From an uncultured Methanosarcinales archaeon (GTDB lineage: Archaea; Nanobdellota; Nanobdellia; Woesearchaeales; GW2011-AR9): a stretch of DNA of 64,000 nucleotides. This document shows positions 1 through 64,000 of this stretch, one piece after another. The stretch's first letter is position 1. Every line of letters starts with the position of its first letter. Below the pieces are notes generated by a model that saw only the letters and a program-made list of their open reading frames with translations, did not search any database and was not told where the DNA came from. The position numbers and the translations under genes are program-made. The stretch spans positions 29,124 to 93,123 of the forward strand of contig CAZGQD010000003.1 in the NCBI GenBank assembly GCA_964527395.1, given 5' to 3'.

Positions 1-458
1 TCATCGTATCTTCCTATAAAATATTTTGAGATTAGGTTTTTGTTTGTTGCTGTTGCAAAGTTATTTAATTCGTTAGCAAGAGTTGCAGAAGCTAAGTGAT
101 AACTTGTTCCGTTTGATACTTCTTCTGCTTTCATAAAAGAAGATTCTCCATTTGGTCTTTCGAAGTTTGTTTCTGTTTTAAAATAGATGGTTTCTTCTAT
201 GTTTTCAAGAGGTCCATTGTGAGTAATTGTTGCTGACTTTGAAGGAGTTTGGTTGTGAGAGGTTAAATTAAAAGGATCAATATCAGAATCGTAAGTAGCT
301 AGAGTGATTAAATATGAAGAACTATTGTATGAACTTGAATTAATAAATCTGGTTTGTTCTTCTAAGAATGAATCTATTGAAGGTTTGCCTCTAGCTGTAT
401 GGATAATCTCTGTTGGAGCTTCAGTTTGTGTAGTTGTAGTAATTGTATCTAGGTCCAT
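1..458 (-). CDS. partial hypothetical protein (ORF runs off the window start; Thr/Ser/Asn-rich)
   Basis: Reverse-strand ATG at 458-456 with an apparently open frame to position 1 on a quick manual translation; not in the supplied ORF table because it lacks a stop in the window. Confidence 0.3.
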   Translation of the reverse strand, partial: MDLDTITTTTQTEAPTEIIHTARGKPSIDSFLEEQTRFINSSSYNSSSYLITLATYDSDIDPFNLTSHNQTPSKSATITHNGPLENIEETIYFKTETNFERPNGESSFMKAEEVSNGTSYHLASATLANELNNFATATNKNLISKYFIGRYD

Positions 459-589
459 TTTTGGATTTTTTGATTGTAGTGATATATAAGAGTTACTCTT
501 CAGTACGGTTTTGTAGGGTTATTTTTTATTCAGAAAATTTAAAAGGGATAATTATTGTAGAAATAGTTTAAGGAAGTTGAGGTTTATTA

Positions 590-901
590 ATGGAATTGAA
601 AGAAAAACAAAAGGAAATTGACTCTTGGATTGCTGAGCATGGAGGATATTGGCCAACTTTGAGTATTTTTGCACGATTAGTAGAAGAAGTAGGAGAATTG
701 GGTCGAGAATTGAACCACGTCTATGGGATGAAAAAGCGAAAAAAAGAAGAGAAAATTAAGTCTATTGAAGATGAAATAGGAGATGTTTTGGTTACTACAA
801 TGATGCTTTCAAATTCATTGGATATTGATTTGGAAGATGTGTTTGATAAGACTTTATGTAAAATGAATGTAAGAGATTCAAATAGAACAAAGGAAAAATG
901 A
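590..901 (+). CDS. MazG-like nucleoside triphosphate pyrophosphohydrolase (small all-alpha NTP-PPase)
   Basis: 103 aa; EEVGELGRE ... EDEIGDVL pattern typical of the MazG/YpjD NTP pyrophosphohydrolase fold. Confidence 0.55.
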   Translation: MELKEKQKEIDSWIAEHGGYWPTLSIFARLVEEVGELGRELNHVYGMKKRKKEEKIKSIEDEIGDVLVTTMMLSNSLDIDLEDVFDKTLCKMNVRDSNRTKEK

Positions 902-960
902 TTATTTTGTGTTTTAATAGAGTGATTTTTTGTTTTTATTAATAAAAATGCTGTTTTTTG

Positions 961-1189
961 GTACGTATTAAGTTGGCTAATTTCGAGCAAAGCTCTCTTG
1001 ACTTAGTTCATACTTCACTAAGTTTGAGTGTGCTTAGAAAATTAGCACTGCGGCACGGCCATACTCTGATTTGCAATAAAAATTAGGAAAATCCTGCGGA
1101 TTTTGTGTTTAAAATGAAAATTGCAAATCAGTGGCCTCGATGGGCGGCAGTGCTAATTCTCTATATTTTATAGCCAACTTAATACGTAC
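961..1189. repeat. 229-bp nested-palindrome element (MITE-like or structured ncRNA) with 19-bp perfect terminal inverted repeats GTACGTATTAAGTTGGCTA
   Basis: 961-979 is the exact reverse complement of 1171-1189. An inner ~36-nt imperfect inverted repeat (ttagcactgcggcacggcc...tgatttgcaat / attgcaaatcagtggcc...ggcagtgctaat) encloses a ggaaaatcc/ggatttt mini-palindrome. The internal motif cgagcaaagctctc is shared with the element at 39363-39695. Confidence 0.5.
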
Positions 1190-1194
1190 GTTTT

Positions 1195-1983
1195 TTGGTC
1201 ATTATATTTATAAAAAGGCCATTTGGCTTTATTTTTATGGATTTTGCAATAATTGCTCCAATAAATGTAATGAGAGAAGTAGCTTCTTTGTCAAGAACTT
1301 CAATGTATCTTTATCATTTGTTTAGAAACCAAGATTATGCAGCTTGCTATGGAGCAGATGGGAATTATCGAATTCTTGATAGTGGTGTGTTTGAGTTAGG
1401 AAGATTGCCTACAGGAAGAGATTATGCCAGAAGAATTGTTGAAATTTCACCAGATGAAATAGTAGCTCCAGATATAGTACATGATTCTAGAAGAACTTTG
1501 GAGTTGACTGATGAGTTTGCAAGAAGATATGCTTCTGAGTTTGATGGAATTAAAATTCAAGGAGTAGTTCAAGCTAGTAGTATAAATGGAGCTATAGATT
1601 GCTATAGGGCTCTAGTAGAAAATCCTTTAATTGATGTAATCGGTTTGCCTTCACGAATGGGTTTTGAATATAAAGGTAGAAGAGTTGGAAGAAGAGATTT
1701 AGTTAAAGTTCTCTTAGATAGGGGTTTGTTAGGAGATAAGGAAATTCATTTATTAGGTTTAAGAGATTTTGAAGATGTTTATTCTTTTAGGATGGTTTCA
1801 GTTGTTAGGTCTTGTGATACTAGTAAATTCTATAAAGATGCAAATGCAGGAATTTCTTATAGGGGAGGAGTTGCTAGGAGTAACTTAGGACAAAGGTTAG
1901 ATTTTAGTGCTGTTAGTGGTAGTGGTTGTTTAGAATTGCTTGAAGATAATATGGATGTTTTAAGGCAGATGATGGAGGAGTGA
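1195..1983 (+). CDS. hypothetical protein
   Basis: 262-aa ORF. The true start may be the internal Met (MDFAIIAP...), since the listed start abuts the palindromic element. The ILDSGVFELG segment faintly recalls the DSGGFQ motif of TGT/DpdA transglycosylases, but no Zn-binding C-terminal motif is present. Confidence 0.35.
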   Translation: MVIIFIKRPFGFIFMDFAIIAPINVMREVASLSRTSMYLYHLFRNQDYAACYGADGNYRILDSGVFELGRLPTGRDYARRIVEISPDEIVAPDIVHDSRRTLELTDEFARRYASEFDGIKIQGVVQASSINGAIDCYRALVENPLIDVIGLPSRMGFEYKGRRVGRRDLVKVLLDRGLLGDKEIHLLGLRDFEDVYSFRMVSVVRSCDTSKFYKDANAGISYRGGVARSNLGQRLDFSAVSGSGCLELLEDNMDVLRQMMEE

Positions 1984-1986
1984 TTA

Positions 1987-2985
1987 TTAATCTTGAGAGA
2001 GATATTTTAAGTATATTTGGAAGAATTTTTTATATGTATTGTTGTATTTTTCTATGATGAATCCGTGCAATTTGTCTTTGTGTTTATTATCAAAGGCTTC
2101 TAAAGCAGCAAAATAGGCTATTCTTTGAGTTTTTCTGATAATTAATGGAGGAAAGTTGTTTCTTAGTAGGATAAGATTGATTAAAAGTCGACCAGTTCTA
2201 CCATTACCATCAGAAAAAGGATGAATCTTTTCAAAAGTTGCATGGAAATTAGCTGCAATTTGTAATGGGTGGAGAGGATTGATTTTGTTTAGTTTGTTTG
2301 TTTCTAATGAGTTGATTAGTTTTTGCATCTCTTTTTTTACTTTTTCAGGAGGAGTTGTTTTTACTTTTCTCCCTAGAAGGAAATTAGGGAGTGTTTTGTA
2401 GTTTGGCTCTATTCCAGTGTTTTTTGTGAGGATTTTGTGAAGTTTGATGATAGATTCTTCTGTAATTTTTGGTTTTTTCTCGAAAATCCAGGTAATTGCT
2501 TCTTTTGTGTTGATAGTTTCGTGAATTTCTCTTAGATTCTTGTTTTTTGGGCTGATATTTTCAGTTATTAAGAAGGTAACGTCCTTTAAAGTAAGGGAGT
2601 TGCCTTCTAAAGCGTTCGATTCGTAAGTGAAATTTACTGTGAATCTGTCGATTATGTCTTGTTTTTGCTTAGTTGTGAGATTTTTAGTTAAGAATTTGTA
2701 ATCTTGGCGGATTTTTTCTAGCTTTTGTATCCTTTCTTTTGAAAAAATATGGTTAGTTTTGTAATAACTTGAAGCAGATTGCATGTAAGCTTGTTCAATT
2801 CTTTCTTTTATTTGGAAATTTGCTTGTTTTAATTGGTTGTTTTTGTTTGTTTCTTTATATGAAATAGGCTTGTGACTCTTTAAGTAGATAGAAATCTTTT
2901 TTACTTTGCCATCTATGGTTCTTATTGATTTTTCTAAGTAATATCTGGTTTTGTTATTGATTATTTTGGCTCTAATGAAGGACAT
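1987..2985 (-). CDS. Fic/Doc family protein (adenylyltransferase-type Fido domain)
   Basis: 332 aa containing the canonical Fic motif HPFSDGNGRTGR. Confidence 0.8.
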   Translation of the reverse strand: MSFIRAKIINNKTRYYLEKSIRTIDGKVKKISIYLKSHKPISYKETNKNNQLKQANFQIKERIEQAYMQSASSYYKTNHIFSKERIQKLEKIRQDYKFLTKNLTTKQKQDIIDRFTVNFTYESNALEGNSLTLKDVTFLITENISPKNKNLREIHETINTKEAITWIFEKKPKITEESIIKLHKILTKNTGIEPNYKTLPNFLLGRKVKTTPPEKVKKEMQKLINSLETNKLNKINPLHPLQIAANFHATFEKIHPFSDGNGRTGRLLINLILLRNNFPPLIIRKTQRIAYFAALEAFDNKHKDKLHGFIIEKYNNTYKKFFQIYLKYLSQD

Positions 2986-3041
2986 AGTTATTTTTACCCC
3001 TACTTTTTTATAAGTTTATTGGTTTTGTAGGGTTATTTCCT

Positions 3042-3458
3042 GTGTTTTGTTTCTTGATTTCGAAAGTAGTTGAAGCTATGAGAGATGATTTAACAAGAAA
3101 GATAAAGGATCTTGAAAATGAGGTTAAGATAGGAGAAGGTTTGATTAGAGATCAAAAAGTAGTTGTAGAGCAAGTTGCTGCTGATTTAAATAGAAGTCGA
3201 TTAATTGGATATGGATTAAGAGCTTTAAGTGCAGTTTTTTTTTTGACTGGTATGCTTGGGCTTTTAGGGATAGAGTATAATAATAGACAAAGAGACTTTG
3301 TTTCAAGTATTGCAAGTTATGATAGATGTCTTGAAGTAGTGGATTCAATGCAGGAAGAAGGTCTTGTAATGGATGGGAACTATGAGCCTTTGAGAAGTAT
3401 ATGTGGAGATAAGAGGTCATATGCTCCGTTACCAAGTAAATTACGTCAACTTTATTGA
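3042..3458 (+). CDS. hypothetical membrane-associated protein
   Basis: 138-aa ORF with one hydrophobic segment (AVFFLTGMLGLLGI); no recognisable motif. Confidence 0.35.
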   Translation: MFCFLISKVVEAMRDDLTRKIKDLENEVKIGEGLIRDQKVVVEQVAADLNRSRLIGYGLRALSAVFFLTGMLGLLGIEYNNRQRDFVSSIASYDRCLEVVDSMQEEGLVMDGNYEPLRSICGDKRSYAPLPSKLRQLY

Positions 3459-3459
3459 G

Positions 3460-6400
3460 TTAATCCAAATCTTTAATACTCTTTAGAATGTCATCGGCTT
3501 TGCCTTTCTTTTCTTTTACTGCAGTTGGGCTTGAACCGCCGTGCCAAGTGAACCTTGGACGCATTTGGATTGGGAAAAGACGTTCGTTGTTATCATCGAA
3601 AAGGATTGCTGCTCCTTTTTGTCTTGGAAGATTGTTTAATTCTACATCAAGACCAGTTCGCATATAACTTTGCATCAGAAGTCCTAGGGCCTCAACATCC
3701 ATTTTAGCTGTAAGTCTGTGGCTTAGGACAATGTCAGATTGAGTCATTACGTCAGTGTGGATCTTTCCTGGCTGTTGTGTTGCTAGTATGAGGGAGATAC
3801 CTGGTTGGCGACCTTCTCTTAAGATTGTGATTAATGGGTCACTTGCAGCAGTTTTACCTTCTCTAGGGAGGAGTTCGTGGCAATTGTGTGCAATTACGCC
3901 ATTTGCTATGAAATTGTGGTTTTGATTTACAGTGATATCGAAGAGTGGTTCAGCTGATTTTGTGGTTCTTTTTTGAATTTTTTCGTAAAAGATATTGTTT
4001 TTTAGTCTTTCTTTAATCCATTTGTCGAAGTTTGGAAAGGATTGGGGCATAGAAACACCACTATTTTTATAAATCCAATCTCTTACTTGGTAACTAGGAA
4101 TATTTAGTTCTTTTGCTATTTTTATTTTTCCCCAGCCAGTTTTTTCTCTGATTTGGAAAGCTTTTTTTCTTAAGTTTTCTCTTTGATTTAAGACGTATTT
4201 TCTGGCTTTAAGGTATTCTAACCATAAAAATCCTGTTTTTTGTTTGATTGAGCAATATCTGTAGCCAACTTTTTCTAAGTATTTTATGGTGTTGTCTACG
4301 CTTTTTGCTAAGGTTATGACTAGTTTAATTGATTTAGTTCCATCTTTTCTGATATTGCCTCTTCTTTGTTTGATTTGGCTGACTTTGATATTAAGGTCTG
4401 AGAAGAGTTTTTTAAGTTGATCAGTGTATTCAACTCCGTTTTCTGTTAGTTCTATGTGTTTATTGCATGAGAATCTGATTGGATTAAAGTCTCCACCCCA
4501 TGTTTTTGATTGTGAAGGAGCCATGCCGTCTGCTCCGAATAATGCTGCTAAAAATTCTGCTTTTTCTTCTTTTGAAGCTTTAGTTAACCATTTTGGAATT
4601 AGCATTTTGATGTTTGTTTTGCTTCCAACTGGAGCCCCTAATTTTTTGAAGTAGTCAAAAGTTTTAGCACTGGCGTTTATTGAGTGACTAGTTCCGTTTA
4701 CTGTTGCAGTTTTTCCTGAGACGTGGGTGATTTTAGAGCTTGTTTTTCTAGAATAGATGTTTGATGAAGTGAAACCTAGTGTTTTTAGGTCTTTTTTGAT
4801 CAAAAGTAGGTCATTTTTGTTTGATTTTCCACTAAAACCAACTTGTTTTGGATTATTACTTAGCCATCCATCTCCGAAAATGTGGCCTAGTAATCTTGCT
4901 CTGATTAGTTTTTTGTCTTGTTTATTTGGGATATTTGTAGGGATTGCAAGTTCTTTAGCATCTTTAGTTTCTTGGAAACCTTTTTTTGTGAATAGTTTGT
5001 GGTCTTCTGTGCATTTTATCTTTCTTCCAGTTTCAGTTGTTAGTTCTATTAGTTGTCTTTTTGGTTTTTTGTAGCTTTTAGTGATATTTTGGAATTCGAA
5101 GTCTTTTGTTTTTTGATTATAGCTCCAGGCTTTTAGTTTTTCTTTATTTTCTACTTTTTTTGTGATTTGTTTTATTGTTAATGTGCCTTGATCTGTAATA
5201 ATTGGGGTGTTTGCAGGGAAACATTCATCTATTGCGAGCCAAACCAAAGGGTCTTGTTGTTTTTCTTTTGTTTCTTTACTAAAATAATGCATTGCTTTGT
5301 CAACACTTTGGAATTCTTCAGATTTTCTGGAAAGCATTCTTTCTTGGAAGAGACGTTTACAGACGAGGCCAGCTACCATGGCTTTAATTTCCCAACCAGA
5401 AGGCATGGTTGCGTATGGACTTACATCTAAAACTGTTACCTGACCACCTTTAACAATGTCTTTTAATGGAGTTCCGTCTTTAGAGAATATTTTCCAGCCT
5501 TTGGCTTTTTCAAATGTGTTAATTACAACAGATTTAGTCACTTTTTGCGCTTCTTTGTCTGCTTTTGTTTGTTCTATTAGGTAATCTATTTCATAAGGTT
5601 CACCTTTATTGTTGGTGTTTAGAACTATTTTGCTGATAAGAACTCCTTCTGCAGTGTTTGATTCAATTTTGAAGGTTTCTAGCCAATCTTCTGGACCAAC
5701 GTCTAAAGGGCTGATTGAGAAAGGAAAGTCAGTAGGAATGCCTTCCTCTTTGTATTTGTAATAGAATCCTGATGGTGTGTAGATTTTCACATCTAGTGAT
5801 TTAGGGTCGAATCCCCATTTTTTAAGGAGTGGGGCATCTTGGTAATTTGGATATTTCATTGTCCAGTAAATACCCATTGTATCGAAAAGGACAATTGAGA
5901 GGTTTTGCTTTACTTCTTTTGGAAGGTCAGCTAAACCTTCAGCGATGGAACCCATGGTGTATGAGTTGTGGACTATAATGTTGTTTGCGATGAAGTTGTG
6001 AGTGTTTGGAACAGTTAAGTCGTATACTTCAAAATTTCCTTCTAAAAGTTCTATTTTGGTGATTTGGTCCCAGATTGCTTCTGAGTTTTGTTTTGATTCT
6101 TTTGGAACTGCAATTTGAGTTTGAATTGGAAGAGTTTGAGCAGCTTGCCAACCTTTTTTTGTTAGAAGTGGGTGCTCAGGAGTTAATTTTATTTGTTTAT
6201 TTGATTTTAGAGTAAGTTTTAGAAGAGTTTTAACTTCTCTTTGATAGAAATGAGTGAAAACAGTTGGGGTGATTTGGTTGTTTTTGTTTAGAGTGAGGAT
6301 TTTTGTTTTGTTTTCTTGGCCTTCTAAATTTTTGATTTTTACTTGTTCTCCACTGTCTAGTTGGATTAAAGTGTCACCATGAAGGCATTTTCCGCTACCT

Positions 6401-6573
6401 CTTTTCCCGCAAAGAAAGATTACGTGGGCTCCTGCAACGTCTAAATAAACTGGATTAGAAAGAGCAGTGGTTTGACCCATCTTTACGAACTGTTTTGCTA
6501 TGAAAATAGTTCCTCTTTTACCGTATTTTTTTACGTCATGTTTACTTCGTCCAATGATCACATCAAAAGCCAT
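3460..6573 (-). CDS. HerA/FtsK-like DUF87 P-loop ATPase interrupted by two inteins (extein about 449 aa)
   Basis: After removing the inteins: N-terminal barrel-like region, Walker A GKRGSGK|S split by intein 1, Walker-B-like LVWLAIDE immediately before intein 2, and a C-terminal LREGRQPGISLILATQQP segment resembling HerA (IAREGRKFGVGLTIVSQRP) and FtsK (GIHLVLATQRP). Confidence 0.65.
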   Translation of the reverse strand: MAFDVIIGRSKHDVKKYGKRGTIFIAKQFVKMGQTTALSNPVYLDVAGAHVIFLCGKRGSGKCLHGDTLIQLDSGEQVKIKNLEGQENKTKILTLNKNNQITPTVFTHFYQREVKTLLKLTLKSNKQIKLTPEHPLLTKKGWQAAQTLPIQTQIAVPKESKQNSEAIWDQITKIELLEGNFEVYDLTVPNTHNFIANNIIVHNSYTMGSIAEGLADLPKEVKQNLSIVLFDTMGIYWTMKYPNYQDAPLLKKWGFDPKSLDVKIYTPSGFYYKYKEEGIPTDFPFSISPLDVGPEDWLETFKIESNTAEGVLISKIVLNTNNKGEPYEIDYLIEQTKADKEAQKVTKSVVINTFEKAKGWKIFSKDGTPLKDIVKGGQVTVLDVSPYATMPSGWEIKAMVAGLVCKRLFQERMLSRKSEEFQSVDKAMHYFSKETKEKQQDPLVWLAIDECFPANTPIITDQGTLTIKQITKKVENKEKLKAWSYNQKTKDFEFQNITKSYKKPKRQLIELTTETGRKIKCTEDHKLFTKKGFQETKDAKELAIPTNIPNKQDKKLIRARLLGHIFGDGWLSNNPKQVGFSGKSNKNDLLLIKKDLKTLGFTSSNIYSRKTSSKITHVSGKTATVNGTSHSINASAKTFDYFKKLGAPVGSKTNIKMLIPKWLTKASKEEKAEFLAALFGADGMAPSQSKTWGGDFNPIRFSCNKHIELTENGVEYTDQLKKLFSDLNIKVSQIKQRRGNIRKDGTKSIKLVITLAKSVDNTIKYLEKVGYRYCSIKQKTGFLWLEYLKARKYVLNQRENLRKKAFQIREKTGWGKIKIAKELNIPSYQVRDWIYKNSGVSMPQSFPNFDKWIKERLKNNIFYEKIQKRTTKSAEPLFDITVNQNHNFIANGVIAHNCHELLPREGKTAASDPLITILREGRQPGISLILATQQPGKIHTDVMTQSDIVLSHRLTAKMDVEALGLLMQSYMRTGLDVELNNLPRQKGAAILFDDNNERLFPIQMRPRFTWHGGSSPTAVKEKKGKADDILKSIKDLD
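3883..5223 (-). mobile_element. large intein (447 aa) with a LAGLIDADG-type homing endonuclease domain
   Basis: Begins CFPANTPIITDQGT after the Walker-B-like DE and ends NGVIAHN followed by Cys. An internal LLGHIFGDGW block matches LAGLIDADG. Confidence 0.7.
5965..6387 (-). mobile_element. mini-intein (141 aa, no endonuclease domain) inserted in the P-loop of the ATPase
   Basis: Begins CLHGDT directly after GSGK and ends IVHN followed by Ser (+1 nucleophile). Flanking extein residues reconstitute GKRGSGKS. Confidence 0.7.
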
Positions 6574-6657
6574 AGTAGTTTTAGAGTTTCTTTTGATATA
6601 AAAGTTGCTAGGGTGGAGAAGGCAAAAGAATAAATATGTGGTTTTAGTTTATAGTTT

Positions 6658-7926
6658 ATGGGACTTAGATTTAATGTTTTGATTGTGTTTACTTTTACTG
6701 TTTTATTATTAGTAGGCTGTAGTGTTGAAGGGCCTGGTGATGATGATCGTCGTGGTGGTCATGAAGGGCCTAATCCTGAATATCTTGATTCTGAAGATGA
6801 TTCTAATGGTGCAGGAGATTCTGGTGGTCCTGATTTGGATGTTGAGGTGTTGCCTTTTCCACAAATAGATGCTAGTTATGTGACTTTTGCTGCTGCTGAA
6901 GGGACTTATGCTTATGATGGAAAAACTCCTGTTTATGTTACTTTTAATTCTCATAATGAAGATTCTTGGGGAAGTGTAGTTGGAAATGAGCAGGCTTATA
7001 CTTCTTATCGTAGGAATTTAGTTGAGAAACTTAAATTGATCTCTGAGAATGGTGCTAAGTTGCATTGGCAAACAGATACAGTTGTGTTGGAGGCTATGGC
7101 AGAGTTTGAAGATAGTATAGATAATGGTGATACAAATGGAAAGCATATTTTGAAGTATATATCTGAAGATCTTGGTTTTAGTATTGATCCTCATTCCCAT
7201 TCTACTTTGCTTTCTGATGTGGCTTATTTAATTGAAGAGGAAGGTGTTTCTTCTTCAAGTGTAGTTGGGGGAGTACTTGCTTTTGAGTGTGAAGATAATG
7301 GGGAATTGGAAGGTTCTTTTTCAGGAAGTGATTGGTATGATGAGTTGTTTTTGTCTGGTGATGGTTTGATTAGTGGAGGAGAGTATGATTATAGTTGGGA
7401 ACCTTCAATTTTGTCTGGAGCTGGAATGGGTGGACATTTTTATGATGATTTTTCTAGTGGAATATGGAAGCCAGGTAATGAAGATGATTTTTATGAGCAT
7501 GATTCAAGAAATGATTTGGTTCATATAGGAACTGGATATTCTTCTGATAAAGCTAATGTTGGGAATTTACTGGCTAGTGGAGCAGTAGTGTATTATGAAA
7601 ATGGAGGTTATGTTAGGGAACTTGCTTCAATGATTGAAAGTGGGAAAGTTCCTAGTGGGAAAATGTATACTGCTACAATTCATTTGAGAGATTTGCCAAC
7701 TGTTCGTGTAAAAGATGGGTCAGTTGTAGATACCTTGGAAGGGTTATCTTTGATTTTAGGGGAGCTAGAGCCTTTAGTTTCTGATGGACTTGTAGAATAT
7801 GTGCTTTATGATGAAGCAGTTTCTATTTGGGAAGGTTCGTATGGGGCTGAAGCTAATATATTGCCGTTTAGTCAGTTCAGTATGTATGATTCTGTGTTAG
7901 AGCAGGCTAAGGGGAGGTGTCGGTGA
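6658..7926 (+). CDS. secreted acidic lipoprotein, function unknown
   Basis: N-terminal signal with lipobox-like LLVGCS, then a Gly/Asp/Ser-rich linker; composition noticeably more GC-rich than neighbouring genes. Confidence 0.45.
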   Translation: MGLRFNVLIVFTFTVLLLVGCSVEGPGDDDRRGGHEGPNPEYLDSEDDSNGAGDSGGPDLDVEVLPFPQIDASYVTFAAAEGTYAYDGKTPVYVTFNSHNEDSWGSVVGNEQAYTSYRRNLVEKLKLISENGAKLHWQTDTVVLEAMAEFEDSIDNGDTNGKHILKYISEDLGFSIDPHSHSTLLSDVAYLIEEEGVSSSSVVGGVLAFECEDNGELEGSFSGSDWYDELFLSGDGLISGGEYDYSWEPSILSGAGMGGHFYDDFSSGIWKPGNEDDFYEHDSRNDLVHIGTGYSSDKANVGNLLASGAVVYYENGGYVRELASMIESGKVPSGKMYTATIHLRDLPTVRVKDGSVVDTLEGLSLILGELEPLVSDGLVEYVLYDEAVSIWEGSYGAEANILPFSQFSMYDSVLEQAKGRCR

Positions 7927-7956
7927 GTGGTTTTTTTTAATATTTTTTAGAAAAAG

Positions 7957-9084
7957 TTACTTTTGAAGATTTTGCATGAAAGCAATTTTGTTTTCGATAG
8001 GAGTTTTTGTTGGACGTCCTAAATCTTTTCTAGCACCTTTGTTAACAAGGATTTCTAGGAAAACTGGACCTTTCATATCTTTAATTTGGTTCAAATACTT
8101 GATTATTTGATTAGAGTCTTGTGCTTTGAAGGCTGTTTTGTAACCTGAAGCTAGAGCAATTTGGGGAAAATTGATCTCGTGAGCTACTGTAGGTTGGCCG
8201 CCAACAGAATCATGAGCGCCATTGTTAAAGATAATATGAATAAAATTTTCTGGAGCTAAGTCAGCAATGATTGGGAAAGAACCCATGTGCATGATTGCTG
8301 CTCCATCACCATCAAAACAATAAATTTTTTTGTTTGGTTTAGTTAGAGCAATTCCAAGCGCAATTGAGGAGGCATGACCCATACAACCAATTGTTAAGAA
8401 GTCTCTGTGATGGCCAGAGTTTGTTGCAACTCTATGCTCGAAAAGTTCTCGTGACGTTTTTCCTGTGGTTGAAACAATTATCGCTTCGTTGCCAATATGG
8501 TCTGAAACTAATTTAACTGCGTCTTCTCTGCTTAATTCGAAATTTGTGTTGGTGTTGTTTTGTAATTTGTATGCTTCGAATGTGTTTTTTTTGATAACTA
8601 AAGCGTAAGGAGAATTGTTTGTTCTCATGAACTCTTTTGCTTTTTGAATAGTTTCGTTGATGTTTTGACTTTCTGAGTGGATTATAGAGTAAGGTATTCC
8701 TAAGAGTTCTAATTGTTGTTGAGTAATTTCACCCATTTTTTTATGTTGAGGTTCATCTTTTACGCCAGGTTCGCCTCTCCAACCTACGATTAAGAGTGCT
8801 GGGATTGAATATGCTTGAGGATCTGTTAATGATGTAGTTGGATTAACTATGTTTCCTAAGCCAGAATTTTGCATGTAGACTACTGCAGGGTTGTTTGTTG
8901 CTAGGAAGTGACCTGCAGCCATGCCAAGAGCGTTTCCTTCATTTGCAGTAATTACGTTTTGTTTAGGATTAGTATTATCAGTAATATAAGCACAAATTGC
9001 TTTTAGAAGAGAATCAGGGACTCCGAAAAAGGTGTCAAATCTGTGATTTTTTAGAGTATTGTAAAAGATTTCAGGTTTTATCAT
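7957..9084 (-). CDS. thiamine-diphosphate enzyme of the phosphonopyruvate/sulfopyruvate decarboxylase family
   Basis: 375 aa. N-terminal TPP pyrimidine-binding region (GVPDSLL...ANEGNALGMAAG) and C-terminal TPP motif GDGAAIMHMGS...NNGAHDSVGGQPT. Size and architecture match single-chain Ppd/ComDE. Confidence 0.6.
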   Translation of the reverse strand: MIKPEIFYNTLKNHRFDTFFGVPDSLLKAICAYITDNTNPKQNVITANEGNALGMAAGHFLATNNPAVVYMQNSGLGNIVNPTTSLTDPQAYSIPALLIVGWRGEPGVKDEPQHKKMGEITQQQLELLGIPYSIIHSESQNINETIQKAKEFMRTNNSPYALVIKKNTFEAYKLQNNTNTNFELSREDAVKLVSDHIGNEAIIVSTTGKTSRELFEHRVATNSGHHRDFLTIGCMGHASSIALGIALTKPNKKIYCFDGDGAAIMHMGSFPIIADLAPENFIHIIFNNGAHDSVGGQPTVAHEINFPQIALASGYKTAFKAQDSNQIIKYLNQIKDMKGPVFLEILVNKGARKDLGRPTKTPIENKIAFMQNLQK

Positions 9085-9152
9085 TTTCTTGATAAGGTAT
9101 TCTAATATTGCCTTTTTAAAGTTTATTTAAGTAGGTTCTTTTTGAAAAGAGG

Positions 9153-10289
9153 TTATTGAATTTGGTTTATTATATTTTTAATATCTTCTTTTGACATTTT
9201 TCGGGGATTGTTTTTTAAACGCTCTAAATTAATGTTGCTAATGATTAATTCTGAGCAATCATTTATGTTTAGTTTAGAAAGACTTGTTTCTAATTCTAAG
9301 TTTTGAATAAGATCTTTGATTTTTTTTGCAGCTTGAGTAGATGAATTTGTTCCTAGAATCTTTTGTAGCTCTAGAAATGTTTCTTTAACGTGATCTAGGC
9401 CTCTTGGATCATTAATGTCGTAGCCTTCTTTTGTTGTTTGTGAATTGAAAAGGAAAGTTGAGGGGAGTGTTAGAGCTACAGCATGACCGTGAGGTATGTT
9501 GAAGTAAGAAGTGAAAGTGTAAGAAATAGCATGACAAGCAGTGGTTTTTGAAATGTTAATTGCTTTTCCAGCCAAATTTGCAGCAATTTGAATCTTTTGT
9601 TTAGTTTCTGAATTGGGGTTTTGAAGATTTTTTACTCCGTATTCAAGGATTAGTTGCAATGCTTCTTTAGCATATTTCTTTGAAATTGGAGTTGAATTAA
9701 CACTCCAGTAAGATTCTAAAGCTTGGGAAAATGCATCCATAGTAGTTGAAGCAGTTATGTATTTAGGAAGACTATTTGTAAGGTTTGAGTCTAAAATGAC
9801 GTATTTAGGTAGCATACTTTGATGGGTTAGAGAATACTTTTGTTTGCTGATGTAGACTACTGCGAAATGAGTTGCTTCGCTTCCAGAACCAGCTGTAGTT
9901 GGAACTGCTATTATAGGGATTCCAGGATTGTTTATTTGCGATTTTTTGGTGATATAGTTTGCTATGTTTTCATTTTGGTCTTGTTTAACTATCAGTGCTA
10001 TAGATTTGGCCATATCTATGACACTACCACCGCCTATTGCAAGAATTATTTTTGAATTTGTTTTTTGGTAAAGTTCAAGTCCTTTTTGCACATCTTCAAT
10101 TTTGGGGTTTTTTGCGAAGTCTGAGAAGAATGTTTTGTTGATATCATTCGTAATTGCTTCTATTTTTTGTTTTGCGCCACTTTTTTCGTAAGAAGTTTTA
10201 CCTGTGACTATGAAGATGTTTTTGATATTATTTGAAGCTATGATCCCTTGAAGATCTTCTAATTTGTGGTATTCTTGCTGGCTATTCAT
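9153..10289 (-). CDS. iron-containing (group III) alcohol dehydrogenase
   Basis: GGGSVIDMAK and PTTAGSGSE motifs. Position next to the Ppd-like gene suggests a phosphonoacetaldehyde-reductase-like role. Confidence 0.7.
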   Translation of the reverse strand: MNSQQEYHKLEDLQGIIASNNIKNIFIVTGKTSYEKSGAKQKIEAITNDINKTFFSDFAKNPKIEDVQKGLELYQKTNSKIILAIGGGSVIDMAKSIALIVKQDQNENIANYITKKSQINNPGIPIIAVPTTAGSGSEATHFAVVYISKQKYSLTHQSMLPKYVILDSNLTNSLPKYITASTTMDAFSQALESYWSVNSTPISKKYAKEALQLILEYGVKNLQNPNSETKQKIQIAANLAGKAINISKTTACHAISYTFTSYFNIPHGHAVALTLPSTFLFNSQTTKEGYDINDPRGLDHVKETFLELQKILGTNSSTQAAKKIKDLIQNLELETSLSKLNINDCSELIISNINLERLKNNPRKMSKEDIKNIINQIQ

Positions 10290-10395
10290 GATGTAAGGAG
10301 TAAAATTGTTTTTTTATAAGTTTTTTTAATGAATAATTAAGGATTTTGATTTAGAAGTTAATAAAAATAATAAAAAAAGTGGTTTAGTTAGTTTC

Positions 10396-11709
10396 TTATA
10401 GGTTCTTTTCGGTTAGGATTTGGATGCTTGTTTTGCCACCAGTTGTATCCTTACCAGCAATTAAGTAACTAACCTTTAATTTTTCAGCTGTTTTTGCTAG
10501 TTCTAAATTAACTTCGCCATCAAGAACAATTGCGTGGATTCCTCCTCCAAGGCTTTTAATGGTGGAATTTAGCTCTGTTAGAGGTACTTTACCTAGAATT
10601 GATAGTTTGCCATCAAAGATGCATGCGCCTCTAGTTCCGAAAAGGTCTTCCAAAGTTTCTTTGAATTTCTTTTTCTCACTGTCAGCTAGAGCTTTTGTAG
10701 GAGTTCTAGCTGCGGGAGTGTCTCTTGGAGATGATCTTTGGTTTGATCTCATAGGTTTTTTGTTCCGATCATTGTTCCTATTTCGATCGTTTCTATCATT
10801 TCTTTTGTTATCGCTTCGTTTGATAACTTTTTGTTTTAATTTGATATCTTGGTTGATCAATTCTCCAGTTTCAGTGATACCCAGGTCTAATCTAGCTTGC
10901 TCGGCTGTGATTTTTCCTCTCAAAGCTTTGTGGATTTCTTTTTTAGTTAGTTCTTCCACTTCTTTTCCATCAGGAGCACGGCAGACGAAGTCAACTTCAG
11001 CTACAGTAACTAATTCTCTGATGTTTAGGTTTCCACCACGGTCACCATCAACAAAAACAGTCATTGATTTCTTTTTAGATAATTCAATTAATGTTTTTGG
11101 AACTGAACTACCTTCCATGGAAATAGCGTTCTTGAAACCGTGCTTTAAAAGGATTAGAACATCAGCTCTACCTTCAACAACGATTACATCTTCACTATCT
11201 TCAATAGCCGGGCCACAAGGTAATTTGTCTTTACCATATTTTTTGATCTCATTCATTCTTACTGATTGTGCAACTTCTTGACTAATTTCTTGAGAGTCAG
11301 GAAGAGTGTGTTCAGTTAAGTTTTGTAAAAGCTCTTTAGCTCTTTTAATTACGTAGAGTCTTTTACTAATTCTGATATCTTCAATGGATTCAACCTTTAA
11401 CTTAGCGTTACAAGGCCCAATTCTTTGAATGATTTCTAGAGCAGCTCCAATAATTGCTGTTTCAGTTTTGTCTAAACTACTTGGAATAACAATTTCCCCA
11501 GTGGTTTTTCCACCAGTTGTAGATAAGTTTACTTCGATTCGACCAACTTTACCTGATCTTTGAAGTTCTCTTAGTTCTAGGTCACTTCCTAGTAATCCTT
11601 CAGTTTGTCCGAAAACAGCACCAATTACGTCTGGTCTGTCTACAATTCCATCAATTTTTATTGAAGTATGAACAATATATTTTGCTGCTACTTGGCTAAT
11701 TTTTGCCAT
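10396..11709 (-). CDS. dnaG: archaeal DnaG-type (TOPRIM) primase / exosome-associated DnaG
   Basis: N-terminus MAKISQVAAKYIVHTSIKIDGIVDRPDVIGAVFGQTEGLL matches archaeal DnaG, TOPRIM acidic cluster VVVEGRADV...DGDRGG is present, and a low-complexity R/N/D linker separates the domains. Confidence 0.8.
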   Translation of the reverse strand: MAKISQVAAKYIVHTSIKIDGIVDRPDVIGAVFGQTEGLLGSDLELRELQRSGKVGRIEVNLSTTGGKTTGEIVIPSSLDKTETAIIGAALEIIQRIGPCNAKLKVESIEDIRISKRLYVIKRAKELLQNLTEHTLPDSQEISQEVAQSVRMNEIKKYGKDKLPCGPAIEDSEDVIVVEGRADVLILLKHGFKNAISMEGSSVPKTLIELSKKKSMTVFVDGDRGGNLNIRELVTVAEVDFVCRAPDGKEVEELTKKEIHKALRGKITAEQARLDLGITETGELINQDIKLKQKVIKRSDNKRNDRNDRNRNNDRNKKPMRSNQRSSPRDTPAARTPTKALADSEKKKFKETLEDLFGTRGACIFDGKLSILGKVPLTELNSTIKSLGGGIHAIVLDGEVNLELAKTAEKLKVSYLIAGKDTTGGKTSIQILTEKNL

Positions 11710-11764
11710 TTTTATTTCACCTTTTGTGTGTTTAATACAAAGTTTATGTTTATTTTTTTCTTTG

Positions 11765-11852
11765 TATGTACTCGTCCGTAAATATTTATTAATACTTGGT
11801 TACGGATTCGAGACACAGTTCCGTAAACGAAACTGCGTGTTTAGAACGCAGT
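11765..11852. promoter_or_regulatory. conserved ~65-nt element (copy 1) with mutually exclusive hairpins built from TCCGTAA / TTACGGA blocks
   Basis: gtatgtactcgtccgtaa...cttggttacggattcgagacacagttccgtaa is near-identical to 33926-34016. The TTACGGA block can pair with either the upstream or the downstream TCCGTAA. Confidence 0.45.
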
Positions 11853-12287
11853 AATAGAATTAGCTCTTACAAAAGCAATAGTTTTGCAATTGTAGTTATA
11901 GTACTAGTCTACTTTCATTGCCAGGTGGTTTTTAGTAGATGTTTAGGTTTGTCAGGTCCTAAGTTGTAATACTTAAATGAGTTAATTGATTATTACTATT
12001 CGTTCAGGTATTGAACTTTGTTTTTTAATTCAATACCGGTTTTGCGATTATCGCAGTGAAGTTGTCAATTTCACTTTCTTACTTTAATGTTTTTAGAAAT
12101 CACTATCATCCTTGCTGCTACAATATCTGGTAGCTTGCAAGCTAAATACTTTTTTTACAAATTAAATGATGAATGTGATTTCTGATATTTGATTGTAATA
12201 CTTAGTTACTGGGTTAGGTACGGGTTTGGGGTTTATAAATGTTGTGTTTGGCTTGGTTTTAGGGTGTTTTTAGTGTGTAAAGTAGGT

Positions 12288-12500
12288 AAAATGATGGTCT
12301 ATTTGGTTTGAATCGGTTAAAATGAGTTTTATTTCGCTTGAATCGGGAGAAACAAGCTTCTTTTGCCGTTTAGAGGTTAAAATGGACTTATTTTCTGTTT
12401 TAACGGCTAAAATGCTCTTTATTTGGCAAATGGAGGTCAAAATGGAGGTATTTTGGCAAAAGAAGGTAAAAATTGTCTTTAAATTGAGTTTAATAACAAT
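12288..12500. repeat. about seven degenerate ~30-bp tandem repeats (ggtWaaaatgRnnttatttNgnttgaa...)
   Basis: Direct reading of the sequence; the units share the gcaaaagaaggt/attttgg core that is also present at 41860-42030. Confidence 0.6.
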
Positions 12501-12673
12501 AAGTTTTACTTAAAATTCTTTGAAATTTTGATGAAGAGAAAAGGACCTCAGAAGGCCACAAGGGCCAACTGAGGAAAGAGGTGGTTTTGAGGTGTTTTGA
12601 TACTACTGTAAAATAGTGTTTACTTTATAAATGTTTGGGTCTTTTTGTTACTTATTAGTAGTTTTCTTGGAAA

Positions 12674-13795
12674 ATGCTTATAAATATGAGTTGTTTTGAG
12701 AGAAAAATGGCAAAAGTGATGGTTCTTACTGATCAAACAACAGGAAGGCGAGTTGTAGTTAGAGGTAACACTCAAATTGGAAGACTCTCTTTTCATGAAA
12801 GAGGAATGTGGAAGGTAAGGGGAAGAAATAAACCTAAAGTTTTTGATAGTTTAGATACTTTAGTTTGTGTTTCTGAAGTAAATAAAGTAGTTTCTAGAAA
12901 TCATGCTGCTTTAATCCAGGGAGTTGATGGAGAATTTCATATTGAAGATATGAATAGTAAGCATGGAACTTATGTAAATGGGGATAATATAAACCCAAGT
13001 AAAAGTGATTCAAGGAGTGTATTATTAAGAGAAAGGGATGCTCTTCAGATTGGAAGAAGAACTCGTGGAATTGATGATTGTTTTTTGAATTTTGAAATTT
13101 CTTATCAAGAGTCTGAAAATTATGCATTGCTTGTTGGTACTGGGTCTGATAATTTAGGGGCTGCGCAAAGAGGTTTAGATTCTTTGGAAAGAGTTCTTAG
13201 GAGAAGAGGGTATGTTGTTAGGGTTTTACCTGAAGAAGAAGCAAGCAAATCTAGATTAAGAGAAGAATTAAGAAATATTGCAAATATGTCTATTGCAGAA
13301 TCACATAATATTATTTCAATTTATGGGCATGGAAGCCATAATGGTTTTATGTTGGGTGGACAAGTAATGAATGCAAGAGAATTTTATAAAGAAGTAGGGA
13401 GGATTGCTGGGAAAAAAGCAGCTTTATTGGAGTTTTGTTATTCAGGATCTTTTGTAAGGGGAAGAAATTTAGGGAGGATTCCTGATGGTACTTTAGTTTT
13501 GACAGCATCTAATGCATTTAGTGAAGCAAATGAGACAGAAGATTATGTTGAAGGTCAAGAAGAATTAAGATCAGAATACATAGGTAGATTGGCTAAACAG
13601 TTTGCAGGATATTTGGAAAGAAACCCAGGGCAAATTAATTTGAGGGAATTTTATGATCAATTGAGTGTAGTTTTAGGTGCTAGGAATTTGATGTTGCAAG
13701 GACCTCAGATAGAAGGAGATTTTTACGAGATTCCTGCGGTGAATGAAGGGTTTCATACAGTTATTCTTGATGTTGATCAAATTGAGAATTACTAG
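12674..13795 (+). CDS. FHA domain fused to a caspase/metacaspase/legumain-like cysteine peptidase domain
   Basis: FHA signature VSRNHAALIQ...IEDMNSKHGTYVNG. C-terminal half has YALLVGTGSDNL, the His motif IYGHGSHNG and the Cys motif LLEFCYSGSF, matching the caspase-hemoglobinase fold (C14/C13) catalytic dyad. Confidence 0.65.
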   Translation: MLINMSCFERKMAKVMVLTDQTTGRRVVVRGNTQIGRLSFHERGMWKVRGRNKPKVFDSLDTLVCVSEVNKVVSRNHAALIQGVDGEFHIEDMNSKHGTYVNGDNINPSKSDSRSVLLRERDALQIGRRTRGIDDCFLNFEISYQESENYALLVGTGSDNLGAAQRGLDSLERVLRRRGYVVRVLPEEEASKSRLREELRNIANMSIAESHNIISIYGHGSHNGFMLGGQVMNAREFYKEVGRIAGKKAALLEFCYSGSFVRGRNLGRIPDGTLVLTASNAFSEANETEDYVEGQEELRSEYIGRLAKQFAGYLERNPGQINLREFYDQLSVVLGARNLMLQGPQIEGDFYEIPAVNEGFHTVILDVDQIENY

Positions 13796-13827
13796 TTTTT
13801 ATGCTGGTTTTTTGAGAAGTTCTTTGG

Positions 13828-13979
13828 TTGCGCAATTTGCTCGTTTTGTTTTGTTTTTCTGCGCAATTTTCCCAGTTGATTCTATTTTGCTTGTTTTTGT
13901 CTGATTTTGTGCTTAAATTTCTTGTTTTTTGGCTGCGCAATTTTCCCGTTTGTTTTTATTTTAGTGCGCAATTTTCCCA
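13828..13979. promoter_or_regulatory. four copies of a palindrome-containing operator-like repeat (T/C)TGCGCAATTT(T/G)C(CC/TC), arranged as two pairs
   Basis: Occurrences begin at 13828, 13859, 13933 and 13965 (spacings 31, 74, 32 bp). TTGCGCAA is a perfect palindrome. Located directly upstream of the RelA/SpoT-like gene. Confidence 0.45.
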
Positions 13980-14013
13980 AAGTTTTAAAAAAGAGGGTTT
14001 CTTTTATGGTGTT

Positions 14014-15081
14014 ATGAAGAAAATTGATCTTAAAAAGTTCTCTAAATCTAAGACAGATTGGGCTGGAAAAGTACTTTGTGATTCTAGTAGGTCGGAAGAG
14101 GATAAAAATGTTGCCTTAGAGATTCTTAGCAATTGGAGGGCTGCACATAGTTATCCTATGCATATTTTTACTAATCGGTTACGTAGAATTTCAGGGAGTT
14201 TGGATTCAGGGGCTTTAGTAGCTCAGAGGCTTAAAAGAGTTCCATCGATAATTAAGAAACTTAAGCGTAGTTATGGTGGCAAAAAGGCTAGTATGAAACT
14301 TAGTCAGATGCAAGATATTGCAGGATGTAGGGTAGTTATGTCAGATATAGATTTAGTTAGGAAGATTTATTCTGAGTATTATGTTAATGGGGATTTGAAG
14401 CATGAAAAAGTTAATGAGAAGAATTACATCTTGAACCCTAAAAGTGATGGATATCGAAGCATACATTTGATTTATAGATTTTTTAGTGACAAAGGTAAGG
14501 CAGATTATAATGGGCTTCTTGTTGAAGTGCAAATACGTTCTAAATTACAGCATTTGTGGGCTACAGCTGTTGAAACTGTTGATTTTTTTACTAGGCAAGC
14601 AATTAAATCTAATCAAGGGCAAAAGGATTGGGCGGATTTTTTTAGATTGGTTAGTTCTGCGTTTGCTCTGTTTGAGGGATGTAGCTCTGTTCCTGGAGTT
14701 CCTATTCGGGAGAAAGAGTTGTATGCTATGATTTTTAAAATGGAAAAAGAATTGCAAGTTCGTCGTAAGATGAAGAGTTGGATGGAATCTATAGAAGTCT
14801 TAGATGAGATGAAGAGTAAATATGGTAGTTCTTACTTTTTATTGGAGCTTGATACTGTTCGAGGAAAATTGATAGTTACTGGTTATTCAAAAAAGCAGGA
14901 GAAAAGAGCTCTTAGAGAATATTCTGAAGTTGAGAAGAGAATATATGGCAGGCCTGAGTATGATGTGGTTTTAGTTGGAGCAGATACAAGTGAAGATTTG
15001 AAGAAAGTGTATCCTAACTATTTTTTAGATACTCGAGATTTTATTAGGTACTTGAATCTTATTTTGAAGAAGGTTAAATAG
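14014..15081 (+). CDS. RelA/SpoT-domain nucleotidyltransferase (small alarmone synthetase / toxSAS-like) with a ~150-aa C-terminal extension
   Basis: All synthetase-domain blocks present: RLKRVPSIIKKLKR, MQDIAGCRVVM, SDGYRSIHLIY, VEVQIRSKLQHLWATAVE. Start trimmed to MKKIDLKKF, because the listed upstream extension translates the operator repeats. Confidence 0.75.
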   Translation: MKKIDLKKFSKSKTDWAGKVLCDSSRSEEDKNVALEILSNWRAAHSYPMHIFTNRLRRISGSLDSGALVAQRLKRVPSIIKKLKRSYGGKKASMKLSQMQDIAGCRVVMSDIDLVRKIYSEYYVNGDLKHEKVNEKNYILNPKSDGYRSIHLIYRFFSDKGKADYNGLLVEVQIRSKLQHLWATAVETVDFFTRQAIKSNQGQKDWADFFRLVSSAFALFEGCSSVPGVPIREKELYAMIFKMEKELQVRRKMKSWMESIEVLDEMKSKYGSSYFLLELDTVRGKLIVTGYSKKQEKRALREYSEVEKRIYGRPEYDVVLVGADTSEDLKKVYPNYFLDTRDFIRYLNLILKKVK

Positions 15082-15088
15082 CTGTTGT

Positions 15089-15322
15089 TTAAGATCCAAG
15101 AGAGATTTTTAGGGGTAATTTTAGGTTAATTTCTGCTTTTTTTGCGGTTCTTTTTTTGAAACCTAAGATGCCAAATCCGACGGTTTCACCAGTTTCTTCA
15201 TCTATTCTTTCAAAGATTCCTTCTTTAATGTCTTTGACGTAACTTTTTGGGAAGTTTCCTAGATTAATCTCTAGAAAATCTCCTTCTTGATCATAATAGA
15301 TGTGTAAATTACCTTTCATCAT
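15089..15322 (-). CDS. DUF2283-like small protein (antitoxin-like partner)
   Basis: 77 aa with the YYDQEGDFLEI motif characteristic of DUF2283; translationally coupled to the upstream gene. Confidence 0.45.
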   Translation of the reverse strand: MMKGNLHIYYDQEGDFLEINLGNFPKSYVKDIKEGIFERIDEETGETVGFGILGFKKRTAKKAEINLKLPLKISLGS

Positions 15323-15654
15323 TGTATTCTCCTCACAAAATGTACTGTAATTATGAAGCCATGTCCATTTAAGTACTTTACTATGACTTTTAGGTATTTT
15401 GCTTTTGATTGTCTATGCTTATAGTAACGATAATATGAATGAACTTGGTGGTCAAAAGAGTAATTTGTGATTTTTATTGGCTCTTTTAGAGTTTCTTTGA
15501 TAAATTCAAGATTATGTTGGACTTCAGGGTGCAAGGAAAGCATAGCTTTCCTGCACAGGAAATTATTAATTTCCTTGTGTTTTGATAGATGATTCCAACG
15601 TTCTTTTGTTAAGCGAATGAATCTTTTTGATTTGTCAATGATTTTGAATATCAT
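15319..15654 (-). CDS. DUF4258-like small toxin-like protein
   Basis: 111 aa; overlaps the downstream DUF2283-like gene by 4 nt; IRLTKERWNHLSKHKE resembles the DUF4258 'T.HA...R..R' block. Confidence 0.4.
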   Translation of the reverse strand: MIFKIIDKSKRFIRLTKERWNHLSKHKEINNFLCRKAMLSLHPEVQHNLEFIKETLKEPIKITNYSFDHQVHSYYRYYKHRQSKAKYLKVIVKYLNGHGFIITVHFVRRIQ

Positions 15655-15848
15655 GAAAGATAATTTTGGAAGAAGTTATTAATGAATAAAGTGGTTCTGG
15701 ATTATTTATATTATAAAATTTTATTAGGTACAAGAAAATTAACAATTTTCTGTACTGAAAATCTTAGATTTTCATGTACTTGAATCTTATTTTGAAGAAG
15801 GTTTAGCCTAAAGTTTTATTATAGAGCTTTGTTTTTCTTTAGTTAATC

Positions 15849-16565
15849 ATGGTTACACTTACATATCAAGAACGGTTCAAAACAGCTAAAGGAGTCTTTG
15901 ATGCTTTTACTAAAAGAAATTTGTTTGAGTTATCACAGCGAGGTTTTTTTGATGAAATTATTTCGCCACTTAAGGTAGGAAAGGAAAGTAATGTGTTTTT
16001 GGCTAGTTCTGGGAAAGGTTTTTTGATAATTAAGATCTATCGTGTACAGAATGCTGATTTTAAAGGGATGTATAAGTATATTAGTTTAGATCCTAGGTAT
16101 GAGAAGTTGAAGAAGAGGAGGCGTGAAATTATATTTTCTTGGGTGCGACGTGAGTATCAGAATCTGTTTGTGGCTAAGAAAAATGGAGTTAGAGTTCCGA
16201 AAGTGTATACAGTGAAGCATAACGTTCTTGTTTTAGATATTGTGGGGAAGAAAAAATCTGGAGAAGTTGCCTTGCCTTTGAAGGATACTGTTCCAGTTGA
16301 TCCTGAGAAGTTTTTAGATGGAATTTTGTTTCAAGTACGTAAATTGTGGAAGAAAGCTGGGTTGGTGCATGGAGATTTGTCATCTTTTAATATTTTGAAT
16401 GATAATGAGAAGCCTGTTTTGATTGATTTTTCGCAGTCGACGCTGGTGAAGTCTTCTAACGCTGATGAGTTGTTACGTAGGGATTTGAAGAATGTTCTTG
16501 GGTGGTTTAGGAAGTTAGGGGTTGTTAGGGATTTGGATGAAGTGTATGCCAAGATTGTTAAGTGA
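15849..16565 (+). CDS. rio1: RIO-type serine/threonine protein kinase (Rio1-like, no N-terminal wHTH)
   Basis: ESNVFLA glycine-loop-like region, LVHGDLSSFNIL catalytic loop and LIDFSQS metal-binding loop. Confidence 0.8.
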   Translation: MVTLTYQERFKTAKGVFDAFTKRNLFELSQRGFFDEIISPLKVGKESNVFLASSGKGFLIIKIYRVQNADFKGMYKYISLDPRYEKLKKRRREIIFSWVRREYQNLFVAKKNGVRVPKVYTVKHNVLVLDIVGKKKSGEVALPLKDTVPVDPEKFLDGILFQVRKLWKKAGLVHGDLSSFNILNDNEKPVLIDFSQSTLVKSSNADELLRRDLKNVLGWFRKLGVVRDLDEVYAKIVK

Positions 16566-16607
16566 ATAGTGGGAAGTTTATTATAGATTAGTTTCTTTGT
16601 TTTTTCT

Positions 16608-16994
16608 ATGTCAGAATTATATCAGTTGTTAGAACAAGCTTATGAATTAGTTTCTAATGTAGATGGACCTAGTTATGTATTGGGGCTTGCTTCAGCTACA
16701 GGGCTTTTTGGTATTGCAGCAGGTGTTGGAAGATGGAGAGATCATGTAGTTCAAAGAGAGTTTAGGAATAAGTCTGCTGCAAGAAAGAAGGCTCTTGATG
16801 ATCTGGTAAAAGAACGTAGTCCTCCTGATTTGAGTGATTATGTTGGGCAGTGGGTGATTATAAGTCCAAATATGGAAGTTATTGGACATGGAGAACATAG
16901 AGAAGCAATGACTATGGCTGAAAAAACAGGATACGATTTAGGGAATTGTGTGATGTTTGGTGTGGATGAGCCTGCTGATGTTTATATTGGGTGA
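16608..16994 (+). CDS. hypothetical small protein
   Basis: 128-aa ORF; GQWVIISPNMEVIGHGEH segment of unknown significance. Confidence 0.35.
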   Translation: MSELYQLLEQAYELVSNVDGPSYVLGLASATGLFGIAAGVGRWRDHVVQREFRNKSAARKKALDDLVKERSPPDLSDYVGQWVIISPNMEVIGHGEHREAMTMAEKTGYDLGNCVMFGVDEPADVYIG

Positions 16995-17077
16995 GGGAGT
17001 TATAATTTATCTTAGATATGATAATTTTTTTCTTTTATGAGTATACTTTTTAAAGTAGAGTTGTTCTTAGGTGCTTT

Positions 17078-17683
17078 ATGGAAGAAAACAAGGTTGAAAC
17101 TGCTCTTGAGTCTATGGAAGTTGAACAAGTAGAAGAATCTAATGATTTAGATATGATGCATGAGGAGCTGAAGATTCCAAAAGATCGAGTTGCAGTATTG
17201 ATTGGGTCTAGTGGGAAGACTAAATTGGATCTAGAAGTTAAAAGTGGATGTAAAATTGATGTGGAGTCTGCTAGTGGGCTTGTGGATATCTCAGGTAGTG
17301 ATCCAATTAAATTATTTGATTGTAAAGATATTGTTTTAGCTGTTGGGCGTGGGTTTAACCCTAAAGTTGCACTTAAATTGTTATTGGAAACACATTCTTT
17401 GGAAGTTATTCGTCTGCGTGACATTGTGGGAAGTAATCAAAAACAAATGGAGCGGATTAAAAGTAGAGTGATTGGTCGGGCTGGAAAGGTTCGAGGGGAA
17501 CTTGAGAGGCTAACTAAATGTGACATTGCGGTTTATGGGAAAACAGTATCTATTATTGGAGATAGTATGGATGTAGCACTTTGTCATAGAGCAATTGAGA
17601 TGCTACTTAAAGGAGCTATGCATAAGACTGTTTATACCTTTTTAGAGAAGCAGGTTAGGCAGGCTGAATTGGCTGGTGTTTAG
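17078..17683 (+). CDS. KH-domain RNA-binding protein (archaeal Dim2/Pno1-like), usual neighbour of rio1
   Basis: Two KH-like units (IGSSGKTK..., IGRAGKVRGELE); adjacent to the RIO kinase as in many archaeal genomes. Confidence 0.6.
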   Translation: MEENKVETALESMEVEQVEESNDLDMMHEELKIPKDRVAVLIGSSGKTKLDLEVKSGCKIDVESASGLVDISGSDPIKLFDCKDIVLAVGRGFNPKVALKLLLETHSLEVIRLRDIVGSNQKQMERIKSRVIGRAGKVRGELERLTKCDIAVYGKTVSIIGDSMDVALCHRAIEMLLKGAMHKTVYTFLEKQVRQAELAGV

Positions 17684-17729
17684 ATTTTGTCAGAGTGTTT
17701 ATATAGTTCTTTTCTTGTTTATTTAGTTT

Positions 17730-18026
17730 ATGGTAAATGATTTGAAAGCGTTGGTTACTAGGTTAGGTGATGAGATAGTAGCAAGTGGAAGAATGACAAG
17801 AGCAGAATTAAATGCTAGGCATGAAGCTCATTGTAGAAGGCTTCCTCCAGCAGATCCTAATTGTCTAATTGATATGTATGGTGGAGCTTGGAGTAGATAT
17901 GAACGTTTAGGAGATAGATTTGGTGGCTTGTCAGATGAATCTCTTGAAAGAGTTGCTAGAGGAGATGGGCTTATAAGCGGATTTTATAATGGGCTGAAAA
18001 GAGAAGAAGTTAATAATTATTCTTAG
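17730..18026 (+). CDS. hypothetical protein
   Basis: 98-aa ORF, no motif recognised. Confidence 0.3.
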   Translation: MVNDLKALVTRLGDEIVASGRMTRAELNARHEAHCRRLPPADPNCLIDMYGGAWSRYERLGDRFGGLSDESLERVARGDGLISGFYNGLKREEVNNYS

Positions 18027-18115
18027 TTTGGTATGATTTAGGGTGTTTTTTGTTTGGGAAGTTCTTAAAACTAAGCGGAATCTTTTTATACGAGTTCTTT
18101 TGAATTTTAGTTGAT

Positions 18116-19804
18116 ATGGCGGGAAGGGTACATGCATCTGAGTTGGCTAAAGGCCAAAAACAAATTTCTGTAGCTGAATTTTTTGAGAAAAATAGGCATT
18201 TGTTAGGGTTTGATAATCCTAGACGTGCTTTGATGACAACAATCAAGGAAGCAGTAGATAATTCACTTGATGCTTGTGAAGAGGCTAGAATATTGCCAGA
18301 AATTTCTGTTGAGATAATTCAACTGAGTGAATCTAGGTACAGAGTTATAGTTGAAGATAACGGACCAGGGATTGTGAAAAAGCAAGTTCCTAACATTTTT
18401 GCACGTTTGCTTTATGGGAGTAAGTTTGGTAAAAGAGTTCAAGCACGTGGACAGCAAGGGATTGGGATCTCAGCTAGTGTTTTATATGGACAGTTAACAA
18501 CAGGGAAGCCTGCCAAAATTGTGACTAAAATAGATAAAGGAAGTAAAGCTTACACTTGTAGAGTTAAAATTGATACTATCAAAAATGCATCAGTAGTTTC
18601 TGATGAGGGTGAAGTTGATTGGGAAGAAGTAGATCATGGAACCAAAATTGAAATAGATCTTGAGGGTTATTATCAAAAGGGAAGAAAAAGTGTTGATGAG
18701 TATTTAAAGGAAACAGCAATTGTTAACCCGCATGTAACTTTGATTTATACAGACCCTAACGCAGAACAGTTAATTTTTCCACGAGTAGCAGAGGTGCTTC
18801 CTCCTAAAGCTAAGGAAATTAAGCCGCACCCGCATGGAGTTGAACTTGGAATTTTGATGAAGATGATGAAAATTAGTTCTGAGAAAACACTTTCTGGGTT
18901 TTTGCAAAATGAATTTGAAAGGGTAGGAAACAAAACCCTTAAAGAGATTTGTTCTAATAGTGCACTTCTTCCTAAGATGAAGATTAAAGATGTTTCACGT
19001 GAACATTGTGAGAAATTGCTTAAAGGAATTGCGCGAACCAAAATTATGGCGCCACCTACAGATTGTATCTCACCGATCACAGCAGATCTACTTGAGAAAG
19101 GACTTCGTAAGGAAATTAATGCAGAGTTTTTTTGTTCAGCTAGTCGTCCAGCAGCAGTATATCGAGGAAATCCGTTCGTAATTGAAGTTGCGCTTGCTTA
19201 TGGTGGAGAACAGCCAGGAGATAAAGTTATTCGAGTAATGAGGTTTGCAAATAGAGTACCTTTGCTTTATCAACAAGGTGCGTGTACAATTAATAGTACT
19301 ATGCAAAAGATGTCGTGGAGAGCTTATGGTCTTCAGCAATCACGTGGTGGTTTACCAGTTGGACCTTGCACAGTAGTTGTACACATGGCGTCAACATGGG
19401 TTCCATTCACATCAGAAAGTAAAGAAGCTATTGCAGGTTATGAAGAAATTTCAAAAGAAATTCGGTTAGCTATTCAAGAAGTTGGACGTAAGTTAGCTTC
19501 ATTTGTACGTAAGAAAAAGAAAATTGGTGATGAGGCTAAGAAACGTGATTATATTGAGAAGTATATTCCACATGTGGCTGAGGCTTTGCAGGAACTGCTT
19601 GGTTTTAATGAAATGGACAAGAAGAAAACTGAAGATAAGTTAGGGGAGATACTTGAGCAAACACGAGGGGAGCTTGAAGATATTTCAGTTAAGAATGAAG
19701 ATTATGATCCAGAATTAGCTAAGATTGGGCGAGATTTGCCTGAGGTAAAAGAAGAGTTAGATGATTCTGATGGGGCTGCTGGGAAGGATAAGAAGAAAAA
19801 GTAA
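18116..19804 (+). CDS. top6B: DNA topoisomerase VI subunit B (GHKL ATPase)
   Basis: N-terminus [39 protein letters not shown]...[15 protein letters not shown] and G-loop [20 protein letters not shown], typical of Top6B. Confidence 0.9.
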
Positions 19805-20091
19805 TGAAAATAATTTGATTAGATGAGAAGAAAAAGATTTAGCAATGTTTTGTTCTTGAATTATATAATTCAAGAAAAGAGCACTGTCAGACTTAGTGCA
19901 GGCATAAACCACTCAGTTTGGAATTTTGGTTTGTTTCAAACCAAAATCTGGTGGTTGGATTTAATGTGCTGGATGACATTGCCAGTAGGTGTCCGCGAGG
20001 AAACCTCTTGGGACTTGGTTCGCGTGCTCACCAAGGGACGGCGCTCTTTTCTTTTGAGAATATAGATAAATTTGTAGGTATTGAGATTAAA

Positions 20092-21207
20092 ATGGCAGGA
20101 AAAGCAAGTGCAGGGAAAGGAGCAAAGGTTGATGTAGTAAAAAAGATTCAAGATGTTGCTAAAGGTATCTATGATGATGTTCTTTTGCTTAAAAAGCCAG
20201 ATTTAGTTATGCCAATTAGGTCGCTTAGTAATGTAGCTTATAACGAAAAGGATGGGTATTTTCAGATACTTAGTAAAGTTAAAACTCGTACGCTTTCTGC
20301 TACTACAATCAAGACTTTTGCACAGACTCTTAGAATGATGGGTCTTTCTAAAGATTTGATTAAAGGAAAAGATCTTGCAACTAAAAGAGAGGCTTATTAT
20401 GTTTCCAAAAACTGGGGAGATGCTAGGTTCAAAGAACAGCCGGAGTCAGATACAGTAATGGATGATATCGAAGCTATGATGCGAGTTAATCGTGAACAAA
20501 TTGGCTTTGTACCTGAGGAGAAAGGTGGAGCTGTTGCTGGTGCACTTACAGTTATTGATAAAGATTCAGAGACAGGAGAGAAGCTTGAGATTGATTGTAC
20601 CAAATTTGGTTCAGGTGCTTATTCGGTTCCTTCATCAGTAGAGCATTTATCGTTTAAAACAAAAGCAAAGTTTGTACTTGCTATTGAAACATCAGGTATG
20701 TTTGAGAGGCTCAATAAGCATAAGTATTGGAGAAAAGCGAATTGTATTTTGATTTCAATGGGAGGAGTACCAACTCGTGCTTGTAGACGGTTTATTCGTA
20801 AATTGTCTGATGAAAAGGATCTTCCTGTATATGTATTTACGGACGGGGACCCCTACGGTTTTTTCTCAATATATCGAACACTTCGTGTTGGGTCAGGTAA
20901 TGCAGCTCACATAAATGAGTTCTTTTGTGTACCTAGAGCTAGGTTTTTAGGAGTAACTCCGCAAGACATTGTTGATTATAATCTTCCTACTCATCCTCTT
21001 AAAGATGTGGATTACAAAAAAATTAAGGATGTTTTGAAAAATGATCCATTCTGTAAACAACATAAAGAGTGGCAAAAAGCTCTTGCGCAAATGGTTAAGA
21101 TGAAGGTAAGAGTTGAGCAGCAGGCGTTTTCTGCAAAGGGATTGAACTACGTTTTAGAGACTTATTTGCCTGAAAAGATTGCTAACCCTAAGAAATGGCT
21201 GCCTTAG
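20092..21207 (+). CDS. top6A: DNA topoisomerase VI subunit A (Spo11-type)
   Basis: TOPRIM region VYVFTDGDPYGFFSIYRTLRVGSGN and upstream 5Y-CAP region. Start set at MAGKASAGKG, which follows the GC-rich leader. Confidence 0.9.
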   Translation: MAGKASAGKGAKVDVVKKIQDVAKGIYDDVLLLKKPDLVMPIRSLSNVAYNEKDGYFQILSKVKTRTLSATTIKTFAQTLRMMGLSKDLIKGKDLATKREAYYVSKNWGDARFKEQPESDTVMDDIEAMMRVNREQIGFVPEEKGGAVAGALTVIDKDSETGEKLEIDCTKFGSGAYSVPSSVEHLSFKTKAKFVLAIETSGMFERLNKHKYWRKANCILISMGGVPTRACRRFIRKLSDEKDLPVYVFTDGDPYGFFSIYRTLRVGSGNAAHINEFFCVPRARFLGVTPQDIVDYNLPTHPLKDVDYKKIKDVLKNDPFCKQHKEWQKALAQMVKMKVRVEQQAFSAKGLNYVLETYLPEKIANPKKWLP

Positions 21208-22312
21208 GTTGATTAAAATTGTTTACTAAAGATTTTAATCTTTCTTTCTTGTGAGGATATCTGAAGCCAATTTCTTTTTGATATAAGGCGATTTGAGATC
21301 TGCTTTTTATTTCTAATGTATAATAATCGTAGTTGTTGCTATGTTTTTTGTAGAGGTTGAAATTTATGTTTAGTTGTTTTAGAATTTCTTGGATTTCTAA
21401 TAGAATGCCTTTACTTGATTGAGACAAACCAATTACAGGATATTTTTGTTTGTCAATTTTGTTACACCAACCATCTCCATCGAAGAACCCAATAATAAAT
21501 TGTTTTTTTAGGTTCATAGGAGCTTTTTGGATAAGTTTAGGGATTTTTAGTCTTCCTTTTTTGTATCCTGCTGGCATTTCGAATACGTTGTTTAGAAGTC
21601 TGTGTAACATCATACTGGTAAAAAGAAGTCTATACCATCTTCCATTGTAAACTGTTTTTACATTTGTTTTTAAGTTGAATTCTTGTTTTAGTATGTGAAG
21701 AAGAGTTTCTAGAGTGTTTTTCTTTTCATCAGTGACGGTTATTTCCCAGCGAAACCTTTTTTCTTGTTTGTATGTTAAGTTTATGTTTCTTAAAGAACCG
21801 TCTGCGTATAGAATACCTAGGAAGTATGCTAAATCTTCTGTTAGTGTTTTTGGGATTTTGATTATTAATGGAGAGTTCATTGCTCTGAAAAATTTAGCTT
21901 GTTGGAAGCATTGGTTGTAGAGGTCTTTTTCTTCTTTTTTTGTTTTATGGCATTTTTGTTTCCAGAATTTGAGTAATATTTTGAGTTTTTTAATTGGAAT
22001 AGGATATTTTCCTTTTCTCCATGAGTAAAAAGTGGGAGTTGGTATGATTTTAATTAATTCTTTTTGGAATTGACCTTTAGGAATGTTTTGTTTAAGGTCA
22101 ATGTAGATGTCAGAGATGATATTTGAAATCCCATCTATGCATATTGGACTTTTGGTTACGTCGTCTATTTTTGGGTCAATTAGTTTGTTGAAGTAGTTGT
22201 TTATTTCCATGGTCTGAAGTCTTTGGAAAGCTTGCTTATAAGCGTTGTCCGCGCCTGTCCAGTGGGTTGTGGGTCGTCTTTTTAAGCATAGATTTTTGGA
22301 TTTTGAGCACAA
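21188..22312 (-). CDS. free-standing LAGLIDADG homing endonuclease (two LAGLIDADG motifs)
   Basis: LAYFLGILYADGSL and FIIGFFDGDGW motifs. Convergent with top6A, overlapping its stop codon on the opposite strand. Confidence 0.8.
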   Translation of the reverse strand: MCSKSKNLCLKRRPTTHWTGADNAYKQAFQRLQTMEINNYFNKLIDPKIDDVTKSPICIDGISNIISDIYIDLKQNIPKGQFQKELIKIIPTPTFYSWRKGKYPIPIKKLKILLKFWKQKCHKTKKEEKDLYNQCFQQAKFFRAMNSPLIIKIPKTLTEDLAYFLGILYADGSLRNINLTYKQEKRFRWEITVTDEKKNTLETLLHILKQEFNLKTNVKTVYNGRWYRLLFTSMMLHRLLNNVFEMPAGYKKGRLKIPKLIQKAPMNLKKQFIIGFFDGDGWCNKIDKQKYPVIGLSQSSKGILLEIQEILKQLNINFNLYKKHSNNYDYYTLEIKSRSQIALYQKEIGFRYPHKKERLKSLVNNFNQPKAAIS

Positions 22313-22363
22313 AATTAGGGTGTCCAGTGAGGTCCTAATTTAACTTAAAAATGGCTGCCTTAG
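21193..22363. mobile_element. putative homing-endonuclease cassette bounded by a 15-bp perfect direct repeat AAATGGCTGCCTTAG
   Basis: Repeat copies at 21193-21207 (last codons plus stop of top6A) and 22348-22363, enclosing the LAGLIDADG ORF. Confidence 0.5.
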
Positions 22364-22609
22364 TTCCAACTCAAATCATCAACTAATCTTAGTCCTTTAG
22401 TTCTAAGCATTGCTTCTAGTTGTTCTTTGTTTCTAGGATCGCTAAGATTGAATTGGGTTTGGCCTGTTATTTTTTCTAGAAGGGTTTTTGTTGGTCTTGA
22501 GTAGGTTTTTGCTTCTGAATTTAGAGTGATTACTTCTGTTTTTGAAGTAGTTAGTATGTTCTTGACTTTAGAAATAGTTAAATAGGTAGTTTGTATACTT
22601 AGTATTAAT

Positions 22610-23953
22610 ATGAGATTTAAATTAGCTGAGACTTTTTGGAATATGGTTAATAGGGGAAGAGGTTCTGGTTCTAGTAATTCCAGTGTTGCTGCTGCTCCAC
22701 CTCAAAGGAGTTTGGATGAATTAGTTGCTATGCTACCAGAAGGTGCTCGAGATGCTGCTCTGATTGGTTTGTCTGCTTCAGGAGTTGATGTTGGAGATGA
22801 TGCTTATAAAGCAATGGTTGAATATCGAAGTGGTGTTGGATTTGGACCAAATGATTTAGCTGGAATAGCGGTATCTCATGGAAGAGTAGATGAAGCTATT
22901 TCTGTTTTGGTTGGAGCAAATTTTGTTAGGAATGCTGCTGAGCTTGCTAAAGAACAAGTAGGTATTGATAGAGCAATTCAAGTTTATACTGATTCTATAA
23001 GAGATGCTGGAGAAGCAAGTAAACCTCGTTGGCATGAATGGGCTGGGGATTTGTACCATGAGAAAGATGATTGGTTTAATGGAAATAATTGTTATAGGGC
23101 TGCTGCTTTTGGATTTTTGAGGAAAGGAGATGTAGGTAATGCCTTAGAAGTAGCCAAAGATAAGTTGAGTGATGTAAATACTCAAATTTTGATAAATATT
23201 CAGGGGGCAGCTAGAGCTAATGATGCAGGATATAAAGGAATGCTTTTGTTTGATGCAGGGAAGTTAGCTGAAGGAGAAGGTTTGTCGTCTGCAAGAGATT
23301 TGTATCAGCAGTCTTTTGATGCAATGTTAGAATCAGATGATGATGATTTTGGTTTGGATCAAAATAGATTACTTATGATTGCAGATGAAAAATTAGGTGA
23401 TGCAGATTCAAGGATTGCAGCTAGAGATAAAGTTCTTTCTGCTAGATATTTAGGAGTAAGTGACCCTAAAAGTTTGAGGTTTGAGCAAGGTGAGTTGGCT
23501 GAAGGACTTGGGCAGTATGAAAAGGCAGCTGGTTTTTATGTTCAAGCTGGACATCATAGAAAAGGAATATCTTTGTTGTTTGATAATGGGCATTTTGATG
23601 AAGGTTTTGCTTTGTTAGAGGCAAACAAAAGAAGGTTAGGAGATAAATATGTTGCTCATTTGGCTTTTGAGCATGGCCGGCCAGAACTTGCACTTGAAGT
23701 TGTACAAAGAAGTTTAGCAGTTGATCATGAATGTGGGACTTTTAGAGATCCAGATTATTTTAAGATTGCTGCTAGAGCTGCTGGTGAGATGGGGAATGAG
23801 GATTTGAAAAGTCAGTATTTAACAGATGGAATAGATAGGTTTGTTAGACTTAGTGATTTTGATGTATGTAGAGAGTTTGCAACTTTGCAAGGAGATATGG
23901 ATGCTGCTGCTGCTTATAAAGGGATGATGGACCTAGGGTCTAATGGAGCTTAG
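22610..23953 (+). CDS. hypothetical Ala/Gly/Asp-rich protein (possible helical-repeat protein)
   Basis: 447-aa ORF; composition is markedly more GC/Ala-rich than its neighbours; no catalytic motif recognised. Confidence 0.4.
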   Translation: MRFKLAETFWNMVNRGRGSGSSNSSVAAAPPQRSLDELVAMLPEGARDAALIGLSASGVDVGDDAYKAMVEYRSGVGFGPNDLAGIAVSHGRVDEAISVLVGANFVRNAAELAKEQVGIDRAIQVYTDSIRDAGEASKPRWHEWAGDLYHEKDDWFNGNNCYRAAAFGFLRKGDVGNALEVAKDKLSDVNTQILINIQGAARANDAGYKGMLLFDAGKLAEGEGLSSARDLYQQSFDAMLESDDDDFGLDQNRLLMIADEKLGDADSRIAARDKVLSARYLGVSDPKSLRFEQGELAEGLGQYEKAAGFYVQAGHHRKGISLLFDNGHFDEGFALLEANKRRLGDKYVAHLAFEHGRPELALEVVQRSLAVDHECGTFRDPDYFKIAARAAGEMGNEDLKSQYLTDGIDRFVRLSDFDVCREFATLQGDMDAAAAYKGMMDLGSNGA

Positions 23954-23959
23954 TTGTAC

Positions 23960-24604
23960 TCATTTAATTTTCTTTGGAGAGATTGAAAGCATGGTTTTTG
24001 CTAGATTTTGTAGGGAAGTGATTGCAAAGAGCTTTTTTTTGGTTTTTCTTGAATAATATTCTGATTCAGTTTTATTTATAGGGCTTTCATTTAAGATTTT
24101 TTGAATGATCTCTTTTTCTTTGTTAGTAAAAATTATTGATAAATTCATTTGAGTGCTTCTTTCTGAGTGTATCTTTTCTTTATCTATTATTAGGTCTGGG
24201 CCGTTTGCTTTGTTGTGTTGTAAAATGAACTCGTTTAGGAAATCATTGTAATTTAATTTAATTTTATTATTACTATTTTTAATAGGGTTGTTTTCTAGGT
24301 TGCTATTTAGTTTTGAAGCTTTTTTGTATAGTTTTGAGTCATTGAAGATTTTTATGGTGATTTTAATTATTTCATGGAATAAGGCTTTTTGCTTTGTTTT
24401 TATTTTGATAAAACTAATATCAGGTGAATGAAGATAGATTAAGAAAGGAAGAGCTTTTAGGTAACGTTCGTTTTTTGTTTTTAAGATAGATAAGATCAAA
24501 TTTTCTATTTTGTTATCGCCAAGCATTTGGTATCCAGCAGAGATTAGCTCGGTGTCTATGTCTTGGATAGGTTTTATGTTTATTTTTCTAGTTTTTATTC
24601 CCAT
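23960..24604 (-). CDS. hypothetical protein translationally coupled (10-nt overlap) to the upstream nucleotidyltransferase
   Basis: 214-aa ORF; no motif recognised. Confidence 0.35.
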   Translation of the reverse strand: MGIKTRKINIKPIQDIDTELISAGYQMLGDNKIENLILSILKTKNERYLKALPFLIYLHSPDISFIKIKTKQKALFHEIIKITIKIFNDSKLYKKASKLNSNLENNPIKNSNNKIKLNYNDFLNEFILQHNKANGPDLIIDKEKIHSERSTQMNLSIIFTNKEKEIIQKILNESPINKTESEYYSRKTKKKLFAITSLQNLAKTMLSISPKKIK

Positions 24605-25224
24605 TTTTTAATCTCTTTAATGTGGTTTTGATCTATTTTGTAATTCCAATCTTTGAATTTGATATCAAGTAGATCCAAAAGTTTTTGTTTTGAATTTGCA
24701 ACTATGGAATTTTGCATGGTTTTATGGTATCTTTCAATAAGATAGCTTAGGTCTATTTTCTTAGATTCTAGAATGCTTTTAATATCATCAAAATCTCTTT
24801 TGTCCCCTCTAGCTAATTTACTAATGATTATATCGTATAAAGATAAGGAGTAAAGTTCTATATTATCAAATTCTTTGATTAATTTTGATTTTTTGAGGCA
24901 ATCATCTAAAAGTTGTGTTCCCATTATGTTTGAGCTGTGAAATAAATCGAAAGCTAGACCTTCTTGTGTTAACCACCGTATAGAGCCTATTTTTTTGAAG
25001 TTGATTTGTTCAAAGATTTTGCAGATGTATTTGTAATCTTTTTCTGAATGAATATTGATGTCAATATCAAGAGTAGAAGGTTTTATGTTAAGAATGGTAA
25101 GGGCAGTCCCACCAAGAGCATACATTTTAATTTTTTTTCCAAAGAATTTACTAATAGATTCCAACAAATCAAATAAATCTTTGGCGTTTGTGGTATTTTT
25201 GTTGTATGGAGGGTTTTTAGGCAT
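24595..25224 (-). CDS. nucleotidyltransferase of the AbiEii/DUF1814-like family
   Basis: YALGGTALTIL...PSTLDIDINI matches the GGTAL...DxD NTase signature of AbiEii-type toxins. Confidence 0.5.
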   Translation of the reverse strand: MPKNPPYNKNTTNAKDLFDLLESISKFFGKKIKMYALGGTALTILNIKPSTLDIDINIHSEKDYKYICKIFEQINFKKIGSIRWLTQEGLAFDLFHSSNIMGTQLLDDCLKKSKLIKEFDNIELYSLSLYDIIISKLARGDKRDFDDIKSILESKKIDLSYLIERYHKTMQNSIVANSKQKLLDLLDIKFKDWNYKIDQNHIKEIKKWE

Positions 25225-25392
25225 AAGGTTTGGAAAGTGACTGTTTTTATAAACTTTTTGGTAATTTATACAATTTTTGTATTTATAAGTACAATTATTG
25301 TATCTTTTATGTTTGTTGATAAGGAGTTATTTTTGGATTAGAAATTAAATTAGAAGTGAAATTAGGGTGTTTTTTAGCAAAAGGCTTATAAG

Positions 25393-26073
25393 TTGAATTC
25401 TTTGATTGATGTTTTTATGGTAAAGAGGATATTAACTAATAGATTGGTAATGGTTATAATGGGACTTTTGGTACTTGGAATGCTTGTTTCTTGTTCTGGG
25501 AGTTCTGATGATGGAGAAAATAATGGAGATGATAATATGAGTAGTGAAGAAAATAGTGGAAGTAACCCTGTTGCAGTGTTTGATACTAGCATGGGAAGTT
25601 TTGAAATAGAATTGTATACAGATGTAATGCCGATTACAGCAGGGAACTTTGAAAAGTTAGTCTCTGAAGGATTTTATGATGGGACTCGATTTCATCGTGT
25701 GATTAAAGATTTTATGGTTCAAGGTGGAGACCCGCAGTCTAAAGATGAAAGTTTACGTTCAAGGTGGGGAACTGGTGGACCAGGATATTCAATTGAAGAT
25801 GAGCATATTGCTGGAGATAAGTTATCTAATGCACGTGGAACAATTTCAATGGCGAATAGTGGGCCTTCATCTGGTGGATCACAGTTTTTCATTAATGTTG
25901 TAGATAACACATTTTTGGATTGGAACAAAGAGCCTAGTGCTTCTAAGCATCCTGTATTTGGAGCAGTTGTTTCTGGAATGGATGTAGTTGATGTGATTGT
26001 ATCAGTTGATACTGTTCCTGGAGATCAACCTGCAGAAGATGTTGTTGTGAACTCTGTGAAGATTAAGGGGTAA
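25393..26073 (+). CDS. cyclophilin-type peptidyl-prolyl cis-trans isomerase with N-terminal signal/lipoprotein leader
   Basis: FDTSMGSFEIELY...GFYDGTRFHRVIKDFMVQGGDP cyclophilin core, preceded by a hydrophobic leader ending LVSCS. Confidence 0.85.
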   Translation: MNSLIDVFMVKRILTNRLVMVIMGLLVLGMLVSCSGSSDDGENNGDDNMSSEENSGSNPVAVFDTSMGSFEIELYTDVMPITAGNFEKLVSEGFYDGTRFHRVIKDFMVQGGDPQSKDESLRSRWGTGGPGYSIEDEHIAGDKLSNARGTISMANSGPSSGGSQFFINVVDNTFLDWNKEPSASKHPVFGAVVSGMDVVDVIVSVDTVPGDQPAEDVVVNSVKIKG

Positions 26074-26381
26074 GTTTAATTGAATATTTTGTTTTTTGTT
26101 ATTTTTTTTATTGTTTATTTTATTATTTGTTTTGATTAGTCATCTATTTGTTCATCAGACTTTTCGAAATTTTAAGACAATTTCCAAACCCTCAACGTTT
26201 TGCTTATGAGGTTAGTGCAGGTACATTCCACTGAGCTTTTGATTTTTCCACTTTGTGAAAAAATGCTCGTGGAAATAGCCTCTCTTTGAATGGGATTGCC
26301 AGTGGAGGGATGAACAAACTGATGACGGTGGAAATGCTGTTGTAGTTAGTTATGGTGGATGTGGTGGTTTATGATAGATAG

Positions 26382-26837
26382 GTGTTTTATATGGTAGTTA
26401 AGGAAGTTGATTATTCGAAGGTAAAGGCTAACCTTTTGGAGCTTGCTAAAGGTTCTATTTTTGAAGAGACTATTGCACATATTAAGTGGAATCGTGCTAA
26501 TGGAGCTTATGGTAAAGTTGATACTTTAGAACATAGATTTAATGGACTTAGTTTGGAAATTTCCGAAGTTAAGAAAGAAGTTGAATCAGGAGATATTAAG
26601 TTGCTAGCAGAAGAGCTTGGAGATGTAATGTGGGATCTTTTGTTTTTGTTAGAAATGTGTGAAGAGAAAGGGGTTTCAATTGAGTCTGTGCTTCGTGGTC
26701 GGATTGAGAAACAGGTACGTAGGGGGCCGCAGATATATGAACCTCAGGAAGAAGTTACGTGTGCTGAGGAACTTGAGATATGGAACAAGGCTAAAAAGAA
26801 GGAGAAGAGTGGGGAGCTTAAGGGGCTTGGGTTTTGA
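26382..26837 (+). CDS. MazG-like nucleoside triphosphate pyrophosphohydrolase (second paralog)
   Basis: LAEELGDVMWDLLFL motif of the MazG family. Confidence 0.55.
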   Translation: MFYMVVKEVDYSKVKANLLELAKGSIFEETIAHIKWNRANGAYGKVDTLEHRFNGLSLEISEVKKEVESGDIKLLAEELGDVMWDLLFLLEMCEEKGVSIESVLRGRIEKQVRRGPQIYEPQEEVTCAEELEIWNKAKKKEKSGELKGLGF

Positions 26838-27004
26838 TATTTTACTTTCTATAATAGAAAAAGTGTGATGTAGAGGGTAAGAATTGAGCATAAATTTTAA
26901 CAATCTATAGTCACCCAAAAAAGTTATTAGGTCTCTAATTAGCTTTTTTGGCTTCCAGACAGCGTTCCAAATGGCGTTTTTCTCCGAAAAACTTTTTTGG
27001 AGCG

Positions 27005-27679
27005 CTATATTTCTTTTTTGATTATCTCTTGGAGTTCTATGAAGTTTTTGATCATTTTATCTGTTATTGTTAGGTCTTGGCTTTGGTTGAAGCCGTTCTT
27101 GATCCCTATGGTTTTGATATTTGCATTTTTAGCTGACGTTGCACCGTTTTTGGTGTCTTCAACTACTATTGCTTCGTTTGGGTCTATCTTTAACTTTTTT
27201 AGAGCTAATTTGTAAACAGTAGGATCTGGTTTGCTAGGGAGATTACTGGTTTGGCCGCTGATGATTACGTTGAAATATTGTTTTAGGTTGAACCTTTTTA
27301 AGACAATGTTGATCCATTCTATGGGAGAAGAAGAGACTAGGGCTATTTTTAGCTTCAATTGTTTGATTAGTTTTAAAGTTTCTAATACGTCTGGGAGGAG
27401 ATTGGTTTCTTCACCATAGATGATTTTTGCAGTGTTGTTGATAGTTTCCTTGTATTCAGGCCAAGTCATTTTGCAATTGTGTTTTTGTTTTAGATGTGTG
27501 TGGATGGCTTTCATAGTCATGCCTACGATCTGTTTTTGGTCTTGTTTATTCCATTTAGGGATATATTCTTTGAAGAAATTTCCTTCACGTTTTTCCCAGT
27601 AGAATTCTGAGTCTATAAGAACGCCGTCCATATCGAAGATTACTGCTTTGATCATGTGAACACTGCACCGTTTAGCCAT
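27005..27679 (-). CDS. HAD-superfamily hydrolase (beta-phosphoglucomutase-like subfamily)
   Basis: Motif I VIFDMDGVLIDS, motif II ALVSSS, and motif III/IV K...VVEDTKNG. The true start is probably the internal Met at 27655 (MIKAVIFD). Confidence 0.7.
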   Translation of the reverse strand: MAKRCSVHMIKAVIFDMDGVLIDSEFYWEKREGNFFKEYIPKWNKQDQKQIVGMTMKAIHTHLKQKHNCKMTWPEYKETINNTAKIIYGEETNLLPDVLETLKLIKQLKLKIALVSSSPIEWINIVLKRFNLKQYFNVIISGQTSNLPSKPDPTVYKLALKKLKIDPNEAIVVEDTKNGATSAKNANIKTIGIKNGFNQSQDLTITDKMIKNFIELQEIIKKEI

Positions 27680-27757
27680 TGATAGAGTAGAACAAGAATT
27701 AAAATAGTTAAAAGAACTATCATTAATTGTGAATTAGCTTTTTTTCCTTTGATTATC

Positions 27758-28117
27758 TTACGAGCTGAGTAATTTCGAGGGAACCAAGTTCGAGCAGAGC
27801 TCTCGTTGCTTTGTTCTTTCATCACAAAACTCTCTTGAGTTTGCTCGTTTCTCGCAAACCTCTTGGATCTTAATTCGTTCCTCATTAAGTTTCTTAATTT
27901 CATTGATTTCTACCCTTATTTTTTGTAATTCTCTTGTTGTATTTATTTGAGCTTTGAGGATTTTTATGTTGTCTTCCAATTCTGATGTAATTAAGTAAAT
28001 ATCAAGTAAAATGATTAGTACTCCAGTAATTAATGGGAGTGAATTTTGTTCTATGCTACCATATAAACTTAGTGAAAAACCGATTACTCCAATTATTATA
28101 TCTCTTGAGGAAATCAT
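27758..28117 (-). CDS. hypothetical membrane protein with coiled-coil tail
   Basis: Two N-terminal hydrophobic segments; overlaps the alternative ORF 27652-27903, so the frame choice is uncertain. Confidence 0.3.
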   Translation of the reverse strand: MISSRDIIIGVIGFSLSLYGSIEQNSLPLITGVLIILLDIYLITSELEDNIKILKAQINTTRELQKIRVEINEIKKLNEERIKIQEVCEKRANSREFCDERTKQRELCSNLVPSKLLSS

Positions 28118-28300
28118 ACCTGTTTTTTGATCTTTTAGTTTAATTGGATTGTTAGTTAGATTTGTATGGTTTCTGAAGTATATATTATTTGCTATAGGTT
28201 GTTTTTAAGGAGAATTTGTGAGAATAGTTTATAAAAAAACAAGGGATTTTGGATTTTGAGTTTGATTGGTTGGTTCTTTAAAGTTGATTAGGTAGAATAT

Positions 28301-29329
28301 ATGGAAAGAGTATTTTTGTTAGAAGAGCTTGTGTCTCAGAATAGTTTTCCTTCTTATAGAAGGTTGTATGAAGCTTTTGATCCTTTAGAAGTTAGAGCAG
28401 AGTTGCTTGGAACTAGAAGGGGTTTTGTGGATGTTGGGCTAAGTTTTGTTCTTGGTCAAGCCTTGAGAAGACGTATGCAAATAAGTGCTGAATTTGATGA
28501 GGAAAAAGGTGGTTTGAAGTATTTTATCTCTGGAGATGGGGTTTTTGTTAATGAGAGCAGTATCAATGGAGATAGGGCTCCTCTTAACTTTGGAGATGTG
28601 GTGGAATTTCCCAAGGCATCTGAAGTAAATGTAAGAAGAGTTTTTCATAATTCTGCAAGTATTGGTGAAATCTGGGAGAAGGAATTTGAGGGAGATGAAT
28701 TTAGAAAAGTAGGGAGTTGGATGGATTACAAAGGGGTTAGTGGAGGTAAATCTAACTATACAGGATGGAAAGTACATGTTGCATTTTCTAGAGATGAGAT
28801 GGACAAAAGGTATAACTTTTTTCAAGAGATTAAAGGGCAGTTAGGCTCTAATGGATTGAATCTGAGGTGTAAGGTACAAGGAGATTTGGCAGCTTCTAGT
28901 AACAAATTTATGGTATTTTATTTAGGTTTTCCTGGAAAAGAGTTGGAAATATTTCGAAGAACTTACCATGCATTTGGAGATGATGAATATTCGATGTTTG
29001 CTAAAAGAGTGGTATTGAATTCGTTTATGACGGCACTTTATGAAAAAGCTAGTTCTGTGGTTAAAGGTTTAGAAGAAGCGTTAGGAGCTTATCCAGTTTC
29101 ACGTGGAAGTAGCTTTGAGGGAAGTTTTGGACTAAGAGGAGTAAAGCAAATGCCGGGAACTTTAAGTCAATCTGGAAGATTATTTTATGGGTATGATCAT
29201 AATATGCCGATTTATAAAGTAGGGGCTAGCTATGTGAGTGCTGCTAGAAGAAGGCATAATATAATTAAGAACCCTGATTTGTTTTGTCCAAGTGAGTTTA
29301 GTTTAGAGCAAGATACTATTGATCTTTGA
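28301..29329 (+). CDS. hypothetical protein (possible FHA-like N-terminal region)
   Basis: FISGDGVFVNESSINGDRAPLNFGDVVEF loosely resembles the C-terminal FHA strands; the remainder is unassigned. Confidence 0.35.
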   Translation: MERVFLLEELVSQNSFPSYRRLYEAFDPLEVRAELLGTRRGFVDVGLSFVLGQALRRRMQISAEFDEEKGGLKYFISGDGVFVNESSINGDRAPLNFGDVVEFPKASEVNVRRVFHNSASIGEIWEKEFEGDEFRKVGSWMDYKGVSGGKSNYTGWKVHVAFSRDEMDKRYNFFQEIKGQLGSNGLNLRCKVQGDLAASSNKFMVFYLGFPGKELEIFRRTYHAFGDDEYSMFAKRVVLNSFMTALYEKASSVVKGLEEALGAYPVSRGSSFEGSFGLRGVKQMPGTLSQSGRLFYGYDHNMPIYKVGASYVSAARRRHNIIKNPDLFCPSEFSLEQDTIDL

Positions 29330-29385
29330 GATTGTTGTATTGTTTTGGCTAAATGTTTATATTGTATTGGGTTTATTTTTAGTTT

Positions 29386-30387
29386 GTGGTAATTATTAAT
29401 GATAAAGTCTATGGTGAAGTAGAGATTACTGAGCCTGTGCTGCTGGAACTTATGTCAAGTGCGCCTTTGATTCGATTAAAAGGAATAGATCAAAATGGAG
29501 TGCCTGGCTTTGATTTGCCCGGTGGGAAGACAAGTCGCTTTGAACATTGTGTTGGGGTGATGATATTGCTTGGACAGTTAGGAGCCTCAGTGGAAGAGCA
29601 GATAGCTGGGCTGTTACATGATGTGCCGCACACTGCTTTTTCGCATGCAATTGATTGGGTTTTTGATGATTCTGAAGGGCAGGAGTTTCATGAGAAATTT
29701 TTTGAGAAGATAATTTTGGGTTCTGAAATCCCTTTGATACTTGAGAAGCATGGTTTTTTAGTAGATTCTGTTTTGGATTATAGCAAATTTGGACTTCTTG
29801 AACGTGATTCGCCTGATTTGTGTGGAGATAGAGTTGATTATACCTTTCGTGATAGTTTGACTTGGTTTGGTGAGAGAGGAAAAGAAGTGTTACTTGCTTT
29901 GCCAAGTTTGGTGAATTTTGAAGGAGAGATGGTGTTCAATGATTCTGAGGCTGCTTTGTTATTTGCTCGAAAATATTTGGCATTAGATAGGGAGTTTTGG
30001 GCAGGGCCTAGGTATATGAGTGGGTTTCATTATTTGGCTTTAGCTGTGAAAAGAGCGCTTGAGATCAAATTGATTGATTTTGATGATTTGTTTTTAACAG
30101 ATATGGATGTTTATACCAAGTTATGTGGGAGTTCGGATTTAGAGATAAAGGATAATTTGAAAATGCTTGAATTTTGTAAAGATGCTAAAGTGGTTTCTGA
30201 GAAAACTGATATTGTTTATAAATCAAAAGTGCGGTTTGTTGATCCTAAAGTGTTAATTGATGGGGTTTTGCTGCCTGTTTCTTCTTTGTTTCTAGAGTTT
30301 GAAAAGGAGTTAGAGGAGCATAAGAAACGGTTTTCTAAAGAGTTGTTTATAAAGGTGGAAGAGGAATATGGGATTAGTAAAGATTAA
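29386..30387 (+). CDS. HD-domain metal-dependent phosphohydrolase
   Basis: SRFEHCVGV ... LLHDVPHTAFSH: H...HD...H...D metal-ligand pattern of the HD superfamily. Confidence 0.65.
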   Translation: MVIINDKVYGEVEITEPVLLELMSSAPLIRLKGIDQNGVPGFDLPGGKTSRFEHCVGVMILLGQLGASVEEQIAGLLHDVPHTAFSHAIDWVFDDSEGQEFHEKFFEKIILGSEIPLILEKHGFLVDSVLDYSKFGLLERDSPDLCGDRVDYTFRDSLTWFGERGKEVLLALPSLVNFEGEMVFNDSEAALLFARKYLALDREFWAGPRYMSGFHYLALAVKRALEIKLIDFDDLFLTDMDVYTKLCGSSDLEIKDNLKMLEFCKDAKVVSEKTDIVYKSKVRFVDPKVLIDGVLLPVSSLFLEFEKELEEHKKRFSKELFIKVEEEYGISKD

Positions 30388-30412
30388 ATAGTTTTATGAC
30401 TAGTTTTATTTT

Positions 30413-31534
30413 ATGAAATTTGTAAAAATTGTATTTATATTGGTTTTATTTGTTTGTTCTTTGTTTGTTGTTTCTTGTAGTGTTGAAAATTCTGAGGGTT
30501 CTCAAGCAGATCCAGGAAAGTTTAATGGTGGAGGGGATTTTGGTGGAGAAGGCAAGACTTATGAGAAATTGATTATGTTTGCATCAATGTCAGAGGGGTC
30601 AATTTATTTTATTGATTATTTAGGAAATGAAGTTGAGAAAATTGATTTAGGTTTTGAGAAAACTTTTGCAAAAATGCAAGGTGAAAGGTTATTTGTTAGA
30701 GCAAATGCGAATTCTAGACCATTGAATGATGTGTCTGGAGCTAAGATAGTTGAAATTGGAAGTTCAGGGGAAGAGGTTTGGGAATATCAAAATAGTTTGT
30801 TTCACCATGATTTTGTCTTGCTTCCAAATGGAAATATTGTTGCTATAGTTTGGGAAGAGATGTCCTCTGAAGCTAAGGAAAGGCTGCCTTTTGATGCACC
30901 TAGTAAATATTATGTTGATTCTTTGTTAGAAATAGATTATGATAGTCTTGAAGTAGTATGGGAATGGCATGCGCAAGATAAAATGGAGTTAGAAAAATAT
31001 GATCTTAATTCTTTTTCAATTACTGATGAGTTTTTACATCTTAATGCGATAGAATATTTGCCTGAAGGGAATAGTTTAATCTCTGAGGAAGGGTTTTTAC
31101 TTAGTTCACGGACACTTAATTTAGTTTTTGCAGTTAGCAAAAGTAGTGGTGAAGTTATTTGGGAAAGTGGAAGAGAGATATTTAAGTCTCAACATAACCC
31201 TACATTGCTTTCAAATGGAAATATTTTAGTTTTTGATAACCTTGGTGGTGAGGGAAGGACTAGTAGAGTGATTGAATTAGACCCAGGGACTTATGAAATT
31301 GAGTGGGAGTATGCACTTAGTGAAGTAGCAGAGAAGATTAGTGGTGCCCAGAGATTGGAAAATGGGAATACTTTAGTAACAAATGGACCAAATGGGATTT
31401 TGGTTGAAGTAGATGCTTTAGGAGAAGAGGTTTTTTCTTATGAAAGCCCATATTTTAGTGAAAATGGTAGAAATGAGCTGTTTCGGGCCTATTCTTATGC
31501 ATATGATGAGCTAAAATGGCTTTTAGAAGGGTAA
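30413..31534 (+). CDS. secreted lipoprotein, beta-propeller-like (arylsulfotransferase/PQQ-like repeat pattern)
   Basis: Signal peptide ending VVSCS; recurring ...LLPNGNIV..., ...LLSNGNILVFDN..., ...ENGNTLVTNG... blades. Confidence 0.4.
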   Translation: MKFVKIVFILVLFVCSLFVVSCSVENSEGSQADPGKFNGGGDFGGEGKTYEKLIMFASMSEGSIYFIDYLGNEVEKIDLGFEKTFAKMQGERLFVRANANSRPLNDVSGAKIVEIGSSGEEVWEYQNSLFHHDFVLLPNGNIVAIVWEEMSSEAKERLPFDAPSKYYVDSLLEIDYDSLEVVWEWHAQDKMELEKYDLNSFSITDEFLHLNAIEYLPEGNSLISEEGFLLSSRTLNLVFAVSKSSGEVIWESGREIFKSQHNPTLLSNGNILVFDNLGGEGRTSRVIELDPGTYEIEWEYALSEVAEKISGAQRLENGNTLVTNGPNGILVEVDALGEEVFSYESPYFSENGRNELFRAYSYAYDELKWLLEG

Positions 31535-31618
31535 TCTTATGAAAATAACTTGTATTTTCAATACTTGCTCTTATGTATCGCAAGCTTTTTAATAAGAACG
31601 TGTTTGTTCTTGTTTTGT

Positions 31619-31761
31619 GGACCTGTAGCCTAGTCTGGATATGGTTAAAATTGGTTTTTTGCTGATTTTTTCTTAGGATTCATATGGCACCAGCCTTCTA
31701 GTTAGCATGAATTTGCTGATAAGACAGCTGGGGGTCGAGGGTTCGAATCCCTCCAGGTCCG
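31619..31761 (+). tRNA. tRNA-Arg(TCT) candidate with two introns, one in the D-loop region and one at 37/38 in the anticodon loop
   Basis: Acceptor ggacctg/caggtcc, U8-A9, T-arm gaggg-TTCGAAT-ccctc, anticodon stem ccagc/gctgg with loop ct-TCT-a interrupted by a ~25-nt insert, and a ~42-nt insert between the D-loop and the D-stem 3' strand. Confidence 0.5.
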
Positions 31762-31801
31762 CTCCTAACTTTTTTATAGTTGGGAAATTGAAGATAATTG
31801 T

Positions 31802-31934
31802 GCGTCCGTGGCTAAGCGGCTAAAGTTAGCGTCTTTTTGGCGTTATTAGCATGCGGTCCCCTGCAGAGGGACAGATCGTGGGAAGTATATAGAAAAATTC
31901 TGTGTACTCACGAATTCGAGTCCCACCGGGCGCT
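31802..31934 (+). tRNA. tRNA-Cys(GCA) candidate with two non-canonical introns, one near position 25/26 and one in the T-arm
   Basis: Acceptor gcgtccg/cgggcgc (one G-U), D-arm gcta-agcggctaaagt-tagc, anticodon arm gtccc-ctGCAga-gggac, and T-stem gtggg/cccac with a ~32-nt insert before the TTCGAGT loop. Confidence 0.45.
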
Positions 31935-31965
31935 CTCTTATCTTTTTCTATTAGAAGGTTTTTTT

Positions 31966-32289
31966 ATGGGAAATTTGGTATCAATCTTGAAAAGTTCTGG
32001 GAAATTCTTTTTAGGTGGAGCAGTGGCAGTGCCTAGCATTCTAGGAGCGTTATTAGGACCAATTTATACTCTTGATTATATGAAAGATCAGCATTGCGGA
32101 GAGTATGAAAATGCTGATGATTTTGCCAATGGAGATTTTTTTTGTATTCAGGATAATGCTAGTTTAGTAGCTGGGTATAGGGGTGACTTTTTGACAATTT
32201 CATATCTGTCTAAACCTGTTTCTGGTTTTGATTTTTCTGTGAAATATAGTGACAAATGGGGCTATGGTGACTTAGTTTCTAGTTTGTAG
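31966..32289 (+). CDS. hypothetical small protein
   Basis: Start trimmed to MGNLVSIL, because the listed upstream extension overlaps the tRNA-Cys candidate. Confidence 0.3.
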   Translation: MGNLVSILKSSGKFFLGGAVAVPSILGALLGPIYTLDYMKDQHCGEYENADDFANGDFFCIQDNASLVAGYRGDFLTISYLSKPVSGFDFSVKYSDKWGYGDLVSSL

Positions 32290-32320
32290 ATTTATATTAA
32301 GCATAATTTTATAACATACT

Positions 32321-33445
32321 TTGATTCTAAAAGAGACTATGAAAGGAGCAGTATCATCAGTGGACTTGTATGCATTGGTTCATGAAATGCAGTTTTTAGT
32401 AGGATCTAAGCTGCAAAAGGTATATCATCCATCGCGTGAGCTGTTTTTCTTTGAATTTCATTGTCCTGGAAAAGGTAAGCAGATACTTCGAGTGATTCCT
32501 GGGAAGCTGGTTAATTTAGGTTCTGAGAAGCAATCTGTAGTAAAACCAAGCGGGCTTAGTATGTATTTACGAAAATATTTGACTGGTGGTCGACTGGTTA
32601 AAATTTGGCAGAAAGGAACTGAAAGAATATTAGTACTTGATTTTGAAGTTAAGAATGCTGATGAGATTAAAGTATTTCATGTAATTATTGAATTGTTCTC
32701 TAAAGGAAATCTGATCTTTTGTTCAAGTGATTGGATAGTTATGAATCTGCTTGGTAGACAGTTGCGAGAAACTGGAGCAGTTACACATAAGAAAAAATAT
32801 GAGTTTCCACCGGAAAAATTGGATTGGGCGAAACTTGTGTTTAAGGATTTTAAAGAAATATTATTGACTAGTGATAGGAAGAATCTTGCTACAACAATTG
32901 CAGTTGAAATTGGTGTTGGGGGATTATATGCAGAGGAAATATGTGCACGTGCTGAGGTAGATGGAAAAATATTATCTGCTACATTGACTGTTGCTAAAAT
33001 TAAGAAAATATTTTCTGAGTTTGAGAAATTGTTGAAGTCACTGAAATCTGCTAAAGGATATAAATATGGCAAAGAAGTTGTTCCAGTGAAGTTGGTTCAA
33101 GAGAAATATGGAGAACTTGAAACTTCTTTTGAATATTTTTATTTGGCACTAGTATCTGTTAATCCTTTAGTTAAGGAAAGTCCTTATGAGAAAAAGATTG
33201 CTAATGTTTTGCGAATTATTGAAAGACAGGAAAAAGCTGTAGATGATATTGAAGAAGGGATATCTAAGGCAACAGCTAAGGGCGAGAAAATATATTCAGA
33301 ATATTCTAAAATATCTAAGTTAATTGAGCATTGTAATGTAGTTGCTTCAGATAAGGGATGGGCTGAGCTATCTAAGGAGTTAAAAGGACTTAAGTCAATA
33401 AAACAAGTTGATTTGAAGAAGAAAATATTGACAGTTGAATTGTGA
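32321..33445 (+). CDS. NFACT-family RNA-binding protein (archaeal Rqc2/NEMF/FbpA homolog)
   Basis: N-terminal NFACT-N pattern (DLYALVHEMQFLVGSKLQKVY ... LFFFEF), a helical middle region and a coiled-coil tail. Confidence 0.65.
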   Translation: MILKETMKGAVSSVDLYALVHEMQFLVGSKLQKVYHPSRELFFFEFHCPGKGKQILRVIPGKLVNLGSEKQSVVKPSGLSMYLRKYLTGGRLVKIWQKGTERILVLDFEVKNADEIKVFHVIIELFSKGNLIFCSSDWIVMNLLGRQLRETGAVTHKKKYEFPPEKLDWAKLVFKDFKEILLTSDRKNLATTIAVEIGVGGLYAEEICARAEVDGKILSATLTVAKIKKIFSEFEKLLKSLKSAKGYKYGKEVVPVKLVQEKYGELETSFEYFYLALVSVNPLVKESPYEKKIANVLRIIERQEKAVDDIEEGISKATAKGEKIYSEYSKISKLIEHCNVVASDKGWAELSKELKGLKSIKQVDLKKKILTVEL

Positions 33446-33571
33446 TGTGAGAAATATTTTTTTGTTTTTTTAGTGATTAGATATATTCTTTAGAGGTTTG
33501 GGAAGAAATATTTTAGGATTATTGCTAGTAAAAAAAGAAGTACACCTCCAATTATAACATCTCTAATATCT

Positions 33572-33937
33572 TTAAGTAGTTTTTTCTTGTCCATTTTCTG
33601 TTTTTTTGTTATTTTTAGTATTAATAAATTGTTCGATTATTTCTTTTTTTGAGGTTTCGATTTGTTCTAATAGATGCCAGTATGAAGCAATGCCTATTGA
33701 AAAAGAGATAGTGAAAATCCAAATGTACCAGTTGAAAGTAAGGCCAGTTGTGCTAAATAAACCAAAAAATATAGCAAGGACAGCTAGACTTTTCCAAACT
33801 TTTTCTAATAATGATCTTATTTTCATAATATTTTTTATTTTTGAAGAGTAGTTTATAACGATTTGTTGTTTGTAGAGGTTGAAGTGAATATACATTTGCT
33901 TTTGGGTAAATGCTAGTATATTTTGGTATATACTCAT
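33572..33937 (-). CDS. hypothetical membrane protein
   Basis: Two hydrophobic helices. Confidence 0.35.
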   Translation of the reverse strand: MSIYQNILAFTQKQMYIHFNLYKQQIVINYSSKIKNIMKIRSLLEKVWKSLAVLAIFFGLFSTTGLTFNWYIWIFTISFSIGIASYWHLLEQIETSKKEIIEQFINTKNNKKTENGQEKTT

Positions 33938-34016
33938 CCGTAACTATTTTCTATAACTTGGTTACGGATTCGAGACACAGTTCCGTAAGAAAAGTTCCAC
34001 TTTCTACTTACGGACC
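33926..34016. promoter_or_regulatory. conserved ~65-nt element (copy 2) with alternative TCCGTAA/TTACGGA hairpins
   Basis: Near-identical to 11765-11852; the second hairpin here is tccgtaag...cttacgga. Confidence 0.45.
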
Positions 34017-34070
34017 AGTATATATGTACTGGAAAGTTTTATTAAGGCAAATGTAATATACTTTTTTTAG

Positions 34071-34556
34071 ATGGGTGGAAAAAGAAAAAAGCAGCTTAAA
34101 TTGGTAAAGTTGCAATTAGTGCTTAGTGTCTTTTGTATGTTTTTAGCAGTTTTTGGTACCTGGTTTATTATGGAAAGAGTAATACTCGATAAGGACAATG
34201 TAAATTCAATAGATTATATAGAGTATAATGGAGTAATGGGTTTGCAAAATCAAGCAGTTTATCATGTGACTGATTTGTGGGCTGAATATGAAGAAGTAAA
34301 TTTTGAGAGATATTTACAGTCAATAGGGATGTCAGAAGAAGAGTATTCTTTTTTGGATGAAAAAGACAGGGATGAAATAAGTGAAGGATATTATAGTCAA
34401 AGTGATAGTTTTCATAATGTTCTTTTAGATGTGAATGAGATCAGTTTTATTTCTTCTTTAGCAAAACTAATGATTTTTTCACTAGGAGTTGTGTTTTTTA
34501 TGATATCTTTATTGTTTAGTTTACAAGGGTATATCAAATACGAAGAAGTAAAATAA
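34071..34556 (+). CDS. hypothetical membrane protein (N- and C-terminal TM helices)
   Basis: Hydrophobic segments at both ends and an acidic middle. Confidence 0.35.
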   Translation: MGGKRKKQLKLVKLQLVLSVFCMFLAVFGTWFIMERVILDKDNVNSIDYIEYNGVMGLQNQAVYHVTDLWAEYEEVNFERYLQSIGMSEEEYSFLDEKDRDEISEGYYSQSDSFHNVLLDVNEISFISSLAKLMIFSLGVVFFMISLLFSLQGYIKYEEVK

Positions 34557-34680
34557 AGACAAATCTACTTTGTATATTCTTGGAAACATAGTTTCCAGAC
34601 GCTGAATTTAATTCAGCATGTTGTAGAGGTTGTTTTTGAGTTGGGCAATGTTTTTAAGTAAAATTCTTTGATAATTTGTT

Positions 34681-35895
34681 ATGACACGTTGGGGAAAAGG
34701 TGGTGTATTGGTTTCTCAAATGATTAGGGGAATGATAGATGCAGGTAGGATTAGTTCTGATCTTGATCTTCATCCTCATGTACAACCCTCAAGTATAGAT
34801 TTTCCAGTAGGAGATATAGCTTGGGAAATGAGAGGAGTAGTACTTCCTAGAAAAGGTGAGAAGATAATTGATTTGGTGGAAAAGTTTAAAGTTCCATTTG
34901 TGAAACCGCTTGATTTAGGTAGCGGAGCTATTTTGGAAAAAGGTAGAACATATCTTGTTCGTAGTGCAGTTAAGGTAAAGTTAGACAAAGGTGTTTTGGC
35001 TGAAGCTAGTCCGAAAAGTAGTATTGGAAGAGTTGATTTACATACTCGGGTGGTGTGTGATGGAAGCTGTAAATTTGATACTATTGAAGATGGATATGAA
35101 GGATATATCTATTTGTATGTTGTGTCCAATTCTTTTAGAATACATTTAGAAAAAGGTATACCTTTAACTCAAGTATTGTTTAGAGTAGGTAATCCAGTAC
35201 TTGATCCAATCGAAACTAAGATGGCTTCTGAAGTGCATGGGTTTTTTAGATCAAATTCAGGTGAAGCTTTAACGGCTAGAGTTGATCATCAAGTTCCTGG
35301 AGCGCTTATGACAGTAGATTTGACTGGCCATAATATTGTAGGATATTTTGCAAAAGATACACATACTCCATTATTTTTAAATCGGCGAGATAACCCAGTT
35401 TCTGAGTTTTGGGAAGAAATACCTAAGCCTTCTGATGGGGCTTTGCATATGCCGCAAGGTAAGTTTGGGATATTTGTAACAAAAGAGCATGTTGCGTTTC
35501 CACCATTTGTAAGAAGTTCATCTAACAAGGCAGTAATGGAACCAGGGTATAGTGGAGTTATGATGATTTATGATCCAACAGCAGGAGAGTTTAGAGCGCA
35601 TTATGCAGGGTTTTTTGATCCAGGATGGGGTTGTAACTTTAAAAAGTCGGAAGTTGATGGGAAAACAGTGTTTACTCGTATGAAAGGTAGAGTTTGGGGT
35701 GCTGGGGTACTTGAGATACGTAGTTTTGAGAAAGATAGAATCATACGTGATGGAGATCCGATATGTAGAATTGTGTATGAAAGGTTAATGGATGTTCCTG
35801 ACTTTTTGTATGGAGCAGAAGGATCTGGGTCGAATTATGGGATGCAAACTGGGCCACGGCTTGCTAAGTTTTTTGTTAGTAAAATAAATAAATAA
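34681..35895 (+). CDS. long-form dCTP deaminase/dUTPase-superfamily protein (PF06559-like)
   Basis: 404 aa with Gly-rich dUTPase-type motifs MEPGYSGVMMI and FFDPGWGCNF. Confidence 0.5.
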   Translation: MTRWGKGGVLVSQMIRGMIDAGRISSDLDLHPHVQPSSIDFPVGDIAWEMRGVVLPRKGEKIIDLVEKFKVPFVKPLDLGSGAILEKGRTYLVRSAVKVKLDKGVLAEASPKSSIGRVDLHTRVVCDGSCKFDTIEDGYEGYIYLYVVSNSFRIHLEKGIPLTQVLFRVGNPVLDPIETKMASEVHGFFRSNSGEALTARVDHQVPGALMTVDLTGHNIVGYFAKDTHTPLFLNRRDNPVSEFWEEIPKPSDGALHMPQGKFGIFVTKEHVAFPPFVRSSSNKAVMEPGYSGVMMIYDPTAGEFRAHYAGFFDPGWGCNFKKSEVDGKTVFTRMKGRVWGAGVLEIRSFEKDRIIRDGDPICRIVYERLMDVPDFLYGAEGSGSNYGMQTGPRLAKFFVSKINK

Positions 35896-35943
35896 AATTT
35901 TTAAACAGTAGATTTTTAAATGAGGTTTTAAAATGTTTAGATT

Positions 35944-36543
35944 ATGGTAATTAAACTAATAATATCTGATATAGCAGGAGTGTTTCTTTCTAATGCTGAT
36001 CTCTCTTTGCTTAAATATTTGGCTGAAGCTAAAGGCTGTTCTGTTTTGGATGTTGAAAAGAAAATTTTACCTTGGATATATAAGTCTGAGAAAGGGGAAA
36101 TTAGCGAGATTGAGTTTATAGAAGGATTTTTATTGGATCTTGGTTTGGAGTTGAGTGCAGTTGAAATTCAGAAAAAGAGGCATAGTTTAACAGTTGAACT
36201 TGAAGGGATACGTGATTTTATAGTTAAATTGAAGCAGAAATATAAAGTTGCGTTTGTGACAAATAGTAATCAGTTTGAATTTGAGCATAATAATAATGAA
36301 TTTGGTTTGTTGGAATTATTTGATTATGGAGTTTCTTCACATCAAATAGGAGCTAGGAAAACTGAGAAAAAGATATTTGAGACAGTTTTAGAGCATTTTG
36401 GTTTTGATTTTAGTGAAGTAGTGTTTTTTGATGATTCTAAGAAGAATTTAGTGGCTGCTAAGGATCTTGGGATAAATGTGATTCATTATCAGTCAGTTTT
36501 GCAGTTGCGAAAAGAGTTGGATTTGTTAGGAGTAGAGTTTTAA
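35944..36543 (+). CDS. HAD-superfamily hydrolase
   Basis: N-terminal IISDIAGV (DxxxG/V motif I) and C-terminal VVFFDDSKKNLVAAKDLGI (motif IV). Confidence 0.55.
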   Translation: MVIKLIISDIAGVFLSNADLSLLKYLAEAKGCSVLDVEKKILPWIYKSEKGEISEIEFIEGFLLDLGLELSAVEIQKKRHSLTVELEGIRDFIVKLKQKYKVAFVTNSNQFEFEHNNNEFGLLELFDYGVSSHQIGARKTEKKIFETVLEHFGFDFSEVVFFDDSKKNLVAAKDLGINVIHYQSVLQLRKELDLLGVEF

Positions 36544-36654
36544 ATGCTTTATAACTTTGTTTTATAGAAATGATAGGTTAGTTCGTCACTAGTCCAAAGA
36601 TGTCCATTGTCCCAAGTAATATCCTCAGGTCCCCATGATGGAGAAGAATATTGT

Positions 36655-37317
36655 TTAATTTTGAATAGGGCTGCATTTTGTGATAAGACTCATTGAATCA
36701 AATCTGCGTTTTTTGGAAGTAAATTGAGAGAAGAAATTGTTGTATTGGTGATCTGTTATTTTTAGGTTTTCATTTCTGAGTAATTTGTTTAAATATAAAT
36801 AATTTATTCTTACTAGGTGAGGGTTTTCAAATTTTAGTTTAAAAATATTATCAATGTATTGAGGGATTGTGCAATCTCCTCTTATACGTTCTTGTGGTAC
36901 AGTAATTATTAGGTTCCCGTTTTTTTTAAGGATCTTTTTTATTTGTTTTAGGAAAATTTTTCTTTTTTTGATGTGTTCGAGAACATGTGAGATAATAATT
37001 AGATCAAATTTTTCTTTACTGAAAAAATCTTTATTAATTTTGAAATATTTAAAATCGCTATATGTTTTTTTTGCGTGGTTTAGAGCGTGTTCGTTGATGT
37101 CAGCTCCACATATTTCGAATTTTTTTTTAGGAAGTTTTTTTTTAATGAAATGTGGAAGGAATCCATCGTTACACCCATAATCAAGAATTCTAATGTTGTC
37201 GTAATCACTTAATATTTTTAAGAGGTAGTTTAATTCATTTTTTTTGAATGGCATATTGTCTCTAGCAAAAGAAGTGATTTTTCTGTTAAGAACAGAATAT
37301 GATTGGTCATATATCAT
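36655..37317 (-). CDS. class I SAM-dependent methyltransferase
   Basis: Motif I RILDYGCNDGF and motif post-II FDLIIISHVLEH. Confidence 0.7.
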   Translation of the reverse strand: MIYDQSYSVLNRKITSFARDNMPFKKNELNYLLKILSDYDNIRILDYGCNDGFLPHFIKKKLPKKKFEICGADINEHALNHAKKTYSDFKYFKINKDFFSKEKFDLIIISHVLEHIKKRKIFLKQIKKILKKNGNLIITVPQERIRGDCTIPQYIDNIFKLKFENPHLVRINYLYLNKLLRNENLKITDHQYNNFFSQFTSKKRRFDSMSLITKCSPIQN

Positions 37318-37463
37318 TTAAATTTGTCACCGTCCCAATATATTATGAAGATTTTATTTTTTTATTTGAATCTCTTTATAAATATAACTGAAGTAGAAAA
37401 CATAGGATTAATTATGGATCTTATTGGTTTGTTTATGATTTAAAACAGTAGGTTTTTAAGTAA

Positions 37464-38717
37464 TTGAGTTCTTTTAGTTTAGTTATGGTTAAGCAGAAAA
37501 ATGGTGGAAAAGGCGCTAAGAAATCTGCTAAGGGTAAAGGATCTACAGAGGCTAATGTCGGACAAAGTCCTCTTGACGTTGCTTGTTCCTCACAAAGTGT
37601 TGTAACTCCATGGGAAGTTAAAGGTAATATTGATTATGACAAACTTGTTCGGGATTTTGGGCTAGTTAAGATGTCTGAGATTAAATTGCCTGCTGTCTTT
37701 AATGAAAATGTTTTATTTCGTAGAGGTTTGATTTTTGCTGGTCGTGATTTTGATCGTATTTTGAAATGTGTCAAAAATGGGAAAGAGTTTGCCATGATGA
37801 CTGGGCTGATGCCATCAGGGAAATTTCATTTTGGTCATAAAATGGTAGCAGATCAAGTTATTTTCTATCAAAAACTGGGGGCTAAAGTATATTTGGCAGT
37901 AGCAGATGTGGAAGCTTATAATTCACGTAATCCAAATATGAAAGAATTACGTAAAGTAGCTATTCAAGAATATCTTACTAATTATGTTGCTCTAGGGCTT
38001 GATTTATCAAAGTGTGATTTTTATTTTCAGTCAGCTCGCTCATTAGATGGAGCAAAATCTAATGCGTATTATTCACTTGCAAATATGTTTGGTCGGCATG
38101 TAACTTATAATGAATTTAAGGCAGTTTATGGTGATGTTGATCCTGGGAAACTTTCTTCGTCACTCCTTCAGGCAGCAGATATGTTGCATGTTCAAGTTGC
38201 TCCTTTTTCTAAGAAACCGGTGCCTGTTATAGTTCCAGTAGGAGCTGATCAAGATCCGCACCTTCGTTTAGCACGAGATCTGGCTAAAAGGTTTAAAGAA
38301 GTTAAGTTTGTGCCACCTAGTTCAACCAATCATAAGTTTATGTCTGGTTTAAAAGGAGGTAAAATGTCTTCCTCTGACTCTAGTTCTTATATTGCGCTTA
38401 CTGATTCTGCTTTTGAGGCAGCTAGAAAGGTTAAGAAATATGCTTTTTCTGGGGGACGTGCTACACTTGAAGAGCATCGTAGACTTGGTGGCGATCCAGA
38501 TATTGATGTAGCTTATCAAATGCTTTATTTTGGAATGGAGCCTGATGATAAGAAGTTGGCGAAGGTTTATGCTGATTATAAATCAGGTAAAATGCTTAGT
38601 GGTGAGCTGAAGCAGTATTTGATTGACAAATTGACTGTATTTTTAGAAGCTCATCAAAAGAAGCGTAAAAAGGCAGCTGCTGTTGTGAAGAGATTCATGA
38701 AGGAGAAAGGGTTTTAG
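37464..38717 (+). CDS. trpS: tryptophan--tRNA ligase (class I aaRS, archaeal/eukaryal type)
   Basis: HIGH-type motif PSGKFHFGH, KMSKS-type motif KMSSSD, N-terminal TPWEV...DYDKLVRDFG block. A length of 417 aa favours TrpRS over TyrRS. Confidence 0.7.
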   Translation: MSSFSLVMVKQKNGGKGAKKSAKGKGSTEANVGQSPLDVACSSQSVVTPWEVKGNIDYDKLVRDFGLVKMSEIKLPAVFNENVLFRRGLIFAGRDFDRILKCVKNGKEFAMMTGLMPSGKFHFGHKMVADQVIFYQKLGAKVYLAVADVEAYNSRNPNMKELRKVAIQEYLTNYVALGLDLSKCDFYFQSARSLDGAKSNAYYSLANMFGRHVTYNEFKAVYGDVDPGKLSSSLLQAADMLHVQVAPFSKKPVPVIVPVGADQDPHLRLARDLAKRFKEVKFVPPSSTNHKFMSGLKGGKMSSSDSSSYIALTDSAFEAARKVKKYAFSGGRATLEEHRRLGGDPDIDVAYQMLYFGMEPDDKKLAKVYADYKSGKMLSGELKQYLIDKLTVFLEAHQKKRKKAAAVVKRFMKEKGF

Positions 38718-39241
38718 TTTGTTTTGTTATTTTTGTTTTGTAAATAAGTTTTGATTGCGTCAAAGCCTCTTGTTCCTATTTTGTCAACAAAGTAAATTCC
38801 AACAGATGTAACGGTTGGTGATACAGAGGCTTTTTTTGTAAAATGAGAATATGCAAGCCTTGCACTGTGACAAATAGTGAAGTAAGCTGCAAATCCTAGG
38901 CAAATTTCATCTAATCCAAAGTTATGGTTTTCTGAGAAGCTATTTAATTTTTGAGCAGCATTGTAAGCACTTTCAGGAGGATTTCTAATTCCCATTGCAG
39001 AAGTAAGGAAAATTGAGTTTGCAATTATTCCTGCAGCTATACTGTCATAAATAGAAAAAGTGTTCTCAGGTAAGTTAGCAAACTTTGCAATTTTAGCTTG
39101 GCGTTCTGGTGGTAGATGAGCTATGCCTAACATAGAAGTAGTTAAAATTGCTGCTTTGTATTTTTTAGGGTGTATTGCCCTATTTTCTGGATTTTGAATA
39201 TATTTTTCTGATAAATCTTTGACTTTTTCTATTAGCTTCAT
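38714..39241 (-). CDS. hypothetical protein
   Basis: 175-aa ORF; 4-nt overlap with the trpS stop. Confidence 0.35.
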   Translation of the reverse strand: MKLIEKVKDLSEKYIQNPENRAIHPKKYKAAILTTSMLGIAHLPPERQAKIAKFANLPENTFSIYDSIAAGIIANSIFLTSAMGIRNPPESAYNAAQKLNSFSENHNFGLDEICLGFAAYFTICHSARLAYSHFTKKASVSPTVTSVGIYFVDKIGTRGFDAIKTYLQNKNNKTN

Positions 39242-39362
39242 TTTGTTGTTATTTTGAGTGTTTTTTATAACTGTTCTGGACTATTGATGTTTTTTGATGT
39301 GTGATTAAGTGTTTTTATCTTCGTAGACTAAGGTTTGATCTTATTTGATCCTTTGTGTTTCT

Positions 39363-39695
39363 CGGCTCTGTAGAAAATCTCACTACGTTCGATGGGGGCG
39401 AGGCCAATGTCGAGCAAAGCTCTCCTGGCTTATTTATCCTCAAAGATTTTTCGGGACTTGACTATTCGCCAAGTTTTCAAGAAAAAATAAATGAATAGGC
39501 TCTTCTCCGTGTTCGTTCGTGCCTCACTCAGGTCGAATTGTATAGCTCTTTCGAAGTTTTAGTGATTCGTGGAAACACAAAGTGTTTCCAGACGCATAAT
39601 TCTTTGAATTCTGCATTCTGCATAGACGCCCCCCATACATACTTAGAAATGGAACATTTCTGGTACCCACTTCGTTAAGGTTTTCTACAGAGCCG
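39363..39695. repeat. 333-bp element with 15-bp perfect terminal inverted repeats CGGCTCTGTAGAAAA; a MITE-like element or a large structured ncRNA
   Basis: Termini are exact reverse complements. Internal long-range complementarity gatgggggcg/cgccccccat. Shares cgagcaaagctctc with the element at 961-1189, and aataggctcttc...ctcaggtcg plus its termini with the 144-bp element at 57294-57437. Confidence 0.5.
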
Positions 39696-39702
39696 TGTTT
39701 CT

Positions 39703-39979
39703 GATGCTAGGTCTTTGTTCTGGCCTTTTGCGATAATTAATGCAAAGTCTTTGGCGCGCTTGCCTCCTCACTGGCAATTACATTATGAAATTACACCAAC
39801 AACAAGCATTTTTGTTCATGAAATAGAACAAAAATTATTGCGTAGTTGTTTAGACCTGCGGTAAGTCTGGCCAAGCGCCATAGGACTTTTATTATAAAAT
39901 CGCAAAATGATGAATTTGCTAAAATTCAGCGTCTGGAAAATGATTTTTCCATAAAGGCCAGCTTAAGTACCCAGCATCG
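39703..39979. repeat. inverted-repeat copy A (277 bp), ~98 percent identical to the reverse complement of 59585-59860
   Basis: Direct base-by-base comparison shows only about 4 mismatches. Contains the TGGAAAA...TTTTCCAGACGC hairpin and the aattgccagtgaggagg motif. Confidence 0.85.
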
Positions 39980-40069
39980 TGTTTCTCGAAAACCTTATAA
40001 GCGATTGTATCTTTTCTATACTAGTTAATTGGTTATAGTGATGGTTAAGAGTAGTTAGAGGTTGTTGGA

Positions 40070-40279
40070 ATGGCTAAGAAAAAAGGTATTTTGAAGAATT
40101 TAGGTTGGAAAGCTAAGCCGATTAGTTCTACGTTTTTTATGACTTCTATTATAGGATTTTTAGCTTCATTATATGCAGTTTATCCAATGAGTGTTAGATA
40201 TGGTTTTTTATTGATGCTCGCATTCGGACTTATGTTTATTGCGTCATTAGTAAGTATGACTAAAGCACCACTTAAATGA
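40070..40279 (+). CDS. hypothetical small membrane protein
   Basis: 69 aa with two hydrophobic segments. Confidence 0.3.
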   Translation: MAKKKGILKNLGWKAKPISSTFFMTSIIGFLASLYAVYPMSVRYGFLLMLAFGLMFIASLVSMTKAPLK

Positions 40280-40291
40280 GGATGGTTAATT

Positions 40292-40921
40292 ATGGCAAAG
40301 AAAAAAAAAGTGAGTAAGAAAAAGGCAAGCTCTAAAAGGAAAGTGGCTGCTCGGAAATCTAGTTCTAAGAAAAAAGTTGTTAAGAAGAAGTCTGCTGTTA
40401 GGGGGAAATCTTCTGCTAAGAGGAAAAGTTCTTCTAGTAGGTCTAAGAGTTCAGGTTCTTCAAGGTCAAAATCTTCAGCTAGTAAAGATTTGTTTTATTG
40501 GAAGTTTCCTAGGCGTGAATTTCAATTACTTCGTGTAGAAATGGCAGTATTGATAGTTTTATCTGGGCTGGTGTTTTTGTATATGTATTTACAGCCTAAC
40601 TTGAATACTTTTGCAGCAGTTGTGTCAGTGATACTGTTTGTGTCAATATATTTTGTAGTATCAGCTGTTTTGCATAAATTACGTAAAGTTGAAGAGATGT
40701 ATGAATTAAGTGCTTCGCATCTTGAGATTCAACGTTATGTGAATGGTAAAAAGACAGATCATCATAAGGTTCCTGTTAAAAAGATTAGTGGGCACAATTT
40801 TGATCACTTTTTTCATGGAGCATATGTAACTTTAGCAGATGGTACACGACATCCATTGTTTTTTGGAAGTTCAGCTGAGAGTCGCCATGTTGAAAGGAAA
40901 GTGAAGAGATATACTAGTTAA
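40292..40921 (+). CDS. hypothetical protein with Lys/Ser-rich basic N-terminal tail and two TM helices
   Basis: KKKVSKKKASSKRK... low-complexity basic region followed by hydrophobic helices. Confidence 0.4.
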   Translation: MAKKKKVSKKKASSKRKVAARKSSSKKKVVKKKSAVRGKSSAKRKSSSSRSKSSGSSRSKSSASKDLFYWKFPRREFQLLRVEMAVLIVLSGLVFLYMYLQPNLNTFAAVVSVILFVSIYFVVSAVLHKLRKVEEMYELSASHLEIQRYVNGKKTDHHKVPVKKISGHNFDHFFHGAYVTLADGTRHPLFFGSSAESRHVERKVKRYTS

Positions 40922-40945
40922 ATCAAATTTGAGGTAAAATAAAAA

Positions 40946-41680
40946 ATGGGAAATAACAAAACAGGAAATTACTTGGTTGCAGTTGTAGCAATTGTAGCTG
41001 TAGTAGGATTAGTTATGATGTTTACTGGGGGAGACTCTAGTGGTGTTAGTTTAGATTCAGGAGATGGAGCTATTGCCGGAATGGCTGTGAAAACAGGTTC
41101 TTTAGAGGGAAAAGGTATTTTGGTTACTGATGATTCTTCTAGGATCCCTTCAATAGATTTATGTGGAAACTCTATTTGTACAGAAGATGAAATGTGTGTT
41201 GATGATACTTGTGTAACATGTGAATCAGAAGATGGTGATAGTTATATATGGGGAGGAGATACTTCTGGTTTGTGGCCTGCTTCTGGAGGATATGAATATT
41301 ATTCAAGTATGAGTGATTATTGTTTAAGTGATGAAATTTTGGCTGAGCGATCTTGTTCAGGTGCTGAGATAGTTCAAGAAAATTTTGTTTGTGCAGATGT
41401 ATTGGATCCAGGTTATTATTGTTCAGAAGGAGCTTGTGTTCGTCAGAAAATTTCTTGTAATGAATTTAGTGATATTAAAGCAGGAGCTTCTTTTAGTATT
41501 GAAAGTGAAGGAGTTGTAGGAAATTATATTCAGCTTAGCGCAGATGAAACTTCAGCTTTGATTCAGCTTAACGCAAGACAAGAATATGTAACAATTGGTG
41601 AAAGAGCAGAAATTGAGGGTTATCAAGTACAAGTATTTGAAGCTGATGAATCGGAAGTTGTATTAAAAATTTATTGTTAA
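40946..41680 (+). CDS. membrane-anchored Cys-rich secreted protein
   Basis: N-terminal TM/signal anchor, then an acidic Cys-rich ectodomain (CGNSICTEDEMCVDDTCVTCESEDG...). Confidence 0.4.
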   Translation: MGNNKTGNYLVAVVAIVAVVGLVMMFTGGDSSGVSLDSGDGAIAGMAVKTGSLEGKGILVTDDSSRIPSIDLCGNSICTEDEMCVDDTCVTCESEDGDSYIWGGDTSGLWPASGGYEYYSSMSDYCLSDEILAERSCSGAEIVQENFVCADVLDPGYYCSEGACVRQKISCNEFSDIKAGASFSIESEGVVGNYIQLSADETSALIQLNARQEYVTIGERAEIEGYQVQVFEADESEVVLKIYC

Positions 41681-41859
41681 TTTTTTTTTTAAATTAAATT
41701 TTATAAATAAAGTTCTATTTTAAGGTTCTAAGATGATTATTGAACCAATAGATACTGCTGTAGATGCTTGGATTCTGGAAGTAAAGAGGGTTTTTCTGAA
41801 GATCTGTATGTGTATATGAGTTTGGATCTTTGGTTTGGTGTTCTTTGTTGTTTTCTTTT

Positions 41860-42030
41860 TCAATTTAGAGCTTATTTTGGCTGATTTAGAGCAAAAGAAG
41901 GTTGTTTTAAGCTATTTGGGCGAAAAGAAGGCTGTTTTGGCCGATTTAGAGCAAAAGAAGGTCATTTTAGGGGATTTGAGGGAAAAGGAGGCTAATTTGG
42001 GCTTTTTAGAAAGGAAGGTTTTTATTGTGT
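41860..42030. repeat. about five degenerate ~30-bp tandem repeats (gatttagagcaaaagaaggtYRttttRRg...), same family as 12288-12500
   Basis: Direct reading; ORF 41835-42050 is a translation of the repeats and is considered spurious. Confidence 0.6.
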
Positions 42031-42043
42031 TGTTAGAGTTTAG

Positions 42044-42844
42044 TTGTTAATGGTAGAATTAGTTACTTTTGTTCTGGTTGTTTTTGTAGGTCTAATTACT
42101 GGTTTTGTTGATTCAGTTATTGGAGCAGGAGGATTGATATCAATACCTTTTTTGATTTTTACAGGAGTTCCGCCACAAGTTGCTATTGCAACAGACAAAT
42201 TTGGTCTGCTTGGGCATATATTTGGGTCTATCCCTAAGTTTTGGAAGGAGAAAAAGATTGTTTGGAAATATGTCCCTTTGTTGTCTTTGTTGGGGATAAT
42301 TGGAGGGTATATTGGAACTAAGATAATAATTAGTGTGAATGAGGCTGCTTTGACAAAAGTTGTTGGGTTTGCTATCTTGTTTTTGTTGCCAGTTGTGTTT
42401 TTTAAGAAAGATTTAGGTTTGATTAAAAAGAAAGTTTCTAATTTGAAGAAAATAATTAGGTACTAGGAAATCGAGGATTTCCTGTACAGGAAAGCTTCGC
42501 TTTCCTTGTATCCGTTGTATTTACTTGCAATGATTTTTGGAGCGTCTATAAGTGCAGGATCAGGACCTATAGTGTTATTGTTTCTAGTATCTTTTTTTGG
42601 TTTAACTTTTATTCAAGCAAATGCAACAGATCAAATATCTTGGTTTTTTTTGTCTATTGTATCTTTGATAGTGTTTGGAATCAATGGTTTGATTGATTTT
42701 TGGCTTGGAATTGCAATATTGATAGGAATGAGTATTGGAGGTTACTATGATGTGAAAGTTGCTGTTAATAAAGGGAATGTTTGGGTTAGAAAGGCATTTG
42801 TAGTGGTTGTGGTATTGTCTGGGTTGAAATTGTTGTTTTTGTAG
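42044..42844 (+). pseudogene. TauE/SafE (DUF81) family anion permease interrupted by a single in-frame TAG at 42464-42466; pseudogene or read-through/recoding candidate
   Basis: ORF 42044-42466 (N-terminal repeat, GAGGLISIPFL) and ORF 42506-42844 (C-terminal repeat, TTG start) are in the same frame, separated only by TAG plus 39 nt. The combined product would be ~265 aa, the usual TauE length. Confidence 0.55.
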
Positions 42845-42863
42845 GTAAGGTTTTTAATGAGAT

Positions 42864-43466
42864 GTGGTTTTGAGTATTTTTATGGTAGTTGATATTGATT
42901 CGTTCTTGAAGATTAGAGCTATTTATGGTTTGAAGGCTATTGAGCGTTCTGGGACAGTTGTGACTGAGAGCGGTTTGGTGCGTCGTGATAACCCTGCGGA
43001 GCATTCTTGGAGTGCAATGGTTTTGGCTGATTATTTGATGAGTCGATTTTCTGTTGAAGTTGATAGGTTGAGGGTGTTAGAGCTGCTTATGTACCATGAC
43101 TTTGTGGAGATCAAATGTGGAGATGTTTGTATTAGTGATACTGAGGGGAGAAGGAAGAAGGCTCAAGAAGAAATGGTGGCAGCGCTGGAGTTCAAGGAGG
43201 AGTTTGCTAGTGGGTTTGGAGATAAGTTTTATTCGCTGTTTTTGGAGTTTGAGGCTTGGGAAAGTCAAGAAGCTAAGTTTGCAATGATGGTAGACAAATT
43301 TGATGCCTTCTTGCATTGTATGGACCATAAAGAAGAATGGGCAGGATGGTCTAAGGAGAAGTTGTTTTCTTACAAAGTTAAATATTTTGAGCCTTTTCCA
43401 GAGATATTAGAACTGTTTTATGCAATAGTTGAAAAATTAGAAAAAGAAGATTTTTTTGGTAAATAG
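42864..43466 (+). CDS. HD-domain phosphohydrolase (YfbR-like 5'-deoxynucleotidase family)
   Basis: HSWSAMVLADYL ... LMYHDFVEIKCGD pattern of the YfbR-type HD fold. Confidence 0.6.
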   Translation: MVLSIFMVVDIDSFLKIRAIYGLKAIERSGTVVTESGLVRRDNPAEHSWSAMVLADYLMSRFSVEVDRLRVLELLMYHDFVEIKCGDVCISDTEGRRKKAQEEMVAALEFKEEFASGFGDKFYSLFLEFEAWESQEAKFAMMVDKFDAFLHCMDHKEEWAGWSKEKLFSYKVKYFEPFPEILELFYAIVEKLEKEDFFGK

Positions 43467-43795
43467 AGTTCTTGAATTATCCTGCTTTAGGGAAAATTCT
43501 TTGAAGCTCTTGTGAATCTTGCCGTGAAAGATTGTAGTTGACAAGATCTTTGAAGAACTTTTCATACATTGGTTTTGGCATGGTATTACCTTTTTATGAC
43601 TTTTTTTTAGTCATTTATGTGGTTGTCAGGCGTTAATGCAGGCGTGACCACTCGCTCTTAATTTTTGTTGAAAAACAACAAAAATGCTCGTTAATATACT
43701 CTTCAGTTGAATTTAATTGCCAGCGAGGAGACAACCACGTCAATGACTTTGGATGTTTATGTGGACTCTTTTGTGTATGAGTTTGTTTTGTTGTC

Positions 43796-44065
43796 TTAGT
43801 TAGCTGGTTCGCTGGAACCTGTTGGAACTGCGCTCTTAGAGATAATTAAGATGTCGCCAACAGCTTTAACTAATTGATGTGGTACAATAACACCCTTAGC
43901 ACTTCCTAAAACTCTAGATAGGAATGAGTTCTTTGTTGATCTGATTTTCCACCCGAAAACCTTGTTACTAGTAATAATACTGTCTTCAACGTCACCAAAG
44001 TAGTCACCTGAATCTGTGTAAACCTTAATATCGTATGTTTGAGATACTTTTTTCATTTTAAGCAT
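43796..44065 (-). CDS. PRC-barrel domain protein
   Basis: 89-aa archaeal PRC-barrel-like sequence (GDVEDSIITSNKVFGWKI ... GVIVPHQLVKAVGDILII). Confidence 0.5.
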   Translation of the reverse strand: MLKMKKVSQTYDIKVYTDSGDYFGDVEDSIITSNKVFGWKIRSTKNSFLSRVLGSAKGVIVPHQLVKAVGDILIISKSAVPTGSSEPAN

Positions 44066-44136
44066 AGTAAATTCACCTCACCTGAGAAGAATTTGGGATG
44101 TAAGTTTATATAGTTTTCTGTGCTTTTGTAGGCATA

Positions 44137-44838
44137 ATGGTGATATATCTACTAGGAACGTCGCATATTTCATCTGCTAGTGTAGCGCAGATCAAAAAGG
44201 AAGTTGGGTCGCTTAAGTACTCTGTTGTGGCTGTGGAGCTTGATCCGATACGACTCAAAAGTATGTTTTCTAAGGAATCTGGGAGCTTATCGCCTCGTTT
44301 GATCTTTCAAGTAGGTGTTGTAGGGTATTTATTTGCTGTGTTAGGTAGGTATGTTCAGCAGAAGCTTGGACGTGTGGTTGGAGTGATGCCAGGAGAAGAG
44401 ATGAAGACTGCTGTAGTTTTGTCTGCTAAAAACAAATTGAAATTGGCTCTGATTGATCGTAGAATAGATAAAACACTTCGGGCTTTTTCAACTGAGTTTT
44501 CTTTTATGGATAAAATGAGGATGGTTTATGACTTTTTTTATGCTATCTTGTTTCAGAAGAAGTATCTTGAGAAGGTTGGGTTTAAGAGTTTTGATTTGAC
44601 ATCTGTGCCTTCATCTGAAGTTGTTAAATTGATGGTTGGGCATTTGGAGAATCGTTATCCTAGTTTGTATAAGGTTTTGATTCATGATCGTAATAAAGTT
44701 ATGGTGAATGGACTTGTTCGATTGAGTCGGAAAGAAGAGAATGAGGGTGTTGATATGTTGGCTGTTGTAGGAGCTGGGCATGTTCCAGGGATGGTTGAGT
44801 TGCTTGAAAAGAAGAAGGTTGAGTTTGTGGTTATTTAG
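44137..44838 (+). CDS. TraB/GumN family protein
   Basis: N-terminal LLGTSHISSASV motif characteristic of TraB-family proteins. Confidence 0.65.
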   Translation: MVIYLLGTSHISSASVAQIKKEVGSLKYSVVAVELDPIRLKSMFSKESGSLSPRLIFQVGVVGYLFAVLGRYVQQKLGRVVGVMPGEEMKTAVVLSAKNKLKLALIDRRIDKTLRAFSTEFSFMDKMRMVYDFFYAILFQKKYLEKVGFKSFDLTSVPSSEVVKLMVGHLENRYPSLYKVLIHDRNKVMVNGLVRLSRKEENEGVDMLAVVGAGHVPGMVELLEKKKVEFVVI

Positions 44839-45566
44839 GTGATTTTTTTGAAATAAAGAGTTGTGGTGTCAGTTGTTGTTGGGGTTAATATGTAAGCATT
44901 TTCTGTTTTTCTTAATTCTACATGGAATAAATTAAGTTTTCTTCTTGCATCAGGAGTTTCTGTGAAGGTTGATTCAATTGAAATTTGTCCTGTTTCTCCA
45001 ATCAATGGAACTCTAGAAACAAAACAAAGGTGGTGAGGAACTCCTTTTGGTCTTTTACTACTTGCATTAGCGTAGCTAACTCCATCAGGGAGAGCAGATC
45101 TCCAGTGTTTAAGAATTACTTGATAGTGTCTTTCAGGATTTTTATTAGGATTTATTGGAATAACAACAGAAGTAAGGTTAGGGGATAGTTCAAGATAAGC
45201 AACTGTGTCAGGTTGACTAAGGGTTCTTTGATTTCCTGTAGCTATTTCATAAAGAGTTTCATTTGAAGTTGTTATTATGTATCCATTCATTTCAGTTAAT
45301 ATTCGTGATCCAGGAACAGTATTTGGGTTTGTTCTTCCAGGAATTATTTGGTTTTCAACGGCAGTAGAGATTGCTCTAGCCATTATGTCTTTTTGAGTTA
45401 TAAAAAGAAGATCAGTTAATCTTCTTCCTTGAGCATTTTCTGAATTAATAGAATGACCAGTATCATAATTGAAGTCTACTCTTTTTTTTCTTCCTCTTGG
45501 AGGACTAGTAGTTCTTACAGAAGGAAGAGAAGCTCTTCCTAATCTAGGTAAATTTGGTAATGGCAT
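44835..45566 (-). CDS. hypothetical protein
   Basis: 243-aa ORF, Thr/Pro-rich, no motif recognised. Confidence 0.35.
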   Translation of the reverse strand: MPLPNLPRLGRASLPSVRTTSPPRGRKKRVDFNYDTGHSINSENAQGRRLTDLLFITQKDIMARAISTAVENQIIPGRTNPNTVPGSRILTEMNGYIITTSNETLYEIATGNQRTLSQPDTVAYLELSPNLTSVVIPINPNKNPERHYQVILKHWRSALPDGVSYANASSKRPKGVPHHLCFVSRVPLIGETGQISIESTFTETPDARRKLNLFHVELRKTENAYILTPTTTDTTTLYFKKIT

Positions 45567-45654
45567 AATGTATATGCTGCATATGGTGCTTTTAAAAGGG
45601 TTTTGGTTGGGATTTTGGAGTAGATTTATAAAAATGAGCTGTATTTTGCTTATT

Positions 45655-46033
45655 GTAGATTACGCTAGGAAGCTGACGGTATCTTTATTGATGCTGAGGA
45701 AGGTCCGCCCACCGTAAATGAGCCTCCTTTTTAGGAGCTGGAGAAATTCAGGGCTCTGGAACAGAAACGACACGTCCTAAGTCTAGGCACTTAAAAACAC
45801 TTTGTGTTTTTAGGGCCAGAAAATCATATGATTTTCTTGGAATGATATGTGTGAAGCTTTGCGTGAGTGAAGGGAGTTAATCACTTGACTGTTTGAAACT
45901 TAGGGAACGATGAAACGGCGAAACCGCTCTGGTGCAAGTCTTTGACGCTTAGTCGAATGCTTCCAAATGCTTATCGGTAGTACTTTATTGTGCTGCTTTG
46001 GAGTATACAGAAGGTGGCCTATTGCGTGACTAC
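45655..46033 (+). ncRNA. rnpB: RNase P RNA candidate
   Basis: GC-rich island in an AT-rich region. 5' block GAGGAAGGTCCGCCCACC resembles P4 GAGGAAAGUCCGGGCUCC, internal ACAGAAACGACACG is present, 3' block ACAGAAGGTGGCCTATTGCG resembles ACAGAACCCGGCUUAUCG, and the terminal gcgtgactac/gtagattacgc can pair as P1. Confidence 0.55.
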
Positions 46034-46171
46034 ACTTTTTTCTTGTTTTTATTGCTTAATTTTTATAAATAAGGCATTATTTTGGGTTTTTATGAGAGAT
46101 TTTTATCGAAGCTTAGATCTAAGAATTAGCTCTGGAAGATTGAGTAGATTTAATATCAGAAGGAGGCTTGA

Positions 46172-46624
46172 GTGATTATGGAACTTACTGGAAATATAAA
46201 GAGAGATGTTTATTCTTTTTTGGATCGTGAGGAATGGAGAAGTCCAGTTAAATTGATTCGTATGATTGAAGGGGAGATGGGAAGAAGAGATTTAACTAGA
46301 AGAGATTTAATTCCTTTAGAACAAGATGGAAGAGGATTTATGCATGAGAATAGTGAAGTTGGTTTTTATATAACTATGAGTGAATTGTATAGGACCTTAA
46401 AAGAATTAGCTGATGAAGGTTATGCTTTAGAGGAAGACAAGGAAGTTGAAGGTTATGATGAGAATTCTTTGGTTGAGGATAGAAGGAAGGTGTTTCCATT
46501 TTATTTGAAGACAGATAAACCGTTTGAACCAGGGACTAGAGGATCAGTTAGGTCTTTTGATAGAGAAGGGGCTAACAATGTGACTTATTTTAATGAAGTT
46601 GGGCTTGAGAGGAGACTTAATTGA
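46172..46624 (+). CDS. hypothetical protein
   Basis: 150-aa ORF; listed start overlaps the end of the RNase P RNA candidate, so the true start may be the internal Met. Confidence 0.35.
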   Translation: MIMELTGNIKRDVYSFLDREEWRSPVKLIRMIEGEMGRRDLTRRDLIPLEQDGRGFMHENSEVGFYITMSELYRTLKELADEGYALEEDKEVEGYDENSLVEDRRKVFPFYLKTDKPFEPGTRGSVRSFDREGANNVTYFNEVGLERRLN

Positions 46625-46762
46625 TTTTTTTAGTTTTCTTTGCAAAGGGTTTATATATAAATAGGTGGATTTGTTAGTTTGATTATGGCATACATGGAAA
46701 CTAAGAGTTTCCAGTCGCCATTTTTCCTTTGAGGATAAAAATTTAAGGTTAGTAAAGAAAAA

Positions 46763-46936
46763 ATGGCAAAAGATAACAAAGTACACATGCCTTCTGGACA
46801 AGGAGGACTTACACGGTATTTTGATGAAGCTTCTAGTAAGATTCAGTTCTCACCGCATGCAGTGATTATAGCAAGTGTAGTGATTTTTGTACTTTTGATA
46901 CTTTTGCATGTTCTAGGTAATAGATATTTAGTTTAG
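46763..46936 (+). CDS. secG: preprotein translocase Sec61-beta / archaeal SecG-like subunit (58 aa)
   Basis: Not in the ORF table (under 60 aa). MAKDNKVHMPSGQGGLTRYFDE...ISPHAVIIASVVIFVLLILL matches the conserved GLxRYFDE region plus single C-terminal TM helix of Sec61-beta. Confidence 0.55.
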   Translation: MAKDNKVHMPSGQGGLTRYFDEASSKIQFSPHAVIIASVVIFVLLILLHVLGNRYLV

Positions 46937-46954
46937 AAGATATAAGGAGTTGAT

Positions 46955-47311
46955 TTGAAAGTGTTCCCAGGGGTTAATCCAAAACAAATGCAGAAAATGA
47001 TGAACAAGATGGGCATCAAGCAAGTTGATCTAGGTGCTCGTAAAGTTATTATTGAGCTTGAAGATAAGAAATTGGTGTTTGATTCTAATGTTTCTGTACA
47101 GCGAGTGAACATGATGGGGCAAGAAACCTTTCAAATAGTTGGACCTTATAATGAGGAGAGCTATGACGATAACCCTAGCATTTCTGATGAAGACGTACAA
47201 GTAGTTATTGCACAAACTGGAGTTAGTCGGGAACGGGCTATTGAAGCTATTACAGGGTCTAAAGGAGATCTGGCTGAAGCTATCATGGAATTATCTGCTA
47301 AAAAAGAGTAA
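46955..47311 (+). CDS. nac: nascent polypeptide-associated complex alpha subunit (NAC domain plus C-terminal UBA)
   Basis: NAC domain (VDLGARKVIIELEDKKLVF...VQRV...ETFQIVG) and UBA-like tail (EDVQVVIAQTGVSRERAIEAITGSKGDLAEAIMEL). Confidence 0.8.
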   Translation: MKVFPGVNPKQMQKMMNKMGIKQVDLGARKVIIELEDKKLVFDSNVSVQRVNMMGQETFQIVGPYNEESYDDNPSISDEDVQVVIAQTGVSRERAIEAITGSKGDLAEAIMELSAKKE

Positions 47312-47333
47312 ATTAGGTTTAGTGAGTAGAGTA

Positions 47334-47729
47334 ATGAAGTCCAAGTCTGAAATTTTTGATAAAATAGCGTCTGTAAAACATATTCTAGAAGTGAGTTATC
47401 CACAAGTTAAAGATAGTCGTTTATTAGTTCGTTGTATGGTGATTTTGTCTGAGGCTTACTCGTCTGTGGCTAGTTCTGTAGGGGCTCATGGTGATTTAGA
47501 GGGGTTAGGTTCTGTTCATTTTAGTGTTTTTGAAGGGTTTTTGGCTAAAAGAGATAGTCTAAAATCTATGATAGAGAACTATGATTGTGGGCCAAAATCG
47601 TTCTCAAGACCTTCAGATTATGTGATTTGTGCAAAGGATTATAAAGTTCAAGTTATTTCTGTTAGTTCTGTAAGGGAGTACTTGACTTTTTTGCAGGAAA
47701 ATTGTGAAATTTTAAGAAGTTGTGAATAA
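47334..47729 (+). CDS. hypothetical protein
   Basis: Start trimmed to MKSKSEIF, because the listed upstream part overlaps the nac gene. Confidence 0.3.
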   Translation: MKSKSEIFDKIASVKHILEVSYPQVKDSRLLVRCMVILSEAYSSVASSVGAHGDLEGLGSVHFSVFEGFLAKRDSLKSMIENYDCGPKSFSRPSDYVICAKDYKVQVISVSSVREYLTFLQENCEILRSCE

Positions 47730-48213
47730 TCTAATGGAAGAACATGTTTTTGAGGCTCGAGAGGAGCTTAAGAGGATTGAACATATTGTTTTTGTTAGTT
47801 TGAAGTATACTCGTACTAGTGATGTATTACATAATGGACTACTTCGATTTGTGAGTTTCTATGATCTTTTGGTTACTGGGTATCTAATGCATGCTCAAGA
47901 AAAGGGTTTGATTGAGAAAATACCTAAGAGTCCTGCTTTAGCTGTGAAGAAGCTTATGGGGCTTTATGAAGATGATGAGAAATTGCAGCAATATTTGGGC
48001 TTTTATTTCTTTATAAAGGAGCTATTGAAGCGAGAGTATGACAGAATCAATGAGTATAGGCGTCATGTTGGGATGTTGTTTCATGGTAATGAAAAAGATA
48101 CTCGGACTGTGGTGATTAATATTGATCATTTAGAGGCGATTGAGTGGTATTTGAACAATTTCTTTTCGTTTTCACTTTTGTTTTTAGGGTTGGTTAAAGA
48201 AGAAGAAGATTGA
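47722..48213 (+). CDS. hypothetical protein
   Basis: 163-aa ORF overlapping the previous gene by 8 nt. Confidence 0.35.
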   Translation: MNNLMEEHVFEAREELKRIEHIVFVSLKYTRTSDVLHNGLLRFVSFYDLLVTGYLMHAQEKGLIEKIPKSPALAVKKLMGLYEDDEKLQQYLGFYFFIKELLKREYDRINEYRRHVGMLFHGNEKDTRTVVINIDHLEAIEWYLNNFFSFSLLFLGLVKEEED

Positions 48214-48263
48214 GTTTAGAAAAATGTTGATTTTTTTATTAGAATGAATTAAAGAAAATAATA

Positions 48264-48602
<339 letters not shown>

Positions 48603-48674
48603 GTATTTAAATAGTTCTTTTTTGATGTTTCTTTACGATAAGTTTAAATATCAATTGATAATTTTAGTTATCAG

Positions 48675-49205
48675 ATGAAAAGAAAGAATGTCAAACAAAA
48701 GATAAAGGAATATTTCTTTATGAATCCGACAAAGAAGCTTAGAGTTAGGCAGATTGAGCGGGAAGTTGAAGTAGCTTTACCTTCTGCTATTAGATATAGT
48801 CGTGAACTTGAGGAAGAAGGGATATTGACTAGTTATGAAGTTGCTGGTGTGCATTTGTATTCTGCAGATAGAAGTTCTTCTATGTTTTTGCTTGAGAAAA
48901 AATTGTTTAATTATAGAACTTTGGCAGCTTCAGATCTGATTGATTTTTTAGTTGGTTATTTGAGTAACCCTTCCATTGTAGTTTTTGGATCTTATTCTCT
49001 TGGGGAAGATATTGAAAGTAGTGATATTGACTTGTATATTGAGACCAGTTCTAAAAAAAAGATTGATTTAAAGGCATTTGAGAAAGAGTTTGGAAGGAAA
49101 ATACAAGTGTTTGTGTACAACAATATTAAAAAAGTAAGGAATAAGGAACTTGCAAATAATATCATGAATGGAATGCTATTACATGGTTATTTGGAAGTGT
49201 TTTAG
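48675..49205 (+). CDS. winged-helix plus minimal nucleotidyltransferase (MNT-type) protein
   Basis: VVFGSYSLGEDIESSDIDLYI matches the GS...DxD signature of the pol-beta NTase fold; N-terminal region is HTH-like. Confidence 0.55.
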   Translation: MKRKNVKQKIKEYFFMNPTKKLRVRQIEREVEVALPSAIRYSRELEEEGILTSYEVAGVHLYSADRSSSMFLLEKKLFNYRTLAASDLIDFLVGYLSNPSIVVFGSYSLGEDIESSDIDLYIETSSKKKIDLKAFEKEFGRKIQVFVYNNIKKVRNKELANNIMNGMLLHGYLEVF

Positions 49206-49220
49206 ATGAAGAAATTAAGT

Positions 49221-49559
49221 CTATCTGATGATATCAATTATTAGTCTGCCTTTTTTTGGAATAGATATGTCAATTTCATCTCCACTATGTAAATTTAAGC
49301 TTCTGATAATGTTTTTGTTGAAGTAAGTTCCTAGTCTTCCGCCAGAGAGATTGATAATTTTTTGTCTGATTTTTAAAGGAGATTCTCTTAATTCTTCAAT
49401 AACTTTTTGTGAGGAAATAGGTTCAAAGCTGAAATAGTCACAACTGTTACATTGATAGCTAGTTACTTTTTGACTTGCGTCTTCTACTTTAACTTGTATT
49501 TTCCTTAATTTTTTCTCGCATTTTGGACAGTTCATTTTCTTACCTATTTCTTTTTGCAT
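49221..49559 (-). CDS. zinc-ribbon plus AbrB/MazE-like (swapped-hairpin) domain protein, antitoxin-like
   Basis: CPKCEKKL...CNSCDY zinc ribbon and C-terminal GGRLGTYFNKNIIRSLNLHSGDEIDISI looped-hinge-helix-like segment. Confidence 0.4.
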   Translation of the reverse strand: MQKEIGKKMNCPKCEKKLRKIQVKVEDASQKVTSYQCNSCDYFSFEPISSQKVIEELRESPLKIRQKIINLSGGRLGTYFNKNIIRSLNLHSGDEIDISIPKKGRLIIDIIR

Positions 49560-49830
49560 TTATTACGTAAAGTATGTTGTCTTTGATCTCAAATAGTAAA
49601 TAATATCCGGCTTGTTCGATTTCAAACTTAGTTCCTTTTTTCCTAGGATTTTTGATAGTAAAAATAAGTTCTACTACTTTGTGCCAAGGAACTTCTCTTT
49701 CATGTTCTTCAATATAATGTTGTGTCTTTTTTATTTCTGTAAAGTAAACCACTAGTTTAGCACCCAGATTTGTAGTCTTTTTGATTATATAAATGTTTTG
49801 TTTGAGAAATGAAATTTGATAATGAAGCAA
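49540..49830 (-). CDS. DUF4258-like small toxin-like protein
   Basis: VVYFTEIKKTQHYIEEHERE block similar to the 15319-15654 protein; overlaps the downstream partner by 20 nt. Confidence 0.35.
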   Translation of the reverse strand: MLHYQISFLKQNIYIIKKTTNLGAKLVVYFTEIKKTQHYIEEHEREVPWHKVVELIFTIKNPRKKGTKFEIEQAGYYLLFEIKDNILYVINAKRNR

Positions 49831-49849
49831 AAGGTTTAAGTTCTATTGT

Positions 49850-50578
49850 GTGTTTTTAGTTTGTATGACACGGTTTATTACACTTTTGTCAGGAAAAGGA
49901 GGGGTGGGAAAAACTTCTACGACTGTCAATTTAGGACATGCACTTGCAGGGCTTGGGAAAAAAGTAGTATTGGTGGATGCTAATTTTGCTACAGCTAATC
50001 TTGGTTTGCATTTAGGGGTTTTAGATCCTAAAGGAACTGTGAATCATTTTATTCGAGGAGAAAAAGCGCTTCGAGAAGTGATTCATGAGCATGATAGTGG
50101 ATTTTCGTTTATTCCAGCAAGTCCATCATATGCAGAGTTTCAAAAGACAAATCCGTCCAAAATTGGGAAATTGTTTAATCATTTAGAGAAGACCTGTGAC
50201 TTTGTTTTGATTGATGCTCCTAGTGGGCTTGGACCTGAACTACATCATTTATTGAAGCACAGTGATGAGACTTTGATTATAACTAATCCACAGCTTAGTT
50301 CAGTAATGGAAGCGCTTAAAAGTTTGACTTTGGCAGATGCAAAAGATAATACTGTTACTGGGATTGTACTTAACAAGAGCAACAAAGGGAGGCATGAGAT
50401 GTCTGTTGAGGAAGTTGAATCTATATTAGGTAGTCGAGTAATTGCTAACGTTAGGCATGATAGGAAAGTTCAGAAGGCTCAGCACGCACAGATGCCAGTT
50501 GGAGCAAAGTATTGGTGGGGAAGAAGCAAACGTGAATATGAAAAATTAGCTTCTTTTTTAGCTATGGAGTTTGATTAG
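49850..50578 (+). CDS. minD: MinD/ParA-family P-loop ATPase
   Basis: Deviant Walker A SGKGGVGKTST; overall ParA/MinD architecture. Confidence 0.8.
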   Translation: MFLVCMTRFITLLSGKGGVGKTSTTVNLGHALAGLGKKVVLVDANFATANLGLHLGVLDPKGTVNHFIRGEKALREVIHEHDSGFSFIPASPSYAEFQKTNPSKIGKLFNHLEKTCDFVLIDAPSGLGPELHHLLKHSDETLIITNPQLSSVMEALKSLTLADAKDNTVTGIVLNKSNKGRHEMSVEEVESILGSRVIANVRHDRKVQKAQHAQMPVGAKYWWGRSKREYEKLASFLAMEFD

Positions 50579-50587
50579 AGGTTTCTA

Positions 50588-51094
50588 ATGGCGCATGTAG
50601 GGACTTTGGATCGTGGGAAAAGAAAGCATTGGGCCAGTTCTGAGATTAAGGATCTGGAGCAAAAGTTGATGGGGACGCATAAGTTTCATGGGAAGTCGCA
50701 GGATTTGATGTTTTTTGTGTTTATGCTCGTGGCTTTTGTGGTTGCTTTTGTGTTTGGATTGGTTGTTTCTCCATTGTGGTTTGTATTTTCTGGGGCTTTA
50801 TTTTCAGTTTTGTTTGTGGGTTTTGCTTTGTTTGCTGGGCTTTTGTATTTGGCATTTATACATATACATTCAGAATTTGAAGCGCAGCATCATGTGTTTT
50901 TGCTGTTTAGTTGTTTATTATTGTCTTATTTGAGTATGTTAGTGGTTGGGTTGATTTATAGTTTACTTGATTCTCACTTTGTATTTGGTGCAGATCTGTT
51001 TGAAGTTTGGTTCTATGGGGCTGCTTATTCTATTGCTTTTACTTTGCCTTATGCAGTGCATTGGTTGCTGGTTATTGTGCGTGGGAAGAAGTAG
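50588..51094 (+). CDS. hypothetical polytopic membrane protein
   Basis: Four hydrophobic helices; possibly co-transcribed with minD. Confidence 0.35.
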   Translation: MAHVGTLDRGKRKHWASSEIKDLEQKLMGTHKFHGKSQDLMFFVFMLVAFVVAFVFGLVVSPLWFVFSGALFSVLFVGFALFAGLLYLAFIHIHSEFEAQHHVFLLFSCLLLSYLSMLVVGLIYSLLDSHFVFGADLFEVWFYGAAYSIAFTLPYAVHWLLVIVRGKK

Positions 51095-51110
51095 AGTAGA
51101 AGATGTTTAG

Positions 51111-51494
51111 TTATGTATGGTATTTTACATCAAACAATTTGAATTCGTCTATTTCAAAAGCAGTTATCATTTTTGCTTCATGGTCCAAAGCTAACATAAA
51201 GAAGTCTTTAGTGTAACCTTGACTTCTTTTGAGGGCTTGGTATCTATTGGCATCTTCATGTCCATTGTGGAAACTGTAGCGTCCGGTGTTTGCTTCAACT
51301 AGTACAATATGGTTTGGGTGTCTTAGCATAGTAGCTTCGTTTGCTTCGTAGAATTTGTCTATATTTTCTAGAGGGGAAGTGTTGTCAGCTGGATTGTAGA
51401 CTATTGTAGGTGTAATTGGAGCAGAAGGTTCTTCTGAAGGGGAGGTTGGTTCTTTTTTAAGGAGTTTTTTGATAATGTCGCATATGAAGGTCAT
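51111..51494 (-). CDS. hypothetical protein
   Basis: 127-aa ORF. Confidence 0.35.
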   Translation of the reverse strand: MTFICDIIKKLLKKEPTSPSEEPSAPITPTIVYNPADNTSPLENIDKFYEANEATMLRHPNHIVLVEANTGRYSFHNGHEDANRYQALKRSQGYTKDFFMLALDHEAKMITAFEIDEFKLFDVKYHT

Positions 51495-51537
51495 GTGTTT
51501 TTTGTTAGTTTTAGTTTAAATAAAGGTTTTGATTAAG

Positions 51538-52776
51538 TTATATCTGGTAATTGAGCTTTTTTAGGTCCATTAGGATTAATTCTTGGATTAGATATTCAAA
51601 TTCTAGGTCGTTTCTTTCGTTAGATTTTTTAGTTAGGTTTAGATATTGATCGAAGTAGCCTAAAGGAAAGTCTAAGATTGGAATTTTGTGATTTCTTAAA
51701 ATGTGAAACATTAGTAGTCTTGAAGTTCTACTATTACCATCATTAAAAGGGTGAATTCTTTGAAATTCGTTATGGAAAAATGCAGCGAAGGAGATAATTC
51801 TTTTAAGATCATTTGAGGTTTTGTTTTTTTCTTTTTTGAATTCATCATAAAGAGTAAGGAGATGGTCTAGTTTTTGGCTTATCTGTTGCCAAGCTGCTGT
51901 TTTGAAATTAGGGTTACCTTTGATTCTGACGTCATGTTTTCTGATTTCTCCTGCACCAAAAGTGTGGTACATAGCTGTTTTGTGGTAGATTAGAATAAGT
52001 TCTTTGGTGATTGTTTTGTTGTTGTTTGCATTTTCTAGCATTAGGTCTACTGCTTTTTTGTAGTTCATTAATTCTTGAATGTTATTCGCAGTGTAATTAG
52101 AAATGCTCTGTCCAGTTAGGATCTTTTGAGTGTCAGGTAAGGTTAAAGGGTTTCCTTCTAAACTTAAACTTTGATGGATGAAAGAGATTTGGGATTTTTC
52201 TTCTAATTTGAATAAATCTATATTATCTTGCTTCTTTATTTTTTTGTATTTAGATAATTCTTTTTTAATTAAAGGAATGATGTCTTGTCTTTTAGTTTGA
52301 TCAAAAGTATTGTCTTTTTTGTGATATTTAAGAAGGTTTTTTAGGAAGTTGTTTTCTAAGAGTTTTGCTTTTAGTGGCTTTTTACTAAATATTAAAACAA
52401 ATCCATATTTTGCTAAGGTGTTGGTATAGTCTGTGAATGTTTTTTGGCTGATGTCTGTACTGTTAGAGTAGAAATATTCTCTAGGAGCTATGTCTAAAAT
52501 GAAATTGATAACTGATTCTTTTAATAAGAAATTGTATGAAAGGTTGTTTTTAATACAAAAATGGATAATGTTGTAAAGATCTTGGCTTTTTTTAGAGTTG
52601 ATTACTTGGAAAGTTTTGTTTTTCTTTGAGATTAGTTTGTTTTTTTTAAGTTCTGAGATGTGATTGTAGATAGAGTTGTAGCTACTTTTTCTTTCTCCTA
52701 GGTATTTATTGATATTAGAAATAGTGCAAGTGCCTTTTCTAGCAATTATGTAAAAAATGTCATATTCTGATACCAT
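51538..52776 (-). CDS. Fic/Doc family protein with N-terminal HTH-like extension
   Basis: Fic motif variant HPFNDGNSRTSR within a 412-aa protein. Confidence 0.75.
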   Translation of the reverse strand: MVSEYDIFYIIARKGTCTISNINKYLGERKSSYNSIYNHISELKKNKLISKKNKTFQVINSKKSQDLYNIIHFCIKNNLSYNFLLKESVINFILDIAPREYFYSNSTDISQKTFTDYTNTLAKYGFVLIFSKKPLKAKLLENNFLKNLLKYHKKDNTFDQTKRQDIIPLIKKELSKYKKIKKQDNIDLFKLEEKSQISFIHQSLSLEGNPLTLPDTQKILTGQSISNYTANNIQELMNYKKAVDLMLENANNNKTITKELILIYHKTAMYHTFGAGEIRKHDVRIKGNPNFKTAAWQQISQKLDHLLTLYDEFKKEKNKTSNDLKRIISFAAFFHNEFQRIHPFNDGNSRTSRLLMFHILRNHKIPILDFPLGYFDQYLNLTKKSNERNDLEFEYLIQELILMDLKKLNYQI

Positions 52777-52999
52777 CTAAGGTGTAGAAAGGGTTATTCT
52801 TTATAAATTTATGCTATTAAGGATATTTTCTGTAGTTTTTCTTAATATTTTGTTCTTTTTGGTCTGTTTTTGGAATTTTTAGGTTAATAATTGACCATTA
52901 AGGATATTTTCTGTAGGTTTTCTTAATATTTTATGCGTTTTAAGTATTCTCTTATTATTATAAGGAAGATTTAAATAAAAGTAATACTTTATTACTTTT

Positions 53000-53257
53000 A
53001 TGGCAGAAGTTAAGACTATTAAGGGAGTTACTGAAGAGACTTGGGCTGAGTTTAAGGGGCTTGCTTCAAGAAATGATGATACTTTAGGTTCTTTTTTTGA
53101 GAAATTGATTGCTTTTTATAAGAAAGAAAGTAAGACTTTTTGGGACGATATTCTTGGGGGAGATCCGATTATAACGGAGGAAGAAGCAAAGGATATAGAA
53201 AAAGAGATAATTTCTCTTCGTAAGCAAAGGAGTTTTAGAGATGACCTTGATTTTTGA
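53000..53257 (+). CDS. VapB-like antitoxin candidate
   Basis: 85-aa ORF overlapping the downstream PIN gene by 17 nt. Confidence 0.45.
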   Translation: MAEVKTIKGVTEETWAEFKGLASRNDDTLGSFFEKLIAFYKKESKTFWDDILGGDPIITEEEAKDIEKEIISLRKQRSFRDDLDF

Positions 53258-53642
53258 TTCTTCAATTCTTATAGATTTGGAGAAAGGGAAGAAGGAAACT
53301 ATCTCTAGTTTGAAAGAATTGGCTTTGAGGTATCCTGCGCCAGTGTTTATAAGTTTTGTTTCCTATTTTGAATTTTATTTTGGAATCTTGAGAAGGTCAC
53401 CTAATAATTTTAATTTAGCTTATGGGTTTTTGCAAAAGTTTCCTTTACTTCTTCCTACGAAAAAGACTGCGGAAATTTTAGGTGAACTTAGAAAAAAGTA
53501 TAATGCACAAGGAAAAATTTTGCCATTAGCCGATTATTTGATTGCTAGTCAAGCTAAGGAACATAATTTGACGTTGGTTACAAGAGATAAAGACTTTGGG
53601 ATGTTTGAAGAAATAAAGGTTATACATTTAGAGAATATTTAG
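53241..53642 (+). CDS. vapC: PIN-domain ribonuclease (VapC-type toxin)
   Basis: LIFDSSILID N-terminal acidic motif and TRDKDF near the C-terminus; PIN fold size. Confidence 0.75.
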   Translation: MTLIFDSSILIDLEKGKKETISSLKELALRYPAPVFISFVSYFEFYFGILRRSPNNFNLAYGFLQKFPLLLPTKKTAEILGELRKKYNAQGKILPLADYLIASQAKEHNLTLVTRDKDFGMFEEIKVIHLENI

Positions 53643-53658
53643 CTGTTTTAGGCTATTT

Positions 53659-54294
53659 TTAAGAATCTTCGTTTAAAAGGAGCCTTAGGATCACTGCGGC
53701 GCTCCGATCTTCTTTGATTTGGTTGTTTAATGTGAGTTTGAGTAGTTCTTCTTTTGTTTTCCACTCTATTTTGATGCATGAAAATCCAAGATTTTCAGCA
53801 CAGGAAATCTTTGATTTCCTTGTGTTTTCACCATCTTCTAAGGATTGCTCTTTTTGATTGTCTTGGTCAACTGTGATTAGAAAATAGTAGAGGTCCCAAT
53901 CTATAGTAGTTCCACACTTGGAGATGTGGATAAGTTCTGTTTTGATTGGAGTGTATCCAGTTTCTTCTTGGCACTCTTTGATTGCTGCTGCCTTGGATGC
54001 GTTTTTTAGTTGGGTTTTGTTGTTTCTGATTTGTTTATAGTTTTCTAGTTTGTCAAAGACTTTTCCACCTGGGAGTCTATAGTCGTAATCTTTGATTTCG
54101 TATCTGAATTCTTTTGTGATTAGGTATTGGTTTTGTTTGTTTTTTATTATGAGTCTGACACCTGGAGCACGTCTGGCAATTTCAAAAATGACTTTCCTAT
54201 CTTCAAGTTTCATAGGGATTTTTACAAATTCTAGAATTCTGCCTGAAGCGATTATTTCTTCTGGTCCATCTTGAGTCTGGATGTTTGATTTCAT
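53659..54294 (-). CDS. NUDIX hydrolase
   Basis: Nudix box GGKVFDKLENY...AAIKECQEETGY (GX5EX7REUXEEXGU pattern). Confidence 0.75.
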   Translation of the reverse strand: MKSNIQTQDGPEEIIASGRILEFVKIPMKLEDRKVIFEIARRAPGVRLIIKNKQNQYLITKEFRYEIKDYDYRLPGGKVFDKLENYKQIRNNKTQLKNASKAAAIKECQEETGYTPIKTELIHISKCGTTIDWDLYYFLITVDQDNQKEQSLEDGENTRKSKISCAENLGFSCIKIEWKTKEELLKLTLNNQIKEDRSAAVILRLLLNEDS

Positions 54295-54350
54295 TGTATT
54301 TGGTCTAGTTTCAGATAGATTCTTATAAAATTATTGGTTCTTTAGTAGTT

Positions 54351-54479
54351 ATGGGAGATTTGAGAGAGAAAATTAGACTTTTAATGAAGGAATTTACAGT
54401 TGAGATGAAGAAGCAGAAAATATCTAAAGAAGATGCTGTTAAGGAAATTGGTTTGATGAGATTAAAAGAAATGAAATAG
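54351..54479 (+). CDS. small hypothetical protein (43 aa)
   Basis: Unlisted short ORF MGDLREKIRLLMKEF... in the gap before secD; weak. Confidence 0.2.
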   Translation: MGDLREKIRLLMKEFTVEMKKQKISKEDAVKEIGLMRLKEMK

Positions 54480-54480
54480 T

Positions 54481-56169
54481 TTATTCATCATCAGAGTCGA
54501 AAAGAATTCTAATAATGTTTGCGTAAGCTGGCCTTGCAACAAATACACCTAAAGTAATACCCATAATAGTTGTGAAAGCGAAACCTTTTAGGAGTCCAGC
54601 ACCTGCGAACCATAAAGGAAGCATTCCTACAGCAGTTGTGAAGTAAGCACCCATAACAATTGCCATAGCGGCTTTGATTTTTTCTGTTAATTTGGTTTTT
54701 TGTGAGACGCCTTTAAGAGTTTCATCACTGATAATGATAAGATGGTCAACACCAGTACCGGCGGCGATGATGATTCCAGCCAAAGCAGCTAAGTCTAAGT
54801 TCCAACCTACTAGGGCTGCGAAACCTAGGATTAAAACTATCTCTGAGAGCATGATAAGGCTCATTGGGATTGCGATTTTTGGTTTTCTATACCTAAGCAT
54901 GATAGTTGTGAAAACAGCTAGGATGGCGATGATTGCTACAATGGTAAGATTGTCTAAGAATTCTTCTCCAAGTTCAGGAGAGATAGTGTCCATCTTAACA
55001 ATTTCTAGTTCTATTGGAAGTGAACCTGTGATTAGAATAGTTTGAAGCTTCTTCATATTGTTTAAAGTGTCTTCAATAGCGTTATCTTGACCATTACCAT
55101 AACCTGAACCTGAAATAGAAATGTCTGTTACAGGTCTTCCTTGCAGATCTGCACCAATTCTTAATGAATCTACTTCTTCATCATCTAAATAGAGGATAAG
55201 GCTTTCACTTAAATATCTTGAATTTGCAGTGTATTCTATAGTTAGTTCTTCTGTTAGGTCTGCTTGTTTTTGTGCTGCTTCTGGACTTAAACTGATAGCG
55301 AATGAGAATGAACAAATGTGTGAACCATCTTGTTGTGCCTGACATCCACGTTGTGGGTCGATACCAGAACAGTCAGCACTTCTACAAACGTAAGTGATAT
55401 CTTCGTTAGCACTTGAGAAAACAGTTTGGTTAGCTATTTTTGCTTCGAACTTACCTTGTTTTGATAACAATTCTCTTACTTCTTTTTCAGTTGCACCAGC
55501 GATTTCAATTACAATGTATTGGTCTCCTGCTAGGTCTGTTGCTGGAGTAATACTGATGTCGCTTAGACCGTAAACGTTTAGTCTTTCGTTAAGACTTTCA
55601 GCTGTAACTTCTAGAGTTTCTTCTGAGACACGTTCTGTTGGAGCTAGTAAGACTCTGGTTCCACCAGCTAGGTCAAGGCCTTTTCTTAAGTTGTTTTTAG
55701 CAGGCTGCGTTACTGAGATTCCTAGGCTGATTTCTTCACCTGGAGAGATTGTGTTAATGTTATTTGTTTGGTTTGTTGAGTTAGTTGTATCGTTATTATT
55801 TGAGGATTCATCTATTGTATCGTCTGAAATGGTTGGAGTTAAAATAGTGTAAGTAGCTTCAGTTGTAGTGATTCTAATAGGTGTTTGAGGTTCTAGATTG
55901 CTTGTAAGTTCGTAGAATTGGTCCGTGCTTGTTATTTTAGTGTTGTCTATTTGCAATATTCTTTCTCTTTGCATTGGAGATGTTTTAGTATCTGGACTAG
56001 ACATACCAGCTTCACTTGCTAAGGAATTTGTTTCTATACTTTGGATAGTAACTCCAGTTGCGAACCAGTTGCTTGGATTTAATGTGAAAATTGAAGTTAG
56101 AGCAAAGACTAGGAAAACTAATAATAGGATTACTCTGAAATTTGTGAAGATCTTTTTTGCTTTTCCCAT
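54481..56169 (-). CDS. secD: protein-export membrane protein SecD
   Basis: GLDLAGGTRVLL periplasmic-domain motif and C-terminal six-TM bundle with AAGTGVDHLIIISD. Confidence 0.8.
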   Translation of the reverse strand: MGKAKKIFTNFRVILLLVFLVFALTSIFTLNPSNWFATGVTIQSIETNSLASEAGMSSPDTKTSPMQRERILQIDNTKITSTDQFYELTSNLEPQTPIRITTTEATYTILTPTISDDTIDESSNNNDTTNSTNQTNNINTISPGEEISLGISVTQPAKNNLRKGLDLAGGTRVLLAPTERVSEETLEVTAESLNERLNVYGLSDISITPATDLAGDQYIVIEIAGATEKEVRELLSKQGKFEAKIANQTVFSSANEDITYVCRSADCSGIDPQRGCQAQQDGSHICSFSFAISLSPEAAQKQADLTEELTIEYTANSRYLSESLILYLDDEEVDSLRIGADLQGRPVTDISISGSGYGNGQDNAIEDTLNNMKKLQTILITGSLPIELEIVKMDTISPELGEEFLDNLTIVAIIAILAVFTTIMLRYRKPKIAIPMSLIMLSEIVLILGFAALVGWNLDLAALAGIIIAAGTGVDHLIIISDETLKGVSQKTKLTEKIKAAMAIVMGAYFTTAVGMLPLWFAGAGLLKGFAFTTIMGITLGVFVARPAYANIIRILFDSDDE

Positions 56170-56194
56170 TTTTGCTTTTCTTTTTTTAATTATA

Positions 56195-57220
56195 TTATTG
56201 AGTATGTAATTCTTTTTTGTCAGCGTCTTTCATGATTTCTTGATGAAGTTCTGCTGTTGTCTTAGGTGCTTTAGATTCTTTTTGTTTTGAGTGATGCTTA
56301 TGTTGCTTAGAGTGTTCTTTAGCTTGAACTTGCTCTTTTTGCCTCTCGTGCTTTTCACCAACAGATTCAAGGTAGAGTCTTAAGATTCCTACGTTCTGGA
56401 TCCAAGTCATAATTAAGTCTACCAAAAGACCGATTACTAAAATTAAAGCGATTTGTTTTACAATTTCACTTTTTACTAAGATCAAGGTGATGATAAGTAC
56501 AATAATTGTAGTTGCAACCATAGTAAGACCTGTTTTCATAGCTTCGTAGACCCTTTTCATAAGCTGTTTTTGGCCACGTCTCTTTAGAAGGTGAGTTGTA
56601 ACTAAGATGTCTGTATCTACAGAATAACCTATAAGCATTAATAGTGCTGCGATTCCAGCTGTTTGGAGCTTTTGGCCAGTTAAGTTGAAAATTGCTACAG
56701 TAATAATAATGTCTGACCCTGCTGCAAGGATAACAGCTAGGCTTGGTGCCAAAGTTCTAAAATATAGGAAAACTACTACACCCATTAGTAAGAATGCTAC
56801 TAATAAAGCAATCATGGTTTGTTTAAAGAAACTTTCACCTAAGGAAGAACCCATAACTTCAGTAGTTAGTTGATCTTCTGTTACTCCTGCTAACTCAGTG
56901 ATTGAGTCAGTTAGAAGTTGCAGATTAGTTTCGTCTTGGATCGTTGATTCGATGATGATTCCTGTCTTGCCTAAGGTTCTGGCGCTTAGTTCTGCGTTTG
57001 GAAATTCTTGTTGTAGGGTGGATTCTATGGTTTCTAGGCTAGTTGTTGTGTCAGTTATAGTGATAGTTGATCCTCCGCTAAGAGATACACCTTTGTTAAC
57101 AAAATCGCCTGTTGCTGCTGTTTGAAGTCCGATTTGGACGAATGCTGCGAATAGTAAGATGAAAGGGATGATTAGAAGAATTTTGTACTTTTCTTCATAA
57201 AATTGTTTGATTGCTTTCAT
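56195..57220 (-). CDS. secF: protein-export membrane protein SecF, with a Lys/His-rich C-terminal tail
   Basis: GVSLSGGSTITI and GYSVDTDILV motifs; archaeal secF-secD gene order. Confidence 0.75.
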   Translation of the reverse strand: MKAIKQFYEEKYKILLIIPFILLFAAFVQIGLQTAATGDFVNKGVSLSGGSTITITDTTTSLETIESTLQQEFPNAELSARTLGKTGIIIESTIQDETNLQLLTDSITELAGVTEDQLTTEVMGSSLGESFFKQTMIALLVAFLLMGVVVFLYFRTLAPSLAVILAAGSDIIITVAIFNLTGQKLQTAGIAALLMLIGYSVDTDILVTTHLLKRRGQKQLMKRVYEAMKTGLTMVATTIIVLIITLILVKSEIVKQIALILVIGLLVDLIMTWIQNVGILRLYLESVGEKHERQKEQVQAKEHSKQHKHHSKQKESKAPKTTAELHQEIMKDADKKELHTQ

Positions 57221-57293
57221 GTTTGCTGTTTGGCGGTTTGGGCTTTTTTAAAGGTTATGGTTGGCTTGAGGTTATATTAGTAGTTTTTTGTGT

Positions 57294-57437
57294 GGGCTCT
57301 GTAGAAACCCTCAATTCGGGGCGAGGTTGAATAGGCTCTTCTTCGCGTTCGCCTAAACGGCTCAGGTCGTTTGATTAAGCTCTAGCGAAGATAGTCTCTT
57401 TTTGCGGAGGCGCCCCCGAGAGGGTTTCTACAGAGCC
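57294..57437. repeat. 144-bp MITE-like element with 18-19-bp terminal inverted repeats GGGCTCTGTAGAAACCCTC
   Basis: Termini are reverse complements; the interior aataggctcttcttcgcgttcgcc...ctcaggtcg is homologous to the interior of 39363-39695. Confidence 0.5.
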
Positions 57438-57481
57438 TTTGTGTGAAATAGTTTATAAATAGAGAGTTTTGAGGTGTTTAT

Positions 57482-58198
57482 ATGTTAAGATTAATTGGAA
57501 ATGACCTGCCAGAATATGTTAGTTCTGAGGTTGGAAGATTCGTTGCAAAATATAAGGAGGAATTAGGTGAAGACTTTTTGTTTGATCCTAGAATCTGTTT
57601 AACTAGAGGTAATGATTATATTGTTGCTTTAGAATCATTTGGTAGAGTTGGAGCAAAGGTGAATGTTGGAGATGTTTCTGGGATAGAATTATCTGATTTG
57701 AGAAGTGGGCTTAGTCATGCAGTAGCTAATTTGCCTTTTTTGTTAAGGGGAGCTAGTGAGAGAGCTTATGCAATACAGCCTTTTGCGTATCAAAGAGATA
57801 AGAGTGGGTTTGATTTAAGTGAAGCTCCAGAAGGAGCTGATGATTTATTTTTGTATGTAAAATATAAAGGTTCACCTTTGGAAGGGAGAGTTGATGTTTG
57901 TTTTGGAGGAGAACAAGCAAGTGGAATTAATTTTTTGGAGTTGCGTGATACTGGAAGGATTTTAGGTGAAGCAGTAGGAGTATTATATCATGAACTTTGT
58001 GAAAGTTCAAATTCAGTTTTTAGTGAGGGGTCATTATTAAGTGAAGCTTGGAAAGAATGGAATAATGTACTTAGAAATATGCATCCATTGCTTATTGCAG
58101 CAGATAAATTTGGAGATAAGTATGATATGTCTTCTCAAGGGAATTGGATTAAGAGTAGAAGTTTTGAAAGAGTGCCTAAGATTACTCGAGTTTATTGA
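57482..58198 (+). CDS. hypothetical protein
   Basis: 238-aa ORF. Confidence 0.35.
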   Translation: MLRLIGNDLPEYVSSEVGRFVAKYKEELGEDFLFDPRICLTRGNDYIVALESFGRVGAKVNVGDVSGIELSDLRSGLSHAVANLPFLLRGASERAYAIQPFAYQRDKSGFDLSEAPEGADDLFLYVKYKGSPLEGRVDVCFGGEQASGINFLELRDTGRILGEAVGVLYHELCESSNSVFSEGSLLSEAWKEWNNVLRNMHPLLIAADKFGDKYDMSSQGNWIKSRSFERVPKITRVY

Positions 58199-58258
58199 TT
58201 CTTTAGTTTCTTGGAAAATGTTTATAAGGATGAAAACAATGCTTTTTTGTGATGAAGA

Positions 58259-58366
58259 TGTTTAGAGGAATGAGAGAAAAGTTAGGACAAGCTACAGTTT
58301 GGCCAGTAGTGGTTTTAGGACTTGTAGTTTTGGTAATATTGGTTTATTTTTTTGGAATTAGATGAG
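58259..58366 (+). CDS. small hydrophobic protein candidate (35 aa)
   Basis: Unlisted ORF MFRGMREKLGQATVWPVVVLGLVVLVILVYFFGIR; weak. Confidence 0.2.
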
Positions 58367-58541
58367 ATTGTTTTTAAAGTTTTTTTAGCATATTTTTTGT
58401 CACTTTTTTCTTAGTTTGTTTACTATTTTTAGGTTTTCTAGTTCATTTTGGCTTAGTGGTTTGAGTATTTTTTATGCACAAACTTATGGAAATAGAGTAT
58501 TATCTAACGTTTTTTAAAGAAAACTTTAAAAAAAGATATTT

Positions 58542-59504
58542 TTGTGCTATTTTATGAGTTTAGATGATTTAGGATATCAGTTCCCTGGAGGAGTTTTTAA
58601 AGGAAATTTTGTTAGAAATGAAGCAGATGTAGCAAATTCTAGAGTGAGAACTGTTTTAAGAGGAGGAGATTTGTCTTATGAAGGTTTTAGAGAGTTTGTA
58701 TCTGAATATTCTGCTAGTGATATCTCTGATGATAAGCTTAGAGGTATTTTTGATGAAGATAGGCGTTTGATGGGTGAATTAGAGACGATAATCAAAGGTC
58801 GAGGTTATGATGGAGTTTCAGATCAGAATGTGAAAGAGATATATTTTGTAGATTCTTTAAAGGAAGATTTGGTGGTAAAGAAACTTTCAAGTTATGGTTT
58901 TGATAGTGTTGTTGAGGATGATGTTAGAGCTTATTTGAATAAGAGAGTTTTATTAGATGATAGGGTTGCTGCTTTGGTTTCTAATAATGGAATCCAGGGA
59001 ATAGAAGGTTCTAAGCTTGAAGGAGTTTTGAATGGAGGATTTTTGACTGGGAATGGGTTGGAGAACGCTATTTATAAAGACCAAGTTGAAAATGATAAAC
59101 ATGATTTTAGGGTGAAGTTTACTTTTTATGATGAACAGTCAGGTTTAGTTAGAGCAGAAGGATTAGATGATTTTGGGAGTTCTATACTTTGGGGCAGATA
59201 TGATGCTGGTACAGGAGAAGTATATTTAATTAAAGAATATAAGAAAGATATTGTTTGTGATAAAAAATTTGGACCTGGAGAAGTAGTAACTTTTACTTCA
59301 ATAATGTATGAGGGGAAGGTATCTGTTGTAGATGAGAAGATAGTTTTTGATTTAAAGTATCATCCAAACATTTCTGTTGTTCCAAGAGATGGGCCTTGTT
59401 CTGGAGTTTCTATTCTTAGTAGAGAATTGAATGATGATGAAAAGCCAACAGATTTTAATTCTGAAGAAGGAAGGACTGAAGCTGTTGATATAGTTGATTC
59501 TTAG
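58542..59504 (+). CDS. hypothetical protein
   Basis: 320-aa ORF; true start likely MSLDDLGYQF. Confidence 0.35.
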   Translation: MCYFMSLDDLGYQFPGGVFKGNFVRNEADVANSRVRTVLRGGDLSYEGFREFVSEYSASDISDDKLRGIFDEDRRLMGELETIIKGRGYDGVSDQNVKEIYFVDSLKEDLVVKKLSSYGFDSVVEDDVRAYLNKRVLLDDRVAALVSNNGIQGIEGSKLEGVLNGGFLTGNGLENAIYKDQVENDKHDFRVKFTFYDEQSGLVRAEGLDDFGSSILWGRYDAGTGEVYLIKEYKKDIVCDKKFGPGEVVTFTSIMYEGKVSVVDEKIVFDLKYHPNISVVPRDGPCSGVSILSRELNDDEKPTDFNSEEGRTEAVDIVDS

Positions 59505-59584
59505 GTAGGATGAAGGTTTTGTTTAGATATTGAGTCTAGGCGCCAAGTTCCTTTGAAGTTAGTAAGTCCTGGAGGCATGGATTT

Positions 59585-59860
59585 GATGCTGGGTACTTAA
59601 GCTGGCCTTTATGGAAAAATCATTTTCCAGACGCTGAATTTTAGCAAATTCATCATTTTGCGATTTTATAATAAAAGTCCTATGGCGCTTGGCCAGACTT
59701 ACCGCAGGTCTAAACAACTACGCAATAATTTTTGTTCTATTTCATGAACAAAAATGCTTGTTGTTGGTGTAATTTCATAATGTAATTGCCAGTGAGGAGG
59801 CAAGCGCGCCAAAGACTTTTTACCAATTATTGCAAAAGGCCAGAACAAAGACCTAGCATC
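59585..59860. repeat. inverted-repeat copy B (276 bp), partner of 39703-39979
   Basis: Reverse complement matches copy A with about 4 mismatches. Confidence 0.85.
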
Positions 59861-59903
59861 ATGGATTTGAAAATGTTTATATACGGCTGGACTTTATTTC
59901 TTT

Positions 59904-60860
59904 GTGAGGATGGCTGTTAAAATTATTGATTTCAAAGGTGTGAGTAAGGAGTATGGTTCTAATCTTATTTTGAATGATGTTAATTTGTCAGTTGAAGAAG
60001 GAGATATTTTTGGAATTATTGGGCCGTCAGGGTCGGGTAAATCTACACTATTGTCTGTTATGGTGGGTTTTTTAGATCCAGATGAAGGGCAAGTTGTGTT
60101 TTATTCTCCAGTTAGTGGAAAAGGTTTTGATTTACATTCTAATTTGAGTTTGCTGCGTAAAAAAATTGGGTTTACACCACAACATTTGTCGTTTTATCCC
60201 AAATTGACAGTTAAGGAGAATTTGCTTCATTTTGGAAGAATGTATCATATACCTGAGAAAGTATTGAAAGAGAATGCTAAGAGTTTGTTGAAGTTTACTG
60301 GGCTTTGGGAGTATCGGAACCATTTAGGGGAACAACTTAGTGGTGGGATGCAAAAAAGGCTTGATATCAGTTGTAGTTTAGTGCATAAACCGAAGATATT
60401 GGTTTTAGATGAGCCTACGGTGGATTTAGATCCTTTACTTCGTCGTGATTTGATGAGATTAATTAAAGAAGTTAATCGCCAGGGTGTTACAATTATTATG
60501 GCTTCGCATGACCATGAAAATGTTGAATTGTTATGTAACAAAGTTGCAATTGTACATAAGAAACACGTGTATGCGTATGGATCAGTTGATGAAATTAAGC
60601 GGAAGTTTGGACGTGATGGAGGACAAGTAAGGTTACATACAGGACAACACCATGAGAAAGTTTTGTCTGTGGTAGGAGGAGTGCCTCTTAGTGCTGCAGT
60701 GGATCATGGGACTCATTTGACGCTTAAAACAAATGATCTTTCGCGAACTTTGCAGGGACTTTTGAATATGAGTAAGCAGCATCATTTGCCTTTTACGCAT
60801 GTAGAACTGAAGTCGCCTACACTTCGCAGTGTCTTTGAAAATGTGATTAATGAAAAGTAG
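59904..60860 (+). CDS. ABC transporter ATP-binding protein
   Basis: Walker A GPSGSGKSTLL, ABC signature LSGGMQKRL, Walker B ILVLDEPTVDLD. Confidence 0.85.
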   Translation: MRMAVKIIDFKGVSKEYGSNLILNDVNLSVEEGDIFGIIGPSGSGKSTLLSVMVGFLDPDEGQVVFYSPVSGKGFDLHSNLSLLRKKIGFTPQHLSFYPKLTVKENLLHFGRMYHIPEKVLKENAKSLLKFTGLWEYRNHLGEQLSGGMQKRLDISCSLVHKPKILVLDEPTVDLDPLLRRDLMRLIKEVNRQGVTIIMASHDHENVELLCNKVAIVHKKHVYAYGSVDEIKRKFGRDGGQVRLHTGQHHEKVLSVVGGVPLSAAVDHGTHLTLKTNDLSRTLQGLLNMSKQHHLPFTHVELKSPTLRSVFENVINEK

Positions 60861-60937
60861 GGAAAAAGGAGTAGTAAATAGAGGAAATGGTGTAATTTAG
60901 TTTTATTAGTAGTTGTAGGAAAAGTATTTAGTTAAGG

Positions 60938-62686
60938 TTGGTTGTAATGGATGCATTAAAAGAAAGGAAGAAGAAAATTAAGGAACAACATAGACGTAAT
61001 AGTTTTTTGGAATTGATGCTTTTAGTTCGTAAGAATGTTGTGCTACTTCTTAGGTCAAGAATGTCAGCTTTGATAGTAATACTTGCACCACTTCTTTTAA
61101 TGTTACTTGTTGGAATTAGTTATGACAGTTTTGTAGGGTATGGACTTACTATCGGAGTTTCTGCTGAATCTTTTGGAGGAGAAATTAAGGATTTTGAGCA
61201 AAGGATTGCAGATATGGATTATAATGTTGTTGAGTATGCTACGATTGATAAGTGTGTGAAGGATGCTAAACTTGATTTAGTGCATGCCTGTGTTGATTTG
61301 CCAGGAAATTTTGTAGTGGATGATAATAGTGCTAAATCTGTTACAATTTATGTTGATCAAAGTAGGGTTAATTTGGTTGGAACTGTACAAGGAATGCTTG
61401 AAGAACAGTTTAATTTGAAGTCAGCAGAAATATCTGAAGCTTTACTTGATGATTTACTATCTAATGTGTTTGATGTAAAAAGTGGGATATCTGATCAGCA
61501 TGTTACGCTTAGTTCTGTTTATGGGACATCTGAAAAGGTTAGTTCTAGTCTAAGTAGTTCTAGTTCTGAAATTAGTTCTGATGAGAATTCTAAGGTTTTG
61601 GGAGTTTTTGAAGAGTATGTTAGTTCAAAATTGTCTTCTTCGCAGACCTATGTGGCAGATGTGAAGACTGCAGTGAGTGCTGTTGAGAATATCAGTTCAG
61701 CTGAAAAAGATGAGATTGAGGCTTTACTAGTTTCACTTGAAGATCAAATAACGAATGCACAAGTACAAATTTCTAGTAATGAGAAGTATAGTTTTACAGC
61801 TATTGAGAAAATAGTTTCAGATTTAGAGAATTCACTAGTTTCTGTTCAAAGAGCTAATGATAATTTAGCTGATACTTTTGGTGAATTTGATGCTGCACTT
61901 AGTGCTCTTGAATCTTACTCTGCTAGTTTAGAAGGTTTGGAAGTAACTGAAGCTTCAACTTTACATACACCACTTGTGACAAATGTGGAGATGCTTAGTT
62001 CGTCTGATAGTAAGTTTAATTATTTGTTTCCAAGTATTCTTGTTTTAGTTGCAATGTTTTTGTCTGTGATGCTAGCTAATACGCTTGTTATGATGGAGAA
62101 AAAGAGTCCAGCTTATATTAGGAATGTACTTTTACCTATAAGTAAGGCTAAATTTGTACTTGCTAATTTTCTTAGTTGTGTAATTTTAGTTGCTGTGCAA
62201 ATGGCTATTTTGCTTGTGGTTTCGCTTTTGTTTATTCAAGATGTGAGTATTGTGAGTTTTCCAGTAATGTTTTTAGCAGTTTTATGTGGAATATGTGTGT
62301 TTACTTTGATTGGAATGTTAATTGGATCTGTATTTAGTTCAGAGCAAACAAGTGTACTTGCTGCAATATCAACTGGGTCTTTGTTTTTGTTTCTAAGTGG
62401 AGTAATTGTCCCAATAGAAGGGATGGCGCCTGAGCTTCGAGGTTTGATTGAGTATAACCCTTATGTGTTGCTTGAGGGAGTTATTCGATCTGAGTTTATA
62501 TTTGGGAATTCTATTATGAGTTATTTTGAACCACTTTCAGTGTTATTGCTTTATTCAGGAATATTATTTGTAGGGATATTGCTTTATGATATATTATTGC
62601 ATAAGAATTTGGTACACAAAGCACTTTATAGATACCACAAAAAGGCAAGGAAGAAGCAAGGGGCTCATGAAGAGAAGAAGCGTTAG
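60938..62686 (+). CDS. ABC-2 type transporter permease with large extracytoplasmic domain
   Basis: N-terminal TM, a ~330-aa soluble domain, then six C-terminal TM helices typical of ABC-2 permeases; follows the ATPase gene. Confidence 0.6.
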   Translation: MVVMDALKERKKKIKEQHRRNSFLELMLLVRKNVVLLLRSRMSALIVILAPLLLMLLVGISYDSFVGYGLTIGVSAESFGGEIKDFEQRIADMDYNVVEYATIDKCVKDAKLDLVHACVDLPGNFVVDDNSAKSVTIYVDQSRVNLVGTVQGMLEEQFNLKSAEISEALLDDLLSNVFDVKSGISDQHVTLSSVYGTSEKVSSSLSSSSSEISSDENSKVLGVFEEYVSSKLSSSQTYVADVKTAVSAVENISSAEKDEIEALLVSLEDQITNAQVQISSNEKYSFTAIEKIVSDLENSLVSVQRANDNLADTFGEFDAALSALESYSASLEGLEVTEASTLHTPLVTNVEMLSSSDSKFNYLFPSILVLVAMFLSVMLANTLVMMEKKSPAYIRNVLLPISKAKFVLANFLSCVILVAVQMAILLVVSLLFIQDVSIVSFPVMFLAVLCGICVFTLIGMLIGSVFSSEQTSVLAAISTGSLFLFLSGVIVPIEGMAPELRGLIEYNPYVLLEGVIRSEFIFGNSIMSYFEPLSVLLLYSGILFVGILLYDILLHKNLVHKALYRYHKKARKKQGAHEEKKR

Positions 62687-62762
62687 AGGTTTTTAAATAA
62701 ATATATTCAATTTTGACTTTTTTAGGCAAAGCTTTTTTAATAAATAAGGATATTTTCTAATT

Positions 62763-62942
62763 ATGGCAATGACAATAGAGCACTTACATGAAGATATTCT
62801 TTCAATGAAGAAAGATTTGGCTTTTATTAAGCATGCACTTGAGGAAAATTTTGAACTTAGTGATGAAGCGAGAAAAGAACTGAAGGAAGCTATGGCTGTT
62901 CCAGATTCAGAATTGGTTAGTTTGAAGGATTTGGAGTTGTAA
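62763..62942 (+). CDS. small antitoxin-like protein (59 aa) upstream of the RelE/ParE gene
   Basis: Unlisted ORF MAMTIEHLHEDILSMKKDLAFIKHALEENFELSD...; ends 4 nt before the toxin start. Confidence 0.4.
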   Translation: MAMTIEHLHEDILSMKKDLAFIKHALEENFELSDEARKELKEAMAVPDSELVSLKDLEL

Positions 62943-62946
62943 TTTT

Positions 62947-63207
62947 ATGTCTTTTGATGTTAAATTAGTTCCTAAAGTTGCTAAGTTTCTAAAAAAGGCA
63001 GATAAAAATTTAAGAAAAAGAATAGGAATGAAGTTAAGGCTGCTTGAAAATGGGGATCCATTTAATTATCTTGAGCATTTTGAAGGAGGAAATTTATATA
63101 AATTACGTGTGGGTGATTTTCGTCTCTTAGTTCAAGTTGATTTTTCTAGGAAAGTTTTAATTGTGAGATATATAGGAGATAGGAAGAATATCTATAAAAA
63201 TATTTGA
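62947..63207 (+). CDS. RelE/ParE-family toxin
   Basis: YKLRVGDFRLLVQVDFSRKVLIVRYIGDRKNIY matches the RelE/ParE C-terminal consensus (YRLRVGDYRIIY...IGHRKDVY). Confidence 0.7.
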   Translation: MSFDVKLVPKVAKFLKKADKNLRKRIGMKLRLLENGDPFNYLEHFEGGNLYKLRVGDFRLLVQVDFSRKVLIVRYIGDRKNIYKNI

Positions 63208-63698
63208 ATATGGCAAAATTGATAGCTATTACAGGAACACCTTGTTCAGGAAAGAGTTGGCTAGCTAAGAAATTGTGTGAGAAGCTTGGTTTCAAAAGGA
63301 TCAAGATGCATGATTTTGAAGCAGAGTGTGGAGAATATAACAGTGAATTTGATTGTTATGATCTTGATATGGAACTTGTTGAGAAGAAGGTGGCTGAGAT
63401 AGTTAATTTTGGTGGAGTTGATGAAGTTTTTGTGCTTGATTCGCATGTAAGTCATTTGTTATCTTCTGATTTGGTTGATTTATGTGTAGTGGTATATTGC
63501 CGTGATTTGAAATTGCTTAAAAAACGTCTTTTGGCTCGTGGGTACTCAGAAGCTAAAGTGGTTGAGAATTTGGAGTGTGAAATTATGGAAGTTTGTTTAG
63601 ATGGTGCTTTGGAGAATGGGTTTGAAGTGTTTATGGTTGATGGGGCTTTGGAGTATAGTGAAGAGTTGCTTTTGGAGATTAAGGGGAAGGTAGAGTAG
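63204..63698 (+). CDS. P-loop nucleotide kinase (archaeal adenylate-kinase-like / Fap7-type)
   Basis: Walker A ITGTPCSGKS at the N-terminus; ~160-aa size typical of Fap7/AK6-like kinases. Confidence 0.55.
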   Translation: MNMAKLIAITGTPCSGKSWLAKKLCEKLGFKRIKMHDFEAECGEYNSEFDCYDLDMELVEKKVAEIVNFGGVDEVFVLDSHVSHLLSSDLVDLCVVVYCRDLKLLKKRLLARGYSEAKVVENLECEIMEVCLDGALENGFEVFMVDGALEYSEELLLEIKGKVE

Positions 63699-63813
63699 GT
63701 TTTAGTTGTTTTTTTTCTGTGATTTGAGTTTATTTTTGTGTTTTTTAGCTAATTTCCGATGAAATTCAAATAATTTGCTGGTTATAAGTTAGGAATTATT
63801 GGATAATTTTCAA

Positions 63814-64000
63814 TGTATATGTTAGGAATTACTGGTTTTTTAGTTTTGGATCAGAAGGAGTTGGTTGCGATTGAAGCTAAGTTGAATTTTAACAAGTCTG
63901 GTAAGAAGCATTTGAGGTATTTTGCTGACAAATATGAGTGTAAGACTTGTGTTGTGGGACTTTATGGAGAAAAAAGACAAGGGAAATATGTGTGGGAGTT
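63814..64000 (+). CDS. partial ORF running off the window end
   Basis: MYMLGITGFLVLDQKELVAIEAKLNF... open to the window edge. Confidence 0.2.

Follow-up and report, generated by a model that had tools for sequence, protein, structure and literature searches.

Two predicted class-1 inteins at the Walker A and Walker B motifs of a HerA-like ATPase from DPANN archaea

Background

Inteins occur preferentially in proteins of replication and repair, and at positions in the P-loop or Walker B (PMC4760082). Insertions behind the Walker A lysine, and likewise behind Walker B, have been documented in MCM, VMA, DnaB, RFC and PolIII-gamma (PMC4760082, PMC10643990). Among the P-loop ATPases themselves, HerA is defined by, among other features, a helix-bundle domain and a HAS-barrel, the latter being its NurA-binding domain (PMC9960219). 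Literature searches turned up nothing on the DPANN ATPase described here or on its inteins. Taken as a whole, the evidence is best explained by a gene that very probably encodes the precursor of a HerA-clade P-loop ATPase, kept inactive by two class-1 inteins until they are spliced out.

The precursor gene and its reconstruction

In the ORF list of the window (the whole stretch of DNA analysed, 64,000 nucleotides), the gene is a single unbroken frame encoding 1037 amino acids (Table 1). A protein identical to this precursor (P0121) is found on eight public metagenome contigs from several samples. Junction parsing and removal of both inteins yield an extein of 449 amino acids, which is colinear with intein-free homologues of the same length, including P0001 (86% identity, 100% coverage, E=4.5e-264). 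This agreement indicates that the reconstruction is in frame and seamless. The spliced Walker A motif reads GKRGSGKS, and the spliced Walker B region carries DECH. Residues G56, K57, G59, G61, K62 and S63 of the extein are invariant across 42 diverse homologues.

A first-pass annotation made from the sequence alone had described a 141-aa mini-intein splitting Walker A (GKRGSGK/S), a 447-aa LAGLIDADG intein behind a Walker-B-like DE, and a 449-aa extein. Its coordinates all agree with the ORF list and the parsed junctions, and both inteins are borne out by profile searches together with homologues (intein 1) or fold matches (intein 2). It had also assigned Cys1, a terminal HN and a +1 nucleophile to each intein, as is seen at the junctions IIVHN/S and VIAHN/C, and profile searches, which it had named as a point of possible refutation for the junctions, return Pfam Intein_splicing and the TIGR N- and C-terminal models. 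The frame of the extein, which it had named as a point on which its reading could fail, is upheld by the comparison with P0001.

A TTTATAT element ahead of the start codon is possibly the TATA box of a nearly leaderless transcript. A scan for bacterial-type promoters and terminators, which carries little meaning for an archaeal host, gave nothing above chance.

Table 1. Features of the intein-bearing ATPase gene and its upstream region (window positions; aa, precursor numbering unless stated)
Feature	Position	Strand	Description and basis
Complete precursor ORF, 1037 aa + stop	3460..6573	-	N-extein, intein 1, middle extein, intein 2, C-extein; ORF list and junction parsing
N-extein, aa 1-62	6388..6573	-	Its last residues open Walker A: GKRGSGK (nt 6388-6408)
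Intein 1, 141-aa mini-intein, aa 63-203	5965..6387	-	Site b (K62/S63, extein numbering); Pfam Intein_splicing, 4o1r alignment
Middle extein, aa 204-450	5224..5964	-	+1 Ser completing GKS, helix-bundle insertion, Walker B LVWLAIDE (nt 5224-5247)
Intein 2, 447-aa full-length intein, aa 451-897	3883..5223	-	Site c (E309/C310, extein numbering); Pfam, NCBIfam, AF2, Foldseek
LAGLIDADG motif 1 of intein 2, LLGHIFGDG	4867..4893	-	Asp D118 (intein numbering), invariant in 43 site-c inteins
LAGLIDADG motif 2 of intein 2, FLAALFGADG	4525..4554	-	Asp D232 (intein numbering), invariant in 43 site-c inteins
C-extein, aa 898-1037 + stop	3460..3882	-	CHELLP, REGRQPG, LATQQP (HerA/FtsK-type sensor motif), RPRFTWHGG; region covered by the HerA alignment
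TTTATAT	6596..6602	-	23-29 nt 5' of ATG; possible archaeal TATA box, read from sequence
Archaeal DnaG-like Toprim protein	10396..11709	-	Upstream of the ATPase gene, same strand; Pfam Toprim_4, Toprim_2, Toprim; context only

The two inteins

By their sequence, both elements are class-1 (canonical) inteins, each with Cys1, a block B TxxH, a C-terminal HN followed by a +1 nucleophile, a Hint fold and an in-frame position within a conserved motif. The Hint fold is supported by Pfam Intein_splicing, Hint and Vint, by alignment to the mini-intein structure 4o1r and by Foldseek matches to many solved inteins, and the TIGR intein N- and C-terminal models both score above their cut-offs (TIGR01443 intein_Cterm, E=1.1e-16).

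Intein 1 has the junctions CGKRGSGK/CLHGDT and NIIVHN/SYTMGS. It starts with Cys63 in block A (CLHGDTLI), carries TPEH at aa 131-134 in block B (TPEHPLLT) and blocks F/G as VYDLTVPNTHNFIANNIIVHN, and ends in IIVHN ahead of a +1 Ser. It matches Pfam Intein_splicing (E=1.1e-22), and its alignment to the NpuDnaB mini-intein 4o1r runs from end to end (E=7.7e-23). When it is aligned with the site-b inteins of about 428 aa from related genomes, the LAGLIDADG domain proves cleanly deleted, while the breakpoints differ in other mini-inteins. This alignment identifies intein 1 as an endonuclease-deleted descendant of these longer inteins, and the loss of the endonuclease domain implies that it is now inherited only vertically. 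Being compact and natural, the 141-aa element could be tried as a splicing tool.

Intein 2 is delimited by LVWLAIDE/CFPANT and GVIAHN/CHELLP, with Cys451 as first residue, block A CFPANTPII, block B TEDHKLFT (TEDH at aa 522-525), blocks F/G LFDITVNQNHNFIANGVIAHN, and VIAHN followed by a +1 Cys. Pfam Intein_splicing matches with E=5.8e-22 and Pfam LAGLIDADG_3 marginally (E=9.2e-5, 23.1 bits against a cut-off of 22.5), and the NCBIfam model RtcB_rel_intein covers the endonuclease region at aa 555-899 (E=1.5e-71). The AF2 model (pLDDT 94.1) finds its best Foldseek matches in homing-endonuclease-bearing VMA inteins (TliVMA), PI-SceI and the LAGLIDADG meganucleases I-OnuI and I-AniI. Among 43 site-c inteins, C1, T72 and H75 of block B, D118, D232, and H446/N447 are invariant (intein numbering). 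Both catalytic aspartates, the profile and the fold are those of a two-motif LAGLIDADG endonuclease, which is apparently intact in intein 2. Position 2 of this intein is occupied by Phe, where at least 90% of its relatives have Leu. The +1 residue at site c is Ala in 166 of 173 intein-free alleles and Cys in none of them; the +1 Cys thus replaces a near-invariant Ala, and the spliced protein would carry DECH instead of DEAH.

As judged from the conserved catalytic residues, splicing of each intein would start with an N-S acyl shift at Cys1, followed by transesterification onto the +1 Ser (intein 1) or the +1 Cys (intein 2), cyclisation of the terminal Asn and, finally, acyl rearrangement to a peptide bond. 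The predicted product is the 449-aa ATPase with its GKRGSGKS and DECH motifs. Until then the ATPase would be held inactive in the precursor, in which intein 1 lies between the Walker A Lys and the Ser next to it, and intein 2 between the Walker B Asp-Glu and the (A/C)HE motif. With its catalytic Asp pair retained, intein 2 could still home into intein-free alleles.

Intein sites across the ATPase family

Mapping of insertion sites in homologues showed the family to be an intein hot spot with three positions, site a (G59/S60), site b (K62/S63) and site c (E309/C310), at which at least 115 homologues carry inteins. Each site has its own intein lineage with both full-length and mini forms; the site-a inteins, inserted three residues upstream of site b, are unrelated to those of site b (about 24% identity). 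Joint occupancy of sites a and b is seen in 0 of the 115 intein-bearing homologues, a non-random sample in which fewer than one double occupant is expected among the 46 site-c carriers, and exclusivity of the two sites is therefore not claimed statistically. The two-intein ATPase is a real and tidy case of something well known and does not represent a system of a new kind. Nor is it a rarity, given the number of intein-bearing homologues and the standing of P-loop and Walker B positions as textbook intein hot spots (PMC4760082, PMC10643990). It adds a new host protein to the ATPases invaded at these motifs. With its three insertion sites, two of which are separated by just three residues, the family offers a compact natural data set on how inteins are gained, how their endonucleases decay and how adjacent sites interfere with each other.

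Family and fold of the extein

The spliced extein has no curated family of its own but matches Pfam DUF87 (E=1.9e-11), and the family profile finds HerA (1e-25) and FtsK (3.5e-5) in the PDB. An AF2 model of P0001 (pLDDT 90.9) retrieves only HerA proteins as top Foldseek matches, including the T. kodakarensis HerA-NurA complex (2.5e-19). The RecA-like ASCE core of HerA is recognisable from its Walker motifs and from sensor and Arg motifs of HerA/FtsK type (GKRGSGKS, LVWLAIDE, REGRQPG and LATQQP), and the same model places a helix-bundle insertion between core strands (helices 127-136, 153-160, 167-181, 188-196 and 203-217, within residues 127-232). Profile and predicted fold thus support the assignment of the extein to the HerA-clade DUF87 ATPases of the HerA/FtsK superfamily.

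This DUF87-type identity had already been proposed in the first-pass annotation and is sustained by Pfam, profile, homologue and fold evidence; the HAS-barrel proposed with it is not. A Pfam search at E<=0.1 detects no HAS-barrel, about 50 residues precede the P-loop strand as compared with about 144-166 in HerA, and the Walker A Lys is residue 62, whereas it lies at roughly 150-170 in HerA structures. In the P0001 model, no more than three short strands and a helix precede the P-loop strand. In the profile comparison that the same annotation had suggested, HerA gives the best match, and FtsK and VirB4 fall below their cut-offs: FtsK_SpoIIIE of Pfam reaches 22.1 bits (cut-off 24, E=1e-4) over the last third of the profile only, and CedD (E=0.0023), VirB4_plasma (E=0.042) and CedB (E=0.065) all remain far below theirs. 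The NCBIfam HerA equivalogs are also below cut-off (NF040819, 30.6 bits against 970; NF040937, 25.4 against 800).

Distribution and gene neighbourhood

The gene was detected in no fewer than 596 species genomes of GTDB, of which the top 80 are all Woesearchaeota or Nanoarchaeota, and across many genomes the extein protein keeps an identity of 70-86%. The 2.9 million viral contigs of IMG/VR contain only six weak relatives (<=34% identity), and a viral or mobile origin was rejected on this ground.

The neighbourhood includes genes for DnaG, Topo VI, Rio1 and a KH protein. Archaeal DnaG is the most often conserved neighbour of the ATPase in Woesearchaeota; in 33 of 80 species loci it is encoded upstream, on the strand of the ATPase gene. 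This linkage falls with divergence, from 10/11 loci among the closest relatives to 6/19 and then 11/29. With such a decay it supports a functional tie only weakly, and leftover synteny may account for it instead of functional coupling. Other recurrent neighbours, a divergent PpiC/SurA-like gene and a Trp/Tyr-tRNA synthetase, look like plain synteny. The downstream gene varies by lineage, encoding a 133/149-aa protein, a guanylate-cyclase-like protein or a 445-aa protein, and a conserved protein of about 97 aa is found downstream in 32 of the 80 species loci, but not in the window or its closest relatives. No universally conserved partner gene was found among the related loci. The 64-kb window, the annotation within +/-10 kb and the recurrent neighbours of the 80 species loci contain no NurA, Mre11 or Rad50, in line with the first-pass annotation.

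A Fic protein matching PADLOC PDC-S04/SoFic adjoins the ATPase gene in the window; the Fic/MazG block has been inserted here and is missing in the closest relative. About 7 kb away, a Dna2/PDDEXK-type nuclease is encoded in the window genome and in some related genomes.

Fate of the inteins and role of the mature protein

That the gene is a decaying pseudogene, or that its inteins no longer splice, is extremely unlikely. The loss of the endonuclease from intein 1 and the unusual Phe at position 2 of intein 2 could be read in this way, but the 3.1-kb frame is intact, every splicing-block residue is present, an identical protein occurs on eight contigs from several samples, and 86% identity of the extein to intein-free orthologues implies purifying selection. 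It is also very improbable that the inteins act as conditional switches that gate the ATPase after translation, for example in a redox-sensitive manner through the cysteines at positions 1 and +1 of intein 2. Both inteins lie exactly within catalytic motifs, so that the precursor is not expected to be active, and conditional splicing of ATPase-domain inteins has been documented for RadA (PMC4513877). However, most orthologues are intein-free, which leaves no room for an essential regulatory role, and occupancy is sporadic, with all site combinations and with full-length as well as mini forms, the pattern that selfish elements should leave as they pass through rounds of gain, decay and loss.

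According to the P0001 model, the mature protein has the RecA-like core, the helix-bundle insertion and motifs of HerA/FtsK type, and most likely works as a ring-forming translocase of nucleic acids that is driven by ATP. Its most likely, although unproven, role is a housekeeping one within DNA metabolism (replication, repair or segregation), in view of the strong conservation in Woesearchaeota and Nanoarchaeota, the housekeeping neighbourhood with its frequent DnaG link, and the heavy intein load. A more specific proposal, which is unlikely as it stands, sees in the HAS-less HerA-like ATPase an essential, DPANN-specific DNA motor that works with the upstream DnaG primase, perhaps as a replication-fork or segregation translocase taking over functions missing from reduced genomes, and that is gated by intein splicing. 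An ordinary HerA helicase of double-strand-break resection, with NurA (and Mre11/Rad50) encoded elsewhere in the genome, is very unlikely: all closest solved structures are HerA, HerA-NurA complexes included, and the Dna2/PDDEXK-type nuclease is close by here and in some relatives, but the extein lacks the HAS-barrel as NurA interface (PMC9960219), no NurA, Mre11 or Rad50 is seen in the window or among the recurrent neighbours of the 80 loci, and the NCBIfam HerA equivalogs score about 30 bits against cut-offs of 800-970. Without the domain that docks NurA, the extein is probably not a canonical HerA-NurA resection machine. A role as anti-phage or anti-plasmid defence ATPase of the HerA-Sir2, HerA-DUF4297 or MADS mad8 type is suggested by PADLOC, in which mad8 is the best, albeit weak, match of the extein (69 bits, E=1e-19, full length) and many defence HerA models rank behind it, and by the Fic protein next to the gene. 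It also draws on a Helarchaeota relative (34% identity) in a defence-like island beside PglZ-like and PAPS-reductase genes, which together with the mad8 match indicates that part of the wider family is not housekeeping. Defence genes are usually patchy and fast-evolving, whereas this protein is 70-86% identical across many genomes, occurs in at least 596 species and has housekeeping surroundings; the Fic/MazG block is absent from the closest relative, and related loci share no conserved effector partner, making a defence role very unlikely. Beside the weak mad8 match, which would call for other mad genes nearby, no methyltransferase, kinase or nuclease module is seen to flank the ATPase gene, either in the window or in relatives. 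Secretion, conjugation or virus packaging (VirB4/CedB, FtsK/SpoIIIE, Zot or A32/B204 type) is highly improbable as well, since the weak partial matches to Zot (7e-7), EccC, STIV B204, CedD/CedB and FtsK_SpoIIIE (1e-4, below cut-off) are confined to the shared C-terminal ASCE core and HerA profiles match many orders better, the model has no transmembrane segments, related loci have no conserved membrane partner, and viral relatives are restricted to the six weak ones.

The extein, as a strongly conserved HerA-like ATPase of hundreds of Woesearchaeota and Nanoarchaeota genomes, is the more useful lead. Its heavy intein load and the DnaG link point to DNA metabolism, and establishing what it does would close a gap in our picture of DPANN biology.

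Comparison with known systems

The comparison of insertion sites, a check also suggested in the first-pass annotation, places intein 1 at the position of MCM-a and VMA-b, directly after the Walker A Lys (PMC10643990). Together with DnaB-b and RFC-S-a, these are likewise class-1 inteins inside Walker A, with Cys1, a terminal HN and both full-length and mini forms (PMC10643990, PMC4760082). In contrast to the known P-loop inteins of MCM, V-ATPase, DnaB and RFC, the host is here a HerA-clade ATPase of DPANN archaea, and its family has a second P-loop site only three residues upstream (G59/S60) with an unrelated lineage.

Intein 2 resembles PolIII-gamma-a and MCM-d/e in its position at or around the Walker B acidic residues (PMC4760082), but differs in that its +1 Cys replaces a near-invariant Ala of the host. 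With its best structural matches, TliVMA, PhoVMA and PI-SceI, it shares the Hint domain and a two-motif LAGLIDADG endonuclease (PMC8966425), whereas sequence identity is only 11-18% and intein 2 has an extra helical region (residues about 325-406) that gives weak matches of HTH-like type.

In profile and fold, the extein is matched best by the HerA proteins of S. solfataricus (4d2i), T. kodakarensis (9x1l/9x1m) and D. radiodurans (7wrw), with which it has in common the RecA-like ASCE core, the helix bundle and the motifs EGR(K/Q)xG, (A/S)xQ(R/Q)P and HGG. It differs from them in being about 100-150 residues shorter at the N-terminus, in lacking the HAS-barrel and, in the loci examined, a NurA/Mre11/Rad50 operon, and in scoring far below the NCBIfam HerA cut-offs. 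MADS mad8, SIR2-HerA and DUF4297-HerA have a similar ATPase fold, mad8 matching weakly over its full length and the defence HerA models partially. The DPANN ATPase is set apart from these defence proteins by its lack of an effector partner, its housekeeping surroundings and its high conservation over hundreds of species.

Precursor and Inteins

The precursor carries a 141-aa mini-intein within its Walker A motif (intein 1) and a 447-aa intein after Walker B (intein 2), and excision of both from the parsed translation leaves an extein of 449 aa. In a protein homology search, the spliced extein is 86% identical over 100% coverage (E = 4.5e-264) to P0001, an intein-free homologue that is likewise 449 aa long, and more than 100 further proteins of 445–450 aa match it at 67–82% identity. 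Because the spliced extein matches intein-free proteins of equal length, both junctions are exactly placed. The reconstruction is thus in frame, and the ORF, intein and extein numbers of the first-pass annotation all proved right.

Several independent lines of evidence identify both insertions as inteins. Pfam Intein_splicing matches the 141-aa and the 447-aa segments (E = 1.1e-22 and 5.8e-22), the TIGR N-terminal and C-terminal splicing models both score above their cut-offs, and the solved NpuDnaB mini-intein (4o1r) aligns with residues 2–141 of intein 1 (E = 7.7e-23). The canonical junctions initially read from the sequence agree with these profiles: both inteins start with Cys1 and end in His-Asn, with Ser as +1 residue after intein 1 and Cys after intein 2, and both contain the block B TxxH motif (TPEH and TEDH, respectively).

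The LAGLIDADG endonuclease proposed for intein 2 is likewise borne out. Its two motifs, LLGHIFGDG and FLAALFGADG, each retain the catalytic Asp, which is invariant in both motifs across 43–50 inteins inserted at the same site. While Pfam LAGLIDADG_3 is marginal (23.1 bits vs. a cut-off of 22.5), the NCBIfam model of intein-containing RtcB aligns to precursor residues 555–899 with E = 1.5e-71. An AlphaFold model based on an alignment of 43 sequences (pLDDT 94.1, pTM 0.91) finds its best PDB matches in the homing-endonuclease-bearing TliVMA and PhoVMA inteins (3.5e-16) and PI-SceI, followed by LAGLIDADG meganucleases and many mini-inteins.

Coordinates of the precursor, its intein insertion sites and other features of the window
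Feature	Position	Strand	Details
Precursor ORF	3460..6573	-	single uninterrupted frame, 1037 aa
Intein 1	aa 63-203, nt 5965-6387	-	141 aa; FLCGKRGSGK/CLHGDT...NIIVHN/SYTMGS
Intein 2	aa 451-897, nt 3883-5223	-	447 aa; LVWLAIDE/CFPANT...GVIAHN/CHELLP
Site a	after residue 59 of P0001		GKRG/SGKS; 21 sequences
Site b	after residue 62 of P0001		GKRGSGK/S; 71 sequences
Site c	after residue 309 of P0001		DE/CHE; 46 sequences
Putative intein 2 target	intein-free allele of P0001		encodes WIAIDEAHELLP
Insertion between DnaG and ATPase	6658-10289		Fe-alcohol dehydrogenase, TPP-dependent enzyme, 422-aa lipoprotein
Insertion between ATPase and usual downstream genes	590-3458 (13116-15984 in L001, another contig with the same precursor)		138-aa protein, Fic, 262-aa protein, MazG
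Free-standing LAGLIDADG protein	21188-22312	-	374 aa; Pfam LAGLIDADG_3 6e-18; motifs LAYFLGILYADG and FIIGFFDGDG
FHA-domain protein, then RelA/SpoT-domain (small alarmone synthetase-like) protein	12674-15081	+	

An Intein Hot Spot in the ATPase Family

Large insertions in all retrieved homologues, mapped with P0001 as reference, fall into sites a, b and c. Full-length inteins measure ~370, ~428 and ~447 aa at the three sites, respectively, and shortened forms comprise minis of 139–185 aa at sites a and b and a single 383-aa form at site c. Occupancy is found as a, b or c alone, a+c or b+c, and no protein among the retrieved homologues has sites a and b occupied together. The three site-specific lineages share only ~23–24% identity and therefore represent independent invasions. 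The two halves of intein 1 are each 54–65% identical to the ~428-aa site-b inteins, from which it differs by lacking precisely the LAGLIDADG domain; other site-b minis have different deletion breakpoints, indicating that the endonuclease was lost repeatedly.

At site c, the +1 residue is Cys in all 46 carriers, while the same residue in 173 intein-free proteins is Ala (166), Ser (6) or Gly (1) and never Cys. Consequently, the spliced protein of the window reads DECH where its relatives have DEAH. The GC content of both inteins is 0.33–0.34, compared to 0.37–0.43 for the exteins, and the coding-strand GC skew of intein 1 (-0.38) is in line with the strong local strand bias. This compositional fit, especially that of intein 1, would argue against a very recent arrival.

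The Extein: A HerA-Type ATPase without a HAS-Barrel

The extein had been described as a HAS-barrel/DUF87-type ATPase, and only the second half of this description holds. Pfam assigns DUF87 ("Helicase HerA, central domain") with E = 1.9e-11, while Zot, FtsK_SpoIIIE and AAA give no more than weak partial matches. Against PDB structures, a profile of 42 diverse homologues retrieves HerA at 1e-25 to 1e-18, ahead of STIV B204 (7e-8) and FtsK (3.5e-5). In a Foldseek search with the AlphaFold model of P0001 (pLDDT 90.9, pTM 0.89), all top matches are HerA chains (best E 2.5e-19, TM ~0.6), from the T. kodakarensis HerA-NurA, D. radiodurans HerA and S. solfataricus HerA structures and the SIR2-HerA and DUF4297-HerA defence complexes. 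The model contains a RecA-like core with a helical insertion at residues ~127–232, which corresponds to the helix-bundle domain of HerA as defined in PMC9960219.

A HAS-barrel, however, has no Pfam match in the extein. The Walker A lysine is residue 62, compared to ~150–170 at the aligned position in HerA structures, and ahead of the P-loop strand the P0001 model has three strands and one helix, no more. Since HerA contacts NurA through the HAS-barrel (PMC9960219), a missing barrel is consistent with the lack of NurA in the ORFs scanned. The NCBIfam HerA equivalogs score 25–35 bits on the extein, against cut-offs of 800–970, and no curated family captures it.

Genomic Neighbourhood

In the window and in related genomes, the ATPase is surrounded by housekeeping genes, including Topo VI A and B, a KH protein, Rio1, archaeal DnaG and eIF-1A. 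As first noted, NurA, Mre11 and Rad50 are not among its neighbours: none is present in the ORFs within ~12 kb of the gene (profile scan), in the majority of ORFs ≥200 aa beyond that distance, up to ~59.5 kb, or in the precomputed annotation of ±10 kb. The commonest recurrent neighbour is DnaG, encoded at 10396-11709 in the window and found in 40 of 80 Woesearchaeal species loci; in 33 it lies upstream on the same strand as the ATPase, and in 8 the distance is no more than 250 bp. Linkage holds in 10 of the 11 closest relatives and in 6/19 and 11/29 at greater divergence, and is suggestive only. Comparison of the window with related loci reveals no universal downstream partner gene. In 32 of the 80 loci, the ATPase is followed on its own strand, at a median gap of 60 bp, by the gene of a conserved ~97-aa protein, MxFSKSFPK...YPxWEEV...LFEKRASHxVYWKE (e.g., L089 7807-8109 and L065 2804-3250). 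Neither the window nor its closest relatives encode this protein, which could be a lineage-specific partner.

Relative to the closest intein-free relative genome (L005), two insertions flank the ATPase. In the one next to DnaG, the TPP-dependent enzyme and the Fe-alcohol dehydrogenase resemble a phosphonate-type gene pair, and the lipoprotein has no Pfam match. The other block, absent from L005, contains a coiled-coil/TM protein of 138 aa and a Fic protein (1987-2985) matching PADLOC PDC-S04/SoFic at 2.6e-41. This block might constitute a defence or toxin island. A further Fic gene is found at 51538-52776 (-).

The free-standing LAGLIDADG protein shares just 21–27% identity with the intein endonucleases, a distant relationship. 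Its gene runs antisense to that of Topo VI A (19918-21207) and overlaps the 3' end of the latter, which exceeds its counterparts in relatives by ~60 aa. The pair of FHA and RelA/SpoT genes, here in a DPANN archaeon, is kept on the other contigs with the same precursor (L001 and L002).

The asymmetry in composition between the strands of the window (GC ~34%) is extreme: over 1-64000, almost all 2-kb bins have a + strand GC skew of +0.12 to +0.47 (~0 in 10001-12000). The + strand skew averages +0.41 for + strand genes and still +0.16 for - strand genes, which therefore have C-rich coding strands, and protein composition is visibly strand-dependent (G/D/E/V-rich against K/N/Q/T/I-rich). The median |skew| of the 80 other Woesearchaeal loci is 0.05, and only a few marine relatives (L026, L005) come near the window.

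Distribution and Novelty

The identical precursor is present on eight public metagenome contigs (ENA, JGI, Logan). When GTDB was scanned with a single genome for each species, at least 596 genomes proved to encode a relative, and the best 80 hits are all Woesearchaeota/Nanoarchaeota MAGs or SAGs, some bearing placeholder "Methanosarcinales" labels. At 30–50% identity, more distant relatives extend to Asgard archaea, where some bear long extra domains, and to further DPANN lineages such as Aenigmarchaeota; IMG/VR contains just six weak relatives. On a Helarchaeota contig (L011), a 34% identical relative (6001-7344) lies between genes for a PglZ-like (Phosphodiest) protein of 1012 aa, a small AAA protein and a PAPS-reductase-like protein. 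The BREX/Dnd-like, defence-like setting indicates that the wider ATPase family is functionally mixed and includes defence paralogues.

HerA is unmentioned in the main text of the 2016 intein survey, and no paper on this DPANN ATPase was found. The precursor represents a new intein host with new inteins of a familiar type, already in public databases but unannotated. It draws attention to a DPANN ATPase that is strongly conserved but uncharacterised, and provides a natural series for the study of intein evolution.

Proposed Maturation and Role

The precursor would be expected neither to bind nor to hydrolyse ATP, because intein 1 interrupts Walker A between Lys and Ser and intein 2 parts Walker B from the motif that follows. 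Judging from the conserved residues and established intein chemistry, each intein would be excised via the class-1 pathway, and the active enzyme would require splicing of both. On the same grounds, intein 1 is probably immobile, while intein 2 may have kept the ability to home into alleles with DEAH, bringing the Ala-to-Cys change along. The fold suggests that the mature protein is a HerA-type, ring-forming nucleic-acid translocase acting without NurA. Conservation, neighbourhood and the preference of inteins for replication/repair-type proteins (PMC4760082) make DNA replication, repair or segregation the best guess for its cellular role, with about an even chance of being right.

Comparison with Known Systems

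DnaB and RFC-S are known hosts of P-loop inteins, and PolIII-gamma and MCM of inteins at Walker B (PMC4760082). Intein 1 shares the MCM-a/VMA-b position, directly after the Walker A lysine (PMC10643990). Haloarchaeal MCM also hosts multiple close intein sites, and their mutual interference with homing has been studied (PMC10643990). Like HerA, the extein model combines a RecA-like core with a helix-bundle-type insertion, but it differs in the early position of its Walker A lysine, which no HAS-barrel precedes.

What the first reader, a model, noticed from the sequence alone, without database searches (positions are those of the whole stretch)
7957..10289. Phosphonopyruvate/sulfopyruvate-decarboxylase-like TPP enzyme plus Fe-ADH with no PEP mutase in view
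A single-chain Ppd/ComDE-type decarboxylase next to a group III iron alcohol dehydrogenase is the second and third step of hydroxyethylphosphonate-type phosphonate biosynthesis, or of a coenzyme-M-like route. The committed first enzyme (PEP mutase) is not encoded within 64 kb. Either pepM lies elsewhere, or the pair acts on a different 2-oxo acid. Phosphonate decoration in a small-genome archaeon would be notable.
Basis: partly seen in the sequence, partly recalled or inferred. Interest (0 to 1): 0.55.

Follow-up and report, generated by a model that had tools for sequence, protein, structure and literature searches.

The report
Phosphonate pathway genes lacking PEP mutase
Two intact neighbouring genes in a small marine DPANN-type archaeon encode steps two and three of a common pathway that makes the carbon-phosphorus compound hydroxyethylphosphonate; the only oddity is that the first enzyme, PEP mutase, normally encoded right beside them, is absent from the 82 kb examined.

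Summary
Window 7957-9084(-) is a single-chain phosphonopyruvate decarboxylase (Ppd). It scores 494 bits on NCBIfam TIGR03297 (cutoff 312.5) and fails both sulfopyruvate-decarboxylase models. Window 9153-10289(-) is a Fe-type alcohol dehydrogenase. Its homologues lie next to Ppd (nearly always just downstream) in 70 of 84 PEP-mutase loci examined, so it is a PhpC/FomC-like phosphonoacetaldehyde reductase. Both proteins keep every family-conserved residue.

No PEP mutase is found in the window or in 18 kb beyond it, by Pfam, motif search or a custom HMM. In relatives, including many DPANN, Asgard and CPR genomes, the operon is a cytidylyltransferase-PEP mutase fusion (Fom1-like), then Ppd, then the ADH. 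Phosphonate (CMP-hydroxyethylphosphonate) decoration in small-genome archaea is therefore common in public data, not exceptional.

In this genome the pair is detached, in reversed order, and sits between housekeeping genes. Whether pepM lies elsewhere in the genome could not be settled. A related DPANN contig carries PepM without Ppd or ADH, so unlinked layouts exist. However, no PepM of the expected similarity from this organism is in the protein database.

Verdict: a new member of a known kind with an unusual orphan arrangement. Interest is modest.

The parts
7957..9084 (-). Phosphonopyruvate decarboxylase (Ppd/AepY/Fom2-type), 375 aa, a single chain with N- and C-terminal TPP domains
   Evidence: TIGR03297 494.2 bits against a 312.5 cutoff. 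Pfam TPP_enzyme_N and TPP_enzyme_C. 72% identical to a Ppd encoded directly after a Fom1-like PepM. Keeps 45 of 45 columns that are at least 95% conserved in 76 Ppd homologues from PepM-selected loci, including E49 and the D258-G259-D260-G261...N288 TPP motif.
9153..10289 (-). Group III Fe-type alcohol dehydrogenase, 378 aa, inferred phosphonoacetaldehyde reductase (PhpC/FomC/Pdh-like) that makes 2-hydroxyethylphosphonate
   Evidence: Pfam Fe-ADH plus ADH_Fe_C. Best NCBIfam hit is TIGR03405 Phn_Fe-ADH at 190 bits, below cutoff, but PepM-linked homologues score the same 184-189 bits. 60-62% identical to the ADH just downstream of Ppd in the closest clusters, and a homologue lies next to Ppd in 70 of 84 loci. 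Keeps 28 of 28 conserved columns.
10290..10395 (-). Intergenic region between the DnaG-like gene and the ADH. It has a T-rich stretch after the DnaG stop codon and an A/T-rich TATA-like box (cttataaaaaa) about 20-30 nt before the ADH start codon. Inferred to be the ADH's own archaeal promoter.
   Evidence: Read directly from the sequence. This is inference only; no archaeal promoter tool was available.
9085..9152 (-). 68-nt ADH-Ppd spacer containing an A/T-rich box (ctttaaaaagg). The two genes are probably co-transcribed, or Ppd has a secondary promoter.
   Evidence: Read directly from the sequence. Inference only.

Best explanation
The two genes encode phosphonopyruvate decarboxylase and a PhpC/FomC-like phosphonoacetaldehyde reductase. 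Together they convert phosphonopyruvate to phosphonoacetaldehyde and then to 2-hydroxyethylphosphonate (HEP). My confidence in this enzyme assignment is about 0.85-0.9.

The pair is a detached piece of a very widespread three-gene module: a cytidylyltransferase-PEP mutase fusion (Fom1-like), then Ppd, then the Fe-ADH. In relatives this module sits among LicD, sulfatase/phosphodiesterase-family transferase, glycosyltransferase and STT3 genes. There it presumably makes CMP-HEP for attachment to surface glycans, proteins or lipids.

In this DPANN-type archaeon the pair has been rearranged. The ADH now precedes Ppd, and the pair lies between a DnaG-like Toprim gene and an unannotated 422-aa gene on the opposite strand that precedes an intein-bearing ATPase gene. 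The most likely reading, at about 0.5, is that the C-P bond-forming PepM/cytidylyltransferase and the transferases are encoded at another, unlinked locus of the same genome, so that the pathway is complete but split.

What is shown: the enzyme family identities, intact catalytic motifs, orthology to cluster-embedded genes, and the absence of pepM from 82 kb. What is inferred: the substrate and product, the existence of a distal pepM, and the surface-decoration role.
For: Enzyme identity:
- Ppd passes the TIGR03297 equivalog cutoff.
- The nearest relatives of both genes are encoded directly after a Fom1-like PepM.
- A homologue of the ADH lies next to Ppd in 70 of 84 loci.
- All 45 Ppd and 28 ADH family-conserved positions are retained.
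- The genes are identical in every assembly checked, drawn from several samples.

Precedent for unlinked layouts:
- A DPANN relative (L116/L125) shares the ParA...NAC-Sec61beta synteny with the window at 48-59% amino-acid identity. It carries a Fom1-like PepM with CDP-alcohol phosphatidyltransferase and glycosyltransferases, but no Ppd or ADH within 20 kb.
- L128 and L153 have PepM followed by the ADH without Ppd, and L191 has PepM alone.

Literature:
- The Fom1 cytidylyltransferase domain makes CMP-HEP, and about 24% of Ppm proteins carry a fused PF01467 domain (PMC6697681).
- PhpC-like Fe-ADHs reduce phosphonoacetaldehyde to HEP (PMC8942020).
- 90% of genomes with aepY also have pepM (PMC9381506).
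Against: No PepM, cytidylyltransferase, LicD or other transferase occurs in 82 kb of contiguous sequence.

PepM evolves roughly three times more slowly than Ppd in this clade (92% versus 76% identity between L013 and L024). A co-inherited PepM should therefore be about 85-92% identical to the L013 PepM. The 5.8-billion-protein database includes the assemblies that hold this organism. In that range it has only the SI039_bin19-type cluster, which has its own Ppd, and one fragment (P0161) that is NCBI-only and sits on a 1.7-kb contig. A PepM from this organism would thus have to be of a different lineage (79% identity or less) or unassembled.

The genome itself could not be searched. The organism is not among the GTDB species representatives.
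Confidence: 0.55

Rival explanations
1. The genome has no PEP mutase at all. The pair is either an orphan remnant of a lost or partly transferred HEP cluster that has not yet decayed, or it works on phosphonopyruvate or phosphonoacetaldehyde obtained from a host or partner cell. DPANN archaea are typically ectosymbionts.
For: No pepM in 82 kb. No PepM of the expected similarity attributable to this organism in the protein database. None in the best hits of the metagenome scan. The cytidylyltransferase and transferases needed downstream are also missing locally. In a published survey about 10% of aepY genomes lacked pepM and 53% of phpC genomes lacked pepM (PMC9381506).
Against: Both genes are full length, keep every conserved residue and have promoter-like A/T boxes. 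A reduced genome would be expected to purge useless genes. The PepM equilibrium lies far towards PEP (established biochemistry, from my own knowledge), so free phosphonopyruvate is unlikely to be available for cross-feeding. The negative database evidence is incomplete: only the top 120 clusters, at 68% identity or more, were visible.
Confidence: 0.3
2. The pair acts on a different 2-oxo acid. One example is sulfopyruvate to sulfoacetaldehyde to isethionate, or a coenzyme-M-like route. Another is a generic pyruvate-type decarboxylase plus ADH.
For: The ADH is below the curated cutoff of the phosphonate-specific model, and sulfoacetaldehyde reductase SarD is among its weaker hits at 139.8 bits. 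TauE-family ORFs and an arylsulfotransferase-like gene lie elsewhere in the window. B. fragilis Ppd shows slow side activity on sulfopyruvate and pyruvate (from my own knowledge of Zhang et al. 2003, not checked here).
Against: The sulfopyruvate decarboxylase alpha and beta models score only 88.6 and 113.9 bits, far below their cutoffs, whereas the Ppd model scores 494. All close homologues examined are PepM-linked. PepM-linked ADH homologues have the same sub-cutoff TIGR03405 score. No comA, comB, comC or sulfolactate genes appear in the Pfam tables.
Confidence: 0.07
3. Assembly artefact: a chimeric contig joins a phosphonate cluster fragment from another organism to DPANN housekeeping genes.
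For: None beyond the unusual context.
Against: The same DnaG-ADH-Ppd-ORF-intein ATPase order, at 100% nucleotide identity, occurs in separate ENA, JGI and Logan assemblies. GC content (0.346) equals that of the surroundings.
Confidence: 0.01

Closest known systems
Fom1-Fom2-FomC module of fosfomycin biosynthesis (Streptomyces) and its widespread non-antibiotic homologues (CyTase-Ppm fusion, Ppd, PhpC-like Fe-ADH)
   Same: The chemistry for steps 2 and 3 is the same: phosphonopyruvate to phosphonoacetaldehyde to 2-HEP. The window genes are closest to Ppd and ADH genes that follow a PF01467-PF13714 fusion, which JGI annotates as 'PEP phosphomutase / 2-hydroxyethylphosphonate cytidylyltransferase'.
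   Different: The Fom1-like gene is absent from 82 kb. The gene order is ADH then Ppd, not Ppd then ADH. No Fom3/Fom4-type tailoring genes or transferase genes are nearby.
Nitrosopumilus maritimus methylphosphonate cluster (pepM, ppd, pdh, mpnS) and the marine HEP/MPn producers surveyed in PMC9381506
   Same: A marine archaeon with Ppd plus a Fe-ADH that make HEP as an intermediate, probably for a cell-surface phosphonate ester.
   Different: No pepM, no MpnS/HepD-type dioxygenase, and no nucleotidyltransferase or sulfatase-family genes in view. A different archaeal lineage (DPANN rather than Thaumarchaeota).
Bacteroides fragilis AepY (Ppd) / AEP pathway
   Same: A single-chain, roughly 375-aa TPP decarboxylase of the TIGR03297 family.
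   Different: The neighbour is an alcohol dehydrogenase, not an AEP transaminase. No aminotransferase Pfam appears in the window tables, so this is the HEP branch, not the AEP branch.
ComDE sulfopyruvate decarboxylase and the heteromeric Ppd RhiEF (PDB 9IZ3/9IZ4)
   Same: The same minimal TPP-decarboxylase fold family. RhiF and RhiE are the closest solved structures (E = 3e-22 and 5e-17).
   Different: Those enzymes have two subunits, whereas this one is a fused single chain. It scores below the cutoffs of both ComD and ComE models. No coenzyme-M genes are present.

Membership tests
Phosphonopyruvate decarboxylase (TIGR03297, Ppd/AepY/Fom2) | Scores above the curated equivalog cutoff of the family HMM over its full length | tested here: met
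   494.2 bits against a 312.5 cutoff, covering residues 16-372 of the protein and positions 2-359 of the 360-position model.
Phosphonopyruvate decarboxylase (TIGR03297, Ppd/AepY/Fom2) | Single chain of about 370-380 aa with TPP_enzyme_N and TPP_enzyme_C and no central domain; catalytic Glu and GDG...NN TPP/Mg motif | tested here: met
   Pfam domains at residues 5-124 and 221-345. E49, D258-G259-D260-G261 and N288 are among 45 of 45 retained conserved columns.
Phosphonopyruvate decarboxylase (TIGR03297, Ppd/AepY/Fom2) | Encoded next to or near PEP mutase (EDKxxxxxNS), which supplies its substrate | tested here: not met
   No PF13714 hit, motif or HMM hit from window position -18,083 to 64,000. 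This is a contextual hallmark rather than a strict family criterion.
Phosphonopyruvate decarboxylase (TIGR03297, Ppd/AepY/Fom2) | Decarboxylates phosphonopyruvate in vitro with high specificity | not testable with these tools
   Needs an enzyme assay.
Phosphonoacetaldehyde reductase (PhpC/FomC/DhpG/Pdh; NCBIfam TIGR03405 Phn_Fe-ADH) | Group III Fe-ADH fold with a GGGS nucleotide-binding motif | tested here: met
   Fe-ADH 142.7 bits and ADH_Fe_C 118.9 bits. G86-G87-G88, D92 and K95 are conserved.
Phosphonoacetaldehyde reductase (PhpC/FomC/DhpG/Pdh; NCBIfam TIGR03405 Phn_Fe-ADH) | Scores above the curated cutoff of TIGR03405 | tested here: not met
   190.2 bits against 423.7. Four of the five PepM-linked homologues tested (L013, L024, L011, L012) score the same 184-189 bits, and TIGR03405 is the top hit for three of them. 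The fifth, L120, reaches 343 bits, still below cutoff. The model therefore appears to be narrower than the functional clade.
Phosphonoacetaldehyde reductase (PhpC/FomC/DhpG/Pdh; NCBIfam TIGR03405 Phn_Fe-ADH) | Homologous to the ADH encoded next to Ppd in pepM clusters | tested here: met
   60% and 62% identity to the L013 and L024 cluster ADHs. A homologue lies next to Ppd, nearly always just downstream, in 70 of 84 loci.
Phosphonoacetaldehyde reductase (PhpC/FomC/DhpG/Pdh; NCBIfam TIGR03405 Phn_Fe-ADH) | Canonical Asp/His/His/His metal site of group III ADHs | tested here: inconclusive
   D185, H253 and H267 (and H269) are present. The position of the canonical second-site His is Q189, but Q is invariant in the aligned cluster homologues and also present in the closest solved structure, 6JKO.
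Sulfopyruvate decarboxylase ComDE (coenzyme M) | Passes the TIGR03845 (alpha) and TIGR03846 (beta) cutoffs; two-subunit enzyme; comA/B/C present in the genome | tested here: not met
   88.6 against 147.95 bits and 113.9 against 221.5 bits. The protein is a fused single chain. No ComA, ComB or ComC Pfam families appear in the window tables.
Complete HEP / CMP-HEP surface-decoration cluster (Fom1-like PepM + Ppd + ADH + LicD or sulfatase-type transferase) | All of PepM, cytidylyltransferase, Ppd, ADH and a transferase are co-localised | tested here: not met
   Only Ppd and the ADH are present. Relatives L011, L012, L013 and L024 have the full set.

The most novel reading that the evidence does not exclude
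A genome-reduced DPANN archaeon keeps only the downstream half (Ppd plus phosphonoacetaldehyde reductase) of hydroxyethylphosphonate synthesis. It would depend on a host or partner cell, or on an unrecognised non-PepM enzyme, for the C-P bond-forming step. That would be a phosphonate pathway split between symbiont and host.
Probability: 0.1. Interest if true: 0.6.

Novelty: new member of a known kind. Interest (0 to 1): 0.3.

Why it matters
As it stands, this adds one more archaeal carrier of the common HEP branch of phosphonate biosynthesis. The side observation that DPANN, Asgard and CPR genomes widely carry Fom1-like PepM-Ppd-ADH modules is relevant to marine and sediment phosphonate budgets and to the surface chemistry of ultrasmall symbionts.

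It would become interesting if the complete genome proved to lack PepM. Ppd is thought to exist only to pull the unfavourable PepM equilibrium forward. An intact, conserved Ppd/ADH pair without PepM would then imply metabolite hand-off between symbiont and host, an unknown source of phosphonopyruvate, or a new physiological substrate for this enzyme clade.

Tried and rejected
1. Coenzyme-M/ComDE reading: rejected on HMM scores and architecture.

2. A hidden or divergent PepM in the window: rejected by the motif scan and a maximum-sensitivity six-frame HMM search with working positive controls.

3. Walking out along the contig. This reached 18 kb beyond the window start and found no PepM. The last ~11 kb at that end and 5.5 kb beyond the window end of the 98.7-kb contig were not reached.

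4. Chimeric PepM+Ppd query against GTDB genomes. The aim was to catch both this organism's Ppd contig and any PepM contig from the same MAG. The organism is not among the species representatives, so there was no answer.

5. Candidate unlinked PepMs, chosen by similarity or by database source pattern, all belong to other organisms or could not be tied to this one:
   - P0125 has its own Ppd and ADH.
   - P0236 is in a bacterial-type cluster with its own Ppd and ADH.
   - P0197 is in a different DPANN organism.
   - P0161 is on an NCBI-only 1.7-kb contig with no similarity to this organism's DNA.

6. Metagenome scan with a chimeric query (P0197 PepM plus an upstream protein of this contig). The extension piece was out-ranked and lost.

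7. Population dN/dS: impossible, because all assemblies are 100% identical.

8. Window HAD and HD proteins as phosphonatase/PhnZ-like enzymes: the HADs are generic sugar-phosphatase types (phosphonatase model 47 bits against a 220 cutoff), and the HD protein has no NCBIfam hit.
Full report
**What is there.**
The finding's coordinates match two co-oriented minus-strand ORFs exactly: 7957-9084 (375 aa) and 9153-10289 (378 aa), separated by 68 nt.
- The first ORF has only the N- and C-terminal thiamine-diphosphate domains. It scores 494.2 bits on NCBIfam TIGR03297 'phosphonopyruvate decarboxylase' (cutoff 312.5). The sulfopyruvate decarboxylase beta and alpha models reach only 113.9 and 88.6 bits, against cutoffs of 221.5 and 147.95.
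- The second ORF is a group III iron-type alcohol dehydrogenase. Its best NCBIfam match is the phosphonate-cluster ADH model TIGR03405 at 190 bits, below the 423.7 cutoff.
- The closest solved structures are the heteromeric Ppd RhiEF (9IZ3) for the decarboxylase and assorted Fe-ADHs for the second protein.

**Is PEP mutase really absent?**
Yes, as far as could be seen.
- No called gene in the window carries PF13714.
- No ED[KQR]x5N[ST] motif exists in any frame.
- A profile built from 118 Fom1-like PepM proteins, run with all filters off on every six-frame ORF, finds nothing better than E=0.15. The same profile scores 617-816 bits on control loci.

The window lies on a 98.7-kb ENA scaffold. 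Walking outwards added 18 kb beyond the window start, again with no PepM. In total 82 kb of contiguous DNA lack pepM. They also lack any cytidylyltransferase, LicD, sulfatase-family transferase or AEP transaminase.

The arrangement is a DnaG-like Toprim gene, then the ADH, then Ppd, then a convergent 422-aa ORF with no family hit, then an intein-bearing ATPase. It is identical at 100% nucleotide identity in ENA, JGI and Logan assemblies. It is therefore not a chimera.

**The organism.**
Topo VI, RIO1, a PNO1-like KH protein, NAC, Sec61beta, eIF-1A, a histone and an archaeal RNase P RNA at 45656-46032 show it is an archaeon. A neighbouring SpoIIM-like membrane protein has its best named relatives (70-81% identity) in Nanoarchaeota, Woesearchaeota and unclassified 'archaeon' MAGs. 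With 34% GC and many short orphan genes, a DPANN affiliation is a sound inference.

**What relatives show.**
The decarboxylase has thousands of homologues at 56-72% identity, annotated as phosphonopyruvate decarboxylase, several of them from Woesearchaeota. In every close relative whose context I fetched, the gene directly follows a fusion of a PF01467 cytidylyltransferase to PEP mutase and is followed by the Fe-ADH:
- L013: Ppd 72% and ADH 60% identical to the window proteins.
- L024/L047 (MAG 'archaeon SI039_bin19'): 69% and 62%.
- L011 (Woesearchaeota) and L012.
- L120.

JGI names the fusion 'phosphoenolpyruvate phosphomutase / 2-hydroxyethylphosphonate cytidylyltransferase'.

A chimeric PepM+Ppd query against GTDB species representatives returned 80 loci with this module. 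They come from Woesearchaeota, Nanoarchaeota, Pacearchaeota, Thermoplasmatales, Asgard archaea (including Promethearchaeum syntrophicum MK-D1 and Lokiarchaeum ossiferum), Patescibacteria, Spirochaetes, Bacteroidales, Syntrophomonadaceae, Pelagibacteraceae and others. A homologue of the window ADH lies next to Ppd, nearly always just downstream, in 70 of 84 loci; most of the exceptions are truncated contigs. PepM-linked ADH homologues score the same sub-cutoff 184-189 bits on TIGR03405. The weak score therefore reflects a narrow model, not a different function.

The flanks of these clusters carry LicD, sulfatase/phosphodiesterase-family proteins, glycosyltransferases and STT3. L012 also has a B12-radical SAM enzyme.

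**Mechanism.**
From the literature:
- The Fom1 cytidylyltransferase domain converts HEP to CMP-HEP, and PF01467 fusions account for about 24% of Ppm proteins (PMC6697681).
- PhpC-like Fe-ADHs reduce phosphonoacetaldehyde to HEP (PMC8942020).
- Ppd drives the unfavourable PepM reaction forward (PMC11066067).

The window pair therefore most likely performs phosphonopyruvate to phosphonoacetaldehyde to HEP. Both proteins look functional. They retain 45 of 45 (Ppd) and 28 of 28 (ADH) columns that are at least 95% conserved among homologues drawn from PepM-selected loci. These include E49, the GDG...N TPP motif, the GGGS nucleotide motif and the D185/H253/H267 metal ligands. A/T-rich TATA-like boxes precede each gene, and T-runs follow the upstream DnaG-like gene and Ppd itself (inference only).

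**Where is pepM?**
This is unresolved.

In favour of an unlinked pepM:
- Split layouts exist. L116/L125 is a DPANN relative that shares the ParA...NAC-Sec61beta synteny with window 46.7-50.6 kb at 48-59% amino-acid identity. It has a Fom1-like PepM with a CDP-alcohol phosphatidyltransferase, glycosyltransferases and STT3, but no Ppd or ADH in 20 kb.
- L128 and L153 have PepM followed by the ADH without Ppd, and L191 has PepM alone.
- In a published survey 90% of aepY genomes have pepM (PMC9381506).

Against it:
- In this clade PepM diverges about three times more slowly than Ppd (92% versus 76% identity between L013 and L024). A co-inherited PepM should therefore be about 85-92% identical to the L013 PepM.
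- In that range the protein database has only the SI039_bin19-type cluster, which has its own Ppd and ADH, and one NCBI-only fragment on a 1.7-kb contig that shares nothing with this organism's DNA.
- Other candidates chosen by database source pattern belong to other organisms.
- The organism is not a GTDB representative, and the metagenome scan was saturated.

My estimates are about 0.5-0.55 that a PepM of another lineage, or an unassembled one, lies elsewhere in the genome; about 0.3 that the genome lacks it; and under 0.1 for a different substrate.

**Comparison and novelty.**
Functionally this is the Fom2/FomC (equivalently Ppd/PhpC or Ppd/Pdh) pair of the HEP branch. The decarboxylase is a member of TIGR03297 by the curated test. 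The ADH belongs to the cluster-associated clade by homology and context, but not by the TIGR03405 cutoff. It is not ComDE.

Phosphonate biosynthetic potential in DPANN archaea is already visible in public annotations. I found no paper in the searched library that focuses on it. The only unusual feature is the orphaned, order-inverted pair in a housekeeping neighbourhood.

**Verdict.**
A new member of a known kind, of modest interest (0.3). It would rise to about 0.6 if the complete genome proves to lack PepM.

Noticed in passing
window 39702-39978 (+) and 59585-59861 (-): A 277-bp repeat, 98% identical between the two copies and in inverted orientation. It is intergenic and has short terminal inverted repeats (GATGCT...AGCATC), so it looks MITE-like. 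It has no Rfam hit at gathering thresholds. A JGI contig of this organism ends near window 39862, inside the first copy.
   Followed up: partly
L116 / L125 (JGI Ga0209726_10002596), compared with window about 46.7-50.6 kb: A DPANN relative with the same ParA...NAC-Sec61beta synteny carries, about 4 kb away, an IS200-type transposase, a TylF methyltransferase, a Fom1-like PepM, a CDP-alcohol phosphatidyltransferase, glycosyltransferases and STT3, but no Ppd or ADH. No PepM island is found anywhere in the window.
   Followed up: partly
L012 6249-9000 (NCBI GCA_974428215.1): A B12-binding radical SAM enzyme (Fom3-like) sits directly upstream of the Fom1-like PepM, with an extra NTP_transferase between Ppd and the ADH. 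This hints at a methylated (2-hydroxypropyl-type) phosphonate in an uncultured organism.
   Followed up: no
L128 (Ga0209542_10000833) and L153: PepM is followed directly by the ADH homologue, with no Ppd detected in the flanks available (10 kb on both sides in L128; 10 kb upstream and 1.4 kb downstream in L153). This is another rearranged variant of the triad.
   Followed up: no
window 3460-6573 (-): A 1037-aa ATPase-like ORF interrupted by intein sequences. Pfam reports Intein_splicing, Hint and Vint, and two ...HNS/HNC splice-junction-like motifs are visible in the translation.
   Followed up: no
window 12674-15081 (+): An FHA-domain protein is immediately followed by a RelA/SpoT-domain (small alarmone synthetase-like) protein in an archaeon.
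   Followed up: no
window 31619-31761 (+) and 45656-46032 (+): Rfam finds a tRNA spanning 143 nt, presumably intron-containing, which ARAGORN does not call. It also finds an archaeal RNase P RNA (132 bits).
   Followed up: no
window 1987-2985 (-), 51538-52776 (-), and about 7 kb upstream of the window (L015 2394-3635): Three Fic-domain proteins, two MazG-like proteins and a PIN-domain gene occur in less than 80 kb of a small genome.
   Followed up: no
window 42044-42466 and 42506-42844 (+): Two adjacent short ORFs (called products 138 and 104 aa) both hit TauE/SafE. This may be a split or frameshifted permease gene.
   Followed up: no
whole window: GC skew is +0.3 to +0.47 where genes are on the plus strand and about 0 to 0.2 where they are on the minus strand. 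The coding strand is strongly G-rich over C throughout.
   Followed up: no
L114 1-3484 (about 14.6-18 kb upstream of the window start): A very long gene (1428 aa) with PEP-utilizers and PPDK_N domains, that is PEP synthase or pyruvate phosphate dikinase-like. It is unusually large and may carry inteins or be a fusion.
   Followed up: no

Follow-up and report, generated by a model that had tools for sequence, protein, structure and literature searches.

The window analysed here is a stretch of DNA of 64,000 nucleotides, and its positions 11710–15081 carry a non-coding spacer followed by two co-oriented neighbouring genes with 218 bp between them, referred to as gene A and gene B. The left flank is dnaG (archaeal primase, Toprim; 10396..11709, minus strand), assigned by Pfam Toprim_4/Toprim_2, and the right flank is rio (RIO kinase; 15849..16565, plus strand), assigned by Pfam RIO1 (3.3e-46) and by its synteny with the KH gene and dnaG in relatives. 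Relatives of dnaG, 56–71% identical, were found in 80 metagenome loci, and the order KH-rio-gap-dnaG, with dnaG and rio divergent, was kept in about 35 relatives. The dnaG–rio gap of these relatives measured 590–820 bp without cargo and 1.7–7.8 kb with unrelated cargo. A sequence-only reading of the window had taken the ~960-bp tract before gene A (spacer at 11710..12706) for a non-coding leader of that gene; since the gap amounts to 590–820 bp even in cargo-free relatives, the tract is an ancestral spacer and no gene A leader. The ORFs and coordinates of that reading were as described, with likely starts at 12707 and 14014.

Genes between dnaG and rio

Gene A (12707..13795, plus strand; 362 aa) likely starts at 12707 (MAKVMV...), in agreement with the family alignment and public gene calls. 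A TATA-like element read from the sequence, TTATAAAT (12679..12686, plus strand), lies 21–28 nt upstream of its ATG and would be its promoter, giving a leaderless mRNA. T-runs (TTTTT, TTTTTT) right after the stop codon (13796..13825, plus strand) are likely an archaeal oligo-T terminator. The encoded protein has an FHA domain (12869–13054; Pfam 1.8e-11, 44.7 bits against a cut-off of 20.7) and a caspase-fold domain (about 13100–13726), in which His208 (GHG; codon 13328–13330) and Cys244 (CxSG; codon 13436–13438) form the putative catalytic dyad. Regarding the phosphothreonine-binding pattern sought in the FHA domain (Gly-Arg, Ser-x-x-His, Asn-Gly), residues G25, R26, S63, R64, H66, G87 and N91 were nearly invariant in the family. 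The gene A protein itself is too divergent to pass Pfam C14 alone (no match at E≤0.1), and its caspase half gave a weak match, far under the cut-off, to the NCBIfam model 'caspase, EACC1-associated type' (caspase_w_EACC1; E 1.5e-4).

An exhaustive HMMER search retrieved 100 representative relatives with the same FHA and caspase architecture; it is a small family of about 100 clusters at 50% identity, whose named members come from archaea. Among 40 aligned members, 35 matched Peptidase_C14 (best 2e-16), 38 matched FHA, and the two dyad residues were conserved in at least 90%. The family profile matched GSU0716 (3bij, 5e-14), metacaspases and GPI transamidase in the PDB. The AF2 model of the gene A protein (pLDDT 92.5) was matched by Foldseek to legumains, GPI-T and caspase-7/3/1 (E about 1e-8, probability 1.00), and its FHA part to the FHA domains of SLMAP and RNF8. 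The sequence-only reading had proposed one protein joining FHA to a caspase/legumain-type His-Cys domain; profile searches and the structure model recovered the FHA domain, the caspase-hemoglobinase fold and the dyad, and the family profiles, predicted fold and dyad conservation all agree with it. By profile and model, gene A thus encodes an FHA domain joined to a caspase-fold (Peptidase_C14-like) domain whose His-Cys dyad is conserved, and its product is predicted to be proteolytic. It shares the caspase-hemoglobinase fold with the prokaryotic caspase homologues (orthocaspases/metacaspases, Peptidase_C14, clan CD; GSU0716, PDB 3BIJ), with the His-Gly and Cys motifs likewise placed after the expected strands, and, as is common among them, joins a catalytic to a protein-interaction domain (PMC3501461). 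On the other hand, its family differs from the others in having an N-terminal FHA domain as partner, and its proteins are compact, at about 340 aa. A 2012 survey recorded metacaspases in only a few Euryarchaeota, and FHA is absent from its text.

Gene B (14014..15081, plus strand; 355 aa) likely starts at 14014 (MKKIDL...), a TTG at 13828 being a mechanical ORF extension only. Its RelA_SpoT domain exceeded the Pfam cut-off (3.7e-19), and the protein aligned full-length to CapRel (7ztb/9erv, E 1.1e-42; residues 5–348, 30% identity). CapRel(SJ46) from Salmonella phage SJ46 (PDB 7ZTB, 9ERV) is a fused toxin-antitoxin tRNA pyrophosphokinase (Zhang et al. 2022, PMC9712102) of the same length and architecture and, like gene B, a single-gene module without a partner gene. 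Its ATP-coordinating R79 and R116 and G-loop Tyr155 (numbering from PMC9712102) correspond to R72, R106 and Y147 of gene B, and its YXXY neutralisation motif Y352-P-N-Y355 to Y333-P-N-Y336; these gene B residues and the YXXY motif were invariant in 31 archaeal homologues. The toxSYNTH core, the C-terminal beta-beta-alpha-beta domain and the interface residues V338 and L339 are also shared. The AF2 model of gene B (pLDDT 68, moderate) matched CapRel, RelQ and RelP folds, the best PDB matches being Salmonella CapRel (E 3e-19, 357 columns). At 274–322, where pLDDT was about 70–84, this moderate-confidence model has strands 274–280 and 285–291, helix 293–309 and strand 316–322, which is the topology described for the pseudo-ZFD of CapRel, an antiparallel sheet of three strands with a helix between the second and the third (PMC9712102).

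Gene B also matched the PADLOC model PDC-S33 (1.6e-117) over residues 7–352, corresponding to profile positions 6–343 of 349; this full-length match is a classification. The model comes without a description, and no mention of PDC-S33 was found in the literature searched. We take PDC-S33 to be a single-gene phage-defence candidate, 'PDC' denoting an untested candidate. The Pfam match, the 7ZTB alignment, PDC-S33 and the aligned synthetase key residues agree with the earlier description of a RelA/SpoT protein with a C-terminal extension like fused toxSAS/CapRel. From these comparisons, gene B is a full-length CapRel homologue of the fused toxin-antitoxin type; by analogy with one characterised enzyme at 30% identity, it would act on tRNA rather than make alarmones.

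Downstream lie a DUF2283 gene (15089–15322, minus strand; Pfam 1.4e-5, 25.6 bits against a cut-off of 23) and, overlapping it by 4 nt, a DUF4258-like gene (15319–15654, minus strand). Of the DUF4258/DUF2283 pair named in the sequence-only reading, the DUF2283 member passed its Pfam cut-off, whereas the DUF4258 match was sub-threshold (0.012, 16.3 bits against 25). The pair is flanked by a 28-nt perfect direct repeat, whose left copy (15048..15075, plus strand) comprises the last codons of CapRel and whose right copy (15776..15803, plus strand) is a relic of the CapRel 3' end before rio, indicating that the cassette entered the 3' end of CapRel in an event of its own.

Archaeal CapRel homologues and their upstream boxes

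More than 5000 relatives of gene B were scored, and a scan of one genome per species gave 277 confirmed stretches, the best 80 of which were nearly all archaeal and mostly from DPANN. The archaeal clade, with 53–70% identity, covers Nanoarchaeota, Aenigmatarchaeota, Micrarchaeota, Iainarchaeota, Nanohaloarchaea, Methanosarcinales and Nitrososphaera. Judging from these homologues, RelA/SpoT proteins of the CapRel type are common in DPANN archaea, contrary to the earlier statement that RelA/SpoT homologues are rare in archaea. Antisense ORFs inside the CapRel gene excepted, no other ORF family recurred in more than 6 of 81 CapRel loci.

Gene B differs from CapRel(SJ46) in its archaeal (DPANN) host and in the conservation of its sensor. 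Pairwise identity within the archaeal clade was 0.76 for the sensor (271–325), 0.81 for the core and 0.63 for the linker, values that are biased upward in absolute terms because the sequences are best matches. The arms-race signature, with the pseudo-ZFD as the most variable part, was therefore not seen in this clade; the sensor is strongly conserved, whereas in bacterial CapRels it is hypervariable and the least conserved region. A sensor as conserved as the core fits poorly with a virus sensor in an arms race. This would suit a different reading of the clade, not as an antiviral sensor but as a conserved DPANN enzyme for stress or growth control, gated at transcription and answering to a conserved cellular ligand by translation shut-off or nucleotide signalling. 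The 53–70% identity across many archaeal phyla, a variable and mostly housekeeping neighbourhood without a consistent defence island, and a conserved promoter architecture, which points to regulated expression, agree with it. Against it stand the full-length match to a PADLOC defence-candidate model, the retained autoinhibition motif YXXY and interface residues, a nonsense allele that segregates in the population, and the position of gene B next to a TA-like cassette within a variable hotspot. In addition, the patchy distribution with 60–70% identity between distant phyla indicates horizontal transfer, as is typical of defence and TA genes. On balance we consider this reading unlikely.

Upstream of gene B are four direct YGCGCAA boxes (13829–13842, 13860–13873, 13934–13947 and 13965–13978, plus strand), three of which are exact TGCGCAATTTTCCC. 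They form two units of 56 nt that are 84% alike and spaced 105 nt apart. The earlier description of four palindromic repeats in two pairs holds for the four boxes and two units, but the full 8-bp palindrome TTGCGCAA occurs in the first box only, the others sharing the 6-bp palindrome TGCGCA. The window contains 10 YGCGCAA sites against 2.9 expected, a number reached by no shuffle, and the sites elsewhere in the window all lie within coding regions. A TATA-like box, TTTTAAAAAA (13983..13992, plus strand), precedes the CapRel ATG by 31 nt and would serve as the promoter; its counterpart in homologues is TTTAAATA, with the proximal box 6–7 nt upstream.

The box ACYGCGCAAAA was 50-fold enriched within 200 nt upstream of archaeal CapRel homologues (forward GCGCA[AT]: 12.2 per kb against 0.245 per kb elsewhere), and 63 of 77 loci had at least two copies (2–4, phased). 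Box positions in the 77 loci peaked near −46, −79, −98 and −128 relative to the start codon, and 187 boxes were forward against 32 reverse; one locus (L040) has the same four-box layout as the window. Of the box clusters found in 1.6 Mb, 60 fell in a strict 260-nt CapRel upstream window, about 9 more were CapRel-adjacent and about 20 were unrelated. The GCGCA core was invariant, while flanks and copy number varied across phyla. The multi-copy box before an archaeal TATA box is specific to the archaeal CapRel clade; 39 of 41 phage-borne bacterial relatives lack it. This clade-wide, phased enrichment bears out the proposed operator-like nature of the repeats, and from sequence conservation the boxes are an operator-like element of CapRel's own promoter.

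In many homologues the distal boxes are each followed by an A/T-rich, TATA-like stretch, so that such a unit resembles a duplicated promoter, and the two similar 56-nt units of the window could be viewed likewise, as what is left of a tandemly duplicated promoter, or of a mobile-element end, without any part in regulation. Neutral remnants would not persist at such depth, and the invariant core, the fixed orientation and the start-codon phasing make this account very improbable. As in autoregulated type II toxin-antitoxin modules, the boxes would be the target of a repressor or activator, which may be CapRel itself. The operators of those modules, to which the antitoxin binds, are likewise multiple short repeats directly upstream of and overlapping the toxin-gene promoter and co-inherited with the gene; here, however, a single polypeptide serves as toxin and antitoxin, the promoter is of archaeal type, and the boxes are direct repeats rather than inverted ones. 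Self-binding is hypothetical, and would fit indirectly with boxes that occur alongside this gene and nothing else. We put forward tentatively, as a conjecture with the odds against it, that the unusually conserved C-terminal antitoxin/sensor domain of CapRel also recognises the ACYGCGCAAAA boxes of its own promoter, forming a DPANN-wide, self-contained autoregulated switch. Gene and boxes would then move together between archaeal phyla because CapRel itself reads the boxes, and toxin, antitoxin, sensor and repressor would all reside in one polypeptide.

Relation of gene A, gene B and the cassette

FHA-caspase genes were found within 6 kb of CapRel homologues at 0 of 80 loci, whereas positive controls were detected by the same pipeline, and a RelA/SpoT neighbour of FHA-caspase genes in 0 of 8 distinct contexts (8 were readable, several contigs being short). 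Neither gene A nor gene B homologues were found in 789 kb around dnaG of relatives. FHA-caspase and CapRel genes are independent, unlinked cargo. The combined FHA-caspase and synthetase system proposed in the sequence-only reading is thus not supported: homologues were never co-located in these two surveys, an outcome which that reading had itself named as its refutation. Nor is there support for the repeats between the two genes as a shared operator: the boxes travel with CapRel alone across archaeal phyla.

A single signalling or abortive-infection system of the two genes with a shared operator could work, for instance, by a phospho-signal recruiting the protease, which would cleave off the C-terminal antitoxin part and unleash the synthetase. 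CapRel without its C-terminus is indeed toxic (PMC9712102), the genes are close and co-oriented, and both gene types are met in conflict systems elsewhere (the weak EACC1-associated caspase match; PDC-S33). This explanation is nevertheless close to refuted and very improbable, in view of the absent co-location, a CapRel without any conserved neighbour, boxes that accompany CapRel alone, T-runs after the gene A stop and a TATA box before the gene B ATG, other cargo at the same site in relatives, and an island built piecemeal, as the repeat-flanked cassette illustrates. Each of the two genes has its own TATA-like element. In the window genome, their adjacency may still permit an accidental functional interplay.

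We consider it probable that the conserved dnaG–rio spacer houses a small, variable gene island of three independent modules here, in a DPANN-type (Woesearchaeota-like) archaeal host. The first would be a stand-alone FHA-caspase, whose FHA domain docks on phosphothreonine proteins and thereby brings the His-Cys protease to them. The second would be a single-gene CapRel-type fused toxin-antitoxin with its own promoter and four direct ACYGCGCAA-type boxes upstream of the TATA box; a trigger protein would bind the C-terminal domain and open the enzyme, which would then pyrophosphorylate tRNA 3' ends and stop translation. The third would be the DUF4258/DUF2283 TA-like cassette, a later insertion at the CapRel 3' end.

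A candidate small RNA and other spacer elements

When the window spacer was compared by BLAST with the spacers of 19 relatives, 12565–12652 was the sole significantly similar block. On the strand opposite to gene A, the spacer carries a conserved candidate small RNA gene (12532..12618, minus strand), with two anti-Shine-Dalgarno-like CACCUC boxes in its 5' tail, which precedes a 3' hairpin, CCUCAGUUGGCCCUUGUGGCCUUCUGAGG, and a U-run. An nhmmer profile found it in the window and in 30 of 80 relative loci, without exception within the spacer and identically oriented. For the hairpin, 24 homologues gave a median dG of −21.6 and a z of −5.5, the stems being kept despite sequence change, and 10 of 29 homologues had cUUCGg loops; no Rfam match was obtained. 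A putative TATA-like box, TTTATAAA (12626..12633, minus strand), lies about 10 nt upstream of the 5' limit (12618) and about 23 nt upstream of the conserved AGUAGUA stretch, and the ATATAAA block at this position is conserved in the alignment of relatives.

The 'conserved alternative hairpins' noted earlier lie in a hairpin-rich stretch (11770..12075). Hairpins do exist at 11770–11860 (RNA fold z of −2.0 on the plus and −4.0 on the minus strand), with a further z of −5.0 on the minus strand at 12000–12075, but their conservation is not supported, as BLAST gave no counterpart of the stretch in the spacers of the 19 relatives. The 30-bp tandem array (12285..12480) is real, with a lag-30 autocorrelation of 0.61 against a window mean of 0.31 (sd 0.046), and consists of about 6.5 degenerate units, 60–70% alike, instead of seven repeats. 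It is specific to this genome, none being found by BLAST in the spacers of the 19 relatives. The sole other lag-30 array in the window lies at 41865–42012, and GCAAAAGAAGGT is common to both.

Archaeal CapRel-type proteins and their upstream boxes

Gene B (14014-15081, + strand) encodes a CapRel-type RelA/SpoT protein of 355 aa, which carries a RelA_SpoT domain (3.7e-19) and aligned over its full length to CapRel(SJ46), the fused toxin-antitoxin of Salmonella phage SJ46 (7ztb/9erv, E 1.1e-42). Numbered as in the CapRel paper (PMC9712102), R79, R116 and the G-loop Y155 of CapRel(SJ46) correspond to R72, R106 and Y147 of gene B, V338 and L339 to V and L, and the neutralisation motif Y352-x-x-Y355 to Y333-P-N-Y336; these key residues were invariant among 31 archaeal homologues. 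The best PDB matches of the AF2 model, which was of moderate quality (pLDDT 68), were CapRel structures (E 3e-19, 357 columns), and the beta-beta-alpha-beta topology of the pseudo-ZFD, the C-terminal sensor domain of CapRel(SJ46), was present in it. The domain match, the full-length alignment and the model thus bear out the CapRel/fused-toxSAS outline proposed by the sequence-only reading. Gene B was also matched at 1.6e-117 by the PADLOC single-gene candidate PDC-S33, for which literature searches returned nothing.

The gene B family is large, with more than 5000 relatives scored, the best 120 of which share 60-70% identity. Scanning one genome per species gave 277 confirmed stretches, and the best 80 of these were almost all archaeal (Nanoarchaeota/Woesearchaeota, Pacearchaeota, Aenigmatarchaeota, Micrarchaeota, Iainarchaeota, Nanohaloarchaea, Methanosarcinales, Methanoperedens and Nitrososphaera), alongside a few bins carrying a Patescibacteria or Gammaproteobacteria label. 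Across archaea, DPANN and others, CapRel-type fused toxin-antitoxins occur widely and are strongly conserved; because of this wide spread, the earlier remark that RelA/SpoT homologs are rare in archaea does not apply to proteins of this kind. On CapRel in archaea, the searchable literature yielded only the passing remark 'even some archaea'.

Four boxes upstream of gene B, at 13829, 13860, 13934 and 13965, exceeded chance expectation. At 77 CapRel-homologue loci, GCGCA[AT] read in gene orientation had a density of 12.2 per kb within 200 nt upstream vs 0.245 per kb elsewhere, with at least two box copies in 63 loci, four copies in 19, and positions clustering near -46, -79, -98 and -128. The box consensus was ACYGCGCAAAA, its proximal copy lying 6-7 nt upstream of TTTAAATA, and a locus from a Nanoarchaeales genome (L040) shared its four-box layout with the window, in which all remaining YGCGCAA lay inside coding regions. 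Scanning of 1.6 Mb detected 60 same-strand box clusters within a strict limit of 260 nt upstream of a CapRel homologue; among the remaining 29 clusters, about 9 were CapRel-adjacent too and about 20 were unrelated, which we took to be chance occurrences. Phage-borne bacterial CapRels (30-43% identical, IMG/VR) were mostly without the box, which was present at 2 of 41 loci. Given the upstream enrichment in archaeal homologues and the near-absence from phage-borne CapRels, the box is a cis-element specific to this clade, and it has travelled with the CapRel gene from phylum to phylum. The operator repeats of the sequence-only reading are accordingly real and operator-like, but their assignment to a combined FHA-caspase/synthetase system is not supported, as the boxes belong to CapRel.

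Since nothing else co-travels with the box, it is an attractive hypothesis that CapRel may itself bind the boxes, which would fit with a C-terminal domain about as conserved as the catalytic core in the archaeal clade (conservation 0.76 vs 0.81). In the CapRel paper (PMC9712102), by contrast, conservation is said to be lowest in the pseudo-ZFD, and neither autoregulation nor an operator is mentioned. The archaeal clade, modestly novel with its conserved operator-like element, thus differs from the bacterial paradigm in two respects, the conserved sensor domain and the conserved multi-box promoter element, which bear on the control of single-protein immune sensors and on whether, in archaea whose genomes are very small, such sensors detect viruses at all.

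Variation within the population was seen in L003, a contig of the same population from another sample, in which a C-to-T change at window position 14620 (L003 position 2995) turns CapRel Gln203 into a stop codon. This change was one of only two differences in 4975 bp and makes this a naturally occurring allele of the predicted toxin gene, with loss of function or truncation. Only the L003 allele was real; the split RelA_SpoT genes in two other homologous loci (L004 and L005) were scaffolding artefacts with N runs, not frameshifts.

The FHA-caspase family and its neighbours

Gene A (12707-13795, + strand) encodes a 362-aa protein with FHA and caspase-fold domains. An FHA domain occupies the N-terminal part (44.7 bits in Pfam vs a cut-off of 20.7); the C-terminal half of the window protein had no Pfam match and gave a weak NCBIfam match to the EACC1-associated caspase model. 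A word-indexed homologue search matched gene A to itself alone, a query with the family alignment was likewise unproductive, and relatives were recovered only by exhaustive HMMER search, where residues 132-362 retrieved 100 representatives, 13 of them at E<=1e-30; almost all were 330-360 aa long, with the domain in the same position. NCBI names in the family include 'FHA domain-containing protein [archaeon]' and 'caspase family protein [Ca. Woesearchaeota archaeon]'. Among 40 aligned members, H208 (GHG), C244 (CxxG) and the FHA phosphopeptide-binding residues were each kept in at least 90%, and matches were found to Peptidase_C14 in 35 (best 2e-16), Peptidase_C13 in 14 and FHA in 38. Comparison of the family profile with the PDB retrieved the bacterial caspase homologue GSU0716 (5e-14), metacaspases and GPI transamidase, and the AF2 model (pLDDT 92.5, pTM 0.86) resembled legumains, GPI-T and caspases, with an N-terminal part resembling FHA domains. 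The earlier call of FHA plus a caspase-like domain was therefore correct, though it rests on this family evidence and not on the window sequence alone. Literature searches for a combination of FHA with an orthocaspase returned nothing, and we regard this small archaeal family of predicted FHA-caspase proteases as modestly novel; it is a candidate for linking Ser/Thr phosphorylation directly to caspase-type proteolysis in archaea.

The proposal that gene A and gene B form one system is not supported. No ORF within 6 kb of 80 CapRel homologues matched the FHA-caspase profile in a pipeline that recovered all four positive controls, and a RelA_SpoT neighbour was found in none of 8 distinct FHA-caspase contexts, sampled one protein at a time. 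All-against-all clustering of neighbour ORFs, excluding antisense ORFs inside the CapRel gene, gave no non-CapRel family in more than 6 of 81 loci. The neighbours in the 8 FHA-caspase contexts differed and were mostly housekeeping archaeal genes, including those for diphthamide synthase, ribosomal S15, Spt5-NGN, ZPR1, OapB/C and methionine aminopeptidase. In the window, T-runs come after gene A and a TATA-like element lies 21-31 nt before the ATG of each gene, which suggests separate leaderless transcripts. The tempting claim of a new three-domain system is thereby removed; what the sequence-only reading had observed was confirmed, and its interpretation was borne out in part.

An insertion hotspot between dnaG and rio

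The window is archaeal; it contains an archaeal RNase P RNA (45656-46032) and encodes archaeal-type DnaG, RIO kinase, a KH/PNO1-type protein and TopoVI-B. It has a G+C content of ~34% and is identical to the metagenome scaffold SUTE22-1_SAMN10231911 (98.7 kb), and the nearest named relatives of its proteins were found in Nanoarchaeota/Woesearchaeota and other DPANN bins. When 80 metagenome loci with DnaG 56-71% identical were gathered, the order KH-rio-gap-dnaG was seen in ~35, with a dnaG-rio gap of 590-820 bp in most of those; about ten had gaps of 1.7-7.8 kb that contained unrelated ORFs (among them L095:2687-8271, L099:5557-8454, L113:3454-5853, L125:5833-8187, L128:1009-8103, L135:5913-8339). 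None of these loci carried an FHA-caspase or CapRel gene. The gap in the window measures 4139 bp and contains gene A, gene B and the DUF2283/DUF4258 pair. The 960-bp tract upstream of gene A, once read as its leader, is instead the ancestral dnaG-rio spacer, as indicated by the gap length in most relatives. Several relatives had a large cargo ORF (770-970 aa) with DEDD-exonuclease-like motifs recognised by eye (DIE..., HN..FD).

By comparison of the coordinates of Block B, a candidate small RNA of the spacer, with gene and ORF maps, the main cargo was placed between Block B and rio in every cargo-bearing relative examined; L094 and L128 had an additional ORF between Block B and dnaG. In the window, the DUF2283/DUF4258 cassette is flanked by a perfect 28-nt direct repeat (15048-15075 and 15776-15803, GTACTTGAATCTTATTTTGAAGAAGGTT), whose downstream copy is left over from the 3' end of CapRel, and a further partial copy lies at 15718-15741. 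The DUF cassette was therefore inserted separately, and the island thus looks to have been assembled stepwise at a hotspot.

RNA-like elements of the spacer

Besides the hotspot, two conserved and unannotated RNA-like elements were brought to light. BLAST of the window spacer against the spacers of 19 relatives found only 12565-12652 significantly similar. The candidate small RNA Block B (12532-12618, - strand) is preceded by a TATA-like box (12626-12633) and consists of a conserved single-stranded tail, a long hairpin and a U-run; the tail starts with AGUAGUA ~23 nt downstream of the TATA box, includes AACACCUCAAAACCACCUCUUU and has two CACCUC (anti-Shine-Dalgarno-like) boxes. An nhmmer profile detected Block B in 30 of the 80 relative loci; every copy lay in the spacer and had the same orientation. 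Sequences were folded individually, as RNAalifold on a MAFFT alignment misaligned the variable hairpin into a meaningless consensus; pairing stayed perfect through compensatory sequence change (median dG -21.6, z -5.5), and the hairpin often ended in cUUCGg or GNRA loops, which make sense solely on the minus strand. Rfam gave no match to Block B, and a relaxed limit of E<=1 also left 11600-14100 without any. A 13-nt stretch exactly complementary to the tail (TTTTGAGGTGTTT, 57467-57479) was observed 5 nt before the ATG of ORF 57482-58198 (238 aa, no Pfam match), at its ribosome-binding site; with one mismatch allowed, the number of tail complements equalled chance, and this ORF is a possible Block B target, only a lead.

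The second element, Block A, is GC-rich and ~85 nt long with its own TATA box, and lies 230-400 nt upstream of dnaG in ~65 of the 80 relatives (for instance, L112:8607-8731, L101:8656-8780 and L096:2322-2444). A GCCCG...CGGGC stem closes the element, which also has covarying inner helices and conserved GAGAGUACC and GGUUAGUG stretches; neither Rfam nor ARAGORN recognised it. Block A was weak in the closest relative, L094, and not detectable in the window, being either missing there or too diverged to recognise. In the dnaG-proximal spacer of the window, stable hairpins cluster at 11770-12075 (z -4.0 and -5.0 on the - strand), roughly at the place of Block A in relatives, with no sequence similarity detected between the two.

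The 30-bp array at 12285-12480 is real and specific to the window genome, no comparable tandem array being found in the 19 relative spacers. The only other array of this period in the window (41865-42012), directly upstream of an ORF starting near 42052, shares GCAAAAGAAGGT and a similar phase. Both arrays have open frames in one phase; a reading as coding decapeptide repeats was unsupported, the array at 41865-42012 being without start codons and the 19 relative spacers without a comparable array. A replication origin in the long spacer was rejected as well: the majority of genes are on the + strand, GC skew was strongly positive (~0.3-0.5) nearly throughout and fell only at the minus-strand genes (10-12 kb), so it tracks the coding strand, and its cumulative value climbed monotonically over the window. 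The sole tRNA detected in the 64 kb (31619-31761), matched by Rfam and missed by ARAGORN, is 143 nt long and probably contains an intron.
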